Positions 1 to 64,000 of a stretch of DNA of 64,000 nucleotides are shown here, in pieces. Within the stretch, counting starts at the first letter, position 1. The number at the start of each line of letters is the position of its first letter. The position numbers and the translations under genes are program-made. This DNA comes from a virus, in the IMG/VR virus record IMGVR_UViG_3300045988_175656. One strand, 5' to 3'. Below the pieces are notes generated by a model that did no database searches, was not told the DNA's origin, and saw only the letters and a program-made list of their open reading frames with translations.

Positions 1-649
1 AACGTTCGTTAACCTTTGAAGTATGTTTGAATATCAATTTGTTTTTACATTCACGAAGTGCCATATTAAGAGTATTCTCACAGACTACACGAATTGGAGT
101 GAACAATACAGTTACCGCACCCGAACCATCATGTGTGTTTGTAAAGAGAATGTAATCTTCAACCACATCTTTGTTATTGCCACCAATTTGGATATTATGT
201 GGCATACGGGCTGTTACATACATTCTTTCTCCAACTCCAAGAACACCTGCTGTTTCAATAATAGGAGCATCACCACCCAAACGTCCCGAAGTGATAATAT
301 CAATAAATTCAAATGCTTTTGCATTTTGAACAACTCCATAACCACTACCAACAACACCAAGTGTAATATCATTATCATCACGAACTGTTGCCATGTGAGA
401 AGTTATAATATCTTTTGGCTTCAAATCCAAGAATTGAGTGTAATCAGTACCTTCTTTGATAGCTCTAATTGCATCATCTGAAAGTCTTACAAGAGTATCT
501 TTACGAACTGAATAATCAGCACCACATTCGGCTACTGCTTGACTGATAGGTACAGGGGTTGAATAGTTTTGACAACCTTTAACACCTCTCCATGCTCTTT
601 GAACAGGAGTATCATTCATTCTCAAACGGACTACATTGTTATCTGCCAT
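1..649 (-). CDS. DUF932-like phage/plasmid protein (N-terminal part; ORF runs off window start)
   Basis: Unlisted minus ORF with ATG at 649-647 (MADNNVVRLRMND...), open to position 1. Contains LFTNTHDGSGAVTVLFTPIRVVCENTLNMAL, matching the (S/T)HDGS...R.VC.N core of DUF932. Track ORF 23..481(+) is its antisense shadow. Confidence 0.6.
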   Translation of the reverse strand, partial: MADNNVVRLRMNDTPVQRAWRGVKGCQNYSTPVPISQAVAECGADYSVRKDTLVRLSDDAIRAIKEGTDYTQFLDLKPKDIITSHMATVRDDNDITLGVVGSGYGVVQNAKAFEFIDIITSGRLGGDAPIIETAGVLGVGERMYVTARMPHNIQIGGNNKDVVEDYILFTNTHDGSGAVTVLFTPIRVVCENTLNMALRECKNKLIFKHTSKVNER

Positions 650-661
650 AATACTTATTTG

Positions 662-940
662 TTATGATTTTTTGTATGAAACTTTAATTGCTAACTTATT
701 CTTGCTGAAAATGCAAGGTGTTTGGCTTCTTCTGCCATTAGTGTAACGAGCAATGTTACCTAACATTTTTTCGTCTGTACCATACGTTTGTGGCAAATAA
801 ATTGCCAATTCAATAATGTTACCTGTTGCATCATCTTTAATCATCTGACGATTTTTAAAGCCATGAACTTGACACAATTTTGTGAAGTTCAATTGTTCTT
901 TCCTTGAAAAGAAAGGATTCTTTTTGTTCTTAACTATCAT
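662..940 (-). CDS. hypothetical protein
   Basis: Track ORF 662..985 begins at a TTG inside the promoter. The first ATG (MIVKNKK) at 940 lies downstream of the -7 box at 982-989. Confidence 0.6.
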   Translation of the reverse strand: MIVKNKKNPFFSRKEQLNFTKLCQVHGFKNRQMIKDDATGNIIELAIYLPQTYGTDEKMLGNIARYTNGRRSQTPCIFSKNKLAIKVSYKKS

Positions 941-981
941 ATTATTGTAAATTAAATTGTTATTTGTTTTCTTTTTACAAT

Positions 982-1014
982 GCAAATATATGAATTAATT
1001 TTTAAACCACCAAA
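982..1014 (-). promoter_or_regulatory. Bacteroidota-type promoter (-33 TTTG / -7 TATATTTG)
   Basis: Minus sense reads TTTG(1014-1011), a 20 nt spacer, then TATATTTG(989-982), upstream of the 662..940 gene. Confidence 0.6.
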
Positions 1015-1033
1015 TATTAATTGATTTTTTAAT

Positions 1034-1312
1034 CTATTTTAATATTTCATTCTCGCAACCCATTTCCTTTAACATTTCTTTAACTTGTTCTTTCTCTTTA
1101 TCTGAATATACAAGGTTATCCAATACTTTTTGGAATGGTTGTAATCCATTTTTAAGAGTCTTACGAGCTTCACATCGCCCCATTTCAGCGTGTAAATAAG
1201 CCACATGTTCAATGTATTCATTTTCGGTCATGTCATAAGCAGTAATACTGCCCATTATTGTATTTAATCTACACAAAAGACCATTAGGTTGTTTGGCTAC
1301 TATTACTCCCAT
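1034..1312 (-). CDS. hypothetical protein
   Basis: ORF track; sits in the head-to-tail minus-strand array. Confidence 0.65.
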   Translation of the reverse strand: MGVIVAKQPNGLLCRLNTIMGSITAYDMTENEYIEHVAYLHAEMGRCEARKTLKNGLQPFQKVLDNLVYSDKEKEQVKEMLKEMGCENEILK

Positions 1313-1317
1313 GATTT

Positions 1318-1545
1318 TTATTTATTGTTTATTACAGTGGTAATCCATTCTTTAGCTGCATTAATTTTTTCAGTTTCCCTATCTAACAAATAAGCAAAAT
1401 TGTTTCTAAAACTATTCCTATCTTGTTGTTCAGTGATACCAAATTTTTTTAGTAATTCATCAAGCCCCGAATAAATATTACCATAAGAAAAATCTTTCAA
1501 TAATTCTAAGGAATGTCTTAATGCTTTATTTTCTAACTCTGTCAT
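1318..1545 (-). CDS. hypothetical protein
   Basis: Track start is a TTG inside palindrome 1562-1577. The first ATG (MTELENK) is at 1545. Confidence 0.6.
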   Translation of the reverse strand: MTELENKALRHSLELLKDFSYGNIYSGLDELLKKFGITEQQDRNSFRNNFAYLLDRETEKINAAKEWITTVINNK

Positions 1546-1561
1546 AATAATAAATGTTAAT

Positions 1562-1577
1562 GTACTCAATTGAGTAC
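1562..1577 (-). promoter_or_regulatory. GTACTCAWWTGAGTAC hairpin/palindrome, copy a
   Basis: Perfect 16-nt palindrome GTACTCAATTGAGTAC, 16 nt upstream of the ATG at 1545. Confidence 0.6.
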
Positions 1578-1583
1578 AATATA

Positions 1584-1799
1584 TTACAAAATTTTATAAT
1601 AATACTCTTTACTAATAGATTTTAATGATACAAACCTATCAGCAAGTTCTTTTGTCTCAAACTCATAGTATTTAACATTTTCTTCATCTTCATTATACAG
1701 CATGAATGCAGTTCCATATTCAAAACTATCCACTTGTTCAAAAGTATAATGTGTTTTCTTAAACAAGAAAACATAAAACATTATTTCATTTGTAATCAT
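1584..1799 (-). CDS. hypothetical protein
   Basis: ORF track; minus array. Confidence 0.6.
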   Translation of the reverse strand: MITNEIMFYVFLFKKTHYTFEQVDSFEYGTAFMLYNEDEENVKYYEFETKELADRFVSLKSISKEYYYKIL

Positions 1800-2077
1800 T
1801 TCCGCATTCCTTTTAATATTTTTTGACTTATTAACAATCCTGTATCTTCTTCAATCTCCAATGTAGTAAGCATTATTCGATAATGTTTCTCCTTTTGATT
1901 TTTATAATCTTTTATCATCAATTCTCTTACCTCTTTAAAGTTTTCATCAAACAGTTTTTGAAGGGTTTTTAATCCCTTCAAACCTGCTGCTTGTTCTTTA
2001 TTTGTGTACAAGGTAATCCAATTGTTATCAGTTAATATCAAATAACAATAAACTTCTAATTGATAAAGTTGTTTCAT
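1796..2077 (-). CDS. hypothetical protein
   Basis: ORF track; 4-nt and 1-nt overlaps with neighbours suggest translational coupling. Confidence 0.65.
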   Translation of the reverse strand: MKQLYQLEVYCYLILTDNNWITLYTNKEQAAGLKGLKTLQKLFDENFKEVRELMIKDYKNQKEKHYRIMLTTLEIEEDTGLLISQKILKGMRK

Positions 2078-2262
2078 TAATTCAATTTTATTTTTAATAC
2101 ACGATTATCAACTTCTCGCATTGTATCAAGAAGTTTTACTCTCTGTTTAACGATTTTCATATTCCAAGAGAGTTTATTTTGAAGCCTGTTCCATGCACAT
2201 TCTTCACTATCCTCATGTAAAACATAGAGGGTATTATGATGCTTGAATATATAAGTGTTCAT
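2077..2262 (-). CDS. hypothetical protein
   Basis: ORF track; overlaps neighbours by 1-4 nt. Confidence 0.6.
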   Translation of the reverse strand: MNTYIFKHHNTLYVLHEDSEECAWNRLQNKLSWNMKIVKQRVKLLDTMREVDNRVLKIKLN

Positions 2263-2486
2263 TGTTTTACCTCAATTGACAAAAGGAAATCATTCTTTAA
2301 TGTTGGAATCAATACATTTTTGTGATATGGATTATAATCAAACCTAATAAAGTCATACAATTCTCTTATTGCATCTTTTTTATCAGAGCAACTAACATAC
2401 AAAATATTGTTTCTTTGATTGATTGAAAAATCTTTAGCACCTTGACACTTTAAGAAAAACGAAACTGTTTTAATTACTCTTTCCAT
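2259..2486 (-). CDS. hypothetical protein
   Basis: ORF track; the revcomp of ACAAAGATA is a TAnnTTTG box upstream, near 2512-2520. Confidence 0.6.
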   Translation of the reverse strand: MERVIKTVSFFLKCQGAKDFSINQRNNILYVSCSDKKDAIRELYDFIRFDYNPYHKNVLIPTLKNDFLLSIEVKQ

Positions 2487-2553
2487 AATACTATATGTTT
2501 TTAAATTTGATACAAAGATAATACATTAATTGAAATATAACAAAGTTTTTTAG

Positions 2554-3051
2554 TTAAAGTTCATTAATTTCTTTAATTTGAAACTTTTTAAAATCATCAA
2601 GTTTATACAAATACCAATAAGTAGGATTAGTATAATCACCCGACAAATTAGTAAAACTAATGATAAGATATGTTTCTCCTGCTTCCAATGATGGCATATC
2701 TTTCAGTGAAACATCATATTTTAGTTCCCCATTAATAATTGTTTCAAAAGGAAAATTGTGAAAAAAATCATAACCAAGAATTTTTACATATTCTTCAAGA
2801 GAAAATTCTGAATTATAAACAAATTTATAAGCCAAATAATGATGGTCAAATCCATCAACATATTTTTCAAACAAATAATCGTTCCCTCTCATGTTAACAA
2901 AGTTCATTTTATCAAACATTTGTTTTTTAACACGTTCTTTTTCCTTTTCTTCTTGAAGTTTTTCCTCATGTTTTATACACGCTTCTTCTGAATTGAAAAC
3001 TTTACCATCACAAGCCACAAAAGTAGCTACAATTGTATTTATCTTCTCCAT
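2554..3051 (-). CDS. hypothetical protein
   Basis: ORF track, 165 aa; minus array. Confidence 0.7.
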   Translation of the reverse strand: MEKINTIVATFVACDGKVFNSEEACIKHEEKLQEEKEKERVKKQMFDKMNFVNMRGNDYLFEKYVDGFDHHYLAYKFVYNSEFSLEEYVKILGYDFFHNFPFETIINGELKYDVSLKDMPSLEAGETYLIISFTNLSGDYTNPTYWYLYKLDDFKKFQIKEINEL

Positions 3052-3052
3052 A

Positions 3053-3619
3053 TTATTTTACATTATTTATTAATTGTTTAATATTTGGATTTGTTGAGAG
3101 CAATCCGATTTTTTCAAACATTTCATCATCATTTTCTGCCATGATGTTAGACAAATTTTCAACTACTTCACCGTTTTCTAAAATGGTTACATCAAAACTG
3201 CCAATGACAAACCAATTATTCATTAGTTTAATTTCATCTTTGATAACATTCTTTGCCTTATCAATAACAACTTGTTTCTTAGCTCTCTGTAACTCATGCC
3301 ATATAGTACGAACTGTTCTCTTGGAGCAGGTTACAATTCCTACACAAAACATATTTGTCACTAAATCAGACACATCAACAAGAAATGTTTTAGTTTTAAT
3401 ACAATAATGAAGATACATTACTATATTTTCTTGTTTATTAACAGATTTTACAGCTTCTTCCACATTTTGAAAATTATGTTTAAAACCAAAATCAGCAATT
3501 TTATTAAGCGTTTGGTCTATTACATAAACTTTTACAAGTCCTCTTTGAATTAAAGGATTTTCTATATTCTTATTTGGTTCAATATTCAATGTTAAATTTT
3601 TATATCTACTTACTATCAT
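3053..3619 (-). CDS. hypothetical protein
   Basis: ORF track, 188 aa; 1-nt gap to the next gene. The 3033..3407(+) ORF is an antisense shadow. Confidence 0.7.
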   Translation of the reverse strand: MIVSRYKNLTLNIEPNKNIENPLIQRGLVKVYVIDQTLNKIADFGFKHNFQNVEEAVKSVNKQENIVMYLHYCIKTKTFLVDVSDLVTNMFCVGIVTCSKRTVRTIWHELQRAKKQVVIDKAKNVIKDEIKLMNNWFVIGSFDVTILENGEVVENLSNIMAENDDEMFEKIGLLSTNPNIKQLINNVK

Positions 3620-3621
3620 AT

Positions 3622-3993
3622 TTATTCATTCTCTCCTTTCTTAAACAAACACCATTCGCAATTATCATCCATATCTACAAGGAAATTTCCTTGTCTTATC
3701 CATTTTGGCAACAATGATTTATGTTTCATTGCATCAATCAATCTGTTAATACATCTTACATCAGTATTATAAACTGCATCAGTAATCATTTTCTGATATT
3801 TCATAATAACAGATGTTGAATGTCTTTGTATTGTGTGTCCCATATACTCGCCACCATATTTAAGCATGGTTTCAAGTTCTGTTCTGTTAATATGGTCTTG
3901 TAAACATAAAACAATTACAGTAGTCCAATCAAAACTATTTGCTAAGTCATAAGCGATTTTTTTCTTTAATGTTTCAACTCTAATTTTATCCAT
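3622..3993 (-). CDS. hypothetical protein
   Basis: ORF track, 123 aa. Confidence 0.7.
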   Translation of the reverse strand: MDKIRVETLKKKIAYDLANSFDWTTVIVLCLQDHINRTELETMLKYGGEYMGHTIQRHSTSVIMKYQKMITDAVYNTDVRCINRLIDAMKHKSLLPKWIRQGNFLVDMDDNCEWCLFKKGENE

Positions 3994-4004
3994 AGTTTTT
4001 TTAA

Positions 4005-4169
4005 TTATATATTATTTTTATGTATATGAAACAATTCTTTATTAGGATATTTTATTGCAAAATTTACTTTAGCTTCTCCCTCACTAAAACCGTTTATATT
4101 AGTAACACCAATTATCTTTTTTCCGTTTTCTGTATAGCTGTAATAAGCTATCCATCTATCTCTTTTCAT
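4005..4169 (-). CDS. hypothetical protein
   Basis: The track start at 4196 lies inside or upstream of the -7 box (caaagata, 4194-4201). The next ATG (MKRDRWIAYY) is at 4169. Confidence 0.55.
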   Translation of the reverse strand: MKRDRWIAYYSYTENGKKIIGVTNINGFSEGEAKVNFAIKYPNKELFHIHKNNI

Positions 4170-4244
4170 ATTTGTTCTTTTATTATTATGATACAAAGAT
4201 AATATATTTATGAATACTAACCAAATTTTTTGTGTTAAAGAACT

Positions 4245-4583
4245 TTAAACAAATTCATGTTTTCTAATTTTCTTTGGAAGAAGTGATAATTTATGTGTTA
4301 ATTTACCTTTTGTTTCAAATACGTCTTTAATTGTTAATTTATGTAAAAAACTTGAATACACAGTATAAACCGCTTTATGAATTTCATTCCACTGTTTAGC
4401 GGATAAATCATCAAGTTTGGGATAAGTTATAATGTGAATATCATTATCCACTAAACAATAAGCCACACCATCAAATATAGTAAATTTTCTCCATGTTCCC
4501 AAATACCATCTATTTACCTTACATGAATTGCTTTTGTTAATAGTGTTAACAAAAGCTAAATAAAGTTCTTCTACATTAAACAT
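4245..4583 (-). CDS. hypothetical protein
   Basis: ORF track, 112 aa. Confidence 0.65.
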   Translation of the reverse strand: MFNVEELYLAFVNTINKSNSCKVNRWYLGTWRKFTIFDGVAYCLVDNDIHIITYPKLDDLSAKQWNEIHKAVYTVYSSFLHKLTIKDVFETKGKLTHKLSLLPKKIRKHEFV

Positions 4584-4600
4584 ACTATTATCTCTTTTAG

Positions 4601-4900
4601 TTATTTACATTTGAACATTTTTTCCCAATATTCATTATATATCTTATCAAAATTACATTTATTTGAAAGATATTCATCAGAAGTAACAACCATTGAATCA
4701 CATCTTAATTTTCCATTTTCATTAATGTAAAGATATTGTACACCCAATAAAGAGTAAACATCAGAAGCCACTTCACGAGCATTTTCATAATCTTTACATC
4801 TAATTGCAATTGGTACATAATTGCGGTGCATATCAACTATCCACCAAAATGTAACAAATACATCATTTTTATTTTTCTTAAAATTAACTTTCTTTATCAT
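4601..4900 (-). CDS. hypothetical protein
   Basis: ORF track, 99 aa. Confidence 0.65.
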   Translation of the reverse strand: MIKKVNFKKNKNDVFVTFWWIVDMHRNYVPIAIRCKDYENAREVASDVYSLLGVQYLYINENGKLRCDSMVVTSDEYLSNKCNFDKIYNEYWEKMFKCK

Positions 4901-4903
4901 AAT

Positions 4904-5158
4904 TTATAAGGTATTTTGTAAATCGACTAAATAATCATCACAATGACAGTGAGGACAAGCATAACTATATGAATATTGTGTTCCCTCAATTGGAGCTAAT
5001 TCCATATTTTCCTCTGTACCTTTCAATTGATATTTTGGAGCATCTACTTGTGGATTTTCATCAATTAAAATTAACCCACAATTATTACATCTACATAAAC
5101 ATACCCCATTAACTGAATCAATAGTATAATCTTTGGCTGAATAAAACTGTTTTCCCAT
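4904..5158 (-). CDS. Zn-ribbon mini-protein
   Basis: Two Cys pairs: CRCNNC ... CPHCHC. Confidence 0.65.
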   Translation of the reverse strand: MGKQFYSAKDYTIDSVNGVCLCRCNNCGLILIDENPQVDAPKYQLKGTEENMELAPIEGTQYSYSYACPHCHCDDYLVDLQNTL

Positions 5159-5169
5159 TTTGTTATAAT

Positions 5170-5433
5170 TTAATAGTAACTACCTCTGCATCTTTCAAAC
5201 ACTTTCTTGTCAGCTTCTAATTGTCTTTCAATAGCATAGAGTAAATTATCTAACTCTATTTCTTGTAAGTCCTCTAATTCAACTTCCACTTCATCATCAG
5301 AAAATGATAATTCACCACAATAACTAATTGATAATAGTTCTTCACCTGCAATTTCTTCGGGAACATCAAATACAATTCCGCTATTATCACGCATTAGAAC
5401 TTCAATATTTTCAATCAATTCATTTTTTTTCAT
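5170..5433 (-). CDS. hypothetical acidic protein
   Basis: Start trimmed to MKKNELIEN (ATG 5433), which follows AAGGAGGATTAATA, an SD-like sequence. Confidence 0.6.
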   Translation of the reverse strand: MKKNELIENIEVLMRDNSGIVFDVPEEIAGEELLSISYCGELSFSDDEVEVELEDLQEIELDNLLYAIERQLEADKKVFERCRGSYY

Positions 5434-5578
5434 TATTAATCCTCCTTGTTTTATTATTACACTACAAAGATATGATATTAATTTCAAATCTCCAAATGTT
5501 TTATGTTAATGAATTTTAAATTAGATAAATAAAAGATGAAAGAAAAGAATATTATTTTTCATATTATAAAGGTAATAT

Positions 5579-5797
5579 TTAATCATCCAATAATAATGAC
5601 ATTAGCCAAAGCATACCCATTATAAAAATAGTTAATATGTTAACCATTATATAATCTTCTACATTAGCATCTTTAATTTTTGTTGCACAAAATATATTTG
5701 CTCCAATAAAGCCAATTATGATTATAAAATAACATATACAATTATTTTTATTCTCATAATTGTTAAATCTTGCGATTAATTTTAAAATGTATTTCAT
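5579..5797 (-). CDS. small membrane protein
   Basis: Two hydrophobic helices (CYFIIIIGFIGANIFC, ILTIFIMGMLWLMSLLL). Confidence 0.55.
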   Translation of the reverse strand: MKYILKLIARFNNYENKNNCICYFIIIIGFIGANIFCATKIKDANVEDYIMVNILTIFIMGMLWLMSLLLDD

Positions 5798-5805
5798 ATA
5801 TAATA

Positions 5806-6105
5806 TTATTTGATAATATTTTCATTAATTACATATTGAATAAATGGTCTTAATTCATATTCATCATTTGTTAAATAATATAACTTTTTATCCCCATCCT
5901 CAATTAACATATAATGAACTTTGGTCGTAAAACTATTTTGTCCTTTAAATTGTTTAGAAATATCTCTAACAATAACAGGTTTTTTTAATGTGTTAATAAA
6001 TTCAGTGGCAGATTTTTTGCTCTCTTTTTTTGGATAAAAATATATACATAAAATACACCCAAACAATATATTTACCATTAAAATATATTTGTGAAAAGTT
6101 TTCAT
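5806..6105 (-). CDS. membrane-anchored hypothetical protein
   Basis: N-terminal hydrophobic segment ILMVNILFGCILCIYFY. Confidence 0.6.
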   Translation of the reverse strand: MKTFHKYILMVNILFGCILCIYFYPKKESKKSATEFINTLKKPVIVRDISKQFKGQNSFTTKVHYMLIEDGDKKLYYLTNDEYELRPFIQYVINENIIK

Positions 6106-6338
6106 CTTAGTTTTCCGTTTTTATTATACCTTGCACTCCAATCTCTATCAATATTATAAATTGATACTTCATAAATCGGATGAAGCCAACCGCCACCTTT
6201 TTGATTAAGTTGTGATATAACAGAAGATATACAAGTAAATCCACTATCATATATAGTTGCCATTATTTTTCCATTTTTATCAAAAGAATGTGCTTTTATA
6301 CAATCTTTTTTAGTTATTATATTTCGACTTCTTGCCAT
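6102..6338 (-). CDS. hypothetical protein
   Basis: ORF track; 4-nt overlap with the downstream gene. Confidence 0.6.
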   Translation of the reverse strand: MARSRNIITKKDCIKAHSFDKNGKIMATIYDSGFTCISSVISQLNQKGGGWLHPIYEVSIYNIDRDWSARYNKNGKLR

Positions 6339-6340
6339 AA

Positions 6341-6565
6341 TTAACTTTGTTTAAATCGGTTTTTACTAATATAAAAAATACAAACATCTTTATTTACAAC
6401 TTCATCAAAAATAGGCGGGGTTATCATTATATATAAATTACGATAAACTGTTAAATAATGAATCTGTTTATATAGTTCTTTTTCTGAAAGTTCATCAAAT
6501 GAATCATGTTTAATCCCTGTTGTAGATTCAAAATTTTCTTGCCAATAGCGATATTTTATTACCAT
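6341..6565 (-). CDS. hypothetical protein
   Basis: ORF track. Confidence 0.6.
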   Translation of the reverse strand: MVIKYRYWQENFESTTGIKHDSFDELSEKELYKQIHYLTVYRNLYIMITPPIFDEVVNKDVCIFYISKNRFKQS

Positions 6566-6569
6566 AAAA

Positions 6570-6773
6570 TTATAATGTTATAGAGGTTATTTTATTTAAT
6601 TCTATTTCTTCTTCATTTCCATTTTCATCTGCAATAGTAAGTATTCCTCTATGGGAAACATGAATAAATGTAGCTGAACGAGGTTTATTTTCCACTTTAA
6701 ACTCTATTGTTTCACCTTTTACAAAAGTTTTCAGCACATTATATTGATTAACATTAAATTGACTTTTATTCAT
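6570..6773 (-). CDS. hypothetical protein
   Basis: ORF track; preceded by AAGAAAGGAGAATATAA-ATG and a hairpin promoter at about 6795-6845. Confidence 0.6.
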   Translation of the reverse strand: MNKSQFNVNQYNVLKTFVKGETIEFKVENKPRSATFIHVSHRGILTIADENGNEEEIELNKITSITL

Positions 6774-6854
6774 TTATATTCTCCTTTCTTTATTATTATG
6801 ATACAAAGGTAGAGAAAGTTTCTCTACCTTGCAAATTATTTGAGTTAATATTTG

Positions 6855-7193
6855 TCATATTTTAGACCGAATATCTAATCTCACTTCATTTTTCCAAATG
6901 CTTTCCATATTAGAAATTTCATTTGTAGAATGACTTACCAAGAAAGGATATGTTTTAAATCCTTTTAACATATCATCACTCCATTTTTCAAGACTAAACT
7001 TTTCATCTTCAATACTTAATTCAATAATATGTTTAATAACATTGGCTTTAAACATATTTTTAAATGTTGTTTCATACATGAAATGTCCATATTTTTCAAA
7101 ATCTTTGTGAATTAAGTCTAATCCATTGTTAAACTTTTCATTAGCAGTTTCCAAAATGCCTTGTAAAGCATCAATTTGTCTTTTATTTACCAT
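6855..7193 (-). CDS. hypothetical protein
   Basis: ORF track. Confidence 0.65.
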   Translation of the reverse strand: MVNKRQIDALQGILETANEKFNNGLDLIHKDFEKYGHFMYETTFKNMFKANVIKHIIELSIEDEKFSLEKWSDDMLKGFKTYPFLVSHSTNEISNMESIWKNEVRLDIRSKI

Positions 7194-7662
7194 TTATAAC
7201 TTTATTTAATATTTTAATCTTTTCTTCTTGCGCACACTTTTTAGTTGTGAAAAAATTATTAGTAAGTTTTCTCCACTTGTCCGCTTCTTCATCTTTGCCT
7301 GTAACAGCACTTTGCACAACTCCTTTTGAAGATAAAAAATAATATATTTCTACTTTTTCTAACCATTTTTCAGCAACACCTTTGAAAGCAAATCTATTAC
7401 TATCAATAAAACAAAGGTCATACCTTTTTTGCCCATTATCAAAACCTACAACTTCATAAACAATATTTTCATATTTCACATAATCACCACGCTTAAATTT
7501 TTCGGTAAAAGGTTCAAAAAATTTTGTATTGTGTAAATCAATATATGGAAATTTTCGTTCTTCGTTCTTTGCCAAGCATGGAACACCATTTTTAATAATT
7601 AAAATTTCACCTTTTTTAAGATAAAGTTCTTTAATATCACATTTTACTATGTATTTTTCCAT
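7183..7662 (-). CDS. hypothetical protein
   Basis: ORF track, 159 aa. Confidence 0.7.
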   Translation of the reverse strand: MEKYIVKCDIKELYLKKGEILIIKNGVPCLAKNEERKFPYIDLHNTKFFEPFTEKFKRGDYVKYENIVYEVVGFDNGQKRYDLCFIDSNRFAFKGVAEKWLEKVEIYYFLSSKGVVQSAVTGKDEEADKWRKLTNNFFTTKKCAQEEKIKILNKVINGK

Positions 7663-7665
7663 GAT

Positions 7666-7974
7666 TTAATTAATATAAAAAGTTTCTAATAGTTTACCTC
7701 TCGCAAATTTTCTTGTTATAGGATTAAACTTACAATCCAATTTAAGAACCTTGTTAATATTTGTGTCAAAATTATAAGTAAAAGTTGCTTTTTCACTTCT
7801 ACCAATTGTTAATCTTGATAATATTTTACATTGAATTTCACTATCTAAAGCAAAATATAAACTTTTTAAAAATATAACAAATTCTTTATTGGTGAGTTGT
7901 GCATCATTTCCATACACACAACTCACTTTTTCACCATTTTTTAAAACTATATTCAAATTACCTATTACTGCCAT
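7666..7974 (-). CDS. hypothetical protein
   Basis: ORF track. Confidence 0.65.
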   Translation of the reverse strand: MAVIGNLNIVLKNGEKVSCVYGNDAQLTNKEFVIFLKSLYFALDSEIQCKILSRLTIGRSEKATFTYNFDTNINKVLKLDCKFNPITRKFARGKLLETFYIN

Positions 7975-7977
7975 ATA

Positions 7978-8349
7978 TTAAAATCCTGCTTTTTCAATAA
8001 TACCAACAATTTTATTTAACCATTTAAGATAATCTTCAAAATCCTTTAATGATTGTTTCAATGTAAATGCACTCTTATAACTTTCTCCTTCTCTATGAAG
8101 GTCTATCTCTTCTTCTACATCAAAATTTTCAACATAATCTTTAAAATCTTCAAGTAGCCCTTTGTCATTTTCAAGATAAACAATCATATTCACACCGCCA
8201 TCAGTCCATGTTTCCATTTCAATACCATCTCCATTTGCAAAATTACAAATATCTACATTAGCAAAAAACAATTCAAAAAATTCTTGAATTTTTTCATTTT
8301 TCAAAAGTTTTTTTGCTTCTTTTTGTACTTCGGGTGTAATCTTTTCCAT
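7978..8349 (-). CDS. hypothetical acidic protein
   Basis: ORF track; AAAAGGAGATTTAATA-ATG leader. Confidence 0.7.
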   Translation of the reverse strand: MEKITPEVQKEAKKLLKNEKIQEFFELFFANVDICNFANGDGIEMETWTDGGVNMIVYLENDKGLLEDFKDYVENFDVEEEIDLHREGESYKSAFTLKQSLKDFEDYLKWLNKIVGIIEKAGF

Positions 8350-8393
8350 TATTAAATCTCCTTTTTTTTATTATATTGTTATTTCTTATGTTA

Positions 8394-8425
8394 CAAAGGT
8401 AGATATTTTTTAGTTACCCACCAAA
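8394..8425 (-). promoter_or_regulatory. Bacteroidota-type promoter
   Basis: Minus sense reads TTTG(8425-8422), a 20 nt spacer, then TACCTTTG(8401-8394). It is preceded by the recurrent TTAATACAAAATATTTGG motif. Confidence 0.6.
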
Positions 8426-8448
8426 TATTTTGTATTAATAAATGTTAA

Positions 8449-8901
8449 TTAAAATAACATTTGTAAATCTCTGTAAGCATCAAGAATTTCATGGAATTTA
8501 ATTCTTGAAATTTCGGTTACATTTCTAAGAGAATCATTTATTAAATCGCAAAAGTCGATAGTATCATTTTCTTTAAATTCATAATTCATCCCATACTTTG
8601 TTAAACTTCTACAAGTGAATTTCCTCTGTAACATATCTATATCAGTGAGATGTACCACATAAATACATTCTTTTGAATTTACCATAGTGCTTGTAAACTT
8701 GATAATATAGTATTTATCAATCATTTTACGATACTTCTTTTCGTTATTATCAGAAATTTCTTCTAATAAAAGTTTACGTTCTTCCATAAAACGTTTAATA
8801 TCGCCCACAGTAATATCATTATCTAATAAATTAACAGTTCCCAATACTTCTTGAACACCTGCTAATGTAATTTCACTAAATTTATCTCTTAAACTTCCCA
8901 T
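8449..8901 (-). CDS. hypothetical protein
   Basis: ORF track, 150 aa. Confidence 0.7.
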   Translation of the reverse strand: MGSLRDKFSEITLAGVQEVLGTVNLLDNDITVGDIKRFMEERKLLLEEISDNNEKKYRKMIDKYYIIKFTSTMVNSKECIYVVHLTDIDMLQRKFTCRSLTKYGMNYEFKENDTIDFCDLINDSLRNVTEISRIKFHEILDAYRDLQMLF

Positions 8902-8902
8902 A

Positions 8903-9193
8903 TTAATTTAATGTTTTATAAAATTCTACTTGTCTATCAGCTAATTCACGAGCAATTCTATCTTTTGACTGTTCAACCCAATTAGTTAAATCAGTTGTTA
9001 CCCAATCATCAAAAGATTGTGGTAATGCCTGTTCAACATAATCATTTGCAATATATTCATTACAATCTTTCATTTCCTCAAACAAAGCAAGTAATTCATT
9101 GCTAACATCTAAAAAATCACCAAGTTTTTTATAGGCAGAAATTAATATTTCTTTTTTATCCTTACTTGTTATTTCTCTGTCTAAATTTTCCAT
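8903..9193 (-). CDS. hypothetical acidic protein
   Basis: ORF track; AGAAAGGAGATTTAATA-ATG leader. Confidence 0.65.
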   Translation of the reverse strand: MENLDREITSKDKKEILISAYKKLGDFLDVSNELLALFEEMKDCNEYIANDYVEQALPQSFDDWVTTDLTNWVEQSKDRIARELADRQVEFYKTLN

Positions 9194-9295
9194 TATTAAA
9201 TCTCCTTTCTTTTAAGTTATTTTCTTATGATACAAAGATAGACCATTTTTTCTAATCTACCAAATATTTTGTGTTAATAAAAGCAAAAACTTTAA

Positions 9296-9337
9296 TTAAA
9301 AAATGGCTGATTATATTCCCATACTATCAGCCATTTT
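9296..9337 (-). terminator. intrinsic terminator after 9371..9673
   Basis: 10-bp stem AATGGCTGAT/ATCAGCCATT (9302-9311 / 9326-9335), followed in minus sense by a T-run. Confidence 0.6.
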
Positions 9338-9370
9338 AACAAATAAAATTAAAGTTATGAATATCAATGT

Positions 9371-9673
9371 TTAATTGTTATCATCAACAATAATGATATT
9401 GTCCTTATCATTATCATTCATAATGTTTTCGATTGCATCCATTATAGGAATGGAAGTTGAAAATGCACATTCATCTTTCAAATGACCTGCAATAAATTCA
9501 ATAATTTCATTCATTGCATCATTTATTAAATCATCATGTGTATTCTCGTCCTCTTCATCACAATAAAGATAAATCTTTAATGGTTCTCTTGGGATAGGTT
9601 CTGTTAAAAACAGTGTTGATAAATTTTGATACAATTCAATACGACCAATTGTGTTATTAATTCCTACTTTCAT
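9371..9673 (-). CDS. hypothetical acidic protein
   Basis: ORF track; AAAAAGGAGAATTAAAC-ATG leader. Confidence 0.65.
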   Translation of the reverse strand: MKVGINNTIGRIELYQNLSTLFLTEPIPREPLKIYLYCDEEDENTHDDLINDAMNEIIEFIAGHLKDECAFSTSIPIMDAIENIMNDNDKDNIIIVDDNN

Positions 9674-9675
9674 GT

Positions 9676-10086
9676 TTAATTCTCCTTTTTAATTTGATTA
9701 TATACATTAATTACTTGTTTCATTTTTTCAACCATTTTTTCTCTTACTTTGCTGTTTAACGAAAATGAATTTTCGGGTTTGCAAAGATAGTTATAATGTT
9801 TAAACATTTTCTCCACATCTCTTATTTTTTCATCCAAAGCATTGCTTAATATAAATTCTGAAAAAGAAACTACTTCAATTGGTTCTTCATCATAAGAACC
9901 AAAATAATATTCTATATGGTTTCTGTTTTTCACAATTACCACAGGATAACCAATCTCTTTAGATGAAACATTTATTTCATTTATTAATCCTTTCATATTT
10001 GGATTAATAAGATTTCCTTTTGCTTCATTAAAATGATTGAGGATTATTTCAACCTCTTTTAAATTGTTACATTCAATACCTAACAT
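9676..10086 (-). CDS. hypothetical protein
   Basis: ORF track, 136 aa. Confidence 0.7.
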   Translation of the reverse strand: MLGIECNNLKEVEIILNHFNEAKGNLINPNMKGLINEINVSSKEIGYPVVIVKNRNHIEYYFGSYDEEPIEVVSFSEFILSNALDEKIRDVEKMFKHYNYLCKPENSFSLNSKVREKMVEKMKQVINVYNQIKKEN

Positions 10087-10192
10087 ATCATTTAAATTTT
10101 AAAGTTTATACTTTCTTTATTTTAGTACTGCAAAGATAAAAAGAATATTTTATTTCACCAAATAATTTGAGTTAATAAAAGTTAAAGAACTT

Positions 10193-10639
10193 CTATATCT
10201 CACAAAAACTTCTATATCCTACAATTCCACCACAAATAGGCAAAATTAATGATGTAATTACAATTAAGGTTATTGATATATAAGGGTATTTCCAATCTTT
10301 AATCTCTTTATCAATATCTAATATAGGTGAAAAAAATAGCATATCAAAAAGAATACCAATAATAATACCAAGCAAAGTAAAAAACAAAAATTCATAGATA
10401 AAACAACATATAACGAATATTAACACACAAATTGTTATTATAATTGTTTTCCAATGAAATTTGAGGTATTGAATCAAACTATTTTTAAAATCTATAAGAG
10501 ATGGTAAAATACCACAGAATACATCTTTAATGATGTTAAGAACATCAGTAAGCAGACCTTTAAAGTATTTAAACACATATATGCCAATTATGTTAAATAT
10601 TGCAAATACAATATAACCAATAGTTTTTTCTCTTTTCAT
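10193..10639 (-). CDS. integral membrane protein
   Basis: About 4 hydrophobic helices along the 148-aa protein. Confidence 0.65.
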   Translation of the reverse strand: MKREKTIGYIVFAIFNIIGIYVFKYFKGLLTDVLNIIKDVFCGILPSLIDFKNSLIQYLKFHWKTIIITICVLIFVICCFIYEFLFFTLLGIIIGILFDMLFFSPILDIDKEIKDWKYPYISITLIVITSLILPICGGIVGYRSFCEI

Positions 10640-10640
10640 A

Positions 10641-10958
10641 TTATCTATTGTAATAATCTTCTCTTCCTTTTAGAAAAGTCTTTAATAAAGAAGTGTTATT
10701 TTTTGTTAAATGAATATAAACCAATTTTCGGTTTTTACATTCGTCAATTTTCCCTTGTTTATCTGAAAAGGGTATGAATACAGTTGTTAACAAATTCAAA
10801 CAACCCTTTTCTGAGTTAAAAACCGCTTCAACATTTTTAATTACTTCATTAGTTGAATATTCAATTTTCAAATCTGTTATTGTGCCATCATCTAATATAT
10901 TAGTTACATCAAATGTAGCTTTACAATAGTTACCATTAAACATAAATGTTTGAATCAT
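10641..10958 (-). CDS. hypothetical protein
   Basis: ORF track. Confidence 0.65.
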   Translation of the reverse strand: MIQTFMFNGNYCKATFDVTNILDDGTITDLKIEYSTNEVIKNVEAVFNSEKGCLNLLTTVFIPFSDKQGKIDECKNRKLVYIHLTKNNTSLLKTFLKGREDYYNR

Positions 10959-11026
10959 ATTATTTCTTCTTTTATTTGTTCAGTACAAAGGTAGGTATTT
11001 TGCTTATACCTACCAAATATTTTATG

Positions 11027-11662
11027 TTAAACAATACTAATAACTCCATTAATATGTTCTACTTCAATTAATTTGTAATTATCAATTGAATCATAATCTT
11101 TAACAATGGCTTCAATTTCAGTCTTAATTGGCTCACCTCTAAATATAGCAGCACTTTTTACATTAAATCTAAAATTCCATGCTAAAAAATTACAAAGTCT
11201 TTCTTCCCAAACACTATATTTTTGGTATAACATTTGTCGCATTCCTTTACCATAGCCATTACTATTTTCATAGTAATATGTATTAGTAGGTAAATGACAT
11301 AAAACATATTGTTTAGCACATTTTAAAGCCATCAGTTGCTTTTCTTTAACCAAATCAATATCTTCATCTATTACATGATTATGTTGCTTAAAATCGCTTA
11401 TAAACGCTTCAATTCCATCATAAGACATGCTGTAAAAATATTTACCATTTTTAACACTTCTGACAATCTTTTGTCGTGGCAGGAAATTATACATTTCATA
11501 GTTAAATCCGTGGTCTGATAATCTAATAATATCGGGCACTTGGGTTATATGAATGTAAAAAGAATTTGTTGAAACAGATTCTTGTACACTTCCAAAATAA
11601 CCAATATCATATAATCTTACAACAATACTTTGAGCATATTCATTAATTTCCTTTCTTTTCAT
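11027..11662 (-). CDS. hypothetical protein
   Basis: ORF track, 211 aa. Its N-terminal STNSFYIHI...IIRLSDH motif recurs in 18274..18813. Confidence 0.7.
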   Translation of the reverse strand: MKRKEINEYAQSIVVRLYDIGYFGSVQESVSTNSFYIHITQVPDIIRLSDHGFNYEMYNFLPRQKIVRSVKNGKYFYSMSYDGIEAFISDFKQHNHVIDEDIDLVKEKQLMALKCAKQYVLCHLPTNTYYYENSNGYGKGMRQMLYQKYSVWEERLCNFLAWNFRFNVKSAAIFRGEPIKTEIEAIVKDYDSIDNYKLIEVEHINGVISIV

Positions 11663-11670
11663 TATTTAAC

Positions 11671-11931
11671 TTATTTTGATTCAATTAATTTCATTAATTC
11701 AGCTTTTTTAATCTCGCCTTCAAAAGCATTCATCACTTTTTTAATGGCATAATCAGATAAATCATACATATCTTTTAAATGTTTTTTAAACCATTTAGTA
11801 AATGTTATTCTATTATTCACATTTTTTTGATAATCAATAAATTCATATTTTAAAGAAACCCAATTCCAACCACCATTAATAACAATTGAAGTGATAAAAT
11901 CATTTACATTTGTATATTCTTTTTTTCTCAT
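11671..11931 (-). CDS. hypothetical protein
   Basis: ORF track. Confidence 0.65.
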   Translation of the reverse strand: MRKKEYTNVNDFITSIVINGGWNWVSLKYEFIDYQKNVNNRITFTKWFKKHLKDMYDLSDYAIKKVMNAFEGEIKKAELMKLIESK

Positions 11932-11932
11932 A

Positions 11933-12790
11933 TTAAATTTGCTTTGAAATTTCCTTTACATAATCAATGTGTTCTTGGCTCATAATTTTGCCAGTAAAAT
12001 TTACCATCAAAAAAGTTTCAATTACATCTTCATCTGTTGCACTTTCCCCCAATGAAGCATAGGAGATTACATCACTATTTAAAAATTTATGTTGTGCTTT
12101 ATTAGAAAGGTCAGAATAGTAGTTACCATGTAAATCGGGGAATTTATCGTTAACAAAATCCAATAAAGCCCCAATTCTTTGTTTGCCATCCACAACATCA
12201 CGAAATGCAACCTCTTTGTTCCCTTTATTTAATTCAGATATAATATAGTTATACCCTCTATCACGTAAAACAATTTTACCACAATTAATTCCATTGTAGA
12301 TTGATTCAATCAACAATTGTTTATCTTTCAATTCCCACACAAAATCTCTTTGATAGTAATTTTTTTTACCATTTTTATCAATTACATAAGGATTAAAATT
12401 TAATTCATCAACATCTACTTCCCCTAATTTTGTTTGATATTTTCTTTCCCTTTTATCCCAACCACATCTATATAAAATAGAATCAAGTCCAAATTGAGAA
12501 GTGGTTAATTTTCCCCACCAAGATTTTTCGGGAAAAGGGTTTGCGCCTATATCATATACACTTTTTTTAATAATTTCAGATTTATCAATAGTAACAACTT
12601 CATTTCCATAATAAGAACTATCATCTAACATAAGTTTAATTTTATCTCCAACTACCTCTATAACTTTGCAAAGAACTTTTTTATCTTCACCATAAGTTCT
12701 GAAATGTTTAACAGATACATACACTTCATCATTAACTTGTAATGGTTTTTCATTAAATTCTTTCAACAATTTATCTTTTTTCGCTCCCAT
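11933..12790 (-). CDS. DUF262 (ParB/Srx-fold, GmrSD N-terminal-like) domain protein
   Basis: RDFVWELKDKQLLIESIYNGINCGKIVL ... VVDGKQRIGALLDF matches the DUF262 pattern (FVW..., LI.SI, DGxQR). Confidence 0.65.
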   Translation of the reverse strand: MGAKKDKLLKEFNEKPLQVNDEVYVSVKHFRTYGEDKKVLCKVIEVVGDKIKLMLDDSSYYGNEVVTIDKSEIIKKSVYDIGANPFPEKSWWGKLTTSQFGLDSILYRCGWDKRERKYQTKLGEVDVDELNFNPYVIDKNGKKNYYQRDFVWELKDKQLLIESIYNGINCGKIVLRDRGYNYIISELNKGNKEVAFRDVVDGKQRIGALLDFVNDKFPDLHGNYYSDLSNKAQHKFLNSDVISYASLGESATDEDVIETFLMVNFTGKIMSQEHIDYVKEISKQI

Positions 12791-12791
12791 A

Positions 12792-13265
12792 TTAATTTAA
12801 TTTTTCTTTATATTCTTTAATAAATTCTTTAAAAATCAATTCAGCTTTATATTTTGCTCTGTTGGCAAATTCAAAATTCAAATCACTAAACATCATAGGA
12901 TGATAATGTTTTGTTTTAACTTTCTTTTCAGTAAAAGATAATAAAATATGTTTAATAACAAACTTTGCTTTTTTAGATAAATCTTTAGCATCTTCATTAT
13001 TTTTAGCAATAAGAGAGTATGAACCATCTTCGTTTTTAGTCAAAATAAAATATTCATATAACTTATTTTTAATACGACTAATAATCCGATTAAGTAGTTC
13101 ATTTTCATAATCTTTTTCTGTTTGAAATTCAATTTTTTCACCACAGATAGGGCAAAAATCAAAATGACTTCGTATTACATATTCGTTACAATAAGGACAC
13201 ATATAAAAATCATCGTATATTTCATTAGTAATATAACTACTATGGTATTTAATTATTCTCTTCAT
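12792..13265 (-). CDS. Zn-ribbon protein
   Basis: CPYCNEYV...CPICGEKI near the N-terminus. Confidence 0.65.
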   Translation of the reverse strand: MKRIIKYHSSYITNEIYDDFYMCPYCNEYVIRSHFDFCPICGEKIEFQTEKDYENELLNRIISRIKNKLYEYFILTKNEDGSYSLIAKNNEDAKDLSKKAKFVIKHILLSFTEKKVKTKHYHPMMFSDLNFEFANRAKYKAELIFKEFIKEYKEKLN

Positions 13266-13336
13266 GTTTACACCTCTTTTACTATTTTAGTAATACAAAA
13301 ATACAACAAAAAAACGAAACGGTCAAACAATTTGTG

Positions 13337-13978
13337 TTAAAAAATGTTATCTTCAATAGATACTCTCACATTAGCACTTTCAAAATATACTCCATACGGA
13401 TGAACATAGGTCACAGGTATATTATGTTCTTTCAAAAATGACATTGTTTTTGTTTGCAATTCTGAATAGTTTTGATTCTTAAAAAATTCAATGGTAAAAG
13501 CGTGTGAACGGGTAGTTAAGTTAATATCTTTACATTCAATTTCCACATATTCATTAGTTGGAATATGAACAATTTTAAGTAAATAGTTGTTTAATTTTTG
13601 TTCAAATTCATCTAAATATTCATCCCATTTATAAGAAAGAATAGTCCAATAGTCATGCCCTTTTTTAGTTGAATTAAAAGGAAAAATCTCCATTAGATTA
13701 TAAATGCTTGATGAAAGTTCTAATAGAACCTTTTTAACATTTTCAACATCATCAGCATTCAAGTTAGAATGTAATCCTATGTTAAATTCTTTAACATATT
13801 CAGAATAGACTCTTTTGGATTTAAGCCATTTAACAAATTCAGCTACAATCATTTGATTATAAGTAAGCCCCTTTTTAGGAATGATATTATAATCAATTAA
13901 CTTTTTTTCAAGTTCTGTAAGAGTAATATTATCAAAATATGAATCAACATTTTCTTTAATTTCTTTTGTAAGTTTCAT
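13337..13978 (-). CDS. hypothetical protein
   Basis: ORF track, 213 aa. Confidence 0.7.
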   Translation of the reverse strand: MKLTKEIKENVDSYFDNITLTELEKKLIDYNIIPKKGLTYNQMIVAEFVKWLKSKRVYSEYVKEFNIGLHSNLNADDVENVKKVLLELSSSIYNLMEIFPFNSTKKGHDYWTILSYKWDEYLDEFEQKLNNYLLKIVHIPTNEYVEIECKDINLTTRSHAFTIEFFKNQNYSELQTKTMSFLKEHNIPVTYVHPYGVYFESANVRVSIEDNIF

Positions 13979-14069
13979 TTTTATTTATCGTTTAATTATT
14001 ATAATGCAAATATAAGAAAAATAACTGAATTAACAAAATATTTTGTGTTAAAAAATAATAACTTTTTCA

Positions 14070-14098
14070 TTTAGTTTACTAATAATTAGTAAACTAAA
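14070..14098 (+). promoter_or_regulatory. 29-nt perfect palindrome in the leader of the MASTFKI gene (copy A)
   Basis: TTTAGTTTACTAAT-A-ATTAGTAAACTAAA, ending 5 nt before the ATG at 14104. A paralogous palindrome lies at 60437-60465. Confidence 0.7.
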
Positions 14099-14103
14099 CA
14101 AAC

Positions 14104-14442
14104 ATGGCAAGCACTTTTAAAATTTATCAACAAGGAAAACAAGTTGAAGAAATCACTATTACTGTTATGGCTTATCAATATTGTCAATTAACAGTAGAAA
14201 TGTCAGAAGATGGCAATACAACATTTAAACAAAATATGTCACAAGGAAGTCAAGAAAGATATATGGTAGCCAAAGATTCTGTTATAAATTATAAAACATT
14301 CCCAATAAATTGTAGTGAAGATGTTATAAGTAATTTCTATGATGATAATGGAAATTTAATTAATTCTTGTTCAATGGGGGTAACATTATATAATATAACA
14401 AAAGGTGTTGATAAATTTATGACTATTGAAATAGGAAGATAA
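14104..14442 (+). CDS. hypothetical protein, MASTFKI N-terminal module (paralog A)
   Basis: The only plus-strand gene inside the minus block. Its N-terminus MASTFKIYQQGK is shared with 60472..60828. A convergent terminator follows. Confidence 0.65.
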   Translation: MASTFKIYQQGKQVEEITITVMAYQYCQLTVEMSEDGNTTFKQNMSQGSQERYMVAKDSVINYKTFPINCSEDVISNFYDDNGNLINSCSMGVTLYNITKGVDKFMTIEIGR

Positions 14443-14446
14443 AAAA

Positions 14447-14470
14447 CATTAAGGGAAAACTCCCTTAATG
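14447..14470. terminator. bidirectional intrinsic terminator
   Basis: CATTAAGGGA-AAAC-TCCCTTAATG, a 10-bp stem flanked by an A-run and T-rich sequence, between convergent genes. Confidence 0.65.
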
Positions 14471-14482
14471 TTATAATTTAAT

Positions 14483-14755
14483 TTATAATGTTTTACGAAA
14501 CCTATCCCAATCATCAGAAATACTACACCAATCAATAGGGATTCTTGGACGAAGAATAGTTTCTTCAGTTGCTAACCAAGTATTATTATCACATTGTAGT
14601 TGAAATGGGTTTTCTTCTATTGGGTTTACTTTTTTTAAATAATCACAAAATTCTTCAACTTTAAAACCATCTTTATAATAAAATATATTTTCTAAAGTAA
14701 GAAAATACCAACTACTTAAACGATTTGCTGCAAGCCAACTTAGAAATTCGTTCAT
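14483..14755 (-). CDS. hypothetical protein
   Basis: ORF track. Confidence 0.65.
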   Translation of the reverse strand: MNEFLSWLAANRLSSWYFLTLENIFYYKDGFKVEEFCDYLKKVNPIEENPFQLQCDNNTWLATEETILRPRIPIDWCSISDDWDRFRKTL

Positions 14756-14756
14756 A

Positions 14757-15185
14757 TTATTTAATTTTTAAAAATTTTTTAACTGTTTTTAAGAACTTTT
14801 TAATAGTGGAAGATTCAGATGATTCAACTAAGGAATGTATTTCTTCATAATCTTTTTCAAGTTGTTCTTGACTTGTTGTTGAAAAATATTCAATAAGCTC
14901 TCCAACCAAAGGACTTAAAATTTTTATTCTCCCCACTTTTAACATTCTTTCAGCATCAGAAGTGTAGAGAGTTTCATCACCAAAATGCTCTCTATCAAGA
15001 GGGACAAAACGAATTTTGTAATTAATATCACTATCATCTTCTCTATATTTTTCAACTTTGAAATAAGTTGAAACTGTTTTATCATTTGAAGAAGTAAGCG
15101 CAATATTCATTGATGGAATAATATAAGAAAGTGGTATTGCTTCCATTTCCACAATCATACCATATTTGAAACTATAATTATTCAT
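14757..15185 (-). CDS. hypothetical protein
   Basis: ORF track. Confidence 0.7.
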   Translation of the reverse strand: MNNYSFKYGMIVEMEAIPLSYIIPSMNIALTSSNDKTVSTYFKVEKYREDDSDINYKIRFVPLDREHFGDETLYTSDAERMLKVGRIKILSPLVGELIEYFSTTSQEQLEKDYEEIHSLVESSESSTIKKFLKTVKKFLKIK

Positions 15186-15804
15186 TTGGAAATTCTTTTA
15201 CAAGTTCAACACTGTTTTTATAGAGGGGTAATGATTTGATAAAATCAAAATCTTTTTTATTTTTAACAAAAATTTTCTTATCAAAATTTGTTTTTGTATA
15301 GATGTATGTATCTGCCTGTCCTAAATCTTCAAGAACATAAAGATTTTCATCTACTTTTTGAACATAATCAAAATCAACATCAGTTCCAACAAATGCAATT
15401 TTATCAACTTCAACATTTTCATCTGCTCTAACATACATGATACCTACTATAATATCATATTTTCTATTAAAAGCTACATAAATATCATTACTGAAACCAT
15501 TTGGGTATAATGGTTCATTCCATGCGTTTTTATCCACAAAAAAAGATGTCACAAAAGGATGTTTGAACATTTCACACTTTACACTATCTTTTGTAAAAAA
15601 AGATAATTTCGGTTTATCATTTAATTCTTCAACCAAAACATAGTCATAAAGATACGCATTTGTCAATATTTCAGTAATGATAATTTTACAATTATCGTCA
15701 AATGGAGCACCATTTTCTGTAAAATATCCTACCCATGAAAGAGAATTAAATTTATCAACAAAGATAGGTAATAATTTTAATTTTTTTACCTTTTGATTCG
15801 GCAT
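15178..15804 (-). CDS. hypothetical protein
   Basis: ORF track, 208 aa. Confidence 0.7.
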   Translation of the reverse strand: MPNQKVKKLKLLPIFVDKFNSLSWVGYFTENGAPFDDNCKIIITEILTNAYLYDYVLVEELNDKPKLSFFTKDSVKCEMFKHPFVTSFFVDKNAWNEPLYPNGFSNDIYVAFNRKYDIIVGIMYVRADENVEVDKIAFVGTDVDFDYVQKVDENLYVLEDLGQADTYIYTKTNFDKKIFVKNKKDFDFIKSLPLYKNSVELVKEFPNE

Positions 15805-15889
15805 AACTTGTTAAAATATATGCAAAATCATCATTACTCATTCTGTTTAAAACACTTGTAAAATCGTCATAATGTTTAATTTCATTCAT
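15755..15889 (-). CDS. possible 44-aa micro-protein
   Basis: Unlisted ORF MNEIKHYDDFTSVLNRMSNDDFAYILTSYAESKGKKIKIITYLC, preceded by GAAAGGAGAAATAAAA-ATG. It overlaps the start of 15178..15804. Confidence 0.35.
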   Translation of the reverse strand: MNEIKHYDDFTSVLNRMSNDDFAYILTSYAESKGKKIKIITYLC

Positions 15890-15905
15890 TTTTATTTCTC
15901 CTTTC

Positions 15906-16181
15906 TTAAATATTATTAAAAACTTCAATTACTGAATTATATAAATTATTGTTTAAATCTCTACATTGCCATTGTCCTAAATCACATTCAAGATGATTAA
16001 AACCATCACATTGTTCTATGAAATGATAAGTTGTTTCCTCAATAACATCTATTACACAATCATTATCATGTTCAGTTGTTTCAAAATCTTCCTTTGTGAA
16101 CCCAATTGTTTTAAGACTTTTTACTATATCATTTAATAAATGATTGTAATGTTCTTCACTAATATACTTTGGTATGTTCAT
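15906..16181 (-). CDS. hypothetical acidic protein
   Basis: ORF track; AAAGGAGTTATATT-ATG leader. Confidence 0.65.
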   Translation of the reverse strand: MNIPKYISEEHYNHLLNDIVKSLKTIGFTKEDFETTEHDNDCVIDVIEETTYHFIEQCDGFNHLECDLGQWQCRDLNNNLYNSVIEVFNNI

Positions 16182-16250
16182 AATATAACTCCTTTATTTT
16201 ATTATGTTACAAAGATAAGCATTTTAATTGAATGACACAAATATTATGTG

Positions 16251-16871
16251 TTAAAGAGTATTAATTGATTTATTTTTTAAATGCTGTTTTGCTTTTCTTC
16301 TTCTTTCAGCCATATAAATGTTTAATTTAGCTTCATGTAAACTTTGAAAGTCATAATTATCTAATACTGTTTTAACAGCCAATTTACAATCTAACCAATA
16401 GTTAGCTAAGAAATCAGCAACACAATTATAACGAGTTTGATTGTGACCTTTTACGTGTTTAACATATATTAGATTATCCAAGTAATGTTCACTTTTTTTA
16501 AATGAATAGAATAAACCTTTTAAATTTGGTTCTCTCCGAAAAAGAGATTTACATTTATGTTCAAATTGAAACATTTTATTAATTTCATTCCAATCTGAAT
16601 ATACAACTATTTCTTCATTATGAAATTCACATAAGTTAAAGCATTCAAATAATGCAATAAATTCTAAAATACCATTTTTTAATGACAATTTATCAGCTTT
16701 AAACTCCATTAATGCCAAAATATCCTCTTTGGTGTAACGTTTTGCATAATATTCTTCATTAATTATATTACCTATATAATCATAATGAAGTACAACAATT
16801 CCAACACCACCAATAATATTTGTATTAGGGTTAACATAATTAAATGAAGCATCTACATAAATTTTAACCAT
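16251..16871 (-). CDS. RNase H (RNase HI-like) family protein
   Basis: Catalytic-motif order is IYVDAS (D), NGILEFIAL (E), VVYSDW (D), then VKGHNQTRYNCVADFLA (H...N..AD.LA). Confidence 0.7.
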   Translation of the reverse strand: MVKIYVDASFNYVNPNTNIIGGVGIVVLHYDYIGNIINEEYYAKRYTKEDILALMEFKADKLSLKNGILEFIALFECFNLCEFHNEEIVVYSDWNEINKMFQFEHKCKSLFRREPNLKGLFYSFKKSEHYLDNLIYVKHVKGHNQTRYNCVADFLANYWLDCKLAVKTVLDNYDFQSLHEAKLNIYMAERRRKAKQHLKNKSINTL

Positions 16872-16907
16872 AATATTATAAAAATATAATAATTAAATTA
16901 ATAAATT

Positions 16908-17159
16908 TTAACATATACAAGGACCCCAATAACTAAGTTGTTCTTTTAATTCTTCTAATGTACCAAAAAATAATTGTTCTCCATTAAATGATATATCAAC
17001 TTTTAATATAGTAGATTCATTTTCAGTAGTTGCTTCAATTACACATACTAAATCATCCAATTTAGAATTTTCAGTAAATTCTTGTACAAGAACTAATTTA
17101 GCTTTAGGTTGTTGATTTAACAACATTGATAATAAATTTTCGTTATTTTTCATCATCAA
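16908..17159 (-). CDS. hypothetical protein
   Basis: ORF track. Confidence 0.6.
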   Translation of the reverse strand: MMMKNNENLLSMLLNQQPKAKLVLVQEFTENSKLDDLVCVIEATTENESTILKVDISFNGEQLFFGTLEELKEQLSYWGPCIC

Positions 17160-17367
17160 ACTCTTTAAATTGTTCTACGCACCAATCGCTAAACTGTTCT
17201 ACACACCAATTGTTAAATTTTCTTAAATTTTGCTCATTACTTAATTCTTCTCTCCAAAAATTGATAATGAAACATTCAATAGCATCTTTACAAGCGTCAT
17301 ATTTTCCATTATCAATAAGAAATGCAACTCGTTTTTCAAACTCTACTTTTTTATTTTTAATATCCAT
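17143..17367 (-). CDS. hypothetical protein with internal 8-aa tandem repeat
   Basis: ORF track; contains NNWCVEQFSDWCVEQF, encoded by a 24-nt tandem duplication at 17171-17218. Confidence 0.6.
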   Translation of the reverse strand: MDIKNKKVEFEKRVAFLIDNGKYDACKDAIECFIINFWREELSNEQNLRKFNNWCVEQFSDWCVEQFKEFDDEK

Positions 17368-17379
17368 AATTAATTATTG

Positions 17380-17589
17380 TTAGAATTTAACAACCCAATT
17401 TCTTTTTTCAAAATTTTCTTCACTATCACTTTCTAAGTAATATTCCCAATTCTCTTTAGACACGCATACTACATTCTCTTCATCAAGTATTTCAATGCGC
17501 AAACAAGCAGCTAAACTGAATGTATCTATATCTTTTTTAGAATAAACATCTTTACTAAAAAGAAACACTTTACTATAATTCTTTTCCAT
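17380..17589 (-). CDS. hypothetical protein
   Basis: ORF track. Confidence 0.6.
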   Translation of the reverse strand: MEKNYSKVFLFSKDVYSKKDIDTFSLAACLRIEILDEENVVCVSKENWEYYLESDSEENFEKRNWVVKF

Positions 17590-17654
17590 ATCATTTAATT
17601 TTTAATTATAATGCAAATATAATAGACTTTTTGCTATTTACCAAATATTTTATG

Positions 17655-18200
17655 TTAAACAAGTTTAAAAAGTTCTTCTAACTCCTCACGATTATTCTTA
17701 TAATATTTAAAAAATTCGTCCAAATCAGAATCAAAAAAATCACAATGAAAATTCTTCTTTTTAAGAAACTCATTAAGTTTCTTGTATAACTCACCTTTAC
17801 GATTAGATTTAAATCGGTAATTTGTTTTGATTACAATTCTTTTATTATCAATAACAAAAGAAACATTGTCAAAAATATATATTTTGGTACCAATTTCTTC
17901 GGTCATTTCTTTACTTTTAAAATCTTTAATATATTCCATAGGAATATAAAGTTCCTTTTTGTAAAGGAATATTTCATTTTTAGAAAGATTAATTTTTCGT
18001 CTATTATGACATTCTCCAAACAAAGTGATAGTACCAATACTATTATTTCCACAATCAAACCATCCTCTTTTTGTTTGGAAAATAACACCATCAATACTAT
18101 TGTAAAATAAAATATTTTCCAACTCAACATCATTAACAAAAAGAGGATTATACCATAATTCTTTTTGTATCAACACAGTTAATTTTTCAACATTGCTCAT
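17655..18200 (-). CDS. hypothetical protein
   Basis: Start trimmed to MSNVEKL (ATG 18200), which follows GAAAGGAGAAACAATT. The inner ORF 17903..18139 is an out-of-frame shadow. Confidence 0.7.
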   Translation of the reverse strand: MSNVEKLTVLIQKELWYNPLFVNDVELENILFYNSIDGVIFQTKRGWFDCGNNSIGTITLFGECHNRRKINLSKNEIFLYKKELYIPMEYIKDFKSKEMTEEIGTKIYIFDNVSFVIDNKRIVIKTNYRFKSNRKGELYKKLNEFLKKKNFHCDFFDSDLDEFFKYYKNNREELEELFKLV

Positions 18201-18273
18201 AATTGTTTCTCCTTTCATTTATTATTATACAACAAAGGTAAGCATTCTCAGCTTACCTTGCAAAAAATTAGAG

Positions 18274-18813
18274 TTAAAGAGTATTAAAAGTATCTTCTAT
18301 TTCTTCATCACTCATTGTAGAATTAATTTTTTTAAGTCCTTCAATGAATTTTTCACCTCTAATTTGGTTATTAATGAATAATTTCTTTAAAATACCTTTT
18401 TGGTGTTTACTAAGTGTTTTATACTTGCTTGACGTAATATCAGTACAAGTAACAAAAATTTCCCAATCATCACTATTTACATACTCTTTATATATTTCTT
18501 TGGCTTTTTTCCGCATTTCTGCATTAACAGTATTAAGTTTATACTGCCAATATGTAGAACAAAGAAATGTTTTAAGTTCCTTATAAGTCAAAACAAGCGC
18601 ACTTGAACCATGTTTAACAGTTACAATATAAAACTTTGTGTTCAATGACCGAACAATGCTAATATCACAACTATTAAAATTAGATGGCAAATGATTACTT
18701 ACCCTTATTTTAAATGTGCCAAATGTATAATACACACTATCAGTAGTATTACTATTTGTTATTTCACATTTCTTGTCTAATGTCAAAATATATTTTTTAA
18801 GCCAATCTATCAT
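18274..18813 (-). CDS. hypothetical protein
   Basis: ORF track; TTDSVYYTFGTFKIRVSNH resembles the N-terminal motif of 11027..11662. Confidence 0.7.
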   Translation of the reverse strand: MIDWLKKYILTLDKKCEITNSNTTDSVYYTFGTFKIRVSNHLPSNFNSCDISIVRSLNTKFYIVTVKHGSSALVLTYKELKTFLCSTYWQYKLNTVNAEMRKKAKEIYKEYVNSDDWEIFVTCTDITSSKYKTLSKHQKGILKKLFINNQIRGEKFIEGLKKINSTMSDEEIEDTFNTL

Positions 18814-19340
18814 GCTTTTTGATTTTTAGAAGTAATAGGAAGAAGTCTCATATTCCCCAACATACGACTCATATCTTCTTCCCAAATTTCAATTACAATA
18901 TGTTTATCTGTGAAAATTTTTCTATTTTCATCAAGTTGGAAAATCATTTTCACTTTGTAATTACTTGGATTATCAATTAAAGTAATTTCTTTACAAGAAA
19001 TAAAGTATTTTCTATCTTCAAGTGATACAAATATAGCCCTTTTTTCAATATCAGATAACAAAAAAGTAAAAGTCTGATTTTTAAAAGAAAATTCAATATA
19101 TGGCTCTACATCTAAATAAGTTTCAAACAATGAAACCAATTGATTCTTAGTGAAGTTCATTTTTAAGCGAGAAACCATTACTTCTCTACAAAATTCTCTA
19201 TTTTGTTGATAAAACTTATTCAGAAAAATACGCATTTCATCCCTAAGTTCATTTGAAAATGTTGTTAAATAAACATATTCCAATAAAGTTAAAGGAATTT
19301 CACCAAAATTTACCCGTTTTAAACATATATCATCCATCAT
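18810..19340 (-). CDS. hypothetical protein
   Basis: ORF track; 4-nt overlap with the downstream gene. Confidence 0.7.
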   Translation of the reverse strand: MMDDICLKRVNFGEIPLTLLEYVYLTTFSNELRDEMRIFLNKFYQQNREFCREVMVSRLKMNFTKNQLVSLFETYLDVEPYIEFSFKNQTFTFLLSDIEKRAIFVSLEDRKYFISCKEITLIDNPSNYKVKMIFQLDENRKIFTDKHIVIEIWEEDMSRMLGNMRLLPITSKNQKA

Positions 19341-19716
19341 TTTCCTTTTTTAATTCATTAAGATACAAAGTTAACAACTCTATTCTAAGCTCTCTTGTTG
19401 AAGTATCATAACTACTAAACCAAGCATCCCCATTAAATTGGAAATTATCTTCATAAAAAATGCTAAAGTTACTATATTCATCTATATGTTTAGGAACATA
19501 ACTGTTAGCAATATCTAACAAATCACTAAAATACTCTTTTAAAATATTATAAGAACTTGAATGATTAGAATCAATTTCAATTTTTTTTAATTTTTCAATT
19601 CCTTTAAACAAACCATAACAAATATAATTTGTTTCAAAAGTCATTAAAAAACCTCTTGCTAATTCGACTACTTTAATTACTTCGTCTTTATTTAATGTAA
19701 TGATTTTTCCTGCCAT
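19330..19716 (-). CDS. hypothetical protein
   Basis: ORF track. Confidence 0.7.
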   Translation of the reverse strand: MAGKIITLNKDEVIKVVELARGFLMTFETNYICYGLFKGIEKLKKIEIDSNHSSSYNILKEYFSDLLDIANSYVPKHIDEYSNFSIFYEDNFQFNGDAWFSSYDTSTRELRIELLTLYLNELKKENDG

Positions 19717-19737
19717 ACTTATTTGTATTATTTAACA

Positions 19738-19986
19738 TTACTCATTTGAGTACATCTTTTTAGCTTCACTTAATCCTGCAATCAAGCCATCCAAATATAT
19801 GTTCATTTCTTTGGCAGTCATATCATAATAACCACTTGAACCCAATACTCTATGAAAACAAGAAGTCCATTCTTCAAGCAAAGCATATTTGCCACCACTA
19901 TATTTAACTACAAGGTCTTGATTACCTGTTAAAAGTTTTAATGATTCAACTTTTTCATCTATAATTTTTCTTGCTCGACTTGCCAT
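19738..19986 (-). CDS. hypothetical protein
   Basis: ORF track. The C-terminal codons MYSNE* are encoded by hairpin motif copy i. Confidence 0.65.
   Translation of the reverse strand: MASRARKIIDEKVESLKLLTGNQDLVVKYSGGKYALLEEWTSCFHRVLGSSGYYDMTAKEMNIYLDGLIAGLSEAKKMYSNE
19739..19754 (-). promoter_or_regulatory. GTACTCAWWTGAGTA(C) hairpin/palindrome, copy i
   Basis: Minus sense reads TGTACTCAAATGAGTAA. It spans the stop codon of 19738..19986, 22 nt before the next ATG. Confidence 0.55.
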
Positions 19987-20010
19987 AATTTTATCTCCTT
20001 TCTTATTATA

Positions 20011-20142
20011 TTATTCTTTCCATAATTTACCACAACAATCACACTTATATACCGTTATAGGCACTCCCCAAACATAAGTCGTTCCATATTTGTACAATTT
20101 CCCATTACAACAATGTGGGCAATCCATTTTAAAAAATCTCAT
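20011..20142 (-). CDS. 43-aa Zn-ribbon micro-protein
   Basis: Unlisted ORF MRFFKMDCPHCCNGKLYKYGTTYVWGVPITVYKCDCCGKLWKE. Its ATG overlaps the TGA of 20139..20363 (ATGA). It has two CxxC pairs. Confidence 0.45.
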   Translation of the reverse strand: MRFFKMDCPHCCNGKLYKYGTTYVWGVPITVYKCDCCGKLWKE

Positions 20143-20363
20143 ACTTTCAATATTTTTCTGTATTTAACTTTTGGGCATTGGTTTTCCCACTGAAAATAAA
20201 CTTTACCTACCAATGTTTCATGTTCCCACAATGTTTGCCTATACGAACGGGTAAAGTAATAAGTATTATCAGATGTATCAAGTATGATTAATTGGTCGTA
20301 ACCGTCTCTCATTGCTGTTTTCTTAGCATTTTTAATACATTCTTTATAATCGTTTGTTTCCAT
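20139..20363 (-). CDS. hypothetical protein
   Basis: ORF track. Confidence 0.65.
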   Translation of the reverse strand: METNDYKECIKNAKKTAMRDGYDQLIILDTSDNTYYFTRSYRQTLWEHETLVGKVYFQWENQCPKVKYRKILKV

Positions 20364-20451
20364 ATAACTTTATTTTTATTTGTTTTTTAACTAATACAAA
20401 GATAATACATAATTGGGGTATTACCAAATGTTTTTAGTTAAAGAATATTAT

Positions 20452-20697
20452 TTAATTATTTCTAAAAGTTTTACAAAAACCAATTTCTCCATTACTTTTA
20501 CGAATGATTTTAGTTAAAGTAATTGTTTCACCCTTATTAATACCCGAAATATAAACTTCTTCAAGTTCTTCATCAGTTAAAGGTTTTTCATCTTCTTTTT
20601 CCAAATCTTTGATATATTCCTTTGCTGTTATTTTTGCATCTTTAAGAGTTGATTCAGTTTCCATCATACCCTCAATTCTATAATATTCTACTCTCAT
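20452..20697 (-). CDS. hypothetical protein
   Basis: ORF track. Confidence 0.65.
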   Translation of the reverse strand: MRVEYYRIEGMMETESTLKDAKITAKEYIKDLEKEDEKPLTDEELEEVYISGINKGETITLTKIIRKSNGEIGFCKTFRNN

Positions 20698-20701
20698 ATT
20701 A

Positions 20702-21037
20702 TTAGTTTTTTGTTTTTTTATTTGGAACTTCTACTATGTTATAAATTTTTGAACTGTAATTTTTACGAATAGTTGTTTTATCAAAAGACCATAACGCAAC
20801 TATTCCAATATAATCACTTTCAACAAAGTATCGTTTCATTACTTGTCTGAAATCCATTACAACACCCATTAACATAACACAGCCAAGTGGTGTACAAATC
20901 CCTATATTAACTTGTTTGTAAAGAAACACCTTTTCATCATAACTAAGATGTTCACCATTATTAATTTTTACAGAAAGGTTATATAATTTACTACCCTTAA
21001 TTAAATCTGTATTGCCATGAAAAATAACTTGTGCCAT
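20702..21037 (-). CDS. hypothetical protein
   Basis: ORF track. Confidence 0.65.
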   Translation of the reverse strand: MAQVIFHGNTDLIKGSKLYNLSVKINNGEHLSYDEKVFLYKQVNIGICTPLGCVMLMGVVMDFRQVMKRYFVESDYIGIVALWSFDKTTIRKNYSSKIYNIVEVPNKKTKN

Positions 21038-21142
21038 AATGTTTTTACTATTAGTTATCTTATTTTATTACACAACAAAGATATGAAATAAGTTCATACT
21101 TTGCAAATTATTTGAGTTAATTAATCTTAATTGGATTTTAAT

Positions 21143-21397
21143 TCATTCTTTAAGTTTATTACACAATTCTTCAAAACTACCCTCAAAAATTATGTTTCCT
21201 TCTTTATCAATGACTTCAAGCATTTCAGTAGTAGAAATATTATCTTCAAAGAAAGTTCTCAAAGCATTAAGACTAAAAATGCTAATGCGTGCAATATCAT
21301 TTTCTTCTCCATAAGGAAAAACAGATACGCCACCTGCATTACAGAATGTTGGTGAGGTATGACGAATACCATATTTTTTAATTTGTATAGTTTTCAT
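21143..21397 (-). CDS. hypothetical protein
   Basis: The minus ORF has protein-like composition. The overlapping 21131..21355(+) ORF is low-complexity. Confidence 0.6.
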   Translation of the reverse strand: MKTIQIKKYGIRHTSPTFCNAGGVSVFPYGEENDIARISIFSLNALRTFFEDNISTTEMLEVIDKEGNIIFEGSFEELCNKLKE

Positions 21398-21479
21398 ATT
21401 ATTTATACTAATTCTAAATTAACTAATTATGTTTAAAAACAGCTTAAAATATTTGCAAATTAAATAAAAAACAGTATTA

Positions 21480-21554
21480 ATATAATGGTCCTTATAATAG
21501 TTAATATTATATAATATTAATATAAATTATATAATATATTAAGGACCATTATAT
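21480..21554. repeat. 15-bp inverted repeat enclosing a 20-nt perfect AT palindrome
   Basis: Arms are ATATAATGGTCCTTA (21480-21494) and TAAGGACCATTATAT (21540-21554). The 45-nt A/T-only spacer contains TTAATATTATATAATATTAA (21501-21520). Confidence 0.8.
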
Positions 21555-21580
21555 ATACTTTTTTCTGAATTATACAAATT

Positions 21581-21946
21581 TTAGATGTTAAAAATATAAA
21601 ATCTCAAACCGTTCATATCAATAATGTAATCAGCATCATCTTCTGTTAAATCATCACATTCATCCAATTCATCTTGATACATTGAACTAACATTAACTGT
21701 TATACCCAAATATTCAAAACTAATTTCATATTCTCCAACAACTGAAAAACTTTCCAATATTTCAGATAAATGTTTTTCATTGTTCATTGGATTACTCAAC
21801 ATAAATGCAGCAATAGTAAGTACAGACCGTTCATCCAAAAGGTTATCATCATCTGTCAGTTCTCCATTGAAATAATTGATTATATCATTTTCAATCTTTT
21901 CATACAGTTTTGTACTAATGAATATTTCTTTACAATTTTTTTTCAT
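21581..21946 (-). CDS. hypothetical acidic protein
   Basis: Start trimmed to MKKNCKEIF (ATG 21946), which follows AAGAAAGGAGAAAATGAA. The track N-terminus MYSNE... is encoded by hairpin motif copy b. Confidence 0.65.
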   Translation of the reverse strand: MKKNCKEIFISTKLYEKIENDIINYFNGELTDDDNLLDERSVLTIAAFMLSNPMNNEKHLSEILESFSVVGEYEISFEYLGITVNVSSMYQDELDECDDLTEDDADYIIDMNGLRFYIFNI

Positions 21947-21964
21947 TTCATTTTCTCCTTTCTT

Positions 21965-21980
21965 GTACTCATTTGAGTAC
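21965..21980 (-). promoter_or_regulatory. GTACTCAWWTGAGTAC hairpin/palindrome, copy b
   Basis: Minus sense reads GTACTCAAATGAGTAC, 18 nt upstream of the ATG at 21946. Confidence 0.6.
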
Positions 21981-21992
21981 ATTTATAATGTT

Positions 21993-22391
21993 TTAAAAAT
22001 ATTTAGTTTTGTGTCTTAATTCTTCAATGTAAGAATCAATTTCTTCTTCAATGATAATTACTGCACGTTTTTCAGCCACAAGTTTTAACTGATACCTGTT
22101 TTGAACAATGTAAGAACTTGCATCACAGTAAGGATAATCTTTCAATTCGTTTCTGTCATCAGTTAAATCAAAAACTACATACGCATTTATAAACAGTACA
22201 AAATTATTTTCCAAAATATCAGCAAATATTTCGTTTTTAAAAGCTATGGAATAAACAAGACCAAAGTCTTTTACCTTTTCATTAAATTCTTTTCTTGTTT
22301 TGAAACGCATAACTTTTGCGAAATCACCATAAATAAACTTTTGTAAATTAATAGCCAAAGCTACTTTTTCTTCAAGTTCCAACATAAGCAT
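21993..22391 (-). CDS. hypothetical protein
   Basis: ORF track. Confidence 0.65.
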   Translation of the reverse strand: MLMLELEEKVALAINLQKFIYGDFAKVMRFKTRKEFNEKVKDFGLVYSIAFKNEIFADILENNFVLFINAYVVFDLTDDRNELKDYPYCDASSYIVQNRYQLKLVAEKRAVIIIEEEIDSYIEELRHKTKYF

Positions 22392-22696
22392 TCTTCAATT
22401 ATTATTATTGTTTGATATTTTAATACTTCTTTAACATGTTTATCATCTGTCAATACACAACAACAATCACCTACTTTCGTTTTCTTAAATTCAACCAATC
22501 CCATTTGAACAAGTTTAGTTGCAACATCACCATCCACACAACAAACCAATTCTAAATTTGAGTTTAACACATCATTAATATCTTTATTCGCTTCTTCATA
22601 TTCAGATTGTGTGCGATAGTATAGAATGTGATTATAACCCGTTTTAAGCCCCTCTCTAAGACTTTTATAGACTTTTAATACAATTGCTCGTTTCAT
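22361..22696 (-). CDS. hypothetical protein
   Basis: ORF track. Confidence 0.65.
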   Translation of the reverse strand: MKRAIVLKVYKSLREGLKTGYNHILYYRTQSEYEEANKDINDVLNSNLELVCCVDGDVATKLVQMGLVEFKKTKVGDCCCVLTDDKHVKEVLKYQTIIIIEECLCWNLKKK

Positions 22697-22944
22697 TACT
22701 TAAATGCGTTTAAAAGGTCTGAAATTGATTTGTTTGCCACAATAACATTAGCACCCTCTTTCAAGAAGAAAGTTAATGAACCGTCTTTTTGTTGTTCAAA
22801 CATTAATGTAGTACAGTTATTGTGTGCATCCACAAAACTTTGTCCCTCTTTTGGTTCAATTAACTTAATAAATACACCTGTTGAACCTTGTACTAATTTC
22901 GGAGAACCTTTTTTAGATAAAACTGTTACATCTATTTGTCCCAT
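22696..22944 (-). CDS. hypothetical protein
   Basis: ORF track; 22730..22996(+) is an antisense shadow. Confidence 0.65.
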   Translation of the reverse strand: MGQIDVTVLSKKGSPKLVQGSTGVFIKLIEPKEGQSFVDAHNNCTTLMFEQQKDGSLTFFLKEGANVIVANKSISDLLNAFK

Positions 22945-22997
22945 AATCTTTTGTTTTTTAATTTTTCGATATGCAAAGATAAAAATATTTTTTTAAA

Positions 22998-23612
22998 TTA
23001 GGAAATAATTTGAGTTAAAAAATCTTTAATTCTATCATTTCCATTATTAGAAGATGAAACAATAGGAGAAATGACCGCATTATGGGCTGAATAATATTCT
23101 TTTAGTTTATACCAAACTACAAATGCTTCACATAGAGAATATTGTTTACACTCATAAAAACTTCTCCACACCCTATTAGAAGTCATTTTTACAGTATAAC
23201 CCTTATTATCATCCCATACAGCAAATTTGTATGGTAAAGAAGATAAACTTTTCAATCTATAATAAAGTTCTTTAAACTTTTTCAGATACTTTTCAAAAAG
23301 TTCTTTTTGTTCTTTGGTTGCTTCATCTTCCAAATGATAACCTAACCATATTTGTGTAGTATCATCACCATTTCTCTTTATCATTCCAAAAAATATAGTC
23401 ATTAGAGCTTTCCAAAAGTACTTATTAGCACTGTCATTCGGTTGCCAATCTTCACCTAAAAGATTATAAAAGAATTGTTCCCATGTTCGTGTGCCCTCAT
23501 ATTTCACATAATTAAGCGGAATAATATTATTAGACGCAACTGTCATTTTGATATGTACATTTCCGTCTTTATCTTCTTTGATAATCATTGTTTTAATTTT
23601 TTGGTAACTCAT
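22998..23612 (-). CDS. hypothetical protein
   Basis: ORF track, 204 aa. Confidence 0.7.
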   Translation of the reverse strand: MSYQKIKTMIIKEDKDGNVHIKMTVASNNIIPLNYVKYEGTRTWEQFFYNLLGEDWQPNDSANKYFWKALMTIFFGMIKRNGDDTTQIWLGYHLEDEATKEQKELFEKYLKKFKELYYRLKSLSSLPYKFAVWDDNKGYTVKMTSNRVWRSFYECKQYSLCEAFVVWYKLKEYYSAHNAVISPIVSSSNNGNDRIKDFLTQIIS

Positions 23613-23690
23613 AACTATTATTTTTTTTAATTATTATACTACAAAGATATGAAATGTTCTGCAATATAACAAATTATTTGTGTTAAAGAA

Positions 23691-24188
23691 TTATAATTTA
23701 CAAATATTTGTTGTTATAGTATCTATATGTTCATCTCCATCCATTTCAAAAATACTTACATTTACTTCTCCCTCTATTACAATCTTGTTGTTAATATATG
23801 GAGCATAAACTTCAATATCATAACATTCTCCATTAGAAAGAGTGATTGTAGTCCAATATGCCCAATTTTCACTATACCCATTATATTGTTCAATTTCTTC
23901 ATCATTAATTGGAATTTCAATATTTTCACCTTTGAAATTAAACGAAACATAGTTAAGAGTTTTAACATGATTATCGAAATAACCCAAAGCAATAAGTTCA
24001 GTGGTAGAATAGATATTAGTAAATGCTTCTTGAATATAACATCTACATGATTGATTATGCGCTTCTCCCCACCTTTCCAATATTTTCTTATGGCGATAAT
24101 CACAATTAAATTCGTTACAATATAACAAAATTAATGTTTCTGTGGAGATATTACTCCATGCAATTACTTGACACTTTTCTTTATTCAT
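23691..24188 (-). CDS. hypothetical protein
   Basis: ORF track, 165 aa; two overlapping alternative-frame ORFs were rejected. Confidence 0.7.
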   Translation of the reverse strand: MNKEKCQVIAWSNISTETLILLYCNEFNCDYRHKKILERWGEAHNQSCRCYIQEAFTNIYSTTELIALGYFDNHVKTLNYVSFNFKGENIEIPINDEEIEQYNGYSENWAYWTTITLSNGECYDIEVYAPYINNKIVIEGEVNVSIFEMDGDEHIDTITTNICKL

Positions 24189-24306
24189 AATATTTCTTTT
24201 TATATGTTTAAACTAAAAATCCTTATCTCTATCAACATGACAAAGATAAGGACTTAATTTGTAACTACCAAATGTTTTGTGCTAAAGAATATTAATTAAT
24301 TTATTT

Positions 24307-24459
24307 TTAAAAACCTAACATCAATTGATATAATTTCGGACATTTCTGTTTCAATTCTTCAATTTCCTTTTTAGTATAAATTGGAAAATTATGTAAAGTA
24401 ACATTAAATTTCACACCTTGCGAATTGGTTTCAGTGAACTTAACAGTTTTTAATTCCAT
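24307..24459 (-). CDS. possible 50-aa micro-protein
   Basis: Unlisted ORF MELKTVKFTETNSQGVKFNVTLHNFPIYTKKEIEELKQKCPKLYQLMLGF, filling the gap directly after 24464..24799. Confidence 0.45.
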   Translation of the reverse strand: MELKTVKFTETNSQGVKFNVTLHNFPIYTKKEIEELKQKCPKLYQLMLGF

Positions 24460-24463
24460 AATA

Positions 24464-24799
24464 TTATAATGTTAAAGTTTGATAAACAGCTTCGTAAATA
24501 TCAATAGCAATACTATTTTGTACTTCATAATAATATTCCCATTCATCAATTTCGGAATCTGAACAATCACATTTGAACATGATATATTTTTCACCATTTG
24601 AAAGTTCACCAACTTTAACAATAGTCACCATATCTTCACTCAAACCATATCCATTATCATGGTGAGCATAAGCAATATCACATTTGTCTGATAATATTAC
24701 CTCTGTTAAACCACTTTCTAAAATTAAACGAACTGTTTCTTTTTCTGCATCCTTATACAGTTTAGATGCTTTTTCGCTAAAATTTATATAATTTTCCAT
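24464..24799 (-). CDS. hypothetical protein
   Basis: ORF track. Confidence 0.65.
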   Translation of the reverse strand: MENYINFSEKASKLYKDAEKETVRLILESGLTEVILSDKCDIAYAHHDNGYGLSEDMVTIVKVGELSNGEKYIMFKCDCSDSEIDEWEYYYEVQNSIAIDIYEAVYQTLTL

Positions 24800-24802
24800 A
24801 AT

Positions 24803-25189
24803 TTAATTAATTTCTGTTAATGGTAATACTTCTTTATCAGCTTCCACTATTTCAAACATATTTTTTGATAATTGGGAAAGTAAACTTAAACAAACATAGA
24901 TTATTGCAGTATCTTGGCTACAATTATACCATAATTGACGTTTGCTTACTTCCTCAAACATATAAACAATTGATAAACAGTTAATTTCTTTCTTAATCAC
25001 TTCTTGGTGACTTGAAATATAATTTAACATATAGGTTGCAACTTCATGTTCATTTGAAAGTGTTATCAGCCCATCAGCAGCAAGAGTTTTAACAAGGTCT
25101 TTCCACTGTTCTTTATTTTTTACATACCACCCCTTAGAATAAAGAATGGTATGTGATAATTTTAACTTTTCCATAATGACTTTTAACAT
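24803..25189 (-). CDS. hypothetical protein
   Basis: ORF track; an alternative start MEKLKL lies 15 nt downstream. Confidence 0.65.
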   Translation of the reverse strand: MLKVIMEKLKLSHTILYSKGWYVKNKEQWKDLVKTLAADGLITLSNEHEVATYMLNYISSHQEVIKKEINCLSIVYMFEEVSKRQLWYNCSQDTAIIYVCLSLLSQLSKNMFEIVEADKEVLPLTEIN

Positions 25190-25422
25190 CCCCTGTATGA
25201 ATAACTGTCAATGTAACATGGTCGCTTAATGTCCCCTTCAAACACTTTTACAATTTCAACATTGCGCATATTAACATTGTAAAATTCGATAAAGTCGTTT
25301 ACATCTTTGGAAGTCATAAAAACATTATTATCTTCTAATACAAGAGCCAATCTTCCATTTTTGTAACACTTTAACGGTTTTCCGTTTTCTTTAAGCTGAT
25401 AGCCTATTACTTTCTTTCTCAT
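25183..25422 (-). CDS. hypothetical protein
   Basis: ORF track. Confidence 0.65.
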   Translation of the reverse strand: MRKKVIGYQLKENGKPLKCYKNGRLALVLEDNNVFMTSKDVNDFIEFYNVNMRNVEIVKVFEGDIKRPCYIDSYSYRGC

Positions 25423-25489
25423 AACTAATTTGTTTTATTATTATAATACAAAGATAATCATTTTAATGATATTAGCCAAGTATTTTATG

Positions 25490-25702
25490 TTAATCTATAT
25501 TAATAGCATATAACCAATTATTTTCAGTATCAATACTATCACTATTCAAATCATCTGTAAACTCTTTTACATTGGCATAATCATAGATAAACGCATTTTC
25601 TGAATCAGATAAAGCATATTCATTTAATTGCACATCAGTTAGTGCATCAAGTTCAGTTTTATTATAAACAGAGTTATCAAATGTTAAAATTCTTACTTTC
25701 AT
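25490..25702 (-). CDS. hypothetical acidic protein
   Basis: ORF track; AATAAGGAGATTAAAAC-ATG leader. Confidence 0.6.
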   Translation of the reverse strand: MKVRILTFDNSVYNKTELDALTDVQLNEYALSDSENAFIYDYANVKEFTDDLNSDSIDTENNWLYAINID

Positions 25703-25721
25703 GTTTTAATCTCCTTATTAT

Positions 25722-26015
25722 TTAATTACTAATTAATCTTTTAAGTGAAAATCTTCTATCAAACAGATAATGTACACCATAGTTTTTATAAGTTGTTGAT
25801 ATTTTATACCAATACCAACCAAAACACATATCCATAAATTCATTTGGTCTTTCATGTGCCATATTCATGTATGATTGGTAATTTAATGCAGTTACATTAT
25901 TAGAAACATATTTTGTGACAATATCCCTTGTTTCAATGTTATATTGGCAATGCGCTTCAACTAATGCAGTCTCTATCAATATTCTTTTCTTCTTTGCTAA
26001 TGTTAACTTATCCAT
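25722..26015 (-). CDS. hypothetical protein
   Basis: ORF track. Confidence 0.65.
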   Translation of the reverse strand: MDKLTLAKKKRILIETALVEAHCQYNIETRDIVTKYVSNNVTALNYQSYMNMAHERPNEFMDMCFGWYWYKISTTYKNYGVHYLFDRRFSLKRLISN

Positions 26016-26104
26016 TTGTTTATCTCTTTAATTTTGATATGGCAAAGATAATACTTTATACCCAATTAACCAAATATATTGTGTTAATAAAATATAAATT
26101 ACTC

Positions 26105-26509
26105 TTACCATGAATAAGTTGAACAAGGTGCATTAATATCATGTTTAATTTCTATAATATCAATTACAACTTTCTTATCAAACATTAAAGAAATTTCTTT
26201 TGTTAATTTGTCAATATCACTACCACCTCTTCCAATTAAAATCCCTGGTCTTTTTGTAAAGATTTTTATATCAATAATATCTTTTTGCGTATCAACATTT
26301 ATACCATGTATTTGTAATATGTTGGCTGTATTATATACTTTCTCAATGCAAAGATACACAGTTTTTAATGGGCTATATATAGCAAGTGTTTTGCTTTTAC
26401 TTCCATCCATGAAATACTCGTTTTCAATCTTAAATGACAAAGTATTCATTTCATTTTTAATGAATAATTGTTTAATCTTTTTTTCAATGAATTTTTTAAA
26501 ATCTTTCAT
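26105..26509 (-). CDS. KH-domain RNA-binding protein (ribosomal protein uS3 KH-like)
   Basis: IDIKIFTKRPGILIGRGGSDIDKLTKEISLMFDKKVVIDIIEIK carries the GxxG core (IGRGG). It resembles the type-II KH segment of uS3 (rPGivIGkgG..i..L). Start trimmed to MKDFKKF (ATG 26509), because the track extension overlaps micro-ORF 26526..26675. Confidence 0.55.
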   Translation of the reverse strand: MKDFKKFIEKKIKQLFIKNEMNTLSFKIENEYFMDGSKSKTLAIYSPLKTVYLCIEKVYNTANILQIHGINVDTQKDIIDIKIFTKRPGILIGRGGSDIDKLTKEISLMFDKKVVIDIIEIKHDINAPCSTYSW

Positions 26510-26525
26510 AGTGAAATATTTTTTG

Positions 26526-26675
26526 TTAATTAAATATAAAATCATACGCTTTCTGTACACTGTCAAAACTAATATGTAAACAGTCATTTCCGATTGAAAT
26601 GCCTAAATCTGACTTGTGTATAGATATATTATAACCTTGTTGCATGATAGCAACTATCATAGTAAAATCATCCAT
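26526..26675 (-). CDS. 49-aa micro-protein (tandem paralog 2)
   Basis: Unlisted ORF MDDFTMIVAIMQQGYNISIHKSDLGISIGNDCLHISFDSVQKAYDFIFN. It shares the (F)D(S/N)V(Q/E)KAY(D/K)F tail with 26677..26835. Confidence 0.4.
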   Translation of the reverse strand: MDDFTMIVAIMQQGYNISIHKSDLGISIGNDCLHISFDSVQKAYDFIFN

Positions 26676-26676
26676 A

Positions 26677-26835
26677 TTATTCAATGTATAGAATTAAAAA
26701 TTTATATGCTTTCTCCACATTATCAAATGTAAGTAAGAAAAGTTCATCACAAACTGTTATTCCATTATCATAAGAATGGTGAAGTACAATAAAACCTCTC
26801 CCCTTAATAATTTGTATCATTTCATGTTCTTTCAT
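26677..26835 (-). CDS. 52-aa micro-protein (tandem paralog 1)
   Basis: Unlisted ORF MKEHEMIQIIKGRGFIVLHHSYDNGITVCDELFLLTFDNVEKAYKFLILYIE, preceded by GAAAGGAGATAAGTT-ATG. Its stop is 1 nt from the next ATG. Confidence 0.45.
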   Translation of the reverse strand: MKEHEMIQIIKGRGFIVLHHSYDNGITVCDELFLLTFDNVEKAYKFLILYIE

Positions 26836-26931
26836 AACTTATCTCCTTTCTTATTTAATATATGCAAAGATAAGAAGAATTTATTTCCTATACAAGTATT
26901 TTGCGTTAATAATAGTTAATAGAATATTAAA

Positions 26932-26967
26932 TAAAAAATGCTGACTATTTTCACAAACAATCAGCAT
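26932..26967 (-). terminator. intrinsic terminator after 26988..27386
   Basis: Minus sense reads ATGCTGA-N16-TCAGCAT, followed by TTTTT. Confidence 0.55.
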
Positions 26968-26987
26968 AGGAAATAAAAAGTATGTTC

Positions 26988-27386
26988 TTAGTGTAATATT
27001 GTCATTTTGATTTTTTCATCAAATATCATTTTCTTATCAGACGGGTGTAATAATATATCAACTCTATGATTAAAACGCTTGTTCATTACATCTCTTACTT
27101 CATAAGTACCATAACCATGTATATGTACTTTCTTAGGCTTATCTTTAGGAAATAACCAAAGCAAATCACGAGAAATTGCACACCACTTTATTTTACCTTG
27201 TTTCAATTTATGTAAATCAATTTTACTGCCGTCAGCCGTAATTAATGGATTATCATCACATTGTTCTTTAACAGGTTGATAACAAGTAACTGTTACATGG
27301 GTAATAACATTTTTTGTATTTCTGTTTTCACCAAATGAAAAAATTGAACAAAAACAAAGTATTGTTAAAATAAATATACTTCTCAT
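26988..27386 (-). CDS. secreted 3D-domain (MltA/RlpA-like fold) cell-wall hydrolase
   Basis: N-terminal signal-like MRSIFILTILCFCSIFSF. VTCYQPVKEQCDDNPLITADGSKI...AISRDLL...GYGTYEVRDVMNKRFNHRVDIL matches the pattern of Bacteroidota 3D-domain proteins. Confidence 0.65.
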   Translation of the reverse strand: MRSIFILTILCFCSIFSFGENRNTKNVITHVTVTCYQPVKEQCDDNPLITADGSKIDLHKLKQGKIKWCAISRDLLWLFPKDKPKKVHIHGYGTYEVRDVMNKRFNHRVDILLHPSDKKMIFDEKIKMTILH

Positions 27387-27396
27387 ATAAACCTAA

Positions 27397-27747
27397 TTAA
27401 TCATTAATAATTCTTAAAAATTCTCTTAATCTTACTTTAAGATATTCTTCTAATTCTTCTTTGTCCGATATTTTTCCTGCAATTTCACTTGCAAAAAACT
27501 TAACCTGTTGAGATATTATTAAATCTTCTTTTGTCTGTGTATCATAATAACTTTTAAAATTAGATAAAAGATACATTCTTATTGGATGATATATAATATT
27601 TTTATTTTTAGGTGTTTTAGCAACAAGATAATAATCACCTTTTATCTTTTTAACAAAAGATTTAGTACCGTTGAAAATAACTTTTATTCCATTATCAACA
27701 TCCTTTTCAATATCTTCATAATTATTATATAATTTTTTTCTTACCAT
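27397..27747 (-). CDS. hypothetical protein (V.NG family paralog)
   Basis: N-terminal NYEDIEKDVDNGIKVIF is similar to 27759, 32999 and 32315. Confidence 0.65.
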   Translation of the reverse strand: MVRKKLYNNYEDIEKDVDNGIKVIFNGTKSFVKKIKGDYYLVAKTPKNKNIIYHPIRMYLLSNFKSYYDTQTKEDLIISQQVKFFASEIAGKISDKEELEEYLKVRLREFLRIIND

Positions 27748-27758
27748 AATATTTTACT

Positions 27759-27962
27759 TTAAAAATTTCTAATATAAGAATAAAAATCTTCTACATTACC
27801 CAATTCGATTTTTCCACCACTATAATGTGGATTGGAAACAATAGCTATGATATATAAATCATTTAACTTAGAAACAAAATAGCGGTCATTCATCCAACAT
27901 ACTCTAATGCCATTTTCAACATCTTGTTTAATTTCTTCAAAACTACTATATTTCTTTTCCAT
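27759..27962 (-). CDS. hypothetical protein (V.NG family paralog)
   Basis: SFEEIKQDVENGIRVCW. Confidence 0.6.
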   Translation of the reverse strand: MEKKYSSFEEIKQDVENGIRVCWMNDRYFVSKLNDLYIIAIVSNPHYSGGKIELGNVEDFYSYIRNF

Positions 27963-27963
27963 A

Positions 27964-28224
27964 TTAATTAATTTTATTTAATGGTGATTCTTTAAGCCTT
28001 GTTAAATTAAAGCCTATCATATTTCCACAAGAGGGACATTTAAAACCATAATCAGTAGAAATCATTCTACCATTATAAGAACAAGTACAACAATAAGGTT
28101 TCCAATCATCATACCATGTGCCACCTTTTGCTTCTTTTAATCTTTTTAACTTTTCTTCATCAGATAGATTAATGTTCTCTTGAACAGTTTCCATTTGATT
28201 GTATAATTCTTCTGATACTACCAT
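27964..28224 (-). CDS. Zn-ribbon mini-protein
   Basis: The track N-terminus is encoded by the promoter (TATCTTTG at 28237-28244 in minus sense). First ATG after it is MVVSEELYNQ at 28224. Cysteines: CCTC...CPSC. Confidence 0.55.
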   Translation of the reverse strand: MVVSEELYNQMETVQENINLSDEEKLKRLKEAKGGTWYDDWKPYCCTCSYNGRMISTDYGFKCPSCGNMIGFNLTRLKESPLNKIN

Positions 28225-28296
28225 GTTACTCTTATTTTTGTATGACAAAGATACACCAATTATTCCAATTTTCATAATATTTTGTGTTAAAGTATA

Positions 28297-28503
28297 TTAA
28301 ACACAATCACTACAATAAAATTCGTCTGTATCTTCATCATATTCGCTAACAGAATTGTGGATATAATTACCACAGTTTCGACACATTTCAAATTCATCTT
28401 CACTGTATTCTTCACCACAGCAATTCAACATAAGACAATCATTTTCATTGTTATACTGTCTTTCCATTACTTCACCACAAATAGGACAAATGTATTCTTC
28501 CAT
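28297..28503 (-). CDS. Zn-ribbon mini-protein
   Basis: CPICGE...CRNCGN...CSDC. Confidence 0.6.
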   Translation of the reverse strand: MEEYICPICGEVMERQYNNENDCLMLNCCGEEYSEDEFEMCRNCGNYIHNSVSEYDEDTDEFYCSDCV

Positions 28504-28516
28504 ATTATTTAACTTT

Positions 28517-28771
28517 TTATATCAATTTCCAAATAATAAACATATTTAACGCATCCTTATATTTACAAGGTAATTTTACTCTGTTACCATCCTTAGAAAT
28601 AAGATTGGACGGATTATAACCATAAAACAGTATTTTTGTTTTTCTATGTTCTTTATATTGTTCTTTCCATGTTTTAGGCTTAAAATGCTTGAATGTGTCT
28701 CTATTTATAATCCAATAGTCTAAATGACTTATTCTACATATAGCCTTTCTTGTTCTTGAATATTTACTCAT
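28517..28771 (-). CDS. hypothetical basic protein
   Basis: ORF track. Confidence 0.6.
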   Translation of the reverse strand: MSKYSRTRKAICRISHLDYWIINRDTFKHFKPKTWKEQYKEHRKTKILFYGYNPSNLISKDGNRVKLPCKYKDALNMFIIWKLI

Positions 28772-28881
28772 AACTGTTTATTTATTGATTAATATTTCCT
28801 TTTTCTTATGATACAAAGATAAGAAATAATATTTAGCTTACCAAATGTTTTGTGTTAATAAAATATAAACACATTAATATA

Positions 28882-28966
28882 AAAAATGGTGTTAACTATC
28901 TTCACAGACTGTTAACACCCGATATGTTTAATTTAAAATCCAATTTTGTATCGTATATTCATTATT
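28882..28966 (-). ncRNA. candidate orphan sRNA (promoter to terminator, no ORF)
   Basis: Minus sense has a promoter TTTG-20nt-TATCTTTG (-7 box at 28973-28980). About 50 nt follow with only a 9-codon ORF. Then comes a 9-bp hairpin GGTGTTAAC/GTTAACACC (28888-28919) plus a T6 run. Confidence 0.4.
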
Positions 28967-29009
28967 ACACTACAAAGATAATACTTTTATTTTAATCCAC
29001 CAAATTATT

Positions 29010-29327
29010 TTAGTTAATTATTTCTAATCTATATGCTTTCCCCTTATTATGTTTTTCTTCAATATCAATACCATACGGAAAACAAACAAAAAGCATTTTG
29101 TAATTTGGATATATCATTGTAAACTCTTTTTTTTCAAAGTCATACCAACCCCAATATTCTTGCTCATTTCTATTAGGTGGAGATTGATTTTCAGAAATAC
29201 ACATCTTTACTTCCAATACATCTTCTGCCTTATTTCCCCATATATGCGCATGGTCTTTGTGAATACCAAAGTGAGTGTAATAATCTCCATAGTCACATTT
29301 GACACAAGTTTCAATAAATGTTTCCAT
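29010..29327 (-). CDS. hypothetical protein
   Basis: ORF track; 29049..29339(+) is a shadow. Confidence 0.65.
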   Translation of the reverse strand: METFIETCVKCDYGDYYTHFGIHKDHAHIWGNKAEDVLEVKMCISENQSPPNRNEQEYWGWYDFEKKEFTMIYPNYKMLFVCFPYGIDIEEKHNKGKAYRLEIIN

Positions 29328-29328
29328 A

Positions 29329-29526
29329 CTAAAATATGAATAGTTTAATACGAATTTTTAATACATTCCAATAGTATTGAAAACGGTTATCACAATATAT
29401 GTAAATTTCATCATTGTTTGGATGTTTCTCTCTGTTAAGATATATGGTTATTTCGTAATCTTCATTATCGAAATATACATCTATAATATCATGTTTGAAA
29501 ATACCACGCTTGCCAATCTTAATCAT
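29329..29526 (-). CDS. hypothetical protein
   Basis: ORF track. Confidence 0.55.
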   Translation of the reverse strand: MIKIGKRGIFKHDIIDVYFDNEDYEITIYLNREKHPNNDEIYIYCDNRFQYYWNVLKIRIKLFIF

Positions 29527-29573
29527 ATTGTTTAATTTTTTATTAATACAAAGATATAAAATAAATTCAAATC

Positions 29574-30011
29574 CTACAAATTTTCTCGCTCTTTTTTCAA
29601 ATCTTCAAGATTTTTTAACATATTTTTATATTCTTCTTTATCAAAGAAATCGGGGCTATATGAAGCAAAAGTATTTTCCAAATCTTTTATTTCTTCATTA
29701 AGTGATTCATCAGTAATACTCAATTTAACACCCTCATAACATTCTTTAAATGCTTCAATAATGACATTTCTAATTTCAACAGTTTTATATTCTTCAAAGT
29801 TTAATTCCTTTAATAAAAAATCAAAAGTAAAAGTACAAATTACTTTGTTCCCCTCATAATCCATAATAGTAATATCAGTGTAATCAACAGTACTACTATA
29901 TTGTAAAATTTTATATTTATAGTAGTAAAAACTATTGTTAAGAGATGAATCACTCTTTGTTATCTTATTAATCAATCTTTTAAGTGCCCGATATTTCTTA
30001 TTCTGTTTCAT
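29574..30011 (-). CDS. hypothetical protein
   Basis: ORF track. Confidence 0.65.
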   Translation of the reverse strand: MKQNKKYRALKRLINKITKSDSSLNNSFYYYKYKILQYSSTVDYTDITIMDYEGNKVICTFTFDFLLKELNFEEYKTVEIRNVIIEAFKECYEGVKLSITDESLNEEIKDLENTFASYSPDFFDKEEYKNMLKNLEDLKKERENL

Positions 30012-30090
30012 AACTTATATATGTTTTTAATTACTGATACAAAGATATGGATTAATATTCATATACACAAATTATTTGTATTAAAAAGTA

Positions 30091-30465
30091 TTAATAGAAA
30101 AATTTTTCAAGGTCTTTAACTCTAATCATAAAAATTGTATCTTCATCACTACCAATATAACCAATAAGAGTTTTCATTAAAATTTCTTCATCATCAAAAA
30201 TGTTTCCAATAATAAGACCATTATTTGAAAAGTTCTTAGTAGCATAATTTAACAAAACGTCATTATAAGAAACATCTGTTAAAATATTATAATTATCTAA
30301 ACCTTTTTTAATGGAAACATAAAGCAATCTGTTAAAATTGTTAGACATTACAAAATTACCTCTGAAAATATAATCTAACTTCTTTATGTTAGAACATAAT
30401 TCTTTTAAAGAAATGATTACATAACCATCTAATTTAAAGTGTTCTTTTACTTCATCTATATTCAT
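30091..30465 (-). CDS. hypothetical protein
   Basis: ORF track. Confidence 0.65.
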   Translation of the reverse strand: MNIDEVKEHFKLDGYVIISLKELCSNIKKLDYIFRGNFVMSNNFNRLLYVSIKKGLDNYNILTDVSYNDVLLNYATKNFSNNGLIIGNIFDDEEILMKTLIGYIGSDEDTIFMIRVKDLEKFFY

Positions 30466-30494
30466 AATTTTAATTCTTTTAATATTATATAATT

Positions 30495-30587
30495 TTAATA
30501 AATTAAAAGAAGTATCTTATAAAATATAGCTAATAGAATAGCCATTACTAAATAAGGTAACGCATCATTTATAATTTTTCTTAACAT
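30495..30587 (-). CDS. possible 30-aa hydrophobic peptide
   Basis: Unlisted ORF MLRKIINDALPYLVMAILLAIFYKILLLIY in the gap between 30465 and 30607. It has a single predicted TM helix. Confidence 0.25.
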   Translation of the reverse strand: MLRKIINDALPYLVMAILLAIFYKILLLIY

Positions 30588-30606
30588 ATTTATTTCTTAA
30601 TTAATA

Positions 30607-30846
30607 TTAAAAATCATCTACAATTTCTGCACTAAGACATCCAATCATTATTTCATCATTGTAAGTGGTGAATTGTTTTACAAATTTAATTACATGAATA
30701 TTATCAAAATAATCATTAATGTATTCCACCTTATCAATATCATTTGTTAATGACATTAACATATTATATGCAAATGATGATAATGTGAAATGACAAAGAC
30801 CACTATCCAATGTGATAATTTCTATACAATATATCTTTTTATCCAT
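30607..30846 (-). CDS. hypothetical protein
   Basis: ORF track. Confidence 0.6.
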   Translation of the reverse strand: MDKKIYCIEIITLDSGLCHFTLSSFAYNMLMSLTNDIDKVEYINDYFDNIHVIKFVKQFTTYNDEIMIGCLSAEIVDDF

Positions 30847-31174
30847 GTGATTGAAAATTATTTGCTTTAAGTAAAGGGAAAATTACTTGTCTGTAAATTG
30901 CATTGTAAATCTTTATTTGATAATCAAAGCTATAATCATTGATATAACGCATAATACCACTTTCTGTACTAAGAGAAACCTCGCAATCAAAAATGTTATA
31001 TTCTACTTTATATTCACGACCATTTAAAATAATATAACAACCAATCACCTCTATTTCACCACAACAATAGTTACGAAATACTGTGTTACTACCTTTCACT
31101 ATTTTAACACTCTCCCATGAATTACTAATAAACTCTAAAAGAGTACCTATCAAATGATTATAATCTATACGCAT
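30839..31174 (-). CDS. hypothetical protein
   Basis: ORF track. Confidence 0.65.
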   Translation of the reverse strand: MRIDYNHLIGTLLEFISNSWESVKIVKGSNTVFRNYCCGEIEVIGCYIILNGREYKVEYNIFDCEVSLSTESGIMRYINDYSFDYQIKIYNAIYRQVIFPLLKANNFQSHG

Positions 31175-31212
31175 GATATTATTTAATTTTTATATGTATT
31201 AAAAATATGTAA

Positions 31213-31227
31213 TACTCATTTGAGTAC
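31213..31227 (-). promoter_or_regulatory. GTACTCAWWTGAGTA hairpin/palindrome, copy c
   Basis: Minus sense reads GTACTCAAATGAGTA. It starts 3 nt after the TGA of 31231..31680 and lies 41 nt before the ATG at 31174. Confidence 0.55.
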
Positions 31228-31230
31228 ATA

Positions 31231-31680
31231 TCAAAACTTAATATGCTTCACCTCATATCTCTTTTGAAAATCCTTACATTCAGATATTACATCTTTGAAA
31301 ATATCCATTAATTCAGATAATTCAGTATTGTAATCATACCAAGAATATATATTCAAATCCTCCGTCTTACTTCTTCCCTTAAAACGCATAACACCACTTA
31401 ATTTCATCTTAAATGAATAAGAAATGTTATTGTCCTTATCTATATTCTTTGAAAGAAAAATATGCAGACCACTACAAATACATTGCCAATCCCGATAAAC
31501 AAGGAAAAATGGAACGTAAGACAACATATAGCCTAATGTAGAAGTAACCTTTTCACCCTTATGTGTATTATAACTCTTATAAGGATAAAGATAGATACTA
31601 TCAAAAACCTCTTTGATTAAAGACATTTCTTTATCAGTAAAATCAACTGTGCCAACTGCTATAAAATCACCATTTCTCAT
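31231..31680 (-). CDS. hypothetical protein
   Basis: ORF track. Confidence 0.65.
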   Translation of the reverse strand: MRNGDFIAVGTVDFTDKEMSLIKEVFDSIYLYPYKSYNTHKGEKVTSTLGYMLSYVPFFLVYRDWQCICSGLHIFLSKNIDKDNNISYSFKMKLSGVMRFKGRSKTEDLNIYSWYDYNTELSELMDIFKDVISECKDFQKRYEVKHIKF

Positions 31681-31789
31681 AACTTGTTATTTTTAATTCA
31701 TTATTATATACTATTAGTTTATTATCACAATGCAAAGATAACACATTTCAATATACAAACCAAATAATTTGAGTTAATTAATATTAATA

Positions 31790-31804
31790 TACTCATTTGA
31801 GTAC
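31790..31804 (-). promoter_or_regulatory. GTACTCAWWTGAGTA hairpin/palindrome, copy d
   Basis: Minus sense reads GTACTCAAATGAGTA, just after the stop of 31819..32232 and just upstream of a standard promoter. Confidence 0.55.
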
Positions 31805-31818
31805 ACTATCTCAAACAA

Positions 31819-32232
31819 TTATATATCACATATTTGTATCTCTGTCTCAAATAACCTTAAACGTTCAGACGTTAAAAGAAGTAAATCTTTAATATCGTTC
31901 GTTTGAGAAGAATAACTAATCTTAATATTACTATTAATAAACTCAATTACATAATAATAATAAAAATCGTTAATATCTAATCTGTTTACCCTCTTTGATA
32001 AACGAACAATCATATCATTAAAAAACATCTCAACATTATTAGTAAAATGCACAGGAATTTTAAAATGATATAAAAATTCTAAATCGTTATTAATATAACG
32101 AACATAAGGCTTCATATCCCTAAACTTTATATGTTTAAGAATATCCTTAATACAAGAAACATAACAATCATTAAATTTCTCTAATTCATCACAAATTGGG
32201 GCAGAATTGAAATCATAACAAACATAAACCAT
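31819..32232 (-). CDS. hypothetical protein
   Basis: ORF track. Confidence 0.65.
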   Translation of the reverse strand: MVYVCYDFNSAPICDELEKFNDCYVSCIKDILKHIKFRDMKPYVRYINNDLEFLYHFKIPVHFTNNVEMFFNDMIVRLSKRVNRLDINDFYYYYVIEFINSNIKISYSSQTNDIKDLLLLTSERLRLFETEIQICDI

Positions 32233-32290
32233 ATATTTTAAATTAATAAATAAACTACTCTGCTAATAATAAGCAAATATACAAATTTAT

Positions 32291-32306
32291 GTACTCATTT
32301 GAGTAC
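32291..32306 (-). promoter_or_regulatory. GTACTCAWWTGAGTAC hairpin/palindrome, copy e
   Basis: Minus sense reads GTACTCAAATGAGTAC. It is directly followed by overlapping TAAATTTG and TATATTTG -7 boxes, so it occupies the -33 position. Confidence 0.6.
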
Positions 32307-32314
32307 ATATTATG

Positions 32315-32920
32315 TTAAATAATGCTATATCTAAACACACAACCATAATTTAAACCATTTTCAATATTATTAAAATCATTTAAGAATTGCTTCTTTATAT
32401 CCTCACCATTAGTAATAGGATAAACCAATTCACCAAATGTTTTAATAAATTTATTGAATATTTCACATATATTAATATAAGATTGAGTTATGTTTTCTCT
32501 ATACCTTAATGTAGGTATAACCCTATAACCGCAATCTTTACCATTTTCGTAAACTTTATTTACAATGTAAGTGTAATGTTCAAACGTACCATAATACATA
32601 CGATAAGGAATATTTACTTTCGTTTCAAGATGAAAATGTAACTCCACATAATCACAAGGAGTTGTAAATACACCTTTTTCATACATAGACGTTATACCCT
32701 CATAAGTAATAAGGTCAGAACCTTTTACTCCCTCAAAACTATTATCACAATGCCATAAGTGATAAACATCCCTTACATTATCATAAATCATAAGTTCATT
32801 AAACAAATTGCTATCTGCTTTAATTCCACAACCATTAACATTATAATACACAACTTTACCTCTGTTAACAAAGTCCTTGAACTCATTAACAGTATTTAAC
32901 TTTTTTAAATTCATATACAA
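32315..32920 (-). CDS. hypothetical protein (V.NG family, long form)
   Basis: N-terminal TVNEFKDFVNRGKVVYY. Confidence 0.7.
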   Translation of the reverse strand: MYMNLKKLNTVNEFKDFVNRGKVVYYNVNGCGIKADSNLFNELMIYDNVRDVYHLWHCDNSFEGVKGSDLITYEGITSMYEKGVFTTPCDYVELHFHLETKVNIPYRMYYGTFEHYTYIVNKVYENGKDCGYRVIPTLRYRENITQSYINICEIFNKFIKTFGELVYPITNGEDIKKQFLNDFNNIENGLNYGCVFRYSII

Positions 32921-32998
32921 TAATTTACTGTTCTTAACATAAAATGTTAAGAAATATTAAAATACACCACACCCTATAAAAAGAGTGTAGCGTACATT

Positions 32999-33241
32999 TT
33001 ATTTAACAAAATATTCATCTAAGTTAAATTCGGGTGAATAGACTATTCTGTTATGATAGTCGTAAATAAGCGTATTTAAACGCAAATTTGTACCCGTACA
33101 ATAAATGTAGTATCTATCACAAAATTTGTCTGTATTGTCAAATTTGACAATGTAATCACTGTCAGACCAATAAACAGTTTTACCATTTTTAACACTTTCA
33201 CAAAATTCTTTTACACTTTTAAACTTACTAATTTTCTCCAT
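32999..33241 (-). CDS. hypothetical protein (V.NG family paralog)
   Basis: SVKEFCESVKNGKTVYW; promoter with a 20-nt spacer at about 33262-33310. Confidence 0.6.
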   Translation of the reverse strand: MEKISKFKSVKEFCESVKNGKTVYWSDSDYIVKFDNTDKFCDRYYIYCTGTNLRLNTLIYDYHNRIVYSPEFNLDEYFVK

Positions 33242-33310
33242 ATAGTTATACTTTTTATTATCTCAAACAAAGGTAAGAACTTAATTCCATATATACAAAT
33301 TATTTGAGTT

Positions 33311-34088
33311 AAATTATGTAAAAATTTAGATAAAGTACTGATTATTAAGCAAGTACAGTAATAAATATAAAATACCTCGTTTTAAAGCCTTATTTTGATA
33401 GATAAACCGTTTTAATACAGAGTATTAGATGATAGGGTGAAATGGTCTGAAAACGGCTTAAAATAGCCTTATTTGGCGTGTGAAGTGATTGAGTAGTAAG
33501 GAGTTTAGAAAATGAATGAAAAGTAGTAATATAATATAACTTAAAAACAAATATATTAAGAGAGATTAATTGGGATTAATATAAATTAAGAAGAAAGAGG
33601 GGATAAGGCTTAAATAAACTAAAATATAGCTTAAATTGATAGGAATTAACAAAAACAAGTAAAAACAAACTGTGTGCTGTGTAAATTTTAACAATTTTTT
33701 AGAAAATTTTGAAATTAGTTAAAATATTTTAACATTAATATTAATTAACTAAAATTATTTGCAAATATTAAATTGTCATTTTGTCAGTAAAATATAATAA
33801 AAGTTAATCATTTAGTTATCTTAACTGAAAATATTTGGTAAATAATTATCATCTAATATTTTAAAAATACCCATAGAGAAAATTTAAAATTATGTTAAAA
33901 TTGCTATATAGAGTTAGCAATTTACATATTTTATATCATATATCATATTATTAGTAAAAATGTTAATAATGATTACAAAATGATATTTTTAAATTTATTT
34001 AAGTAAAAAATTTTGGTCATTAATATTTGTTAAATTTAAGTTTATTTAACAAATGGAAAGGTTCATTAACAATTTTAGTTTTTATATA
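33311..34088. other. ORF-free region of about 0.78 kb with short direct repeats and an extreme-AT half
   Basis: No ORF of 60 aa or more in any frame. The plus strand is purine-rich at 33340-33660, with repeated GCCTTATTT, (G/A)GCTTAAA and TGATAG(A/G) words. 33660-34085 is almost pure A/T. Confidence 0.7.
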
Positions 34089-34140
34089 TTGGAGACTATA
34101 CTTTAGAATATTACTCCTACCTCTTTATCTCTTTTTGTAT
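34089..34140 (-). ncRNA. UAUAGUCUCC-element, copy 1
   Basis: Promoter TTTG(34176-34173)-20nt-TATCTTTG(34152-34145). RNA sense reads ...GGU-AGGA-GUAAUA-UUCU-AAAGUAUAGUCUCCAA. No ORF. Confidence 0.6.
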
Positions 34141-34185
34141 AGTACAAAGATAGGGAAATTTTCGTTCCCTACCAAATTATTTTAG

Positions 34186-34407
34186 TTAATAAATGTCAAA
34201 TTTATACCCTAATTTATCTGCAAGTTTCTTTATATATTTTGCTGTTGGGTGCGGTGGATAATAGCCATGTACGGGTGTGACTGTTTTATTATGTTCATTT
34301 ACTAAACAAACTGAATAACCGCTATAATCTTCCATGAAATAACAATCTATCACATCATTTCCTTTGTATGAATATTCACTTCCTTTCACTTTTTTCAATG
34401 CTGCCAT
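34186..34407 (-). CDS. hypothetical protein
   Basis: ORF track. Confidence 0.6.
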   Translation of the reverse strand: MAALKKVKGSEYSYKGNDVIDCYFMEDYSGYSVCLVNEHNKTVTPVHGYYPPHPTAKYIKKLADKLGYKFDIY

Positions 34408-34503
34408 AATTTATTTAATTTTTAATTGTTAGTATTCTTATTTTGATATATACAAAGGTAGGTATTTTCCCGATACCTACCAAATATTTTGAGTTAATAA
34501 AAG

Positions 34504-34809
34504 TTAATCTTCTTTGTTAAATTCTTCACTATCGTATATATCACCACATATAGACCACAATACCCAAACGGATAATTCTTCTTTATTCCATTTTTGTAGC
34601 TCTGTTTTCTCATGGCAACCATATTCAAGAATGTGGTTAATTAGTCTTTCTTTTGGTATTTTATCAAATTGCTTTTTGATTTCGGGTATTTCTATCCACC
34701 TTTGACAATCTTCTTCACAATCTCCACTATGGCAGCAATTTTCTACACATTCTCTACTTAGTTCAATTTCAAAGCTGTTATCTACATAGCCATAAAATAA
34801 ATTTTCCAT
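34504..34809 (-). CDS. hypothetical Cys-rich protein (paralog of 35435..35734)
   Basis: IELSRECVENCC...WIEIPEIKKQF parallels VELPFECIKECG...WMKNEKVLKQF. Confidence 0.65.
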   Translation of the reverse strand: MENLFYGYVDNSFEIELSRECVENCCHSGDCEEDCQRWIEIPEIKKQFDKIPKERLINHILEYGCHEKTELQKWNKEELSVWVLWSICGDIYDSEEFNKED

Positions 34810-34911
34810 ATCTGTTATTTTTAATTGTTAGTACTTTAATTTTGATACAACAAAGGTAAATAAAAAAGGTGAACTATGCAAATAATTCACCTTATATTTT
34901 CTTCCTTTTAA

Positions 34912-35355
34912 CTATTTTTTAATAATCTCGTATCTATCTTTGTCCCACCTACTATTAAACCATTCATCCGCATTTTTATACAGACGTAAAGTATCAACGT
35001 TTAAGTTTCTATTAACGCATAATAGTTGGTGAATTGACTTGATAGATAAAAATTTCTTAATCATATCAACTGTTAGTGTATAATCGTCTCTATCAAGCAA
35101 ACAACACCCCGAACCGTTATTTTTTGTTGGAACATATTCAAAGCTACAACTCCATGAATAAAAGTCGTTTCTACCAATATAAAGTATTGTAGTTCCGTCT
35201 GTTACAAAAAACCACATACGATGATACATAGTATTAACTACACTTTCTTTTTCTTCTTCGGTTAATACCTTATGGAAATAAACAGTTAAACCTTCATCTA
35301 CACATTGATTTAAAAGGTTTACCAATTCTTTTTTAAATTCTTCTTTCATGCTCAT
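34912..35355 (-). CDS. hypothetical protein
   Basis: ORF track. Confidence 0.7.
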   Translation of the reverse strand: MSMKEEFKKELVNLLNQCVDEGLTVYFHKVLTEEEKESVVNTMYHRMWFFVTDGTTILYIGRNDFYSWSCSFEYVPTKNNGSGCCLLDRDDYTLTVDMIKKFLSIKSIHQLLCVNRNLNVDTLRLYKNADEWFNSRWDKDRYEIIKK

Positions 35356-35434
35356 AACTTATATTCTTTAATTGTTTATGCAAATGTAGGTATTTAATCA
35401 ATATGAACCAAATTATTTTAGTTAATAAATGTTG

Positions 35435-35734
35435 TTATATATCAGCCAATTCATCACTTACTTTAATACAACATTCGTACAATGCCCATTGAATTAATTC
35501 TCTACGTCCTAATTTTTTAACTTCTTCAAAAGATAATTCACATGGCATATCATAAACAAAAGTAGCTAATGTTTCATCTTTAATGAATTGAAATTGTTTC
35601 AATACCTTTTCATTCTTCATCCATTTTTCAACATTATCAGAATTAAATTCAATAGTACCACATTCCTTAATACATTCAAAAGGAAGTTCTACAAATATAC
35701 TATCATCTATACCAACTTTAATTAATACTTTCAT
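35435..35734 (-). CDS. hypothetical protein (paralog of 34504..34809)
   Basis: Start trimmed to MKVLIKVG (ATG 35734), which lies downstream of the TACCTTTG box encoded within the track N-terminus. Confidence 0.6.
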   Translation of the reverse strand: MKVLIKVGIDDSIFVELPFECIKECGTIEFNSDNVEKWMKNEKVLKQFQFIKDETLATFVYDMPCELSFEEVKKLGRRELIQWALYECCIKVSDELADI

Positions 35735-35868
35735 ATTGTTTAATTTATTATTAATTTTACTATTGCAAAGGTATAAATTAGTTTTCATATATGCAAATAT
35801 AACATGAATTATTTATGTTAATAGTTCTTAATTTATTTATATTTTTTAACTAAAAATTATTATATCTA

Positions 35869-35916
35869 TTGGAGACTATACTTTATATTGTTACATATAC
35901 CTCTTTGTTTTTCTTA
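35869..35916 (-). ncRNA. UAUAGUCUCC-element, copy 2
   Basis: Promoter TTTG(35953-35950)-20nt-TATCTTTG(35929-35922). RNA reads GG-UAUAU-GUAACA-AUAUA-AAGUAUAGUCUCCAA. Confidence 0.6.
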
Positions 35917-35984
35917 TAGTACAAAGATAAGAAAAAGGTATGACACTACCAAATAATATCATACCTTTAACATTATATTAACAT

Positions 35985-36209
35985 TTACTTATTTCCCACC
36001 ACTTCAATATATACATTGCATTTAGGATAGCATTTTTGTAACTTCCTTTGTGTTATTTCAGCCCTACTAAATGAATTATAATACTTTGGTGGGCGTGTGT
36101 CTGTATAAAACATGGTAGGTGGATTAAGGATAGGTTTATGTTTCCTATCCCACCTAACAAACACATAAGGAGTATAATTATAATTGACAAAAACCAAATA
36201 TTGTTTCAT
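35985..36209 (-). CDS. hypothetical protein
   Basis: ORF track. Confidence 0.6.
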   Translation of the reverse strand: MKQYLVFVNYNYTPYVFVRWDRKHKPILNPPTMFYTDTRPPKYYNSFSRAEITQRKLQKCYPKCNVYIEVVGNK

Positions 36210-36784
36210 ACTGCATAATATTTACCGTTTTCTAAAAATTCATATAAATTAGCTTCGCAAATTTCGTTTAAATCTTCTTCTGATATTTCATAAAAGAAAG
36301 CATATCCATAATTTTCAAATTCTTTACATTTAGCAAAATACCATGCTTTTACATTTTCTTCAACTTTTTGTAAAATTTGTTCATGTTTAGGATTTTCATA
36401 ATTATCCTCAATTTCTATACTAACTGTATGTGCATGGCAATAATGATAATCAAACTTTGTGAATTTAATTTTTGAAATATCGTCACCTGCAATTTCTTTT
36501 TGTCTCTTTGTCAAACCTTGTGTAAAGATTTTCCAAATACGTTCATCAATACCATAGGTAGGAATTTCACCATACATACAAAAGCCGTCTCCTTGACAAT
36601 AGTCCAAAGAGAAACTTACTTTTAAAGTTTCAATGCCATATTCAGACTTTAATTCTTCTAAACAATCTCTTTCAAATTCAGACGGTTCTAAATTATTAAG
36701 CCACCATTGTTTCACAACTTCTTTTGCTTCACTTGACAGTTCATTAAATTTGTAAACCTTAATTTCTTTAATTTCTGTTCTCAT
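36206..36784 (-). CDS. hypothetical protein
   Basis: ORF track, 192 aa. The N-terminal VYKFNELSSEAKE type is seen in plasmid and phage proteins, but I cannot name the family. Confidence 0.7.
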   Translation of the reverse strand: MRTEIKEIKVYKFNELSSEAKEVVKQWWLNNLEPSEFERDCLEELKSEYGIETLKVSFSLDYCQGDGFCMYGEIPTYGIDERIWKIFTQGLTKRQKEIAGDDISKIKFTKFDYHYCHAHTVSIEIEDNYENPKHEQILQKVEENVKAWYFAKCKEFENYGYAFFYEISEEDLNEICEANLYEFLENGKYYAV

Positions 36785-36931
36785 AACTCATATAATTTTT
36801 AATTGTTACTATCTTTATTTCTCTGTGACAAAGATAAGGCTTTTATTTGAATTGGCAAAATATATTAGAATATTTTTATGTTAATGATTATTAAATTTTT
36901 CACATTAATTAACAAATTAAAATTAAATATA

Positions 36932-36974
36932 TTGGAGACTATACTTTAAGATATTACTCTTACCTTTTTTCTTA
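36932..36974 (-). ncRNA. UAUAGUCUCC-element, copy 3
   Basis: Promoter TTTG(37011-37008)-20nt-TACCTTTG(36987-36980). RNA reads GGU-AAGA-GUAAUA-UCUU-AAAGUAUAGUCUCCAA. Confidence 0.6.
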
Positions 36975-37030
36975 TACAACAAAGGTACGAAATAAATCCG
37001 TACCTTACAAATTATTATGGTTAAAAGATG

Positions 37031-37192
37031 TTACCAAATACAATAATAATAGTTACCACTTCTCACAATCTCACTTGCTTTATCCCAACCGTAAAGTTTT
37101 TTCATACCTTTTAAACTCCCTGTCGTTGAGCAACTTGTATATCTCTTATCACTTAAATAAGATGATATTTTCTTTGTACTAATATATTTCAT
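37031..37192 (-). CDS. possible 53-aa micro-protein
   Basis: Unlisted ORF MKYISTKKISSYLSDKRYTSCSTTGSLKGMKKLYGWDKASEIVRSGNYYYCIW, starting 5 nt after the stop of 37197..37394. Confidence 0.4.
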   Translation of the reverse strand: MKYISTKKISSYLSDKRYTSCSTTGSLKGMKKLYGWDKASEIVRSGNYYYCIW

Positions 37193-37196
37193 AACT

Positions 37197-37394
37197 TTAA
37201 TATTTTTCGTTACATATATTTTCTATCTCTTTAATTATGTTTTCTGTACTTATACCCGTTAATACTGTTATATCAGATAACAATTTCATAAGTTTATTGT
37301 AGTTCCTACTACCTTTTACGGACAAGTCACCATTTTTCTTAAACATTTGACTTTTATTATATCCTAAAGTTTTTAAGAGTTTTTCTAAATCCAT
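37197..37394 (-). CDS. hypothetical protein
   Basis: ORF track, 65 aa. Confidence 0.55.
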   Translation of the reverse strand: MDLEKLLKTLGYNKSQMFKKNGDLSVKGSRNYNKLMKLLSDITVLTGISTENIIKEIENICNEKY

Positions 37395-37471
37395 ATTTTT
37401 AATTGTTATTTCTTATGATACAAAGGTAGGGAAATTTCTATTCCCTACCAAATATTTTATGTTAATAAGAA

Positions 37472-38191
37472 TTAATATTCTTCACTTGCTTTCATAATTC
37501 CTTCAAGAAGTGATATTTCCTTAATATCAAAAAGATAGTATTCGTCCTGTGTATCATACGAATAATCACAATTATTACATATTTGTCCTTTTGCGTTAAG
37601 ATAAATCATTGTATCAACATTAATATAATCTTCAAGTTCTTCAATACTAATTTCTTTGGTGTAGTCTAATGTTTTCCAACCGCCTAATTCATATCCTCTG
37701 CCCTCTGAAATGATATTACGCACATTATATTCATCATTTCTAAGTGAGAAGAAAGAAAGCATGGAAAGAAATTGAATACTTTCTTTTTGTTCTTTTGGGT
37801 ATGTGTGGTAACTATCATTTGATAATTGTATCATTGATAAACATTCATCTTTATAATTTTGATACATATACATTTCAATCAATAAATGTATAAATTCTAA
37901 TGATTGGCAAGATTTTCTACCATTAACAACTATGTAAAAATTACTTACAGATATTTTTAATCTCTTCAATTCCTCTAATATAAAACGTATTGCAGGAATA
38001 TTTAGAGTAGGTTCACCACCTGTAATTGTAAGGCTACCAATTGAACTAATATCTTGTAATGCTTTTGTAATATATGCTTTATGTATATTTCTTTTTTGTG
38101 CTTCACCTCTTAAACAATGCGCACATTTCATATTACATTTGCGTGTTACTTCAATTGCCAATTCATTTAAAATTAATTTCTTCTTTTCCAT
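37472..38191 (-). CDS. radical SAM enzyme (short, possible C-terminal twitch/SPASM-like remnant)
   Basis: CNMKCAHC (CxxxCxxC) at residues 19-26, within IEVTRKCNMKCAHCLRG. Also has the LTITGGEPTL SAM-binding motif and a C-terminal NAKGQICNNC. Confidence 0.8.
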   Translation of the reverse strand: MEKKKLILNELAIEVTRKCNMKCAHCLRGEAQKRNIHKAYITKALQDISSIGSLTITGGEPTLNIPAIRFILEELKRLKISVSNFYIVVNGRKSCQSLEFIHLLIEMYMYQNYKDECLSMIQLSNDSYHTYPKEQKESIQFLSMLSFFSLRNDEYNVRNIISEGRGYELGGWKTLDYTKEISIEELEDYINVDTMIYLNAKGQICNNCDYSYDTQDEYYLFDIKEISLLEGIMKASEEY

Positions 38192-38333
38192 AACTTATTA
38201 TCTTTAATTGTTTGATACAAAGGTATGGTTTTTATTTGAATTATGCAAGCATTTATCATATTATTTTGTGTTAATAAAAGTTAATAGATTATAGTTAAAA
38301 TTATATAAAATTAACAAAAATGCTACTGATATG

Positions 38334-38382
38334 TTGGAGACTATACTCTAATATTTTACTATTACCTATCATTTATTTCTGA
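38334..38382 (-). ncRNA. UAUAGUCUCC-element, copy 4
   Basis: Promoter TTTG(38419-38416)-20nt-TATCTTTG(38395-38388). RNA reads GGU-AAUA-GUAAAA-UAUU-AGAGUAUAGUCUCCAA. Confidence 0.6.
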
Positions 38383-38443
38383 TAATACAAAGATAAGGAT
38401 AATAAATGGAATTACCAAATTATTATCCTTATTAAATGTTAAT

Positions 38444-38701
38444 TTATTTTTTATATATGTGTTCTTCCATAATTAGGCGACCATTTAAATCGTATGTGCG
38501 TTTAATGACTTCATCACTGTGAAATATTTCAGCAATTGAAATTGCTTTATCATCACTTTTACATTTTATTTGTGTGAAGTTTTCGCATAATACTTGTGTT
38601 CTGCCCCAATTGATTAGCCCAACATATCTATTATTTGGAATAAAACCTTTAGCACGTGTTTTAATTGCATAATAAACACCTTTAAAAACTCTTTTACTCA
38701 T
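38444..38701 (-). CDS. hypothetical protein
   Basis: ORF track. Confidence 0.6.
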   Translation of the reverse strand: MSKRVFKGVYYAIKTRAKGFIPNNRYVGLINWGRTQVLCENFTQIKCKSDDKAISIAEIFHSDEVIKRTYDLNGRLIMEEHIYKK

Positions 38702-38728
38702 AACTATACATTTTTAATTGTTACAAAT

Positions 38729-38941
38729 TTACCATATTCTTATGTTATAATCATTGAAATAGTTTTCAAGTTCTTTCAAGCCCTCTAAACTATGAATACC
38801 ACCATTTTTATCTTTTACTTCAATATCAATAGTTTCGCCATAGTCATTTGTTAATGCTATTTCAGAAGTAGAGAAAACCTCTTTTACAATGTTTACTACT
38901 TCATCATTATTCTTTTTCCCTTTTACGATATTTAATTTCAT
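38729..38941 (-). CDS. hypothetical protein
   Basis: ORF track. Confidence 0.6.
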   Translation of the reverse strand: MKLNIVKGKKNNDEVVNIVKEVFSTSEIALTNDYGETIDIEVKDKNGGIHSLEGLKELENYFNDYNIRIW

Positions 38942-39083
38942 AACTTAAAACTTTTAATTGTTAATACTATATGTTCTTTTTCTATATTACAAAGATACAA
39001 TAATCATTTGATATATGAAAGTATTTTGTGTTAATGAATATAAATTAATTCTTAAAAAATGTTAACTACTACTTGCGTTGAGG

Positions 39084-39126
39084 CTTATAAAAATAGGGCT
39101 ATCTATTCATCACGAACTGATAACCC
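39084..39126 (-). terminator. intrinsic terminator after 39159..39881
   Basis: Minus sense reads GGGUUAUC-N15-GAUAGCCC (39126-39096), followed by UAUUUUUAU. Confidence 0.55.
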
Positions 39127-39158
39127 TTTCTAACAATTAAAAATATTAGTTATGAAAA

Positions 39159-39881
39159 CTAAATTATATTTTCCGTTAAGAATTTTTCCCCTTTTAAGTG
39201 TCTTATGTGCCCCTCATTATAAGTCATTGGTTTGGGATTAATAAAACAACTTTCAAAAGTAAATCTCGTATGTTTTCTATTATCTTGATTTTTATCAATG
39301 TTTTGTGTTTTAATGAATGAAGAGAAATACTGTTGAGTTAAATCATTTATTTTTACATCACCATTAAATTCCATATCAACATTACCATTTTGTGTAATAT
39401 ATTGTGGCATTCCGTTTGGTGCTTTTACCAATACACTATCTTGATTATACTTCTTACATAGATTAATTGCAAGATTTTTTAAAGCGTTAAAATCCTTTTC
39501 ATTTCCATTTCTATCGAAATTTAACACAATGTAAGAAGTTTCATATACTTGTTTTTCATTTTCAGTTCCTTTGTTTTCAATAAAACCACCAAAAACAGGT
39601 ACAAATGAAAATCCAGAATTTTTAATATCATTTAATAATTGTTTAGATAATTTATTATTGGTTTGATTATCATTTTCTCCACGAGAAGCTGATATGATTA
39701 TAAAACCGTTATTATAATGTTTACCTAACAATCTATCAACCGTCATTTCATTTAAAGGCTGTAAAGGAAATGTATTGGTATCACCTACTTCCATATATTC
39801 TTTGATAAGATTATATTGTTTAGCTAAATTAGTATTACATAACTTATCAAATTGTTCATTTATATTTTTTAAAATAGTCAT
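39159..39881 (-). CDS. hypothetical protein
   Basis: ORF track, 240 aa. Confidence 0.7.
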   Translation of the reverse strand: MTILKNINEQFDKLCNTNLAKQYNLIKEYMEVGDTNTFPLQPLNEMTVDRLLGKHYNNGFIIISASRGENDNQTNNKLSKQLLNDIKNSGFSFVPVFGGFIENKGTENEKQVYETSYIVLNFDRNGNEKDFNALKNLAINLCKKYNQDSVLVKAPNGMPQYITQNGNVDMEFNGDVKINDLTQQYFSSFIKTQNIDKNQDNRKHTRFTFESCFINPKPMTYNEGHIRHLKGEKFLTENII

Positions 39882-39910
39882 AATTTATCTAATTTTATTA
39901 TATAAATAGT

Positions 39911-39994
39911 AGCTCTGATGGGAGTCGAACCCACACGTCTATAAAGACCTCAGTGTTTGAGACTGATGCGTACTACCAATTTCGCCACAGAGCC
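39911..39994 (-). tRNA. tRNA-Leu (anticodon CAA), type II with long variable arm
   Basis: The minus sense folds as a cloverleaf: GGCTCTG-TG-GCG-AAATTGGTAGTA-CGC-A-TCAGT-CTCAAAC-ACTGA-GGTCTTTATAGACGT-GTGGG-TTCGACT-CCCAT-CAGAGCT. The anticodon CAA is at 39959-39957. The T-loop is TTCGACT. There is a 15-nt variable arm and no encoded CCA. Confidence 0.85.
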
Positions 39995-40000
39995 ATTTTA

Positions 40001-40086
40001 AATAAGGGAAGAAGCGATGATTGTATTTGCTGATTATCAATCGGATTAGACATTAAAAGTTATTAAAATGCTTATCTTCCCTTATT
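40001..40086 (-). repeat. 12-bp inverted repeat enclosing 62 nt, 6 nt upstream of the tRNA
   Basis: Arms are AATAAGGGAAGA (40001-40012) and TCTTCCCTTATT (40075-40086). There is no ORF. It is co-oriented with, and presumably co-transcribed with, the tRNA. Confidence 0.6.
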
Positions 40087-40096
40087 ATATTTTAGA

Positions 40097-40111
40097 TACT
40101 CAATTGAGTAC
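40097..40111 (-). promoter_or_regulatory. GTACTCAWWTGAGTA hairpin/palindrome, copy f
   Basis: Minus sense reads GTACTCAATTGAGTA, beginning 1 nt after the TAA of 40113..40562. Confidence 0.55.
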
Positions 40112-40112
40112 T

Positions 40113-40562
40113 TTAAATCTTTTTATGCTCATTATACTTGTTAAGTATCTGTTTTGCACGTGAAGTTGTGAAACCTTTTTCATTGTATGTTTCAGCCATA
40201 ATAGCCACACACTGATTAAAGATACTTTCAACATTGGCAGCACAAACATTTACTTTCGGTGTGGAAAGCTGTTCTTTCAACTTTTGAATTTCAAGTTTAA
40301 GCTCTTTATTTTCAAGAGACAATTCCTTGTTTTTCTTTGCCAAAAGTTGTGCATTTTCTCCGTCTGCAATGTGCGACAAGATGTTCATAATACTTTCTTT
40401 CTGTTGGATAAGACGCTTGTTAATTTCGTCTTTATTCCAAATGTTACACATTGGAAGTTTGATAACAAGGTTATCATTGTACTTAACATCTACACTGTTT
40501 CCGTTCTTTTCAACTGTAAAGAATGCGAAACTTGTCTGAAATGGAAATTTTTCTGTTGCCAT
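40113..40562 (-). CDS. hypothetical coiled-coil protein
   Basis: ORF track; LENKELKLEIQKLKEQL heptads. The plus ORFs 40284..40769 and 40327..40539 are shadows. Confidence 0.65.
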   Translation of the reverse strand: MATEKFPFQTSFAFFTVEKNGNSVDVKYNDNLVIKLPMCNIWNKDEINKRLIQQKESIMNILSHIADGENAQLLAKKNKELSLENKELKLEIQKLKEQLSTPKVNVCAANVESIFNQCVAIMAETYNEKGFTTSRAKQILNKYNEHKKI

Positions 40563-40600
40563 AATCTAATACTTTTAAAATTGTTTTTAATATATTACCT

Positions 40601-40615
40601 AACTCATTTGAGTAC
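40601..40615 (-). promoter_or_regulatory. GTACTCAWWTGAGT hairpin, copy g (inside a 5' UTR)
   Basis: Minus sense reads GTACTCAAATGAGTT. It lies between the TACCTTTG promoter (about 40640) and the ATG at 40562, so it is transcribed. Confidence 0.55.
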
Positions 40616-40672
40616 GTCTATCTCTTATTTTGATATTACAAAGGTAAGAACTTTCTCTGACATATCCAAATT

Positions 40673-40909
40673 TTATTTGTTAATTTTTTCCCAAAGTTCG
40701 TTAAAGGAATTAAACTTTATCATTTGTCCGTCTTTTTCAAAAGCAAGTGCAGTTTCTTTTCTTTCTTGATAGGTATCTCCATACCCTTGAAACGCATCCA
40801 CACATATAGAACAATTGTTATCAATTGTTAAAATGGCTCGTCCTTGTTTACCAATTGATTTCAAACCTTTTCCTTTTACGCCCTCATGTTCTATTAATAA
40901 ATTTGCCAT
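40673..40909 (-). CDS. hypothetical protein
   Basis: ORF track. Confidence 0.6.
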   Translation of the reverse strand: MANLLIEHEGVKGKGLKSIGKQGRAILTIDNNCSICVDAFQGYGDTYQERKETALAFEKDGQMIKFNSFNELWEKINK

Positions 40910-40918
40910 GATACAGTA

Positions 40919-41095
40919 TTATTTAGATGAAACATCAATTAAGAATGTACCTTTACTAATTGTAGTCGTATTGGTAATGCGGAAATTTCTTTTTTCGCAA
41001 TAGTCCTCTACTTCTTCATAAGAAGAAAAACGCTTACCATTTACAATGTACTTTTCTCTCTGTTTTGAACTTTTCATTTTCTCAAAATTTTTCAT
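40919..41095 (-). CDS. 58-aa hypothetical protein
   Basis: Unlisted ORF MKNFEKMKSSKQREKYIVNGKRFSSYEEVEDYCEKRNFRITNTTTISKGTFLIDVSSK. It has the AACAATTAAAGATTATATGATATG-type leader and a promoter upstream. Confidence 0.45.
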   Translation of the reverse strand: MKNFEKMKSSKQREKYIVNGKRFSSYEEVEDYCEKRNFRITNTTTISKGTFLIDVSSK

Positions 41096-41167
41096 ATCAT
41101 ATAATCTTTAATTGTTTAATGCAAAGGTAAGCATTTAAAACTTACCTTGCAAATTTTCAGTGATTAT

Positions 41168-41821
41168 TTAACTTTTTAATGCTTGCTTTAACAGATATTT
41201 GTTAATGTAAGGAAATGTTTTGTTTAATTCCATTTCTTCCATAAAAAGTTTTAAAATATCATAATAAGTTTCATATTGTTTTGCGGCTTCTTTACAAGTG
41301 TCATTTATACCGTTAATAGCGTTTGTTGTGTACACATTTGAGTACATGATAACGCTTTTTACCTTGTTAAAGTTTTCTTCATCAAAATAATACACATCTT
41401 TTTCATTTGTTTGGTGTTTCACCTCAATAAATGAAATATCAAAACATGACATCAATTCAGTTAAAAAATAGCCACATCTTTCAAGTTTGATAGTACGCTT
41501 TTTACTATCAATTTTTTCAATGATGTTATAAAATCTATTTACCATATAAATTTCGGGATTGCAGATAGCAAATAACATCACATCAGGTATATTAATAACT
41601 TTTAACAAAGGCAAAGTCCTTTTCCATGTTGGTTCATTGTACATATAATTTACCACAGGGTGTATTTTTCTTAATTCAGATTGAAAACGGTTGTTAAACT
41701 CTTCATCTAAATTAATAGAATAGCCTAAACTTTTTGCATAGGCTTCAATACATTCTTTATCCATTATCATTTTGTTTGATAACTCTGATAAACTATTAAT
41801 TACTTCTTCTCGATTTTTCAT
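41168..41821 (-). CDS. hypothetical protein
   Basis: ORF track, 217 aa. It contains a near-copy of the hairpin motif (41339-41354, GTACTCAAATGTGTAC in sense) that encodes MYSNV. Confidence 0.7.
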   Translation of the reverse strand: MKNREEVINSLSELSNKMIMDKECIEAYAKSLGYSINLDEEFNNRFQSELRKIHPVVNYMYNEPTWKRTLPLLKVINIPDVMLFAICNPEIYMVNRFYNIIEKIDSKKRTIKLERCGYFLTELMSCFDISFIEVKHQTNEKDVYYFDEENFNKVKSVIMYSNVYTTNAINGINDTCKEAAKQYETYYDILKLFMEEMELNKTFPYINKYLLKQALKS

Positions 41822-42070
41822 AAACTTATATGTTTTAATTGTTTAGTGCAAATGTAGGGCATTTTTTTGAAACTACCAAATTTTAGACCTTTTTTTAACT
41901 TACTTTCACACATAATTCATTTTTAGTTAAATTCACATAAAGTATGTCTATTGTTAATAAATCTTAACAACAGTCTATCTCTACATAGGTGCGAAGTTAC
42001 AAAATACTTTTCATATAAGCAAGTGTTTTAACATTTTTTAGTGTTTATTAACTATTAATGTTAAAATATA

Positions 42071-42114
42071 TTGGAGACTATACTTTAGTATTTTACTACT
42101 ACCTTTTCTTTTTC
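42071..42114 (-). ncRNA. UAUAGUCUCC-element, copy 5
   Basis: -7 box TATCTTTG (42127-42120), with a weaker -33 (CTTG). RNA reads GGU-AGUA-GUAAAA-UACU-AAAGUAUAGUCUCCAA. Confidence 0.55.
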
Positions 42115-42312
42115 TATATCAAAGATAAGGGAAATAATTGATATATACAAGTGTTTAACAGAGATTAACGTAATGTATTTTTATATGGCTTATATCAATG
42201 CTAAAAATGTATTTTAATGTTAATGAATGTAATTTGCTTGCGTATGTCAATTATAAATCTTACATTTGCATATCAAAATTAAAGAAGTACTAACAATTAA
42301 AGATTTAAAGTT

Positions 42313-42579
42313 ATGGATAGTTATAAAACAATTGAGAGCAGAGTTTTTGAAACGGTTGAAAATGCCATCAAAAATGATATAAGATATAAAGACTATTTTA
42401 TAATAGTTCGTAGTGATAATTCTTATTATGTAGTTGGCAAAGATATAATTACATTAAATCTTATTTTAGATAAGGCTGTTAAAAATATATTTCGTTTTGA
42501 TAATAGCGAGCTTGACTATATTTTATCATCACTTGTTCGTAGTGGTTTTAGAGTAGCAATTATCGAGAGTGAAAAATAA
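42313..42579 (+). CDS. hypothetical protein (weak MutS-domain-I-like motif)
   Basis: First gene of the plus arm. DYFIIVRSDNSYYVVGKDIITLNLIL...LDYILSSLVRSGFRVAIIES resembles the MutS N-terminal pattern (FYE.fg.DA...L...LT...Yl..L...G.kVAI.EQ). This rests on motif only. Confidence 0.6.
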   Translation: MDSYKTIESRVFETVENAIKNDIRYKDYFIIVRSDNSYYVVGKDIITLNLILDKAVKNIFRFDNSELDYILSSLVRSGFRVAIIESEK

Positions 42580-42595
42580 TGTTCCACGTGAAACA
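42580..42595 (+). promoter_or_regulatory. TGTTCCACGTGRAACA palindrome, copy 1
   Basis: TGTTCCACGTGAAACA, 8 nt before the ATG at 42604. Confidence 0.55.
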
Positions 42596-42603
42596 ATTTA
42601 GTT

Positions 42604-42867
42604 ATGGAAAATAGAGAAGTTAAAGATATTGCAATAATCGCAAATTTATTAGACGGAAAAGTTAAATTCCGTAAAATCGAATGGTCTCAAATATTAATGG
42701 GTAAACATGGAGAAAGTTTTAATGATTTGTACTTTATTGGGAAAAAACATGGAGTATATTTTTATACAAGTAGAGCGAGTTTAGATAGATTATGTTATCT
42801 TAACAATAAAGATATGCCTACTTATGTGGTTTGTGAAGAAAGTAAAAATGTTTTTAAAATAGAATAA
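42604..42867 (+). CDS. hypothetical protein
   Basis: ORF track. Confidence 0.65.
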   Translation: MENREVKDIAIIANLLDGKVKFRKIEWSQILMGKHGESFNDLYFIGKKHGVYFYTSRASLDRLCYLNNKDMPTYVVCEESKNVFKIE

Positions 42868-42918
42868 AAAAAAAATTAACTTGTTTTCAATTGCTATTGA
42901 TTTTAAATTAATACATAA

Positions 42919-43029
42919 TAGTTAGGGCTTGTGAAAGTCTTAACTATTTTTTTAATTTTTTAACTAAAAAAGTTAATATCTGTTGGAGACTATACTCTAT
43001 ATTATTACATATACCTTTTTATTTTTTCT
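42919..43029 (-). ncRNA. UAUAGUCUCC-element, copy 6 (stand-alone unit, antisense to the plus arm)
   Basis: Leftward promoter TTTG(43066-43063)-20nt-TACATTTG(43042-43035). RNA reads GG-UAUAU-GUAAUA-AUAUA-GAGUAUAGUCUCCAA (core 42983-43015). It runs into the 12-bp hairpin 42919-42946, which also terminates 42604..42867. Confidence 0.6.
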
Positions 43030-43240
43030 TTATACAAATGTAAGCATTATATTTGATATATGCAAATTATTATCTAATTATTTTCTCTAAATTAAGTTTT
43101 ATTAATACAAAAATTGTTTTGTGTTAATGAATAATAAAAGAAAGTGCAAATGTATTGTAGTCTCAAATAAAGTTCTTATATTTGCAGTGTTGAAAGACAA
43201 AAGAATAAATTATATAATCAAACATTTAAAAATTATAGTT

Positions 43241-43921
43241 ATGAAAGAAGTAAATTTTGTATTGTATTTTGGAGCAAACAGAGGTAAAAATGCTTTGAAT
43301 AATCCTCAAACTGTGACAACTCATGCTAATTGTGATGCGGTTACACGTGAAAAAGAAAATCTTTTTAAAGCGATTTATGGCTACTTAGTTGAATTGTCTG
43401 ATATGGGTATCAGTTATGCAGATACGTTTTATCATCCTTCGCAAACTTGTTTTACAGTGTATCAAACAACCTTAGTAGAACCTACTGTTTATGTGAAATC
43501 TTTGGAAAATAACCAAGTAGGAATTTTTGTCAAAGGTTTGGAAAGAAAAACCGATATTGAGTTTAACTTTTTGCTTGATATGGAAATACATATCACCACA
43601 TTAAGAAACCTTTCAAAAGCGGTTTATTTTGCTCTTTTACACGCAAAGAAAGATGCTGCAAATAAAGCTCGTGAAGAAGAAGAAAAACGTCAAAAAGAAG
43701 AAAAAGAACTTTTTGAAATGTTTGTAAATAATTCTCCTTACATACAAATGAACTTGAAAAGTCGTGATGAATTGTTATCACAGATTATTCAGTTGGAACA
43801 ACTTTTGAACAAAAGAGACAGAGAGTTTTTAACTAATTTAAGTGAACACATGGAAAAGTTAAGCGGAAAAGAAACAGCGGAACGTTTTGTTAAGTTCATG
43901 CAAGAAAAGCTAAATTCATAA
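43241..43921 (+). CDS. hypothetical protein with E/K-rich coiled coil
   Basis: Start trimmed to MKEVNFVLYF (ATG 43241), which follows a TATATTTG box near 43170. Contains KAREEEEKRQKEEKE. Confidence 0.65.
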   Translation: MKEVNFVLYFGANRGKNALNNPQTVTTHANCDAVTREKENLFKAIYGYLVELSDMGISYADTFYHPSQTCFTVYQTTLVEPTVYVKSLENNQVGIFVKGLERKTDIEFNFLLDMEIHITTLRNLSKAVYFALLHAKKDAANKAREEEEKRQKEEKELFEMFVNNSPYIQMNLKSRDELLSQIIQLEQLLNKRDREFLTNLSEHMEKLSGKETAERFVKFMQEKLNS

Positions 43922-43943
43922 CTTTAAATATTGTTAATTAATT

Positions 43944-43985
43944 AAAGAAAGTCTGCTATCTGTTTGGATATGTCAGACTTTCTTT
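43944..43985 (+). terminator. 12-bp hairpin overlapping the next promoter spacer
   Basis: AAAGAAAGTCTG-N18-CAGACTTTCTTT. The 3' arm runs into TATCTTTG (43987-43994). Confidence 0.6.
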
Positions 43986-44000
43986 TTATCTTTGTATATC

Positions 44001-44096
44001 GAAAATAAAAAAGTAATAGTAAAATATTAGAGTATAGTCTCCAACAGGTAAAATATAAAACTGTTAATGAATGTGAATTTTTTAATAATCATTAAC
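44001..44096 (+). ncRNA. UAUAGUCUCC-element, copy 7
   Basis: RNA reads AGU-AAUA-GUAAAA-UAUU-AGAGUAUAGUCUCCAA (to 44046), followed by the hairpin GTTAATGA/TCATTAAC (44063-44096). Confidence 0.6.
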
Positions 44097-44176
44097 ACAA
44101 AAATATATCAAAAAATTAGGTTCGTATTGAAATAAGCCTTATCTTTGCACATATCAAAATTAAAAACAATAAAGTT

Positions 44177-44428
44177 ATGAAAACAATTCAAGAAGTATTA
44201 AATATTATTGCTACATCTGATTTAATAATGTATGCAGTTAATTACATTGATTTGATAGATGAAAATGTACCTAATACGAATGCAAGTATCGTTTTAAATT
44301 TTAGGTATAGTAATATAAGTTTGTTATTAATGAATGAAATTTTGAATATCATTCTTACAAACGGTTTATCTTATAATATGGATATTGATAATAAGATAAT
44401 GTATATATACTATAAAATAGAAAAATAA
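44177..44428 (+). CDS. hypothetical protein
   Basis: ORF track. Confidence 0.6.
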   Translation: MKTIQEVLNIIATSDLIMYAVNYIDLIDENVPNTNASIVLNFRYSNISLLLMNEILNIILTNGLSYNMDIDNKIMYIYYKIEK

Positions 44429-44554
44429 ATTAATTAATATTCTTTAACACAAAATATTTGGTGGCTATAAAAAAAGTCCTTATCTTTGTAACATCAAAAT
44501 AAGAGAAACCAAAACAATTAAAAATATAAATTTAACAATTAAAAATTTGAAGTT

Positions 44555-45469
44555 ATGAAAAAGAATGAACTTAAAGTTAGCGTGATTATCGAAAATGGTA
44601 TGGTAAGAAAAGAAATGGTAGAAATCTTTTACAGTGAAGATTATGATTTGTTAAACAATTTCGATGGCAACCGTTTAGGTAGTGACGAACAAAAAGAAAG
44701 CGGAAATTATTCTGCAAACGAAATAAAGGCTTTTGATAGTCGTGTTAATAAACTTGTTGCATCTATGCAAAAACGTATTGCAGACGGAAAAGAGGGTTTT
44801 GACAAAAATTTTCCTATACTTGTTGCAGTCATAGACGGTAAAAAAGTAAACATAGACGGACAAGGTAGAAAAGCTGCTTGTAAAAGGTTAGGTATCGGTT
44901 TTTGGTATCGTATATTAGACCAAAAGTTTGATACAATGAAAGATTTGATTAATTATACTATCTCAATAAATACCACTGCATCAAGCTGGAAAATTACTGA
45001 CAAATATAAGGCTTGGGCGATTGCAAATGACCGCAAAGACTTGTTAGAAATTATGCTTGATTGTACAAAAAAATTTGACATTGCAGAAAATTTAACATTA
45101 ATGGTTCTGTTCAAAAATCAGAATGTTTGCAAAAAGAATAATTTCAACATTGACAATATTAAAATTAAAACATATACAGAACAAGCAAAAATCGACTTGT
45201 ACGAAATTTTGAATTTCAGACAAGAATTGATTAACGCAATAAAAGGTTTGAGAGATAGTGAAGGACACAAAGTAGCTATCAAGAAAGAAGAATGTTTGCA
45301 CGCTATTGTAAATTTTTATTGCCAAAATAGCAAACTTAATCGCACAATTGCGGTAAAATATGTGGCTGAATATTATCAAAAAAGCGATATGAAAATTTTT
45401 ACCGCCAATACTACATTATTTGAAAAATTTTTAAATCGCTGTGCGCTTAATCATGATGAAAAGATTTAA
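44555..45469 (+). CDS. ParB/Srx-like N-terminal domain protein
   Basis: FPILVAVIDGKKVNIDGQGRKAACKRLGIGFWYRIL fits the ParB-like nuclease-domain core (P..V....g...iDGqHR..A...LG). Confidence 0.55.
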   Translation: MKKNELKVSVIIENGMVRKEMVEIFYSEDYDLLNNFDGNRLGSDEQKESGNYSANEIKAFDSRVNKLVASMQKRIADGKEGFDKNFPILVAVIDGKKVNIDGQGRKAACKRLGIGFWYRILDQKFDTMKDLINYTISINTTASSWKITDKYKAWAIANDRKDLLEIMLDCTKKFDIAENLTLMVLFKNQNVCKKNNFNIDNIKIKTYTEQAKIDLYEILNFRQELINAIKGLRDSEGHKVAIKKEECLHAIVNFYCQNSKLNRTIAVKYVAEYYQKSDMKIFTANTTLFEKFLNRCALNHDEKI

Positions 45470-45498
45470 ACTTCATAACTTTAATTTTTGATTGAAAA

Positions 45499-45534
45499 AG
45501 GGAGTACTAATAAAAAAAGTACTTCCTTTTTTAC
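45499..45534 (+). terminator. intrinsic terminator after 44555..45469
   Basis: GGAGTACT-N9-AGTACTTCC hairpin, followed by TTTTTT. Confidence 0.6.
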
Positions 45535-45552
45535 ATTTATTAACACAAAATA

Positions 45553-45584
45553 TTTGGTTCGTATTGATAAAAGCATTATCTTTG
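45553..45584 (+). promoter_or_regulatory. Bacteroidota-type promoter
   Basis: TTAACACAAAATATTTGG motif, with TTTG (45553-45556), a 20 nt spacer and TATCTTTG (45577-45584). Confidence 0.6.
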
Positions 45585-45633
45585 TCATATCAAAATAAGA
45601 GATAATAAGTTTAACAATTTAAAAACTAAAGTT

Positions 45634-45828
45634 ATGAATAGAATTAAATTTTTTGGTAGTGTTGGTATGGTAATGTTTATCATGTGGTTGTGCTTTTGGA
45701 TGTTTGGCGGTTGGTATGTGAAAGGTAGTTTTGAAACATTCTCCTATATTTGGTTAGGTGTTTGTGTGGCTGTTTTAGTCGCTGTTAATAGCAAATTAAC
45801 TAAGATACATAAAGAGATAAGCAAATAA
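45634..45828 (+). CDS. small membrane protein
   Basis: Two hydrophobic helices. Confidence 0.6.
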   Translation: MNRIKFFGSVGMVMFIMWLCFWMFGGWYVKGSFETFSYIWLGVCVAVLVAVNSKLTKIHKEISK

Positions 45829-45884
45829 GTAGATAATTCAAGGTAGGGCAAATAAATAAGCCCTACCAATAAAATATAAAAGTT

Positions 45885-46235
45885 ATGAGTAAAAAATTCA
45901 AGTTATATGCAACAATAAAAGAAAATGTAGGCTATCAGTCTAATTTGAATAATAATAGAGACAGTTATAACAATGCGCTTTTCTTACTTCGTGGAAAAGA
46001 AATTGAGATAGAGACAGACTATTTGTTTCTTAATCAGTTAAACACTGCACCAATTAAAGATATTAGTAAGAACGGTTTAAGATTATATTTTAATGATATT
46101 AAGTCTTTAAGAATAGAAAACCGTACTTTTCGCACTATTAAAATGAGAGTGAAAAAGTTTTATAAAAGTGCTTGGGATGTTGATATTAAAGAACAACAAC
46201 TTAAAGGATATAAACTTTTATTAGGAATTAATTAA
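45885..46235 (+). CDS. hypothetical protein
   Basis: ORF track. Confidence 0.65.
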   Translation: MSKKFKLYATIKENVGYQSNLNNNRDSYNNALFLLRGKEIEIETDYLFLNQLNTAPIKDISKNGLRLYFNDIKSLRIENRTFRTIKMRVKKFYKSAWDVDIKEQQLKGYKLLLGIN

Positions 46236-46292
46236 TTCTTATTAACACAAAATATTTGGTAGGTATTGAAAAAATACCTACCTTTGTTGTGT

Positions 46293-46335
46293 AAGAAAAA
46301 AGTAGGGGTAATATTCTAAAGTATAGTCTCCAACA
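46293..46335 (+). ncRNA. UAUAGUCUCC-element, copy 8
   Basis: Promoter TTTG(46255-46258)-20nt hairpin spacer-TACCTTTG(46279-46286). RNA reads AGU-AGGG-GUAAUA-UUCU-AAAGUAUAGUCUCCAA. Confidence 0.6.
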
Positions 46336-46470
46336 GGTAAAATATAAAATTGTTAATAAATGCAAAAATTTTAATATTATTTAACATAAAAAAGTATTGA
46401 AATGTTTTGGTGTATCGAATATTATTCGTACATTTGCATATCGGAAATACAGAAATAAGTTATTAACCAT

Positions 46471-46486
46471 TGTTTCACGTGGAACA
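46471..46486 (+). promoter_or_regulatory. TGTTYCACGTGGAACA palindrome, copy 2
   Basis: TGTTTCACGTGGAACA within the leader, 17 nt before the ATG at 46504. Confidence 0.55.
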
Positions 46487-46503
46487 ATTAAAAATTTAAA
46501 GTT

Positions 46504-47034
46504 ATGGGTAATGTTTATTACATGGATAAAGAAACATTTGTTTTGAAAAGCAAACAACAAATTTTGGTTTATAATTACATGATTGAAGATTTAAAAAACA
46601 TTCTTCCAATTGTGCAAAAATTTGACCAAAGGTTTTTAACCAAAAGATTAACTACTGCAATAGAAAAAGTTTTGAAACATTGCATAGTTAGTTTACACGC
46701 TGATAAAATAAAAATCAGCATACAAGGAGAGTTAAGATACGTTAAAGGTGGTGGCTATATTGAATGGGACAGTTACGATATAGATTTAGATGTTAATAGA
46801 CTTGGTTGGTTGTTAAATTCTGAAAAAAGTATTGAAAACATTCAATCGACTATTAATTACTTTGAAAAACAGATTAACGAATACCAACTATGTATCACTA
46901 ACTATGATGAATTTGTTAATAAACGTTTAGAAATTGAAAAACAAATTGAAGAATACCAAAAACTTGTGCCTTATTGTATGCGAACAGGTTTTAGTGTATA
47001 TGGTACTAAATATTATATAGATGAAATAAAATAA
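46504..47034 (+). CDS. hypothetical protein
   Basis: ORF track, 176 aa. Confidence 0.7.
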   Translation: MGNVYYMDKETFVLKSKQQILVYNYMIEDLKNILPIVQKFDQRFLTKRLTTAIEKVLKHCIVSLHADKIKISIQGELRYVKGGGYIEWDSYDIDLDVNRLGWLLNSEKSIENIQSTINYFEKQINEYQLCITNYDEFVNKRLEIEKQIEEYQKLVPYCMRTGFSVYGTKYYIDEIK

Positions 47035-47045
47035 AAGTTAAAATA

Positions 47046-47077
47046 TTTGCAAAGGTAGATTTTATTTTCTACCTTTG
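47046..47077 (+). promoter_or_regulatory. promoter with 11-bp hairpin in the spacer
   Basis: TTTG(47046-47049)-20nt-TACCTTTG(47070-47077). GCAAAGGTAGA and TCTACCTTTGC form the arms. Confidence 0.6.
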
Positions 47078-47123
47078 CATAAACAATAAAAAACTAAAGT
47101 TTTATTTTAAAGCGTTTTAAAAC

Positions 47124-47507
47124 ATGAAAAAATTATTATTTAATACATTATCAAGACAAACAAAAGAGCTTGAAAAAACGGCTAAAAATGCTATTTTAGC
47201 CTTATTAAATGAGATACCAAACAAAACATATCAGACTGATAAAATAGACGAAGAAAGAAATATAACAACCTATGATAATGAAAAATTTGCTTTTGTAGGC
47301 TGTTATATTGATAAAACAAAAGGCACATTTACATATAATCTACATGATGGGTTAAAGTTATTAGGCTATAAAATAATAAATGATAATGATATGATAAGCG
47401 AAATATTATACAATAAACTGTATGAAATAGAGCTTTTTAATATTGATAATATTCAACTATTAAACGTTATAAAATACATCAATGAGATAGAATTTTCTGA
47501 GGATTAA
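47124..47507 (+). CDS. hypothetical protein
   Basis: ORF track. Confidence 0.65.
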   Translation: MKKLLFNTLSRQTKELEKTAKNAILALLNEIPNKTYQTDKIDEERNITTYDNEKFAFVGCYIDKTKGTFTYNLHDGLKLLGYKIINDNDMISEILYNKLYEIELFNIDNIQLLNVIKYINEIEFSED

Positions 47508-47526
47508 GATTTATTAACTCAAATAA

Positions 47527-47558
47527 TTTGCAAGGTACGGATGTTCTTCGTACCTTTG
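47527..47558 (+). promoter_or_regulatory. promoter with hairpin spacer
   Basis: TTTG(47527-47530)-20nt (GGTACGgatgttctTCGTACC)-TACCTTTG(47551-47558). Confidence 0.6.
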
Positions 47559-47600
47559 TTGTATCAAAATTAAAGTACTAACAATTAAAAAATTAAAGTT

Positions 47601-47765
47601 ATGAAAAAGTTAAAATCTATTGAGCTTTACAGAAATTTTCCAGTTATAGACCAAAAACAAAATTCTAATTTTATTTTAAAATTATTTCCTTTTTTCTTTC
47701 AGAAATTAAAAAAAACAATGTGGATAGAAATACCTTTTGTTGGCGTTAAAATAGTAATTAATTAA
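47601..47765 (+). CDS. 54-aa hypothetical protein
   Basis: Unlisted ORF MKKLKSIELYRNFPVIDQKQNSNFILKLFPFFFQKLKKTMWIEIPFVGVKIVIN, with a full canonical promoter and the GTACTAACAATTAAAAAATTAAAGTT leader. Confidence 0.45.
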   Translation: MKKLKSIELYRNFPVIDQKQNSNFILKLFPFFFQKLKKTMWIEIPFVGVKIVIN

Positions 47766-47793
47766 TATTATTAACGAATAATAACATAGAATA

Positions 47794-47825
47794 TTTGGTA
47801 GGGAACGGAAATTTCCCTACCTTTG
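47794..47825 (+). promoter_or_regulatory. promoter with hairpin spacer
   Basis: TTTG(47794-47797)-20nt (GTAGGGAAcggaaaTTTCCCTAC)-TACCTTTG(47818-47825). Confidence 0.6.
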
Positions 47826-47868
47826 TATTATAAGAAATAAGAAGTACTAACAATTAAATTTTAAAGTT

Positions 47869-48084
47869 ATGGGATGTTTAAATGTTAAAAAGTATAACGC
47901 TATGCAAGCGGAACGGGAACAAGAATTTTTAAACAAGTTAGACCGTACAGGATTAACAGAAACAGATATTAAAAAAATGTGTGAAAGCTACTTTCCACGT
48001 ATTAACAAAAATTATGGCTTTGTTACGTTTGATAACAGAACTTGTGCAACTGAAATTCATTGGCACAAAAGAAAACCTTATTAA
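47869..48084 (+). CDS. hypothetical protein
   Basis: ORF track. Confidence 0.6.
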   Translation: MGCLNVKKYNAMQAEREQEFLNKLDRTGLTETDIKKMCESYFPRINKNYGFVTFDNRTCATEIHWHKRKPY

Positions 48085-48141
48085 CAACAATTAACTCAAA
48101 TAATTTGGTGGGGAAAGAAATTTCCCCTATCTTTGTAATAC

Positions 48142-48191
48142 AGAAAAGGAAACAAAGGTATAAGTAACATTATAGAGTATAGTCTCCAACA
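48142..48191 (+). ncRNA. UAUAGUCUCC-element, copy 9
   Basis: -7 box TATCTTTG (48128-48135). RNA reads GG-UAUAA-GUAACA-UUAUA-GAGUAUAGUCUCCAA. Confidence 0.6.
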
Positions 48192-48339
48192 TATTTAATA
48201 TAAAATAGTTAAAAAATACTAATTAAATTAATAATTTTTAATACAAAATAATTTGTAAAATACTTGCATAATTGAAATATTATCTATATCTTTGTATTAT
48301 CAAAATTAAGAAGATTACTAACAATTAAATTTTAAAGTT

Positions 48340-48624
48340 ATGGCAAATTTCATTTTTCTTAAAAACGACTCTTATAATAGTCCCGTAGTTGCAAAATTGG
48401 CTGTTATTGAAATAGAAGGTGACTATGATTGGTGGCACATTAAAACACGCCCTATCAAGGCTACTAAACGAAATATAGAGCTTTTAAAACTCTATGCAAG
48501 AGAGAACACAACAGATTATATGTGTTGTGAATACGATTGCACAGGTAGCACTAAAAGAACATATAAAGTAAAAGTTAAAAAAGGTAAATGTTGGTTAATT
48601 GAATATGGTAGTGTAGATTGCTAA
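48340..48624 (+). CDS. hypothetical protein
   Basis: ORF track. Confidence 0.65.
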   Translation: MANFIFLKNDSYNSPVVAKLAVIEIEGDYDWWHIKTRPIKATKRNIELLKLYARENTTDYMCCEYDCTGSTKRTYKVKVKKGKCWLIEYGSVDC

Positions 48625-48700
48625 CATTTATTAACATAAATAATTTGGTAGGTATCAGAGAAATACCTACCTTTGTTTCAAACAATTAAAAAGAATAGTT

Positions 48701-48976
48701 ATGGAAGAAAAAATTAAACAATTTGTTAAACAGCTAAATGAAAAATATCCCGAATATGTAACATCATACACACAAGGGAAAAAGTTTTACAAAATATGGA
48801 GAACATTTGGCGTGCAGAAATGTATCTATTGTTTTGTAGATATGGACGGAAATATTTACAAAGCTGCAAGTATTAACGCACCCGCAAAACATATTAGAGG
48901 GCACATTTCAGAACCTTTTAAAGACAATTGTTGCGGACGTTACGGAATTAAGTATTTAAAAGGTCCTAACTTCTAA
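48701..48976 (+). CDS. hypothetical protein
   Basis: ORF track. The FVDMDGNIYKAASINAPAKHIRG motif is of a type common in phage hypothetical proteins. Confidence 0.65.
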   Translation: MEEKIKQFVKQLNEKYPEYVTSYTQGKKFYKIWRTFGVQKCIYCFVDMDGNIYKAASINAPAKHIRGHISEPFKDNCCGRYGIKYLKGPNF

Positions 48977-48985
48977 TTAAGTTTA

Positions 48986-49101
48986 TTAACATTTGGTGAA
49001 GTGTAGTAGCCAAATGTTAATTTTTTTAATATTTTTTAACTAAAAAAATATAGATGTGTTGGAGACTATACTCTAAGATATTACTCTTACCTTTTTTATT
49101 A
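48986..49101 (-). ncRNA. UAUAGUCUCC-element, copy 10 (stand-alone unit, antisense to the plus arm)
   Basis: Leftward promoter TTTG(49138-49135)-20nt-TATCTTTG(49114-49107). RNA reads GGU-AAGA-GUAAUA-UCUU-AGAGUAUAGUCUCCAA (core from 49059). It ends at the shared 11-bp hairpin TTAACATTTGG/CCAAATGTTAA (48986-49020). Confidence 0.6.
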
Positions 49102-49273
49102 CATTACAAAGATAAGAATAATTTCTTTAAGTACCAAATATTTGATTAATTTTTATTGTTCATTAACACAATATAGTTTTAAAGTTAATTTTGTGTTAAA
49201 GATAGAAAAATACTTGTTTGGTATTGATATAATTCATACTTTTGTGCATATCAAAATTAAAAGCAATAAAGTT

Positions 49274-49546
49274 ATGAAAGCAAAAAATTACATTCCGCAA
49301 ATTTCTGTTTATTACAGTGAGAGAAACTATAATGACTATAATAACGCTATACAACAAGCTATAAAGCGTTTTAAAGAGTTTTATTCCCGTTTTGATAAAA
49401 GACTACTCACAACAAAGAAAAAAGTTAATGTGAACATAAAAGGGCACATTTTAAATGTGAATATTGACTTTAATAAAGTACATTATTCACAATGTTATGA
49501 GATAGTAAACTATAACGAAATAAAAGGGCTACAAATCAATTATTAA
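49274..49546 (+). CDS. hypothetical protein
   Basis: Start trimmed to MKAKNYIPQ (ATG 49274), which follows the ATCAAAATTAAAAGCAATAAAGTT leader. Confidence 0.6.
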   Translation: MKAKNYIPQISVYYSERNYNDYNNAIQQAIKRFKEFYSRFDKRLLTTKKKVNVNIKGHILNVNIDFNKVHYSQCYEIVNYNEIKGLQINY

Positions 49547-49550
49547 AGAT

Positions 49551-49799
49551 ATGGCACGAAATATAAGTCTTTCAACCGTAGAGAAAATTTTTAATAATTT
49601 AGGTGATGTTAAATTAGAACCTAAAGTTTATAAACAAATTGAAAAAGAATTACGATTTGAGGGGAGAGATAAAAGGTTTGATTTATTTGTTGAGGCTGGC
49701 ACAAATAAATCTATGCTCTTTAAGTTTATGAAAAAAAGATACTATGTTTACTATGATTACAGTATTAATAAGTGGAAAGCTGAATATAATATAAGATAA
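49551..49799 (+). CDS. hypothetical protein
   Basis: ORF track. Confidence 0.6.
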   Translation: MARNISLSTVEKIFNNLGDVKLEPKVYKQIEKELRFEGRDKRFDLFVEAGTNKSMLFKFMKKRYYVYYDYSINKWKAEYNIR

Positions 49800-49917
49800 A
49801 ATAATACTATGTTAATTTATAGTTAAATATAGGAAAATATTTGTTTGGTATTAATTTAATTCTTATCTTTGTACTATCAAAATTAAGGAAATTATTAACA
49901 ATTAAAAAATAAAAGTT

Positions 49918-50424
49918 ATGGCAATATTCGGAAATTTCGTAGGTAAAAAAGATTTAGAATTAACAAACGAAGAAAAAGAAATGTTTATGAATTTCTTCAA
50001 AATGAAACTTTTTAACTATCATAATTGCAATTTTGAAAAGGTATTAACAATTCAAAATGTAAAAGAAGAGTGTTATACAACTTTTACAGATTTTAAATCA
50101 TATTACTTTATTTTCAAGCCAAAAGAAAGTTTAAATGGGAGAAACGTTAAAAGAGATAGAGTTATTGATTTTTCGGGTATTTCTTTTATAATTCGCAAAG
50201 AAAGCGGTTTTTTAGAGATAAAAAATAAAGAAGAAAATATAAATACGCCCGAATTTCAATATTCTTTAAATATCCTTATTCAAGGAAAACAAATAAGGTA
50301 TAAATGTAGAAATATAGAAAGTATTTCTTTAAAAAATTCGTTTCAATTTGGTACTGAATTAAGCGATTTCGATTTTTCAGCTACTTTCTATGACTTATAT
50401 AGAACACTTTATGGCTTATATTAA
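49918..50424 (+). CDS. hypothetical protein
   Basis: ORF track, 168 aa. Confidence 0.7.
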   Translation: MAIFGNFVGKKDLELTNEEKEMFMNFFKMKLFNYHNCNFEKVLTIQNVKEECYTTFTDFKSYYFIFKPKESLNGRNVKRDRVIDFSGISFIIRKESGFLEIKNKEENINTPEFQYSLNILIQGKQIRYKCRNIESISLKNSFQFGTELSDFDFSATFYDLYRTLYGLY

Positions 50425-50441
50425 TTAAAAATAAAATAGTT

Positions 50442-50636
50442 ATGAAAGAAAAATATTTTATAGTTGTAAACGAAACAAAGAAAGAAATATACTTTGCGTC
50501 TAAAAATCAATTCAGAGCACAACATTTTACAAAATTCATTTACCAAAAATATGATAAACATGTTTCCTGTGTGCCACGTTATTTGACGCAAAAAGAAATT
50601 GAAATGTATAAAGATATAATCAGTAAGAGAGGTTAA
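50442..50636 (+). CDS. hypothetical protein
   Basis: ORF track. Confidence 0.6.
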   Translation: MKEKYFIVVNETKKEIYFASKNQFRAQHFTKFIYQKYDKHVSCVPRYLTQKEIEMYKDIISKRG

Positions 50637-50646
50637 AATAAATAAA

Positions 50647-50761
50647 ATGTTAAGAATTTGACTGTTCTTAACATTTTTTAACTTATTTTTATATATAAAA
50701 AATAAAGCATAACGGAGACTATACTTTAGAATATTACTTCTACTTTTTCCCCCTTTTGGAA
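50647..50761 (-). ncRNA. UAUAGUCUCC-element, copy 11 (stand-alone unit of about 115 nt)
   Basis: Leftward promoter TTTG(50798-50795)-20nt-TATCTTTG(50774-50767). RNA reads AGU-AGAA-GUAAUA-UUCU-AAAGUAUAGUCUCCGU (core from 50713). A bidirectional terminator hairpin, ATGTTAAGAA/TTCTTAACAT, lies at 50647-50674. Confidence 0.6.
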
Positions 50762-50931
50762 CACTACAAAGATAAGAAGAATATTTGAAACTAACAAATT
50801 TATTCCAATGATTAACATTTAATTAACTCTTAAAACGTATTGTGTTAATCAATATTAATAAATCACGTTTTATTTGGTAGATATAAAATTAATTCATATA
50901 TTTGCAATATCAAAATTAAAACAAAGAAGTT

Positions 50932-51402
50932 ATGGAAAAGAATTTAGAGTATTACAGAGAACAATGTCAAGAAATTGCAAACATGATTGCAAATGAAGTT
51001 ACGGACGCAAAAAGTGTTAAAGTTGATTGTGGCGGCTTTTGTCCTTACTTGTGCTTTATTAGAATAGACGCACTTGACAAAAAAGATTATATAAATAATA
51101 TATCAAATAATAGTATCTTTATAGATATTAAAATAGACTTTCAAGAAAATAAATTTGAACTGTTTAGAGATGGACACATTTACCTATCACCAAAGGATAA
51201 AAAAACACCACAATTTAAATATTTAGCTATGCGTGGTATGATTAATATTGCAGAAGAAAAAGGAGTTAAAAAAATGCGTAAAACAAAGCATAAAGACAAT
51301 AAAACAACCGCTAATAAAATAGCTCTTTACTTCAATGAAGTTATGAAAGCTGTAAAAGAATATACAGGCGGTTATCCTTACAGACAAGGAATCGAAGAGT
51401 AA
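50932..51402 (+). CDS. hypothetical protein
   Basis: ORF track, 156 aa. Confidence 0.7.
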   Translation: MEKNLEYYREQCQEIANMIANEVTDAKSVKVDCGGFCPYLCFIRIDALDKKDYINNISNNSIFIDIKIDFQENKFELFRDGHIYLSPKDKKTPQFKYLAMRGMINIAEEKGVKKMRKTKHKDNKTTANKIALYFNEVMKAVKEYTGGYPYRQGIEE

Positions 51403-51483
51403 TTAACATTTATTAATACAAAAAATTTGGTAGGAATGAAATAATTTCCTACCTTTGTATCAAACAATTAAAGATAACAAGTT

Positions 51484-51702
51484 ATGGATAAAGAAAAAAT
51501 TATTAATAGTATTTGTATAGCTTGCAGAGCTACACAAGGCGGTACTTTAAAGTTTGGTACAGGCGGTTTTGTAGATTTTTCTGTAAGTTGGGATTATCAA
51601 TGTAATTTTGACATTTTTAATCTTAAAACAAAAAAACATCACTTTTGTAGCACTTTAGGCACAGCCGTTGAAATTGTTGAAAAATTATTAACAGAAATAT
51701 AA
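51484..51702 (+). CDS. hypothetical protein
   Basis: ORF track. Confidence 0.6.
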   Translation: MDKEKIINSICIACRATQGGTLKFGTGGFVDFSVSWDYQCNFDIFNLKTKKHHFCSTLGTAVEIVEKLLTEI

Positions 51703-51721
51703 CATTTATTAACTCTAAAAA

Positions 51722-51753
51722 TTTGGTGATATGAGATAAAAGTCGTACATTTG
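51722..51753 (+). promoter_or_regulatory. Bacteroidota-type promoter driving an ORF-less unit
   Basis: TTTG(51722-51725)-20nt-TACATTTG(51746-51753). Confidence 0.6.
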
Positions 51754-51759
51754 TAATAA

Positions 51760-52176
51760 AGAAATACAACTAACAGAAAAAGAGATTAAGTATTAATTTT
51801 AATAATGTCTAAAAATGGAAACAAATAAGCCACCGCCCTAAAAAGGTTATTTAAATTTGATAATATAAGATAGAATAATTTAATAGCTACGAAAACTAAC
51901 AAGGTACGCAAGTTTAAAGAGTAAAAAGTTTTAGAACGTACTGCATTAAGCGAAAAAGCTATGCCACCACAGTATTAAGTTTATAACATTATAATATATA
52001 GAGTAATTTAATTTATATTTAATTTTAACTTTCCGCTGTTTGCGGACTAAAAACATAAGTATGCACTTAATTAGAGATAAGACCATATAAAAATTATATG
52101 TAATATAGAATGAATTTATAGATTAAGAAAATAAGGCAAAAGCTCTGATAATACCGTCATTTATCAGAGCTTTTTT
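51760..52176 (+). ncRNA. candidate long ncRNA of about 415 nt
   Basis: A canonical promoter precedes it and no ORF exceeds about 9 codons. It has locally GC-richer patches and nested helices: ATAGCT(51883-88)/AGCTAT(51957-62) encloses GTACG(51904-08)/CGTAC(51937-41). A CCGC-TGTT-GCGG hairpin is also present. It ends at the strong terminator AGCTCTGATAA-N8-TTATCAGAGCT plus T6 (52141-52176). Confidence 0.45.
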
Positions 52177-52258
52177 AATTACAGTTTTTAACATTTTTTA
52201 TAAGTACGTGACGGAGACTATACTTTAAAGTTTTAACCTTACCTCTTTGTTTTTCTTA
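52135..52258 (-). ncRNA. UAUAGUCUCC-element, copy 12 (stand-alone unit of about 120 nt)
   Basis: Leftward promoter TTTG(52295-52292)-20nt-TATCTTTG(52271-52264). RNA reads GGU-AAGG-UUAAAA-CUUU-AAAGUAUAGUCUCCGU (core from 52212). It converges on the same terminator hairpin, 52141-52170. Confidence 0.6.
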
Positions 52259-52428
52259 CACTACAAAGATAAGGATAATAATTCAATCTACCAAACATTA
52301 TTTCAGTTTTAACATTACTTTAACACAAAATACTTAATATGTTAATATTGTGTTAAAGATATGATATTACTTGCATATATGAAAAATAACATATATATTT
52401 GCAATATCAAAATTAAAGTAATAAAGTT

Positions 52429-52869
52429 ATGATTGGAAAAGATAAAAGTTACATTAAAAGTAACGAGATTACAGAAATAAAACTAAAAGCGTTTAGAAGC
52501 TCTTTTTCAAAGGATATTATTCTTTGTGGGGAAAGTATTACAGATAGACAAAAAGTATCTCAAAAGTGCTTAGATTATCTCTGTGATAAATTTAAAATTG
52601 AAAAGGTGAAACTAACAGTTTTAAATAAGCCACAAAGAAAAAAAGCAAATGGCAAAACTTTAGGTTTTTATACTGTTGGGAGAAATCATATCACAATATA
52701 TAATCTAACAGCCACCACACAAAAAACTGTATCTATAAAAACTTTTTACGATACATTATTACATGAATTTATGCACCACTATGACTATAAAGTTTTAAAA
52801 CTTGAAAACAGTCTGCATACAAGCGGTTTTTATCAAAGAATAAGCGACTTAAAAAATAAATTGCAATAA
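52429..52869 (+). CDS. HExxH Zn-metallopeptidase-like protein (SprT-like pattern)
   Basis: TFYDTLLHEFMHHYDYK contains HEFMH, preceded by a basic region. Confidence 0.55.
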   Translation: MIGKDKSYIKSNEITEIKLKAFRSSFSKDIILCGESITDRQKVSQKCLDYLCDKFKIEKVKLTVLNKPQRKKANGKTLGFYTVGRNHITIYNLTATTQKTVSIKTFYDTLLHEFMHHYDYKVLKLENSLHTSGFYQRISDLKNKLQ

Positions 52870-52965
52870 AAACATTTATTAACACAAAAAATTTGATTAT
52901 TAAAGAAAAACACCTTATCTTTGTAACATCAAAATAAGAGAATTAACAATTTAAAAATTAAAGTT

Positions 52966-53091
52966 ATGGAAATAGAATTATTAAAGAAAGCAATTTATAT
53001 CAGAACTAAAAAGTTTTCAATTTGGTTCGGATGGCTATCATTCTCAAAAAATGATTGTTTTATACCAACATTCTATTTTAATAAGTTGTAA
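52966..53091 (+). CDS. 41-aa micro-protein
   Basis: Unlisted ORF MEIELLKKAIYIRTKKFSIWFGWLSFSKNDCFIPTFYFNKL, with a canonical promoter and the ATCAAAATAAGAGAATTAACAATTTAAAAATTAAAGTT leader. Confidence 0.4.
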   Translation: MEIELLKKAIYIRTKKFSIWFGWLSFSKNDCFIPTFYFNKL

Positions 53092-53110
53092 CATTTTAAA
53101 TTTTAAAGTT

Positions 53111-53425
53111 ATGTTATATAGTGGTGAAACCGTTTTTTTAAAAAGTACTGATAATGCAAAAGCAAATGTACTCTGCAAGCAAGTTAATAAACTGACAGCA
53201 AAAAAATTATATGATAAGGGAGTTAAAATTTGGTTACATCCTTGCAATTTAACGCTTAATAACGTTTGGCAAGTGCCTTATCATTTCCAAAAAAGCGAAA
53301 CAAATACTGAATGTTTTGATAGCCTTGTTAATTCTTTTAGGTGGTATAATTGTGACAGACAGAGAGGTAAAAGAATTATTTTCTTTGCCGAATGTGATAA
53401 AATGGGAAAATTACTTCATTCTTAA
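53111..53425 (+). CDS. hypothetical protein
   Basis: Start trimmed to MLYSGETVF (ATG 53111), which follows TTTTAAAGTT. Confidence 0.6.
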   Translation: MLYSGETVFLKSTDNAKANVLCKQVNKLTAKKLYDKGVKIWLHPCNLTLNNVWQVPYHFQKSETNTECFDSLVNSFRWYNCDRQRGKRIIFFAECDKMGKLLHS

Positions 53426-53436
53426 AAACTGACAGT

Positions 53437-53583
53437 ATGACAAACATATTATATATAGGGCTATTTACAGCCCTTTTAATAGCACTTTTTTTCTTTGCAA
53501 TGAAAGTATTATCTAAGCAAAGAAAAGCTAACAGAGAGGAAAAAACTCGCTTTATTTGGGCGAATATAAGATATAAAACATAA
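53437..53583 (+). CDS. 48-aa single-pass membrane peptide
   Basis: Unlisted ORF MTNILYIGLFTALLIALFFFAMKVLSKQRKANREEKTRFIWANIRYKT. Confidence 0.4.
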   Translation: MTNILYIGLFTALLIALFFFAMKVLSKQRKANREEKTRFIWANIRYKT

Positions 53584-53742
53584 CTTTAGATTTATAGAAC
53601 TTAATTTTGATGAAAAAATGCACCCGTTTGTGAAAATAGGTGCATTTTGCTTTTATTAACACAAATAATTTGTATATGATAAATAAATCGCTTATCTTTG
53701 TAATATCAAAATAAGAGTACTAATAATTAAAATTTTAAAGTT

Positions 53743-53928
53743 ATGATACATTTTAATTCTCATCCAGAAGTAATAAATATTACAGCAGCCACTAATGCTA
53801 ATCAGATAACAAAAGAATACTATGATTTTTTAGTAGGAGAAATTAATAGAGGTACAATAAAAAAAGCTGTTTGTCGTATTGAGAATGAAGTATTTGGTAC
53901 AGTATCTTATCATTTAATATCATATTAA
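53743..53928 (+). CDS. hypothetical protein
   Basis: ORF track; canonical leader. Confidence 0.55.
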   Translation: MIHFNSHPEVINITAATNANQITKEYYDFLVGEINRGTIKKAVCRIENEVFGTVSYHLISY

Positions 53929-53978
53929 CATTCATTAGTGATAATAATTTGTATATTCAAAATTAAAAATTTAAAGTT

Positions 53979-54251
53979 ATGGATAATAATTTACAAGAAT
54001 TTAGATTTAATACAGGTGTAAAAGTATATAGTTTTTGTCCTCCAGTTCCTTGTGTGGGTGAATATCAAATTGTAGACGGAAACGGAGTTAAAATAATTTT
54101 GTTTTATTGTACTGATGTTCCGAAAAATGCTACTTTCTTATTTGCTTGCGATACGCCTAATTTAGACAAAGCAAAAGAAAATAATGTGATAGTAAGGGAA
54201 ATTATAAAAGGTGGCTTATGTTCCAAATATGCTTATTTTAAAACTTATTAA
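53979..54251 (+). CDS. hypothetical protein
   Basis: ORF track. Confidence 0.6.
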   Translation: MDNNLQEFRFNTGVKVYSFCPPVPCVGEYQIVDGNGVKIILFYCTDVPKNATFLFACDTPNLDKAKENNVIVREIIKGGLCSKYAYFKTY

Positions 54252-54338
54252 CACAAAATATTTGGAACATATCAAAAAAATACCTATCTTTGTAATATCA
54301 AAATTAAAGAAGTTACTAACAATTAAAAATTTAAAGTT

Positions 54339-54539
54339 ATGAAAAAATTTCAATTAAGTTTTCAAGCAAGAAAGATTAATGCAATCGGAATTGTTTACAA
54401 TAACTCTGCAACTGTGGTTGCAGATAATTTACAAGAAGCAACAAATTATCTTTACACAATCTTTGAGCATATAAAAGATATAAAAATTGTGAAAAAAACT
54501 AAAACAAATATGGAAAAGGGAATTGTTAAACATAGTTAA
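54339..54539 (+). CDS. hypothetical protein
   Basis: ORF track; the last gene with the canonical leader. Confidence 0.6.
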   Translation: MKKFQLSFQARKINAIGIVYNNSATVVADNLQEATNYLYTIFEHIKDIKIVKKTKTNMEKGIVKHS

Positions 54540-54545
54540 AAAAAT

Positions 54546-54561
54546 TGTTCCACGTGGAACA
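54546..54561 (+). promoter_or_regulatory. TGTTCCACGTGGAACA palindrome, copy 3 (perfect)
   Basis: Perfect 16-nt palindrome 7 nt after the stop of 54339..54539, abutting the C-tract island. Confidence 0.6.
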
Positions 54562-54640
54562 CCCCCTACATGGGGGCTACCCCCGTAACCCCCCACTCCG
54601 TTCCCCCTACCTTGAAGGGGTGGGTAAAACAGGGAACGGT
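54562..54640. other. C/G-tract island in otherwise AT-rich DNA
   Basis: Tracts are C5 (54562-66), G5 (54572-76), C5 (54580-84), C6 (54589-94), C5 (54603-07), G4 (54617-20), G3 (54622-24) and G3 (54632-34). It also contains the CCCCC-TACAT-GGGGG hairpin and the pair CCGTTCCC...GGGAACGG. Confidence 0.8.
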
Positions 54641-54851
54641 CTGGAAAATGAAATTTTTTTGGTCCAGAAAATTTTTATTTTTCGTAAATGCCTAAAAATC
54701 TAATTTTAAATTTCACATTTTTTAAAATAAAAAATGGCTTTTCAAAAAAATTTTCCAGAAAATTTTTTAGCTTTTTAAAAAAGGTATTATTTTATTTTTG
54801 CTAATTTATAAAAAAAAACGTATATTTGCAAAAAAAAAATGAGATTATATT

Positions 54852-56729
54852 ATGATAAGAATATTTGAGCATATAAAAAGTGATTATACCTATTACATAG
54901 ATGAAAATACATTTAGTATTTTTAAAAAAAGAAAAAATGGGTCATTAAAAGAAATTGGAACTAAAAAAAGTAAATATGGTTTAACTGTACAATTACATAT
55001 TTTTTATGACGAAAAAATAAAAAGATGCCGTAATAGGAATGTTTATCTGCATACTATTGTTGGGGATTATATTTTTAAAGCAAGAAAGAAATATGTTATA
55101 AATTATAAAGATAATGATATATATAACTGCACAAAAGAGAATATATACATTACATATTTGTGTGATTTAAACAGAAAATGGAATAAGTTAAAGAATAAAG
55201 AATCTACTTATTTATCTGATAATGGTGATGTTTATTATGAACCTTATAAATGTTTTCTTTCGCCATCATTTGATATTACTGGTTATGCATATTTCTATAT
55301 TAATGGTGAAAACATAAAACGTTCCCATCTTGTATGGAAATATTTTGGTAATGAACCATTTAAAGATGGCTATGTTGTTGACCATATTGATAATAATCCA
55401 TCTAATGATGACATTAATAATTTGCAGTTAATAACAATTAGGGAAAATATTATTAAGGATTTGCACAAAAAATCAAATTTGCCAACTGGTGTGCGTAAAG
55501 AAGGTAACAAGTATAAATCTTATATTGGCTATACTATGGATGGGGTATATCATGAAAATATATACTTAGGTGTATTTGATACAATCGAGTTAGCAAGTGA
55601 TTGTTATCAAAGGGCATTATCTTTAGTTGAGAATGGTATTAATCCCATAAAAAGTGGTGACAATAAAGATATTAAGTATAAATTTTCTGTTGATAAATGG
55701 TATTATAGATTGCCATCAAATAATGGTAGAGACAAATATTTTGGTGATTTTGATTCTTACGACAAGGCATTAGAAAGTTATAACAGTCACATTGATATAT
55801 TTAAACAATTTTTTAATGAGACAGATGAAGAAAAAGCAATAAGGAAAGGTAATTTTTCTTTCAAATATAATGGTGTATCATATATGATATGCAAACGCAA
55901 ATATGGTGATATTGAATTTATTAATGCACTCAATTATTATAAAAAATGCAAAAAGAATTGTAATGTTCAAGAATTTATAAACAGCATTCCATTGATAAGA
56001 GAGAAAATATATAATGAGCACAATAAAATTTATGAGTCATTAAAGAAGAAAAAGAAAGAAGAAGCAGCCATTAAATATGCTAAACTTTTAAGAGAAAAAA
56101 AGATTGAAAAGTTAAAGAAAGAATCTTTTAAAGATATAAAAGATGAATTAGATTCTATTAATGAGTTTTTAAAAGAGTCGAAAATGATTGAATTTATGAA
56201 TAAACCTAATTATATTCAAAATTCTTATAATGATTGTTATACAATAAATGTCCCATACAAAGATGGTAAATATTACTATTTACACAGTTTCAAAAACAAA
56301 GAAATAGTAGATGAAATAGATAATATAATGAATGAATATAAACAATCAGATAATTTCATAAATTTATTCAATGATTTTAAAAGTAATAAACTTCTATCAT
56401 ATATAGAAAAAGACAATGTTTATAGGCAACAAATTGAATCTCAAAAGAAGAACAAATTAGGTTATTATTATTTGCCAAAAAAAGATTTATATAGAGTTAA
56501 AAAACATTTAAATAACAAAGAATATGTATTAGGTTATTATAAAGATGAAAGATGTTGTAAATATATTTTAGATGAATGTAATAATGCAATAAAATTGGGT
56601 ATATTTTCTACATGGTATAAAGATATAGAAAAACATAAACTTCGTGTTAGAAATATGTTTAATGATTTAACTTTAGTCAGAAGCAGGAACATAGCATCTA
56701 ATAATAAAAAATATTTAGAATTACCTTAA
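54852..56729 (+). CDS. free-standing HNH homing endonuclease with AP2-type DNA-binding repeats
   Basis: The HNH_3 core is HLVWKYFGNEPFKDGYVVDHIDNNPSNDDINNLQLITIRENI. The AP2-like unit is LPTGVRKEGNKYKSYIGYTMDGVYHENIYLGVFDTIELASDCYQRAL. Further degenerate units follow (KWYYRLPSN...YFGDFDSYDKALESY and GYYYLPKKDLYRVKKH...VLGYYKDERCCKY). Confidence 0.8.
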   Translation: MIRIFEHIKSDYTYYIDENTFSIFKKRKNGSLKEIGTKKSKYGLTVQLHIFYDEKIKRCRNRNVYLHTIVGDYIFKARKKYVINYKDNDIYNCTKENIYITYLCDLNRKWNKLKNKESTYLSDNGDVYYEPYKCFLSPSFDITGYAYFYINGENIKRSHLVWKYFGNEPFKDGYVVDHIDNNPSNDDINNLQLITIRENIIKDLHKKSNLPTGVRKEGNKYKSYIGYTMDGVYHENIYLGVFDTIELASDCYQRALSLVENGINPIKSGDNKDIKYKFSVDKWYYRLPSNNGRDKYFGDFDSYDKALESYNSHIDIFKQFFNETDEEKAIRKGNFSFKYNGVSYMICKRKYGDIEFINALNYYKKCKKNCNVQEFINSIPLIREKIYNEHNKIYESLKKKKKEEAAIKYAKLLREKKIEKLKKESFKDIKDELDSINEFLKESKMIEFMNKPNYIQNSYNDCYTINVPYKDGKYYYLHSFKNKEIVDEIDNIMNEYKQSDNFINLFNDFKSNKLLSYIEKDNVYRQQIESQKKNKLGYYYLPKKDLYRVKKHLNNKEYVLGYYKDERCCKYILDECNNAIKLGIFSTWYKDIEKHKLRVRNMFNDLTLVRSRNIASNNKKYLELP

Positions 56730-56747
56730 AATATTGTTGAGAACTAA

Positions 56748-56769
56748 AAAGACACTACTTAGTGTCTTT
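56748..56769. terminator. bidirectional terminator
   Basis: AAAGACACT-ACTT-AGTGTCTTT lies between the convergent genes 54852..56729(+) and 56777..57322(-). Confidence 0.65.
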
Positions 56770-56776
56770 TATCTTT

Positions 56777-57322
56777 TTATAATATTGGCATTATTTTTTC
56801 ATTTATGAAATTTGTAAAAGTTAGTTTTGATTCTTTATATTGTTTATATAATTGTTTCTTTTGTTTGAGTGTTAACTTTTTGAATATTTTCCATTCATCT
56901 GTGCCATCTTTATGAATTATATTATAATTGTTATCATATTGATGTGCATATGCTTCCAGTTCAAATTCAATAAATTTATATGGCATTTTAATTCCGTTTA
57001 TAATTGGTAAGTTTTTAAGGTATAGCCAAATATAATGAAGATAATATAATATCCATGAATTATGGCATTTAATTGCTTGTTTAACGTGTGTCATTTCATG
57101 ATTTTTATCATCTTCATTTCTTCCTTTTTCTTCATCTTTTACCCATCTATCATACGTTTTCTTTCTAATGTATATATTTCCAAAGAAACACATTAATTTA
57201 CTATTATTAAATGGGATGAAATTATTCACTATTAATTTCATTTCCGTTATTTGACTAGGCTTTTTCATGTTAATTACAATTTTATCATAAATATTTGTGT
57301 TATGATTAATATAAATTAACAT
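56777..57322 (-). CDS. HExxH metallopeptidase-like protein (DUF4157-like HE.THV.Q motif)
   Basis: KNHEMTHVKQAIK resembles the HE(L/M).HV.Q signature of DUF4157. An alternative start MKKPSQ is at 57268. Confidence 0.55.
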   Translation of the reverse strand: MLIYINHNTNIYDKIVINMKKPSQITEMKLIVNNFIPFNNSKLMCFFGNIYIRKKTYDRWVKDEEKGRNEDDKNHEMTHVKQAIKCHNSWILYYLHYIWLYLKNLPIINGIKMPYKFIEFELEAYAHQYDNNYNIIHKDGTDEWKIFKKLTLKQKKQLYKQYKESKLTFTNFINEKIMPIL

Positions 57323-57387
57323 TGATTATTTGTGGCTTTTATTTTTTGTTTATATCTTTGTGTCATAATTAAAAAATATATAATTAT

Positions 57388-57630
57388 ATGGACGAAAAAT
57401 TAAAGAGATGTATTGAGGTGTTAGTACATTATGTATATGACACATATGACGGTAATGAATCTGAAATATACACATTATCTTATTATTACATGTATATTAA
57501 TAAAGTTAATGATATTGAAGGTTTATTGGCTTGTTTTGTACAAGCTATAATAGATGTAACAGATAAAGAGTTTTCTGATGTATATAAGAAAATAGTTAAT
57601 CATCCACAAATTAAAAAAGTATTATTTTAG
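57388..57630 (+). CDS. hypothetical protein
   Basis: ORF track; promoter TTTG-20nt-TATCTTTG at about 57331-57362. Confidence 0.6.
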   Translation: MDEKLKRCIEVLVHYVYDTYDGNESEIYTLSYYYMYINKVNDIEGLLACFVQAIIDVTDKEFSDVYKKIVNHPQIKKVLF

Positions 57631-57711
57631 TTAACATTTTTTATAGAAATAAATTTTGTATATTAAAAAAATAGTTTTATATTTGCACAATAAATTTAAA
57701 AAAGGTATAAC

Positions 57712-58131
57712 ATGGAAAAAATTTTCATATTGAGTCAGATTGTTTCTGTATCTCTTTACAAGACAGTGAACCGTAGTGATTTATTTAAATGGGTAAAGAA
57801 AGAGAAATACAAAGGTTTTCTTTTTTGGAGAAAAAAGATTGAGTATTATGAATGGAATGATGGTACCAGTAGTGATTTTCTTAGTGAAAGATATGCTACT
57901 GATGAAGAATTATTGAATTATTTTAAAACTTATATCGGAAGGGATGATTTATTCATTAAGGATAAGGTATTATATCAGAAACCTTATGTGAAGTTAATTT
58001 TATCTAATGACACACATTTGAATAAGGTATTTGAAGATGATATTCTTGCAGAGCAGTATTATGTTTCTGTTCAGGCTGAATTAAGTCGTTGTGGTATTCC
58101 TTATAGAGATTTATCAAAAGATTTGTTTTAA
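57712..58131 (+). CDS. hypothetical protein
   Basis: ORF track; TATATTTG box near 57680. Confidence 0.65.
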   Translation: MEKIFILSQIVSVSLYKTVNRSDLFKWVKKEKYKGFLFWRKKIEYYEWNDGTSSDFLSERYATDEELLNYFKTYIGRDDLFIKDKVLYQKPYVKLILSNDTHLNKVFEDDILAEQYYVSVQAELSRCGIPYRDLSKDLF

Positions 58132-58149
58132 AATATAAATAGAAATATT

Positions 58150-58644
58150 ATGATTGATTTGTTATTATTATCTTTATCCATATTCATTGTTTATTTGTCA
58201 TATACGTTGTTTAGTATTAAGATGATGCCAATTAGTTTATCTGATACATATTATCAATTAGAAAAAGTTGGTAAACCGAAATGGTTATTTCAATTATGTA
58301 TGTTTTTGATAAGTGCTTTATTGTTACCTTGTTGGCTTGTCATATCTCCTGAGAATATACAATTTTTAGCATTTTTAGGTTGTGGTGGTTTATTATTTGT
58401 TAGTGTTGCTCCTGCATTTAAATTACCATTAGAAGGTCCTGTTCATTATGTTTCTGCATACATTAGTGGTGGTTGTGCAGTATTATGGGTTTTATGGGTG
58501 GGTTTATGGTATATTCCTGTGTCTTTATTAGTTGTTGCATTATTGCTTACGTTTATAAAGTATAAAAAGCAGGTAGCATTTTTATTGGAATTGGTAGCAA
58601 TTATCAGCGTATTTATTAGTTTATTAATGATGTATTATAAATAA
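58150..58644 (+). CDS. polytopic membrane protein
   Basis: About 5 hydrophobic helices over 164 aa. Confidence 0.65.
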   Translation: MIDLLLLSLSIFIVYLSYTLFSIKMMPISLSDTYYQLEKVGKPKWLFQLCMFLISALLLPCWLVISPENIQFLAFLGCGGLLFVSVAPAFKLPLEGPVHYVSAYISGGCAVLWVLWVGLWYIPVSLLVVALLLTFIKYKKQVAFLLELVAIISVFISLLMMYYK

Positions 58645-58646
58645 TT

Positions 58647-59096
58647 ATGGAAAATATTGAAAATAGCACAGCGACTCTTAGAGATACTAATTGCATTATT
58701 TTAAAGAAGCGTGAATATGATGATTTAGTAGATGCTGCTGACAAGGGTATAATGCTTCACATAGGTGTTTCCAATAGTGATAATTATGATGTTGATATTA
58801 AGGCGCATAAAAGCTGTATTATTGTTGGTACTGATAAGATAGCTATTTCCCCAGGTATAAGTAGTCAAATATATCGTATTGCTAAATATATTAAAGAAGA
58901 ATTTGATACCATTATTAAAAGTAATGATAGTATAATAAGAAAAAATCACATTGATAATTTAGAATCTCTTCAAGATGATTTATTAGATGAATTTAGTCAA
59001 TTATCTTGGTGGGAAAGGTTATTTTTTAACCCTGATAAGATTAAGAAGAATATAAATGATTATAATACGATAGATGAAGATTTATCTAAAGAATAG
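58647..59096 (+). CDS. hypothetical protein
   Basis: ORF track; 2-nt gap from the previous gene. Confidence 0.65.
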   Translation: MENIENSTATLRDTNCIILKKREYDDLVDAADKGIMLHIGVSNSDNYDVDIKAHKSCIIVGTDKIAISPGISSQIYRIAKYIKEEFDTIIKSNDSIIRKNHIDNLESLQDDLLDEFSQLSWWERLFFNPDKIKKNINDYNTIDEDLSKE

Positions 59097-59101
59097 AATT
59101 T

Positions 59102-59539
59102 ATGGCAAGTAGTGTTTCAGAAAGAAATTTATTAAGTGTAATTAAGTCTCATTATTCGGATGCTGTATCACAGAAACGTTTTGATTGGTTAGGCAATCAA
59201 AGTTTAGATATATACATTCCCTCAAAGAATGTTGCTATTGAGTATCAGGGTGAGCAACATTACAAGCCTGTTCACATTTATGGTGGTAAAAAGGGTTTTA
59301 GGCAGCAACAGAGATTTGATAAAAAGAAAATCAATTTATGTAAAAAACATGGGGTAAATTTATATTATTTCACTTTTGTAGAAGATGCTCCTAATAAGTT
59401 ACATGGGAAAGTAATGTATAAGAATACTCGTAAATTATTGCGTAGTATTAAATATCCTTGGTTAAAGTGGACAAAGTTTATTATTGAAGGGATATTTTGG
59501 TTAATTGTTATATTTTATATGATTTTATTTTTCATTTAA
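59102..59539 (+). CDS. PD-(D/E)XK-like (Vsr/DUF559-type) nuclease-fold protein with C-terminal TM helix
   Basis: LDIYIPSKNVAIEYQGEQHY fits the D...(I/V)E(Y/V).G..H core. The C-terminal segment FIIEGIFWLIVIFYMILFFI is hydrophobic. Confidence 0.5.
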   Translation: MASSVSERNLLSVIKSHYSDAVSQKRFDWLGNQSLDIYIPSKNVAIEYQGEQHYKPVHIYGGKKGFRQQQRFDKKKINLCKKHGVNLYYFTFVEDAPNKLHGKVMYKNTRKLLRSIKYPWLKWTKFIIEGIFWLIVIFYMILFFI

Positions 59540-59552
59540 TTAAAAAAATATT

Positions 59553-59927
59553 ATGTTAGTAAAAATAGAAAATGAATATTATGAAGCATCTCGTGTTCAA
59601 AAGGTAGAGAAGCCCTATTTGTTTATTAAAGTAACTAAATTATCAGATGGCAGTTATAAACTTATTCAAGTAATAGATGATTTAAGTTTACAAGAGGATT
59701 GTGGTTTGACTGATGTCATAATTCGTTATGATAAAAACTTATGTAAGGTTGATTTAACTAAATATGATTATGTCATATCATATGGTTTTTCAGTTCATGT
59801 TGATGGTAAAGGCTTAAACATGTTTGATAGTAATTACAAAATATTAGTAAGTGGTTTTAAAACCATGCTTGAAGCAGCCGAAAATAGAGAAAAGTTTGTT
59901 AAAGAAGTTAATGAAAAAAAAAAATAA
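59553..59927 (+). CDS. hypothetical protein
   Basis: ORF track. Confidence 0.65.
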   Translation: MLVKIENEYYEASRVQKVEKPYLFIKVTKLSDGSYKLIQVIDDLSLQEDCGLTDVIIRYDKNLCKVDLTKYDYVISYGFSVHVDGKGLNMFDSNYKILVSGFKTMLEAAENREKFVKEVNEKKK

Positions 59928-59935
59928 AAAATAAT

Positions 59936-60130
59936 ATGAATAAGAAAGAAGTTATTGAAATGTCTAAAAAGTATTCTAAGAATAAACAATATCAGGATGC
60001 TTATAAAGCAGGTTTTCAAGCCGCATGTAACATTGTCAGATGTAAGATTAATACTTGTGATAATGGTGAATTTTGTGATGAAATGGAAGAGTTAGCTAAT
60101 GTTTCATTTATGGATTTAGATGATGAATGA
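59936..60130 (+). CDS. hypothetical protein
   Basis: ORF track. Confidence 0.55.
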   Translation: MNKKEVIEMSKKYSKNKQYQDAYKAGFQAACNIVRCKINTCDNGEFCDEMEELANVSFMDLDDE

Positions 60131-60425
60131 AGATAAAATAAAAGGAATAAAAGCTATTGTATCTTATTACAATAAGGTTGAATTATTGAAAGAAGAAATT
60201 AATAAATTAAAAAGTATCAGAGAAAGCAATACATTTATAATGACAATATTTCTTGCAGGTGAAAATTCTGTTGACAATTATACCATGAGCATTACATCAG
60301 ATAATATGATGCAAAACGATTATGGGGTACTTTATCAGGACTTTATTGATAAACTGATTGAAGGGAAAGAGAAAGAATTGGCAAGTTATAATATGGTATT
60401 AGAAAAATTTTCTGAAAAAATCTAA
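60120..60425 (+). CDS. hypothetical protein
   Basis: ORF track; overlaps the previous gene by 11 nt. Confidence 0.6.
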   Translation: MMNEDKIKGIKAIVSYYNKVELLKEEINKLKSIRESNTFIMTIFLAGENSVDNYTMSITSDNMMQNDYGVLYQDFIDKLIEGKEKELASYNMVLEKFSEKI

Positions 60426-60436
60426 GTATTTTTTGA

Positions 60437-60465
60437 TTTAGTTTGATAATAATTATCAAACTAAA
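60437..60465 (+). promoter_or_regulatory. 29-nt perfect palindrome in the leader of the MASTFKI gene (copy B)
   Basis: TTTAGTTTGATAAT-A-ATTATCAAACTAAA ends 6 nt before the ATG at 60472. It differs from copy A at two positions in each arm, and the changes are compensatory. Confidence 0.7.
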
Positions 60466-60471
60466 CAAATT

Positions 60472-60828
60472 ATGGCGAGCACATTCAAAATTATACAAGC
60501 AGGAAAAGCTCAAATGGTATTAAGAATAATCTTTGGACAATGTTTAGGGCAAATAAAAGATGAAGTTTTTACCACAGGTACAGCTTATATAGGCAATAAA
60601 ACTTATGATTTTTTTTATCAGAAATTAGCAGGTCAAGAATTACAAGGTAATTATCCTTTAGACGAATCTTATGAAAGTGAGATTGGTAAACCTTTTTCTG
60701 TGCAGATTAATGATGTTTCATTTAATGGTGAGTCTATAATGGATAATCCTAATCTTCATTTCACAGATTATAATACAGTTGTTGAAATGGATAATGTATA
60801 TGGTATAGCATATGATTGTAGAACTTAA
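60472..60828 (+). CDS. hypothetical protein, MASTFKI N-terminal module (paralog B)
   Basis: The N-terminus MASTFKIIQAGK is shared with 14104..14442. The rest of the protein is unrelated by eye. Confidence 0.65.
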   Translation: MASTFKIIQAGKAQMVLRIIFGQCLGQIKDEVFTTGTAYIGNKTYDFFYQKLAGQELQGNYPLDESYESEIGKPFSVQINDVSFNGESIMDNPNLHFTDYNTVVEMDNVYGIAYDCRT

Positions 60829-60830
60829 TA

Positions 60831-60858
60831 AAAAAGCCTGATATTATTCAGGCTTTTC
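60831..60858. terminator. bidirectional terminator
   Basis: AAAAAGCCTGA-TATTAT-TCAGGCTTTT, followed by T-rich sequence. Confidence 0.65.
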
Positions 60859-60990
60859 TTTTTTATCTTTGTCTAATAAATCTAATACATGTCTTTTTAG
60901 ACATTCAGGAGTATTATATATGCTTCTCCAATTATTTTTTACAAGTTCATAGAACATTTGTATAATATCTTTATCAATTTCTGGTATCAT
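60844..60990 (-). CDS. possible 48-aa protein
   Basis: Unlisted ORF MIPEIDKDIIQMFYELVKNNWRSIYNTPECLKRHVLDLLDKDKKEKPE, starting 8 nt after the stop of 60999..62489. Its stop lies in the terminator loop. Confidence 0.35.
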   Translation of the reverse strand: MIPEIDKDIIQMFYELVKNNWRSIYNTPECLKRHVLDLLDKDKKEKPE

Positions 60991-60998
60991 AATTTTAA

Positions 60999-62489
60999 TT
61001 ATTTTAAATAATATTTTCTTATTTGGTTTTTATTGTTGATACTATCTTTTCCATGATAGAAATCTTGACTATTAACAAACTGTGGCAATCTATATGATGC
61101 TGCTTGGAAGAATTTAAGGTTTTCATATTGAAATGAACCAAAATCAAATAATTCTCTTTTTTCTTCATCACCAATTCCCAATTTATTTACAATGTCAAGC
61201 ATTTGTAATACTGAAATATTATTTTTAGCAAGATGCTGTAAATAATAGTAAAAGTGATTATCATCTTTACTTTTATGTTTACCTTCAGCCATGCCATAAA
61301 GATTATTTATAAAACGTTCTCTATCAGGTATAATATCCCAAAATGATGTTTTATTTGGATTAGGTATTATTATTTCATTAAAATTACGTCCTTTATAAGT
61401 TAAGAATTGGATTTGTTTTTCTTTATCTGTTAATTGGTCACTATCATAATCGGAAACAGTTCCTAATTCAGTTTTATATTTTAACGCATCTCTATAACTT
61501 TTTAATCCATGTTTTCTAAAATAGTCAGTTAGCAATTTAACAACTTTTTGTGATTCTTCGTTTGGTTGTCTTGACAATCCACTAATTTCATTAGAAATTT
61601 CATCCATAATTCCACGCATCCCACCATAATATCCGCTATTGATATTACTGATAAGTTGACCATTTAGATATTTTTCAAGACCATATTGTTTAAGTAGGTT
61701 TGCAGCTTCTCTTCCACTATCTTTTTCTGAAACCTCACCTGCAAACATAAACTTTAATATTTTAGCCAATACATTAGCATAAGTTTTTCTATCTGCTTTG
61801 TCGTTAGGTTTTGTATCATAATATCTACTATAATTTTCATAGTCATCATTAATTTGTTTATTCAATGTATTGTCACTTTGTTTGTTAAAATCATTTTCAT
61901 TGTCATAAACAAATATCCACCTATTTAATTTTGACATTAGCATATGATAAACATATTGATATTGGTTTTTATCTTGTGGATTAAAAATTACATCAATTCT
62001 TTTAATATACTTATGCGCATCGTATAGAGTTGGTTCATTAGAAAACATTCTATCTTCAGACTCATTACTTGTATGGTGGGCTTTTGAATCCAAATCAGTA
62101 TCTCTATTACCATTATAATAGCTCATTTTACCCATTGATGAACCCCAGTAGTCAATTGCTTTTCCTTTGAATCTTTGTGAAAGTTTTCTGCCATCAAATT
62201 CAATTCTCACACCTGCTGTTCTAAACTTATATGAATAGCCAAAATTAACATTTCTTTGTCTTGTTAGAGACAAATAATACAATTCTTTTCTGTTTGTATT
62301 ATCAGCACTACCACCTAATGCAGATTGAAGATATATTGTATCAGTATTGGCAATTTTTAAGCCTGTGTTAAGTGATGTATAATGAAACACTTCATCAGAC
62401 AGTGCTTCTGATAACAAAGCTAACTTAGATTCAGGAATAATAATTTTCTTCTTTTCTCTTATATTATTTAAATTTGTATATAGTATCAT
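60999..62489 (-). CDS. hypothetical protein (496 aa)
   Basis: Second-largest ORF in the window. The N-terminal third has an H-Y-T / Y-Y-L-S / E-S-E-D-R series that could be an ADP-ribosyltransferase-like core. This is weak and motif-only. Confidence 0.75.
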   Translation of the reverse strand: MILYTNLNNIREKKKIIIPESKLALLSEALSDEVFHYTSLNTGLKIANTDTIYLQSALGGSADNTNRKELYYLSLTRQRNVNFGYSYKFRTAGVRIEFDGRKLSQRFKGKAIDYWGSSMGKMSYYNGNRDTDLDSKAHHTSNESEDRMFSNEPTLYDAHKYIKRIDVIFNPQDKNQYQYVYHMLMSKLNRWIFVYDNENDFNKQSDNTLNKQINDDYENYSRYYDTKPNDKADRKTYANVLAKILKFMFAGEVSEKDSGREAANLLKQYGLEKYLNGQLISNINSGYYGGMRGIMDEISNEISGLSRQPNEESQKVVKLLTDYFRKHGLKSYRDALKYKTELGTVSDYDSDQLTDKEKQIQFLTYKGRNFNEIIIPNPNKTSFWDIIPDRERFINNLYGMAEGKHKSKDDNHFYYYLQHLAKNNISVLQMLDIVNKLGIGDEEKRELFDFGSFQYENLKFFQAASYRLPQFVNSQDFYHGKDSINNKNQIRKYYLK

Positions 62490-62490
62490 A

Positions 62491-63051
62491 TTACTTTGCT
62501 TGTTTTAAATTTTCTAAAGGTTTTGGTTTAAGAATATTCCATGTTCTTCCATTATCAAGTGAGAACTCCCAGAATGTATCAATCATCCATCCTGATTTTT
62601 TTGCTTTATCAACTGATTTATCTAATGTAATAGTTCTATACATTACATATTTTCCATTTCTTTTAGCCCCACCATTTAAAAGGTCAATTGCGGTTCTAAG
62701 ATTATTTGTACCATAAGCTCCAGAGCCAAATAATGACATTGTTGAAGGAATTGCATCATTACCAAAATTTTTTATCTTATATATTGTAAATTTATTTTGA
62801 TTTACAATTCTTCTATTATCATCTGTTGCTTGAAAAGTTTCACCATTATAATCATAGGTTGAAGGTTGACTTACAACATCATTACTAGCATGACCACCAT
62901 TGTCAACAGCTAATGGGTTATAGCCAAGATTTCTATTGGCTACTGTTCTACTATTATCAGGTGTAATACTATCTTTATATCTATCTTCATTTAAAATTTC
63001 TCGTATTGTAGATTCAATTAAAGAGATAAAATTATTTTTACTTATTTTCAT
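62491..63051 (-). CDS. hypothetical protein
   Basis: ORF track; 1-nt gap to the 60999..62489 gene. Confidence 0.7.
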   Translation of the reverse strand: MKISKNNFISLIESTIREILNEDRYKDSITPDNSRTVANRNLGYNPLAVDNGGHASNDVVSQPSTYDYNGETFQATDDNRRIVNQNKFTIYKIKNFGNDAIPSTMSLFGSGAYGTNNLRTAIDLLNGGAKRNGKYVMYRTITLDKSVDKAKKSGWMIDTFWEFSLDNGRTWNILKPKPLENLKQAK

Positions 63052-63126
63052 ATTGTTATATGTTATTATATATGATAAATATGATTAAAAATTACTATTT
63101 ATTGGTATATAAAATATAAATAAACG

Positions 63127-63417
63127 ATGGATAAAGATAAAGTTATATTTCTAAATTCTAGGTTTATAGATGGAAGTGATGCTCGTGTGCCAAATGCTTC
63201 AGCAATTGATTATGGTGAAATAGCCATCAATTACAAAGCCAAATATGAGACAATATCTTTTAAAAACGACAATGAAGAACTTGTTCGTTTAAAACCTATG
63301 TATTTAGTTGATAATAAATTAAATGAAATCAGAAGAACTATTTTTTATCAAGTAGTCATTCCTGATTCACCTAAGAATGGAGATATGTGGATTGTACCAC
63401 CGCCAACGATTAAATAA
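63127..63417 (+). CDS. hypothetical protein (possible tail-fibre-type N-terminus)
   Basis: AIDYGEIAINYKAKYETISFKNDNEELVRL resembles the GE(I/L)A(I/V)N...-type N-terminal motif seen in some phage fibre proteins. This is weak. Confidence 0.6.
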   Translation: MDKDKVIFLNSRFIDGSDARVPNASAIDYGEIAINYKAKYETISFKNDNEELVRLKPMYLVDNKLNEIRRTIFYQVVIPDSPKNGDMWIVPPPTIK

Positions 63418-63438
63418 AAAACTATTATAAAAAGAAAG

Positions 63439-63786
63439 ATGAAACAAGAAATTTACAATGATTATGGCTTCATAGAAAGTGATTATTTATACACTCTACC
63501 TGAAGAAAGAAGAGATTGGAGAATAAAGATAGAAAACGAGATTGAAGAAGCCAAAGAAAGTATTAATACAAATGTGGATGAAGCTGAAGATAAATTATCT
63601 ACGGATATTACAGAAGCAAAGGTTGAGATAAATAACAACATTGAATCATCAAAAGATGAAATTATAAATGAATTACATACAACAGTTAATTCATATGTAG
63701 TTAATGCTAAAAATGAAGTAATATCTAATGATAATGCTAATAAGGAAACTATATTAACAACTATTAAAGGTTGGCTTAAAATTTAG
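63439..63786 (+). CDS. hypothetical acidic coiled-coil protein
   Basis: ORF track; repetitive (I/V)(N/D)..(V/I)(D/E).AK periodicity. Confidence 0.6.
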   Translation: MKQEIYNDYGFIESDYLYTLPEERRDWRIKIENEIEEAKESINTNVDEAEDKLSTDITEAKVEINNNIESSKDEIINELHTTVNSYVVNAKNEVISNDNANKETILTTIKGWLKI

Positions 63787-63833
63787 GCTACCTTTCAAAT
63801 AATAAATTAATATTTATAGTAAAACAATATATA

Positions 63834-64000
63834 ATGGAAAATTACGCATATTATATAGATAAATATTGTGATAACCGTCCCTTAGTTGGTTATGGAACTC
63901 AATTTAAACAATACTTAGATGAAGCGTTAAGTGGCAATACAATTAACATCTCTAAGATTAGTGAAGAATTGAAAGAAGTTGATGAACATTTAACAGATGT
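63834..64000 (+). CDS. hypothetical protein (5' part; runs off window end)
   Basis: ATG at 63834 (MENYAYYIDKYCDNRPLVGYG...), open to the window end. Confidence 0.5.
   Translation, partial: MENYAYYIDKYCDNRPLVGYGTQFKQYLDEALSGNTINISKISEELKEVDEHLTD

Follow-up and report, generated by a model that had tools for sequence, protein, structure and literature searches.

The 64-kb window, i.e. the whole stretch of phage DNA analysed here, contains twelve copies of a short element that we read, with about an even chance of being right, as a family of autonomous genes for small RNAs that work in trans, probably by offering a binding site to a protein. The element consists of an RNA hairpin, with five base pairs and a G-U-R-A-N-A loop, and the invariant 12-mer AGUAUAGUCUCC 3' of it. 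The motif GGAGACTATACT/AGTATAGTCTCC has 12 exact occurrences in the window, all within 34091-52224, and 14 matches when up to two mismatches are allowed, a number reached in none of 100 shuffles. A covariance model recovered the same 12 sites with scores of 52.6-65.2 bits, the next best site scoring 12.5 bits. Outside the elements, GGAGAC occurs just once in the window, whichever strand is read. The 12 copies are all located at 34.0-52.3 kb, around the divergence point of two gene arms (protein-coding ORFs occupy the minus strand as far as 41821 and the plus strand from 42313 onward). When the motif is read in its AGTATAGTCTCC form, copies 1-5 (minus strand) and 7-9 (plus strand) have the sense of their own arm, and copies 6, 10, 11, and 12 (cores at 42985, 49061, 50714, and 52213, respectively) are on the minus strand within the plus arm. 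Every copy is accompanied by a TTG(-33)/TAnnTTTG(-7) promoter that ends 33-42 nt 5' of the core; TAnnTTTG is the consensus of sigma-ABfr (PMC7366714).

The hairpin covaries as an RNA structure. A set of 37 unique copies, taken without selection, has pairing in 185 of 185 stem cells; compensatory changes are present at four of the five pairs, and the covariation score is 0.716, compared with 0.167 for shuffled data (0 of 500 shuffles scored as high). In a control in which the partner was shifted by 1-3 columns, pairing was found in just 29-50% of cells. Among 140 diverse copies, covariation extends to all five pairs, the closing pair being U-A in 96 and C-G in 44. The stem pairs of 217 copies comprise 1034 Watson-Crick pairs, 49 G·U pairs, and a single A·C pair, indicating that the structure functions solely on the strand transcribed from the element's own promoter (P1). 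In the predicted ensemble, the stem is paired, and the unpaired probability is 0.77 for the loop and 0.54 for the core.

The element family is common in gut and rumen metagenomes, on contigs of up to 398 kb, and no match to it was found in Rfam. A Bacteroidetes-type promoter, defined by a strict TAnnTTTG box ending 29-59 nt upstream of the core, is present 5' of the element in 217 of 227 unique copies (96%). When 185,579 bacterial and archaeal species (one genome each) were scanned for the conserved positions of the motif, only eight loci were found, chiefly on phage-like contigs binned into Bacteroidales MAGs. The genes neighbouring the element are hypervariable: the element is invariant, yet each protein of the window has homologues in no more than 16 of the fetched loci, and the same gene families were seen both with and without an adjoining unit.

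The eight co-oriented copies had been described as tandem arrangements in which P1 and the element are followed by a second promoter (P2) and a gene. This layout was found for copies 2, 3, 4, 7, 8, and 9 (brackets give, in order, the extent, -7 box, hairpin, core, GTTAA word, and covariance-model score). On the minus strand, copy 2 (35846-35952; 35922-35929; 35884-35899; 35871-35882; 35846-35850; 54.2 bits) is followed by P2 at 35794-35801 and 35766-35773 and a gene with its end at 35435, copy 3 (36909-37010; 36980-36987; 36947-36962; 36934-36945; 36909-36913; 63.6 bits) by a P2 -7 box at 36829-36836 and gene 36784-36206, and copy 4 (38311-38418; 38388-38395; 38349-38364; 38336-38347; 38311-38315; 57.8 bits) by a P2 -7 box at 38218-38225 and a radical-SAM gene, 38191-37472. 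On the plus strand, copy 7 (43964-44067; 43987-43994; 44014-44029; 44031-44042; 44063-44067; 57.1 bits), copy 8 (46256-46356; 46279-46286; 46303-46318; 46320-46331; 46352-46356; 52.6 bits), and copy 9 (48105-48212; 48128-48135; 48159-48174; 48176-48187; 48208-48212; 58.9 bits) precede P2 -7 boxes at 44140-44147, 46429-46436, and 48287-48294 and genes 44177-44428, 46504-47034, and 48340-48624, respectively. Copies 1 and 5, both on the minus strand, do not conform. Copy 1 (34066-34175; 34145-34152; 34104-34119; 34091-34102; 34066-34070; 59.4 bits; -33 TTG at 34173-34175) adjoins a non-coding, GTTAA-rich block of ~940 nt (33242-34185), with ~850 nt free of genes downstream and no nearby P2 and gene. 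The word CAGCACACAGTTT is common to this block and a similar block of a distant relative, L021. Copy 5, the first unit of the minus arm (42048-42150; 42120-42127; 42086-42101; 42073-42084; 42048-42052; 60.2 bits), is followed by ~200 nt of non-coding DNA with only a degenerate -7 box, and then by a promoter at 41849-41856 and gene 41821-41168.

The remaining four copies had been described as stand-alone leftward units of ~110-120 nt in the plus arm, and we arrived at the same view: their cores are on the minus strand, they have their own promoters, and they reach hairpins whose far ends are 65-79 nt past the core start. If transcription of the element units starts 6-7 nt past the -7 box, as we infer, the four antisense units would be 112-121 nt long. 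Copy 6 (42917-43065; 43035-43042; 42998-43013; 42985-42996; 42960-42964; 56.2 bits) runs into the hairpin at 42917-42948, which on the plus strand is the terminator of gene 42604-42867 (dG -14.9 kcal/mol, U8 tail); in the direction of copy 6, it falls to -5.1 kcal/mol, contains two A·C mismatches, and lacks a U run. Copy 10 (48982-49137; 49107-49114; 49074-49089; 49061-49072; 49036-49040; 65.2 bits) runs into the terminator hairpin located directly after the stop of gene 48701-48976 (48982-49022; plus strand, -13.6 kcal/mol, U-rich tail), which keeps its stem in the direction of copy 10 (-11.6 kcal/mol) and is then followed by CUUAAUUAGA, a poor U tract. Copy 11 (50649-50797; 50767-50774; 50727-50742; 50714-50725; 50678-50682, i.e. 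a GTTAA offset of +43, not +32; 53.1 bits) runs into the terminator hairpin of gene 50442-50636 (50649-50674; plus strand, -9.3 kcal/mol), which is weak in the direction of copy 11 (-5.3 kcal/mol) and has a U-rich tail, AUUUUAUUUA. Copy 12 (52137-52294; 52264-52271; 52226-52241; 52213-52224; 52188-52192; 57.5 bits) runs into a hairpin at 52137-52173 with a symmetric A-tract/stem/U-tract organization (-16.3 and -15.3 kcal/mol on the plus and minus strands, respectively), followed in the direction of copy 12 by UUUUGCCUUAUUUUC; this hairpin also ends a non-coding plus-strand unit begun at the promoter at 51746. Read on the plus strand, the four hairpins have 5-8 U per 10-nt tail; they are built as plus-strand terminators and belong to the converging genes. 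The preliminary description regarded all four as shared bidirectional terminators. This is convincing only for copy 12, and most of the hairpins lack a U tract in the direction of the element. Hairpins of -8 kcal/mol or below in the region +35 to +135 are present in only 4% of co-oriented units; as these units lack a terminator, the RNA they yield may be no more than the 5' portion of a longer transcript.

It had also been argued from its orientation independence that the element is a gene in its own right, and the family as a whole strengthens this argument. In addition to the strand-specific covarying hairpin and the P1 promoter, the convergent copies are as well conserved as the co-oriented ones, with an exact core in 24 of 30 and 116 of 134 copies and an intact stem in 29 of 30 and 134 of 134 copies, respectively. 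Tandem P1-element-P1-element arrays, in which each unit has its own P1, were also found, and 101 of 111 co-oriented units have a strict P2 box in the interval from core to ATG, a number that rises to 107 when six boxes with one mismatch are included.

In the small-RNA reading, each copy would be an autonomous transcription unit that fills a gene-cassette slot of the phage early region, and its host-type (sigma-ABfr) promoter would produce a non-coding RNA whose functional part is the first ~60-80 nt. This RNA would be composed of an A-rich leader of 10-20 nt, GG, the hairpin with its conserved loop, one purine, the largely single-stranded 12-mer, and a semi-conserved AAYA. The twelve genes would fire early to yield one abundant, trans-acting RNA species that may serve as a decoy, sponge, or cofactor of a conserved protein of the host or the phage. 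A conserved protein is a likelier target than an mRNA because the loop and tail are conserved, the stem covaries freely, and the window contains no complementary site. The module having no terminator of its own, transcription of convergent copies would stop at the opposing gene's terminator hairpin or extend into it. Co-oriented copies may be processed, halted by some factor, or continued into the following cassette, whose own promoter is retained.

The element may instead be a cis-acting co-transcriptional site (nut- or ops-like) or a hairpin-dependent pause signal, a possibility to which we give about one part in four of our belief. The nascent hairpin and 12-mer, within ~45 nt of the start site, would act on RNA polymerase, either by pausing it or by loading an elongation factor onto it, thereby altering read-through of downstream hairpin-containing promoters and terminators, and the fixed-distance GTTAA sites might represent a DNA-bound partner or a roadblock. 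In 158 of 217 copies, the distance from the core start to GTTAA is exactly 32 nt, and GTTAA and TTAAC words show ~10-nt phasing, which suggests a DNA-level component that would be superfluous for a purely trans-acting RNA. Terminator-like palindromes within promoter spacers are frequent downstream (21 observed vs 3.9 expected), and the lack of a terminator in co-oriented units and their 4:1 excess over convergent ones (134:33 in favour of the sense of the arm) are also in keeping with a cis role. All copies gather at the start of both arms, within the first 8-10 kb, which would equally fit a cis-acting factor-loading site. The 5-bp stem with a GNRA-like loop and the single-stranded 12-mer resemble boxB plus boxA and the 12-nt ops element, and the hairpin base, ~12-13 nt upstream of the core end, would match the geometry of a hairpin-stabilised pause. 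The variable stem, the conserved linear element of ~12 nt, and the position tens of nucleotides past an early promoter are likewise shared with lambdoid nut sites and rrn leaders, and the hairpin-then-linear order is that of rrn. However, the loop is one nucleotide longer (six against five), the 12-mer differs from boxA and no boxA consensus is present, there are 12 copies instead of two, and covariation is confined to one helix, whereas put requires two stem-loops. No N-, Q-, or NusG-like protein was identified by Pfam among the 134 ORFs of the window, which covers 64 kb of about 220 kb. Furthermore, about one-fifth of the copies (30 of 164 classifiable, 18%) are directed against a converging gene, with no gene in the sense orientation to serve downstream, although they are equally conserved; tandem P1-element pairs exist; and P2 is kept in ~96% of co-oriented units, which makes the downstream gene independent of P1.

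We consider it improbable that the element operates at the DNA level with transcription being incidental, i.e. as a PeSL-like promoter cassette that is mobile or recombinogenic, as an operator or another site bound by a protein, or as a hairpin in single-stranded DNA recognised by a nuclease or transposase. Mosaic breakpoints relative to relatives are located at or beside units and promoters (44103, 46287, 49023, 37033, and 38444), segments are exchanged among paralogues (locus L009 has a copy with a copy-10-type tail at the copy-8 position), P1 and the gene promoters form one palindrome-bearing class, and the phasing of the GTTAA/TTAAC words is also consistent with this explanation. The PeSLs of T4-like phages are similarly repeated early-promoter modules in a hyperplastic region with small, fast-evolving ORFs (PMC2839356; PMC4122927), and in our phage too, the promoters carry terminator-like palindromes and the breakpoints fall at the modules. 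However, ordinary gene promoters show breakpoints equally often (37407, 34450, and 47603), which argues that recombination acts on the promoter rather than on the hairpin and 12-mer, and close relatives showed no orthologous copy in inverted form. The 49:1 preference for G·U over A·C points to selection on the P1-transcribed strand alone, and the upstream promoter is retained at variable spacing. In addition, the PeSL repeat is itself the promoter and terminator, flanking ORFs (PMC2839356; PMC4122927), whereas the conserved payload of the element is a hairpin and 12-mer past the start site, with strand-specific RNA covariation.

A role in replication, in which the transcripts would act as R-loops, primers, or origin activators on entering AT-rich DNA near the iteron-like GTTAA block, is very unlikely. 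AT-rich DNA with GTTAA words follows every unit, and copy 1 would be transcribed directly into the GTTAA/TTAAC-rich block that shares a word with L021, but twelve dispersed copies, mostly with a gene promoter directly 3', are an unlikely set of origins, and nothing links the hairpin and 12-mer to priming. Least likely of all is an RNA anti-CRISPR (Racr) or other host-RNA mimic titrating Cas proteins or another RNA-binding machine: Racrs are likewise small, promoter-driven, phage-encoded, repeat-like hairpin RNAs thought to occupy a host protein, the hairpin and conserved tail resemble solitary repeat units (PMC10651486), and the many copies share their early region with genes for anti-restriction-type proteins, e.g. 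SAM lyase, but no CRISPR-like array with a matching repeat was found in the 185,579 species genomes, the stem varies freely within one phage, which is unexpected for a mimic of a single repeat, and the model matched neither the E. coli rrn operon nor, as noted above, any Rfam family.

Among known systems, the small-RNA reading finds a parallel in FopS and GibS of Bacteroides. FopS comprises 12-15 paralogous sRNAs per genome, each driven by a canonical sigma-ABfr promoter (PMC11697453; PMC7366714), and these RNAs are also short, non-coding, of Bacteroidales lineage, and conserved over a single-stranded segment close to the 5' end. An intrinsic terminator is absent from 75 of 124 intergenic sRNAs of B. 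thetaiotaomicron (PMC7366714), and a FopS-like sequence has been noted in a phage (PMC11697453). The sequences are nevertheless unrelated; FopS and GibS begin with GUGUUUUUCAUAGUAUUAG. FopS lacks a hairpin at its 5' end and is closed by a Rho-independent terminator, whereas the element starts with a covarying hairpin and brings no terminator along. The pairing partners of FopS are susC mRNAs, in their start regions. Unlike FopS of Bacteroides, the element was located on phage contigs but in none of the bacterial chromosomes that were scanned. Because the module is kept intact in both orientations, the twelve-copy module of this large gut Bacteroidales phage looks like a new, widespread family of phage RNA genes.

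The window is AT-rich, with ORFs on the minus strand in 1-41821 and on the plus strand from 42313 onward. The 12-mer GGAGACTATACT (reverse complement, AGTATAGTCTCC), the core of the repeated element, occurs exactly 12 times, always within 34091-52224, and this count was reached by none of 100 shuffles; the 12-copy observation is real and far beyond chance. A covariance model of the element, built later, retrieved the same 12 sites at 52.6-65.2 bits, the runner-up site scoring 12.5 bits, and the gap between 52.6 and 12.5 bits indicates a complete set of copies with a sharp boundary. When the core is read as AGTATAGTCTCC, copies 1-5 (minus strand) and 7-9 (plus strand) follow the direction of the arm, i.e. 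the divergent gene block, in which they lie, and copies 6, 10, 11, and 12 are on the minus strand inside the plus arm. Word search and covariance model thus reproduce the copy coordinates and orientations of the preliminary description. Each window copy is preceded by a promoter ending 33-42 nt 5' of the core.

All eight co-oriented copies had been described as lying between their own promoter (P1) and a separate promoter (P2) plus gene. This arrangement was found for copies 2, 3, 4, 7, 8, and 9, in which the -7 box of P2 lies 81-122 nt past the core start, but not for copies 1 and 5, which are followed by non-coding DNA. Copy 1 is transcribed towards a non-coding block of ~940 nt (33242-34185) that is dense in GTTAA/TTAAC, and 3' of copy 5 there are ~200 non-coding nt (41860-42060, minus strand) with only a degenerate -7 box, TAACTTCG. 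The latter stretch, which may be another small transcript, is conserved in two related contigs (L011 and L024).

Several other features of the window were recorded. The early region encodes, all on the minus strand, a GmrSD_N-domain protein (11933-12790), an RNase H-like protein (16254-16871), a radical-SAM protein (37472-38191), a SAM lyase, i.e. an anti-restriction type of enzyme (39159-39881), and tRNA-Leu(CAA) (39909-39994). The leaders of small ORFs are conserved (...ACTAACAATTAAA...AAAGTTATG), and a 5' leader, ...gtACTAACAATTAAAaatttAAAGTTATG, is common to nearly all genes (e.g. 42270-42312, 47560-47600, and 54295-54338); this shared leader would be a phage-specific translation-initiation region. 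Shine-Dalgarno pairing is little used in this host lineage. Intergenic palindromes of the GTACTCAAATGAGTAC type are present at ~32270-32295, ~40095-40112, and ~40600-40620, as well as in a distant relative, the 41.9-kb contig L021 (~4005-4020 and ~4557-4575). A 100-nt island of ~60% GC (CCCCCTACATGGGGGCTACCCCCGTAACCCCCC...; 54550-54650) in this ~25% GC genome immediately precedes an ORF of 625 aa that has an HNH_3 domain (54852-56729), and may be a mobile element or an intron-like insertion.

An alignment of the copies gave the layout (G)G-[UA NNN]-[G U R A N A]-[N'N'N' UA]-R-AGUAUAGUCUCC, in which the three bases flanking the conserved loop on either side vary complementarily; the motif is 41 nt long and consists of five covarying pairs and the invariant 12-mer. 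In 37 unique copies chosen without regard to pairing, all 185 of 185 stem cells are standard pairs, both sides have changed in four of the five pairs, and the covariation score is 0.716, compared with 0.167 in shuffles, none of 500 of which scored as high; when the partner columns were slid by 1-3 positions as a control, pairing was seen in only 29-50% of the cells. All five pairs covary in a set of 140 diverse copies, for which 100% pairing (but not covariation) holds by construction because only copies with intact stems had been admitted to it; their closing pair is either U-A (96 copies) or C-G (44 copies). Unfiltered sites with at most one core mismatch have five of the five stem pairs in 293 cases and four in 10. 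The stems of 217 promoter-linked unique copies contain 1034 Watson-Crick pairs, 49 G·U, 1 A·C, and 1 other. Tolerance of G·U but not of A·C means that selection on the helix is confined to a single strand, namely that read from P1, and the orientation originally assumed for the element is borne out. These stem-pair counts are direct evidence that the element works as RNA, in the orientation read from P1.

The consensus over 227 unique copies is AGUAUA(G/a/u)U(C/u)UCC for the core and (G/a/u)-U-R-A-N-A for the loop. Ensemble prediction gives a paired stem, a loop that is open with a probability of 0.77, and a 12-mer that is about half accessible. No helix besides the 5-bp hairpin emerged from RNAalifold, applied to 145 representatives, or from a mutual-information scan covering -45 to +65. 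A pseudoknot between loop and post-core sequence was rejected, as there is no covariation and the key pair is A-C as often as G-C. The 18-20 nt between core and GTTAA were likewise discarded as a guide or spacer, being partly conserved (AAYAYAU...), common to paralogues, and of low complexity, and so was a small ORF in the element, whose start codon is not conserved among copies. In a related locus, L009 (~5930-6040), a copy lies between the flanks of window copy 8 but has a hairpin and tail of another type; comparison of this segment with window copies 8 and 10 indicates that paralogous copies swap segments, which points to probable gene conversion among units.

Nearly all small ORFs in the window have their own Bacteroidetes-type promoter, with TTTG ~24 nt upstream of TAnnTTTG, the consensus described for sigma-ABfr (PMC7366714). 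A strict -7 box of this type (TAnnTTTG) lies 29-59 nt upstream of the core in 217 of the 227 unique copies, and tandem units, each with its own P1, are found in four related loci (L021, L090, L139, and L141). Among the 195 unique copies with sufficient flanking sequence, 134 are co-oriented with a downstream ORF (ATG at a median of 167 nt past the core start), 33 are convergent with an ORF (stop at a median of 103 nt from the core start), and 28 are ambiguous. The motif is equally conserved in both classes: co-oriented and convergent units have the exact core in 116/134 and 24/30, an intact stem in 134/134 and 29/30, the GTTAA box 3' of the core in 108/134 and 23/30, and the P1 -7 box in 132/134 and 27/30, respectively. 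Purifying selection is therefore independent of a downstream sense gene. The equal conservation of convergent copies is the strongest argument, from comparative sequence, that the function is probably autonomous, and the proposal that an element indifferent to orientation is a gene in its own right gains support from it. The gene families beside the units vary, and the proteins encoded nearby are hypervariable, in contrast to the invariant RNA motif. A cis-link to a single gene family was dismissed, the same families being found with and without an adjoining unit.

The reading that we rank first, at even odds, is that the element is an autonomous family of small-RNA genes acting in trans, most likely through a protein. 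Closest in kind to the element are FopS/GibS of Bacteroides. FopS comprises 12-15 sigma-ABfr-driven paralogous sRNAs per genome, and FopS/GibS have a conserved R1 seed at the 5' end (GUGUUUUUCAUAGUAUUAG...) and a family model that, according to the authors, was deposited in Rfam (PMC11697453). The element resembles them in its sigma-ABfr-type promoter (217/227 copies) and its 12 copies in the window, but its 5' sequence differs from that of FopS, as taken from the authors' T7 primers. The supplements of the FopS paper (PMC11697453) contain none of the core 8-mers, and no match to the FopS/GibS family, whose deposit in Rfam is the authors' statement, was obtained from Rfam at E up to 5 in 33.5-55 kb. 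Moreover, FopS lacks a 5' hairpin and ends in a terminator, whereas the element has a 5' hairpin and no terminator of its own, and unlike FopS it is confined to phage contigs.

The four antisense copies had been predicted to be units of 110-120 nt, and 112-121 nt were found, with the TSS inferred 6-7 nt after the -7 box. They had also been said to share bidirectional terminators with the converging plus-strand genes, which stands as geometry, while as function it is convincing in one copy and perhaps two. The hairpins reached by copies 6 (42917-42948), 10 (48982-49022), 11 (50649-50674), and 12 (52137-52173) have plus-strand dG values of -14.9, -13.6, -9.3, and -16.3 kcal/mol, respectively; their far ends lie 65-79 nt beyond the core start, and on the plus-strand side 5-8 U are present within the next 10 nt. 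They are primarily plus-strand terminators. In the element's direction, the hairpin of copy 6 falls to -5.1 kcal/mol, two G·U having become A·C, and has no U run, and that of copy 10 keeps its stem (-11.6 kcal/mol) and is followed by CUUAAUUAGA; neither has the combination of stable stem, preceding A tract, and following U tract expected of a two-way terminator. This combination is present in copy 12 (-15.3 kcal/mol), the only one of the four with a symmetrical A-tract/stem/U-tract, and weakly in copy 11 (-5.3 kcal/mol, U-rich tail). The hairpin of copy 12 also closes a 726-nt gap without ORFs (51703-52428) that has a good promoter (-7 box at 51746), is conserved in relatives, and has no Rfam match; a structured RNA in it, a 377-nt candidate at 51760-52136, was rejected as not above shuffles (z = +0.75).

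In the whole family, 8 of 33 convergent units passed the test for a hairpin plus U tract in the element's direction. A hairpin of -8 kcal/mol or lower lies within +35 to +135 in 83% of convergent but only 4% of co-oriented units; in convergent units it is A-rich before and U-poor after, which identifies it as the terminator of the opposing gene. The element module thus has no terminator of its own, and co-oriented P1 transcripts may, judging from the sequence, run on into the next cassette. Many other genes of this phage likewise lack terminators, as do 75 of 124 intergenic sRNAs of B. thetaiotaomicron, which have no intrinsic one (PMC7366714), so that the absence is weak evidence, but it keeps a cis-acting role alive.

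That the element is a cis-acting nut-, ops-, or pause-like site is a rather unlikely alternative. A sense gene follows the element in the transcript in 8 of the 12 window copies and, family-wide, in 134 of 195 members, but not in the 33 convergent members. A strict P2 box lies between core and ATG in 101 of 111 co-oriented units, with one mismatch in 6 more, which further supports an autonomous element. Its anatomy recalls boxB plus boxA, the 12-nt ops, and a hairpin-dependent pause. Lambda boxB has a 5-bp stem and a GNRA-like pentaloop recognised by N protein; the element has a 5-bp covarying stem, and its loop, G-U-R-A-N-A, corresponds to GNRA with 2 additional nt. Among the 134 ORFs of the window, which is a minor part of the genome, no N-like protein was recognised. 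The boxA consensus is CGCUCUUUA / GCUCUUUAACAA, and unlike boxA of lambda nut, the invariant sequence of the element is AGUAUAGUCUCC. The put RNA of HK022, ~70 nt with two conserved stem-loops, acts on RNA polymerase without a protein, whereas the mutual-information scan and RNAalifold found one covarying helix only. At ops/RfaH or a hairpin-dependent pause, RNA polymerase pauses and a NusG-family factor is recruited; the comparison here is one of geometry, a conserved 12-nt element following a hairpin whose base is ~12-13 nt from the core end.

A DNA-level cassette or operator is improbable. In 158 of 217 copies, including 11 of the 12 window copies, the distance from core start to GTTAA is exactly 32 nt, with minor peaks at +42/43 and +52/53; TTAAC peaks at +49/50, +60/61, and +70/71, and further TTAAC words precede the -7 box of P2 by 37, 48, and 58 nt. 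The window contains 235 TGTTAA words, more than the 134 expected. The phasing of ~10 nt suggests DNA-level sites for a putative DNA-binding protein, which, when bound, might block or modulate transcription from P1 shortly beyond the core. In T4-like phages, PeSL cassettes combine an early promoter with a terminator stem-loop; ORFs in hyperplastic regions are flanked by them, and breakpoints of recombination coincide with them (PMC2839356; PMC4122927), and the promoters of this region, P1 included, fit that description. Terminator-like palindromes in the -33/-7 spacers (GGTAGG...CCTACC, then TTTG) number 21 vs 3.9 expected (e.g. 46258-46282, 47797-47821, 37425-37449, and 34457-34481), and the promoters bearing them are putative PeSL-like composite terminator/promoters. 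Mosaic breakpoints relative to related genomes fall at promoters or units (37033, 37407, 38444, 34450, 44103, 46287, 47603, and 49023). Unlike PeSL, however, the hairpin and 12-mer of the element are a transcribed payload downstream of the TSS. An invertible promoter was rejected, as orthologous copies hold the same orientation in close relatives.

A replication-related transcript is very improbable. GTTAA/TTAAC words also crowd the block 33242-34185 towards which copy 1 is transcribed and a related block in L021 (4100-4480), and for the former, a role as replication origin, genome end, or regulatory hub is conceivable. It contains CACAGCACACAGTTTG near the end of its GTTAA-rich part, and the L021 block contains GAACAGCACACAGTTT. 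A Racr, i.e. a solitary CRISPR repeat unit mimicking the host CRISPR repeat in sequence and structure (PMC10651486), or another host-RNA mimic is the least probable reading, since no CRISPR-like array with the conserved positions was present in 185,579 species genomes or among the metagenome matches listed, in which the nearest copy spacing is ~150 nt and each copy has its own promoter.

Complementarity to rRNA was rejected, since on the rrn operon of E. coli, a reference outside Bacteroidales, even the best seed duplexes are at chance level, and so was rRNA mimicry, the covariance model having no match at the 3' end of 16S rRNA from the same reference. Antisense targets were not found within the 64-kb window. 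A possible RNA-binding partner, on domain homology, is a 160-aa protein (26108-26587, minus strand) with a type II KH domain (residues 89-149), whose nearest counterpart among PDB chains is that of ribosomal protein uS3 (E = 2e-9); in a scan of viral contigs, its only match was a near-identical genome.

In IMG/VR, ~10-12 motif copies were found in each of four 215-380 kb contigs from one sample, and three in the more distant L021. A metagenome scan with the conserved positions gave at least 120 matches, in assemblies from the human gut and in further metagenome records. Among the matches listed, several of these further records are taken from their names to be rumen samples, the contigs are up to 398 kb long, and one contig of 12.6 kb has 8 copies. 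Only 8 loci were found in a scan of 185,579 prokaryotic species (one genome each), mostly on short phage-like contigs binned into one Paludibacteraceae MAG and one Muribaculaceae MAG, and these loci, together with the promoter type, point to Bacteroidales hosts. Rfam 15 gave no match but tRNA-Leu (gathering threshold for the whole window; E up to 5 for 33.5-55 kb), a literature search for the 12-mer in DNA or RNA letters on both strands gave none, and megablast of 33-53 kb matched nothing among the INPHARED phages. The element represents a new RNA motif, sharply defined and driven by its own promoter, that is present in about a dozen copies in each genome and occurs widely among jumbo phages infecting Bacteroidales of the gut and rumen.

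The motif is unchanged where neighbouring genes have lost recognisable homology, which points to a conserved molecular partner. Returning to an RNA acting in trans, we tentatively propose, as a possibility less likely than not, that the twelve units provide a host-takeover RNA that captures a conserved Bacteroidales component, or an obligatory cofactor of a phage protein. For host takeover, many strong host-type promoters would yield one very abundant early RNA species, whose hairpin and invariant 12-mer would be the capturing part; the captured component might be an RNA-binding defence protein, a translation or RNA-decay factor, or RNA polymerase itself. Alternatively, the RNA would be the obligatory cofactor.

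The motif offers a handle for pull-downs, reporters, and knock-outs, and its covariance model doubles as a metagenome marker for this group of jumbo phages. Action in cis would make the element the first signal of the antitermination or pause type to be defined for the RNA polymerase of Bacteroidota; an RNA acting in trans, as a decoy or a cofactor, would be a phage early RNA of a new kind. To our knowledge, little is known of host takeover by phages of gut Bacteroidales, and we know of no structured non-coding RNA in such phages. A host-takeover RNA or cofactor, if true, would represent an undescribed class of phage non-coding RNA conserved in jumbo phages of the gut and rumen.

Follow-up and report, generated by a model that had tools for sequence, protein, structure and literature searches.

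A conserved proline mini-ORF and a covarying helix in a promoter-to-terminator unit of a Bacteroidota jumbo phage

What is a phage transcription unit that has a promoter and a terminator of its own and, between them, no gene of ordinary length? The question is raised by about 415 nt of a 64,000-nucleotide stretch of viral DNA (IMG/VR record IMGVR_UViG_3300045988_175656; this whole stretch is called the window hereafter). The window is part of a phage contig of about 380-391 kb, and the flanking proteins have exact copies on contigs of 380-391 kb. The first-pass annotation had described a discrete promoter-to-terminator unit without a conventional gene, which our analysis bears out, and had proposed that it encodes a structured long non-coding RNA. 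We have analyzed the unit in five sequence types from two phage clades, by computation throughout.

Setting and anatomy of the unit

The window has a G+C content of about 25% and its genes are nearly all small; they form two divergent transcription arms, with a GC skew that flips near 42 kb. A 496-aa product is distant kin of proteins from other jumbo phages. Megablast and blastn searches of a set of 50,697 phage records left the unit unmatched, and the sole DNA similarity to cultured phages linked the promoter of a neighboring element to intergenic DNA of a Bacteroides fragilis phage. About 65 near-identical TTTG-N19-21-TAnnTTTG sites, which we take to be promoters of the Bacteroidota type, stand ahead of almost every gene, usually with a TTAAC box on their 5' side and a gene 25-50 nt on their 3' side. 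A sigma-70 scan of the same DNA returned 72 sites for 59.6 expected, that is to say little excess.

Some features of this genome are worth recording here. The distal minus-arm genes display Shine-Dalgarno sequences of the AAGGAG type (window 1-42000, minus arm), whereas such sequences are missing from the small genes near the point of divergence, which share a common leader, ..ACTAACAATTAAAAATTTAAAGTTATG (compared in the plus arm at 42000-58000 and in 33000-42000). The sole tRNA of the window is a tRNA-Leu(CAA) at 39909-39994 on the minus strand. At 28880-29004, also on the minus strand, another consensus promoter is found without any ORF of at least 25 codons within 200 nt (only MNIRYKIGF*), the next promoter coming about 125 nt later.

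The unit starts with a promoter at 51722-51753 on the plus strand, composed of a -33 TTTG, a 20-nt spacer and a -7 TACATTTG. This is an exact match to the TTTG-N20-TACATTTG consensus, with a TAACATTTATTAAC box upstream from 51700, so that the initial description of the promoter as canonical holds: it has the full consensus and is one of the roughly 65 of the window. It is 90% identical in the homologous locus L010. At the other end lies a bidirectional intrinsic terminator (52138-52176, acting on both strands), with a perfect 14-bp stem (AAAAGCTCTGATAA / TTATCAGAGCTTTT), a loop of 9 nt, a T run for each direction (T6 for the plus and T4 for the minus strand) and flanking A and T runs. The T6 run had been correctly noted, as had the sharing of the terminator with a converging, promoter-driven element on the minus strand, but the stem is of 14 bp and not 11 bp. 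A simple terminator scan missed it because loops were limited to 8 nt. The structure has all the marks of Rho-independent termination, namely a stable hairpin, a U run and a stem maintained in relatives, with two compensatory pair changes in L010/L147. We also observed that the loop (52152-52160) is exactly inverted between haplotypes in L003/L007 (TACCGTCAT versus ATGACGGTA) while the stem is the same, a hairpin flip-flop inversion.

Between these two signals, about 385 nt after the promoter are devoid of any ORF longer than 9 codons. The ATG-initiated ORFs of the plus strand between 51754 and 52137 comprise 7, 8, 5 and 9 codons, in agreement with the earlier statement that no ordinary ORF follows the promoter. 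A recoded gene had been envisaged as well. We translated the unit with genetic codes 4 and 15, where TGA and TAG are reassigned, and no hidden ORF appeared under either: most of the stops are TAA, whichever frame is read, and reassigning TGA or TAG therefore opens nothing. ORFs of 41 and 46 aa exist on the minus strand and are disrupted in homologues. A protein-coding gene, standard or recoded, is thereby ruled out by ORFs of at most 9 codons, TAA in all frames and indels among relatives that are not multiples of three.

Known RNA families did not account for the unit either. In a scan of the whole window against Rfam 15 at gathering scores, the tRNA at 39910-39994 alone passed; with E values up to 10, the region 51600-52450 gave noise only, the best hit reaching 20.9 bits for a threshold of 70. 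ARAGORN returned no tRNA or tmRNA match in the unit. These scans confirm the earlier impression that it matches no tmRNA, RNase P, 6S RNA or riboswitch. The families of Rfam 15 (tmRNA, 6S, RNase P, GOLLD, ROOL, HEARO and riboswitches) are comparable to it in size range and in phage context, but none of them reaches it at the gathering score.

Conservation and RNA structure

Near-identical copies of the unit (91-100% identity) are found in L001-L009 and L149, and a more divergent one, with 74% identity to the window, in L010/L147. In the latter the upstream genes have been replaced or remodelled, and the unit, the small repeated element that follows it and a gene for a SprT-like protein are still linked. 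Homologues of the SprT-like protein and their contigs led us to a second clade, consisting of L150, L213/L214 and L219 (the last from a metagenome scan), in which this protein is only 61% identical to that of the window. There, a 300-400-nt ORF-free stretch occupies the same place and ends in hairpin-plus-T-run terminators of its own, unrelated to that of the window (L150, L213). The L150/L213 clade has no such promoter, the unit following a 50-aa gene that is unrelated to p72, the upstream neighbor in the window. The unit is thus found in both phage clades, where the small repeated element and the SprT-like gene invariably lie downstream of it. The SprT-like gene of the window has a promoter-like site of its own, a TTG-started repeat at 52371-52420 without a complete -33 TTTG.

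When the units of the two clades are aligned globally, the score exceeds that of mononucleotide shuffles by 4.5 s.d. As MAFFT could not align the clades, helices were counted across them on an ungapped register anchored on the flanks. A covariance model built from the window clade found the helix H/H2 module of L150 (see below) with an E value of 6 and missed L213. Since this model does not significantly recover the second clade, the relationship between the clades rests on synteny, on the anchored helix and on the mini-ORF described below. Wider searches added little. A 14-mer scan of IMG/VR gave chance matches only, an 18-mer scan retrieved only the four contigs found before, and all 61 matches of a two-block scan were due to chance; when the two blocks were anchored on the mini-ORF, IMG/VR gave one chance match and the metagenomes 83 matches, one of them genuine (L219). 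More distant relatives of the SprT-like gene (L011-L023, L151 and L300-L319) have no unit. In one of them (L151:1480-1640), the SprT-like homologue is preceded by a terminator and then by an ORF-free, G+C-richer segment of about 150 nt that ends in a CCCCCC...GGGG hairpin and has no detectable kinship to the unit. The unit is also missing in L148 and L212 and carries an internal deletion in L214; it is therefore accessory.

No part of the locus is less conserved than the body of the unit (51750-52049), whose identity to L010 is 0.53-0.76, with many indels, versus 0.82-0.96 for the flanking genes and 0.84-0.92 for the adjacent intergenic element. One could thus assume that the unit is the decaying remnant of one or several former gene cassettes, now only a spacer or 3' UTR that separates the terminal gene of a transcription block from its terminator, with conserved islands that are mere relics. 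Fast evolution, absence from L148 and L212 and truncation in L214 would suit such a remnant, and so would some vestiges of gene organization: a promoter-like repeat inside the unit (51853-51875, resembling 51719-51741), a ATATAGARTAATTTAAT motif repeated three times, and an ACTAACA motif in the 5' leader of the kind typical of gene leaders. We nevertheless hold this explanation to be unlikely. A tblastx comparison of the region with all loci revealed no intact relative of any frame, and the unit remains linked to the SprT-like gene while the genes upstream are replaced. Moreover, neutral decay would not preserve a helix by compensatory changes, nor an 8-codon frame with synonymous variation only, across clades whose neighboring protein is just 61% identical; both are documented below.

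We then considered the RNA fold. The minimum free energy of the unit is hardly different from that of shuffled sequences (z = -1.6 on the plus strand, where 6 of 100 shuffles are as stable, and -1.1 on the minus strand). A large structured RNA would also be expected to show several covarying helices, and here only helix H and the terminator change on both sides, other predicted pairs being invariant, broken or deleted. The notion of a structured long non-coding RNA thus has only partial support: one internal helix is kept in relatives by compensatory changes, within a fold that stays in the range of shuffles and a body that is the least conserved of the locus.

RNAalifold, applied to seven sequences, retained helix H, an abutting hairpin termed H2, a CCGC hairpin and the terminator. 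Helix H (51903-51942, plus strand) pairs GGUACGC (51903-51909) with ACGUACU (51936-51942) around a U-rich loop of 26 nt. With the register set by conserved flanks (5' AAG and 3' GCA), 56 of 63 cells from nine haplotypes pair; sliding one strand by 1-3 nt lowers this to 8-35 of 63. Both partners have changed in each of pairs 2 to 7, and the G-U intermediates would be C-A mismatches on the other strand, which makes the signal specific for the plus strand. Judged from this covariation, helix H is convincing. The nested complementary pairs reported earlier were thus half right: the inner GTACG/CGTAC is real and covaries, but the outer ATAGCT/AGCTAT is not kept. This outer helix was rejected as a conserved structure, its pairing being lost in L010/L147.

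A conserved AAAACTAACAAG box (51892-51903, plus strand; also written AAAACTAAC or AAAACUAAC) lies immediately 5' of helix H and is near-invariant in both clades. A possible pseudoknot would join AAAACU of the AAAACTAACAAG box to AGUUU(U) at the start of the helix H loop. Because the box shows little variation, this candidate leaves no covariation signal; a C-to-U change in the box of L010 would, as read from the sequence, retain a G-U pair. Hairpin H2 (51943-51964, plus strand; GCAU-UA-AGC GAAAAA GCU-AUGC) abuts helix H. In the window clade its stem is invariant and its loop alone varies, and its 3' arm holds an AUG; a different hairpin (GUCA-AGRUA-UGAC), again with an AUG, is found at the same place in the L150/L213 clade. 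The CCGC-UGUUU-GCGG hairpin (52033-52045, plus strand), which forms one of the GC-rich patches, was discarded as a conserved structure since it is deleted in L010/L147.

From these elements, one would also wonder if the unit produces a trans-acting or otherwise structural RNA, whose helix H/H2, candidate pseudoknot and C-rich single strands would bind a protein or target RNAs, any mini-ORF being incidental; this amounts to a weaker version of the initial proposal. Six of the seven pairs of helix H covary with plus-strand-specific G-U pairs, the AAAACTAAC box hardly varies, both clades have a hairpin directly next to helix H, and a unit with its own promoter and terminator and no match among known families could represent a new one. 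This explanation seems to us doubtful, as the fold is no stabler than shuffles, the body evolves faster than every flank, and L214 has lost the region of helix H while keeping the first mini-ORF and the terminator. A scan of the window for targets complementary to the C-rich motifs gave only noise. In addition, the variation of the C-rich motif has a period of 3 nt and is synonymous, which a motif recognized at the RNA level does not predict.

Proline mini-ORFs and proposed function

Three GC-rich patches had been put forward as an indication of structure. All three are present (51827-51838, 51958-51972 and 52031-52047), and the first reaches 9 G+C in 12 nt, a level surpassed at a single other place of the plus arm (54572-54600). 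Two of the three turn out to be in-frame proline codons of ATG-initiated mini-ORFs, which weighs against their use as evidence for structure.

The first patch, AAGCCACCGCCC, corresponds to codons 5-8 of mini-ORF 1 (51815-51841, plus strand), which forms the conserved core of the unit and reads ATG GAA ACA AAT AAG CCA CCG CCC TAA (METNKPPP*). Mini-ORF 1 is present in all five sequence types and both clades, with the consensus M-x-x-N-K-P-P-P(-x-x)-stop over 8-10 codons. Its variants are METNKPPP*, METNKPPPKR*, MAKNKPPPKG*, MNNNKPPPTK* (with CCT CCC CCG) and MNSNKPPPII*. The distance from the ATG to the prolines is fixed and free of indels, while codons 2-3, the tail after the prolines and both flanks vary freely. 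Within AAT AAR CCN CCN CCN, all four variable sites are third positions and all are synonymous; by our own arithmetic, such an outcome has a chance of 5/1365, or about 0.004. No second instance of this pattern is found in the window or among the other loci compared (about 215). The start context of mini-ORF 1 scores above 90-92% of non-start ATGs and at the low end of true starts, and there is no Shine-Dalgarno sequence.

The second patch corresponds to mini-ORF 2 (51961-51978, plus strand), ATG CCA CCA CAG TAT TAA or MPPQY*, whose AUG is the one held by hairpin H2. It reads MPPKY* in L003 and L010. Mini-ORF 3 (52061-52090, plus strand; MHLIRDKTI*) lies inside the block with the highest nucleotide conservation, TAATTAGAGATAAGACC; it has a poor start context (8th-35th percentile), and its translation is doubtful. 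The peptides of mini-ORFs 2 and 3 are not conserved between clades: the other clade has MTTRSPTK* or MTTRASP* in place of the former, and further mini-ORFs MIRDKP* and MARASP*. The MIRDKP* of the L150 clade (..CGA GAT AAG CCC TAA) differs in position from mini-ORF 3.

These prolines stand out against the ORFs of the window. In 130 of these, proline makes up 1.7% of the residues, with only 8 PP and 1 PPP in 15,880 codons, and CCC and CCG are rare. In the body of the unit, CC dinucleotides fall in frame as proline codons of ATG-initiated mini-ORFs far in excess of expectation. Every one of the five lineages shows this (binomial p between 2e-4 and 2e-2; the observed count is attained by 1-3 of 2000 shuffles), a significance that is overstated as the patches are not independent.

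The constraint on the C-terminal N-K-P-P-P, together with a free N-terminus and a tail that is free or absent, is what marks a nascent-chain or stalling element, as opposed to a folded peptide. Elongation and termination are at their slowest on polyproline stretches and where a stop codon follows proline, and there they depend on EF-P and prolyl-tRNA. Considering the constraint on NKPPP in the light of this knowledge, we therefore favor, tentatively, the possibility that the unit is an RNA acting through translation of a polyproline-stalling mini-ORF, in the manner of a leader peptide or a minigene. We infer that the unit is transcribed into an RNA of about 415 nt with 77% A+U, which would also serve as the 3' terminal part of transcripts reading through from the genes upstream. 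Ribosomes engaged on mini-ORF 1 would meet three consecutive proline codons followed, in the window variant, by the stop codon, and a nascent chain of only 8 residues would favor peptidyl-tRNA drop-off. The RNA would act via this stalling. Like a leader peptide, it could sense the translation status and thereby decide what becomes of its own RNA; or else, like a minigene, it could tie up ribosomes, tRNA-Pro or rescue factors. What is kept under selection is the 5'-proximal mini-ORF 1, helix H with the small hairpin holding a second AUG, and the terminator, and not the global fold. Two precedents are on record. EF-P-dependent polyproline pauses in leader peptides have been reported to alter the coupling of transcription and translation (PMC5021804). 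Minigenes of 3-8 codons sequester tRNA, and very short ORFs promote peptidyl-tRNA drop-off (PMC2490762).

Several findings argue for this stalling mini-ORF: L214 keeps mini-ORF 1 though it has lost helix H, coding by a long ORF is excluded, and no strong global fold exists. Against it, the sample is limited to five sequence types from two clades, the link between the clades consists of synteny and short motifs, the start context is at the low end of true starts, mini-ORFs 2 and 3 differ as peptides between the clades, the covarying helix H is left without a role, and L148 and L212 lack the unit. An RNA with a dual function is possible. One could also imagine that the conserved product matters in itself, the unit being an mRNA from which micropeptides (one or several, METNKPPP for instance) are released to act in trans on a target of host or phage origin. 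N-K-P-P-P is under selection at the peptide level and more proline-containing mini-ORFs are present, but a length of 8-10 residues, free positions 2-3 and an unconstrained tail of 0-2 residues fit stalling better. No signal or processing features are seen, and the other mini-ORFs are not conserved as peptides; we regard released micropeptides as very unlikely.

A parallel can be drawn between the stalling mini-ORF and several known systems, with which the unit would belong as a new variant: leader and arrest mini-ORFs, minigenes and small phage RNAs. An example of a leader peptide with proline codons is mgtP, in the leader of the Salmonella mgtCBR operon. Like mgtP and the polyproline constructs (PMC5021804), the unit has a very short 5' ORF with conserved consecutive proline codons in a long untranslated RNA, and stem-loops downstream. 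As expected of a leader or arrest peptide, mini-ORF 1 is a short ORF whose critical codons are under coding-type constraint. On the other hand, the classical attenuation scheme does not apply, because no structure overlaps mini-ORF 1 and no regulated cistron follows in the same transcript, where one finds instead the terminator and then the converging element. No conserved pairing involves 51815-51860, nor did we find an alternative pairing overlapping or adjacent to the mini-ORF; helix H starts 62 nt after its stop codon in the window and more than 120 nt after it in the L150 clade. The unit also differs from the proline-codon leaders in belonging to a phage of Bacteroidota and, in one clade, in having its mini-ORF in the 3' trailer of a gene.

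Phage lambda provides a second comparison, with its bar minigenes of two codons preceded by a Shine-Dalgarno sequence. Toxic minigenes, be it those of lambda or others of 3-8 codons (PMC2490762), share with the unit a phage ORF of few codons, and the drop-off or tRNA sequestration predicted for the unit would, as in their case, be set by the last codons. Unlike lambda bar, the ORF of the unit has 8-10 codons, no Shine-Dalgarno sequence, and an NKPPP under purifying selection. Among arrest peptides, TnaC ends in a proline followed by a stop, SecM and ErmBL are further examples, and the cat/cmlA leaders have 8-9 codons. Mini-ORF 1 resembles them by its size, its variable N-terminus and the constraint on C-terminal residues, which would sit at the peptidyl-transferase center; it has no sequence similarity to them, and the unit comes without an identified ligand or regulated cistron. 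Finally, SgrS/SgrT and RNAIII/hld encode peptides of 26-43 aa in RNAs with defined base-pairing targets. They are, like the unit, discrete RNAs with their own terminator that combine a small ORF with conserved structure, but the peptide size and the targets set them apart from the unit.

A bolder hypothesis would be that a Bacteroidota jumbo phage encodes a dedicated polyproline minigene RNA, which stalls host ribosomes and so senses or manipulates the translation capacity of the host (EF-P, tRNA-Pro, ribosome rescue) early in infection. Its context consists of the further mini-ORFs ending in proline and of a phage proteome nearly free of polyproline; we consider it doubtful. If the mini-ORF is translated and does stall, the phage would encode an RNA of the stalling or minigene kind that is maintained by selection, as opposed to an incidental one. 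Such an RNA, in a host phylum with unusual translation initiation, would offer a handle on how huge phages sense or tune the translation of their hosts. If it is the RNA module that matters instead, helix H and the AAAACUAAC box would make a small new RNA motif. The case also calls for some caution in genome scans, as GC-rich patches in an ORF-free transcript of a very AT-rich genome can be the proline codons of conserved micro-ORFs instead of RNA helices.

The repeated element and other neighboring features

The converging element that shares the terminator (52213-52295, minus strand; promoter 52264-52295, core 52213-52222) always adjoins the unit, without being part of it, and is copy 12 of a family of 12. 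It had been stated that every neighboring slot holds a protein gene, which is incorrect: 12 other promoters of the window drive this short ORF-less element. Each copy, with the core TATAGTCTCC, stands directly behind its own consensus promoter. The cores start at 44033, 46322 and 48178 on the plus strand and at 52222, 50723, 49070, 42994, 42082, 38345, 36943, 35880 and 34100 on the minus strand. The element consists of a 5-bp stem with a GUAAUA, GUAAAA or GUAACA hexaloop, followed by AAGUAUAGUCUCC. When homologues from L150, L011 and L213 are included, all 75 cells pair, with compensatory changes in four of the five pairs, and the covariation score was reached by none of 500 shuffles; Rfam has no match. 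The element thus looks like a multi-copy family of small structured RNAs of these jumbo phages.

Comparison of L148:850-1170 with window 50640-52260 shows that a 156-aa gene, a 72-aa gene and the whole unit are missing from the former. The junction falls within the core sequence of the element, between the copy at 50723 and that at 52222, and the repeated elements therefore appear to be recombination points for the loss of cassettes.

Farther downstream, a 625-aa ORF with an HNH_3 domain and its own promoter (54852-56729) is present in L001 and L003 and absent from the otherwise collinear L002, a polymorphism typical of homing endonucleases. Next to it, at 54545-54640, the G+C content reaches its maximum for the plus arm (up to 10 of 12 nt) in an island with several hairpins (GTTCCACGTGGAAC; CCCCCTACATGGGGG), which is found whether or not the adjacent HNH gene is there. 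In L002, the G-rich GGGGTGGG of this island is replaced by the C-rich CCCCCCTT.
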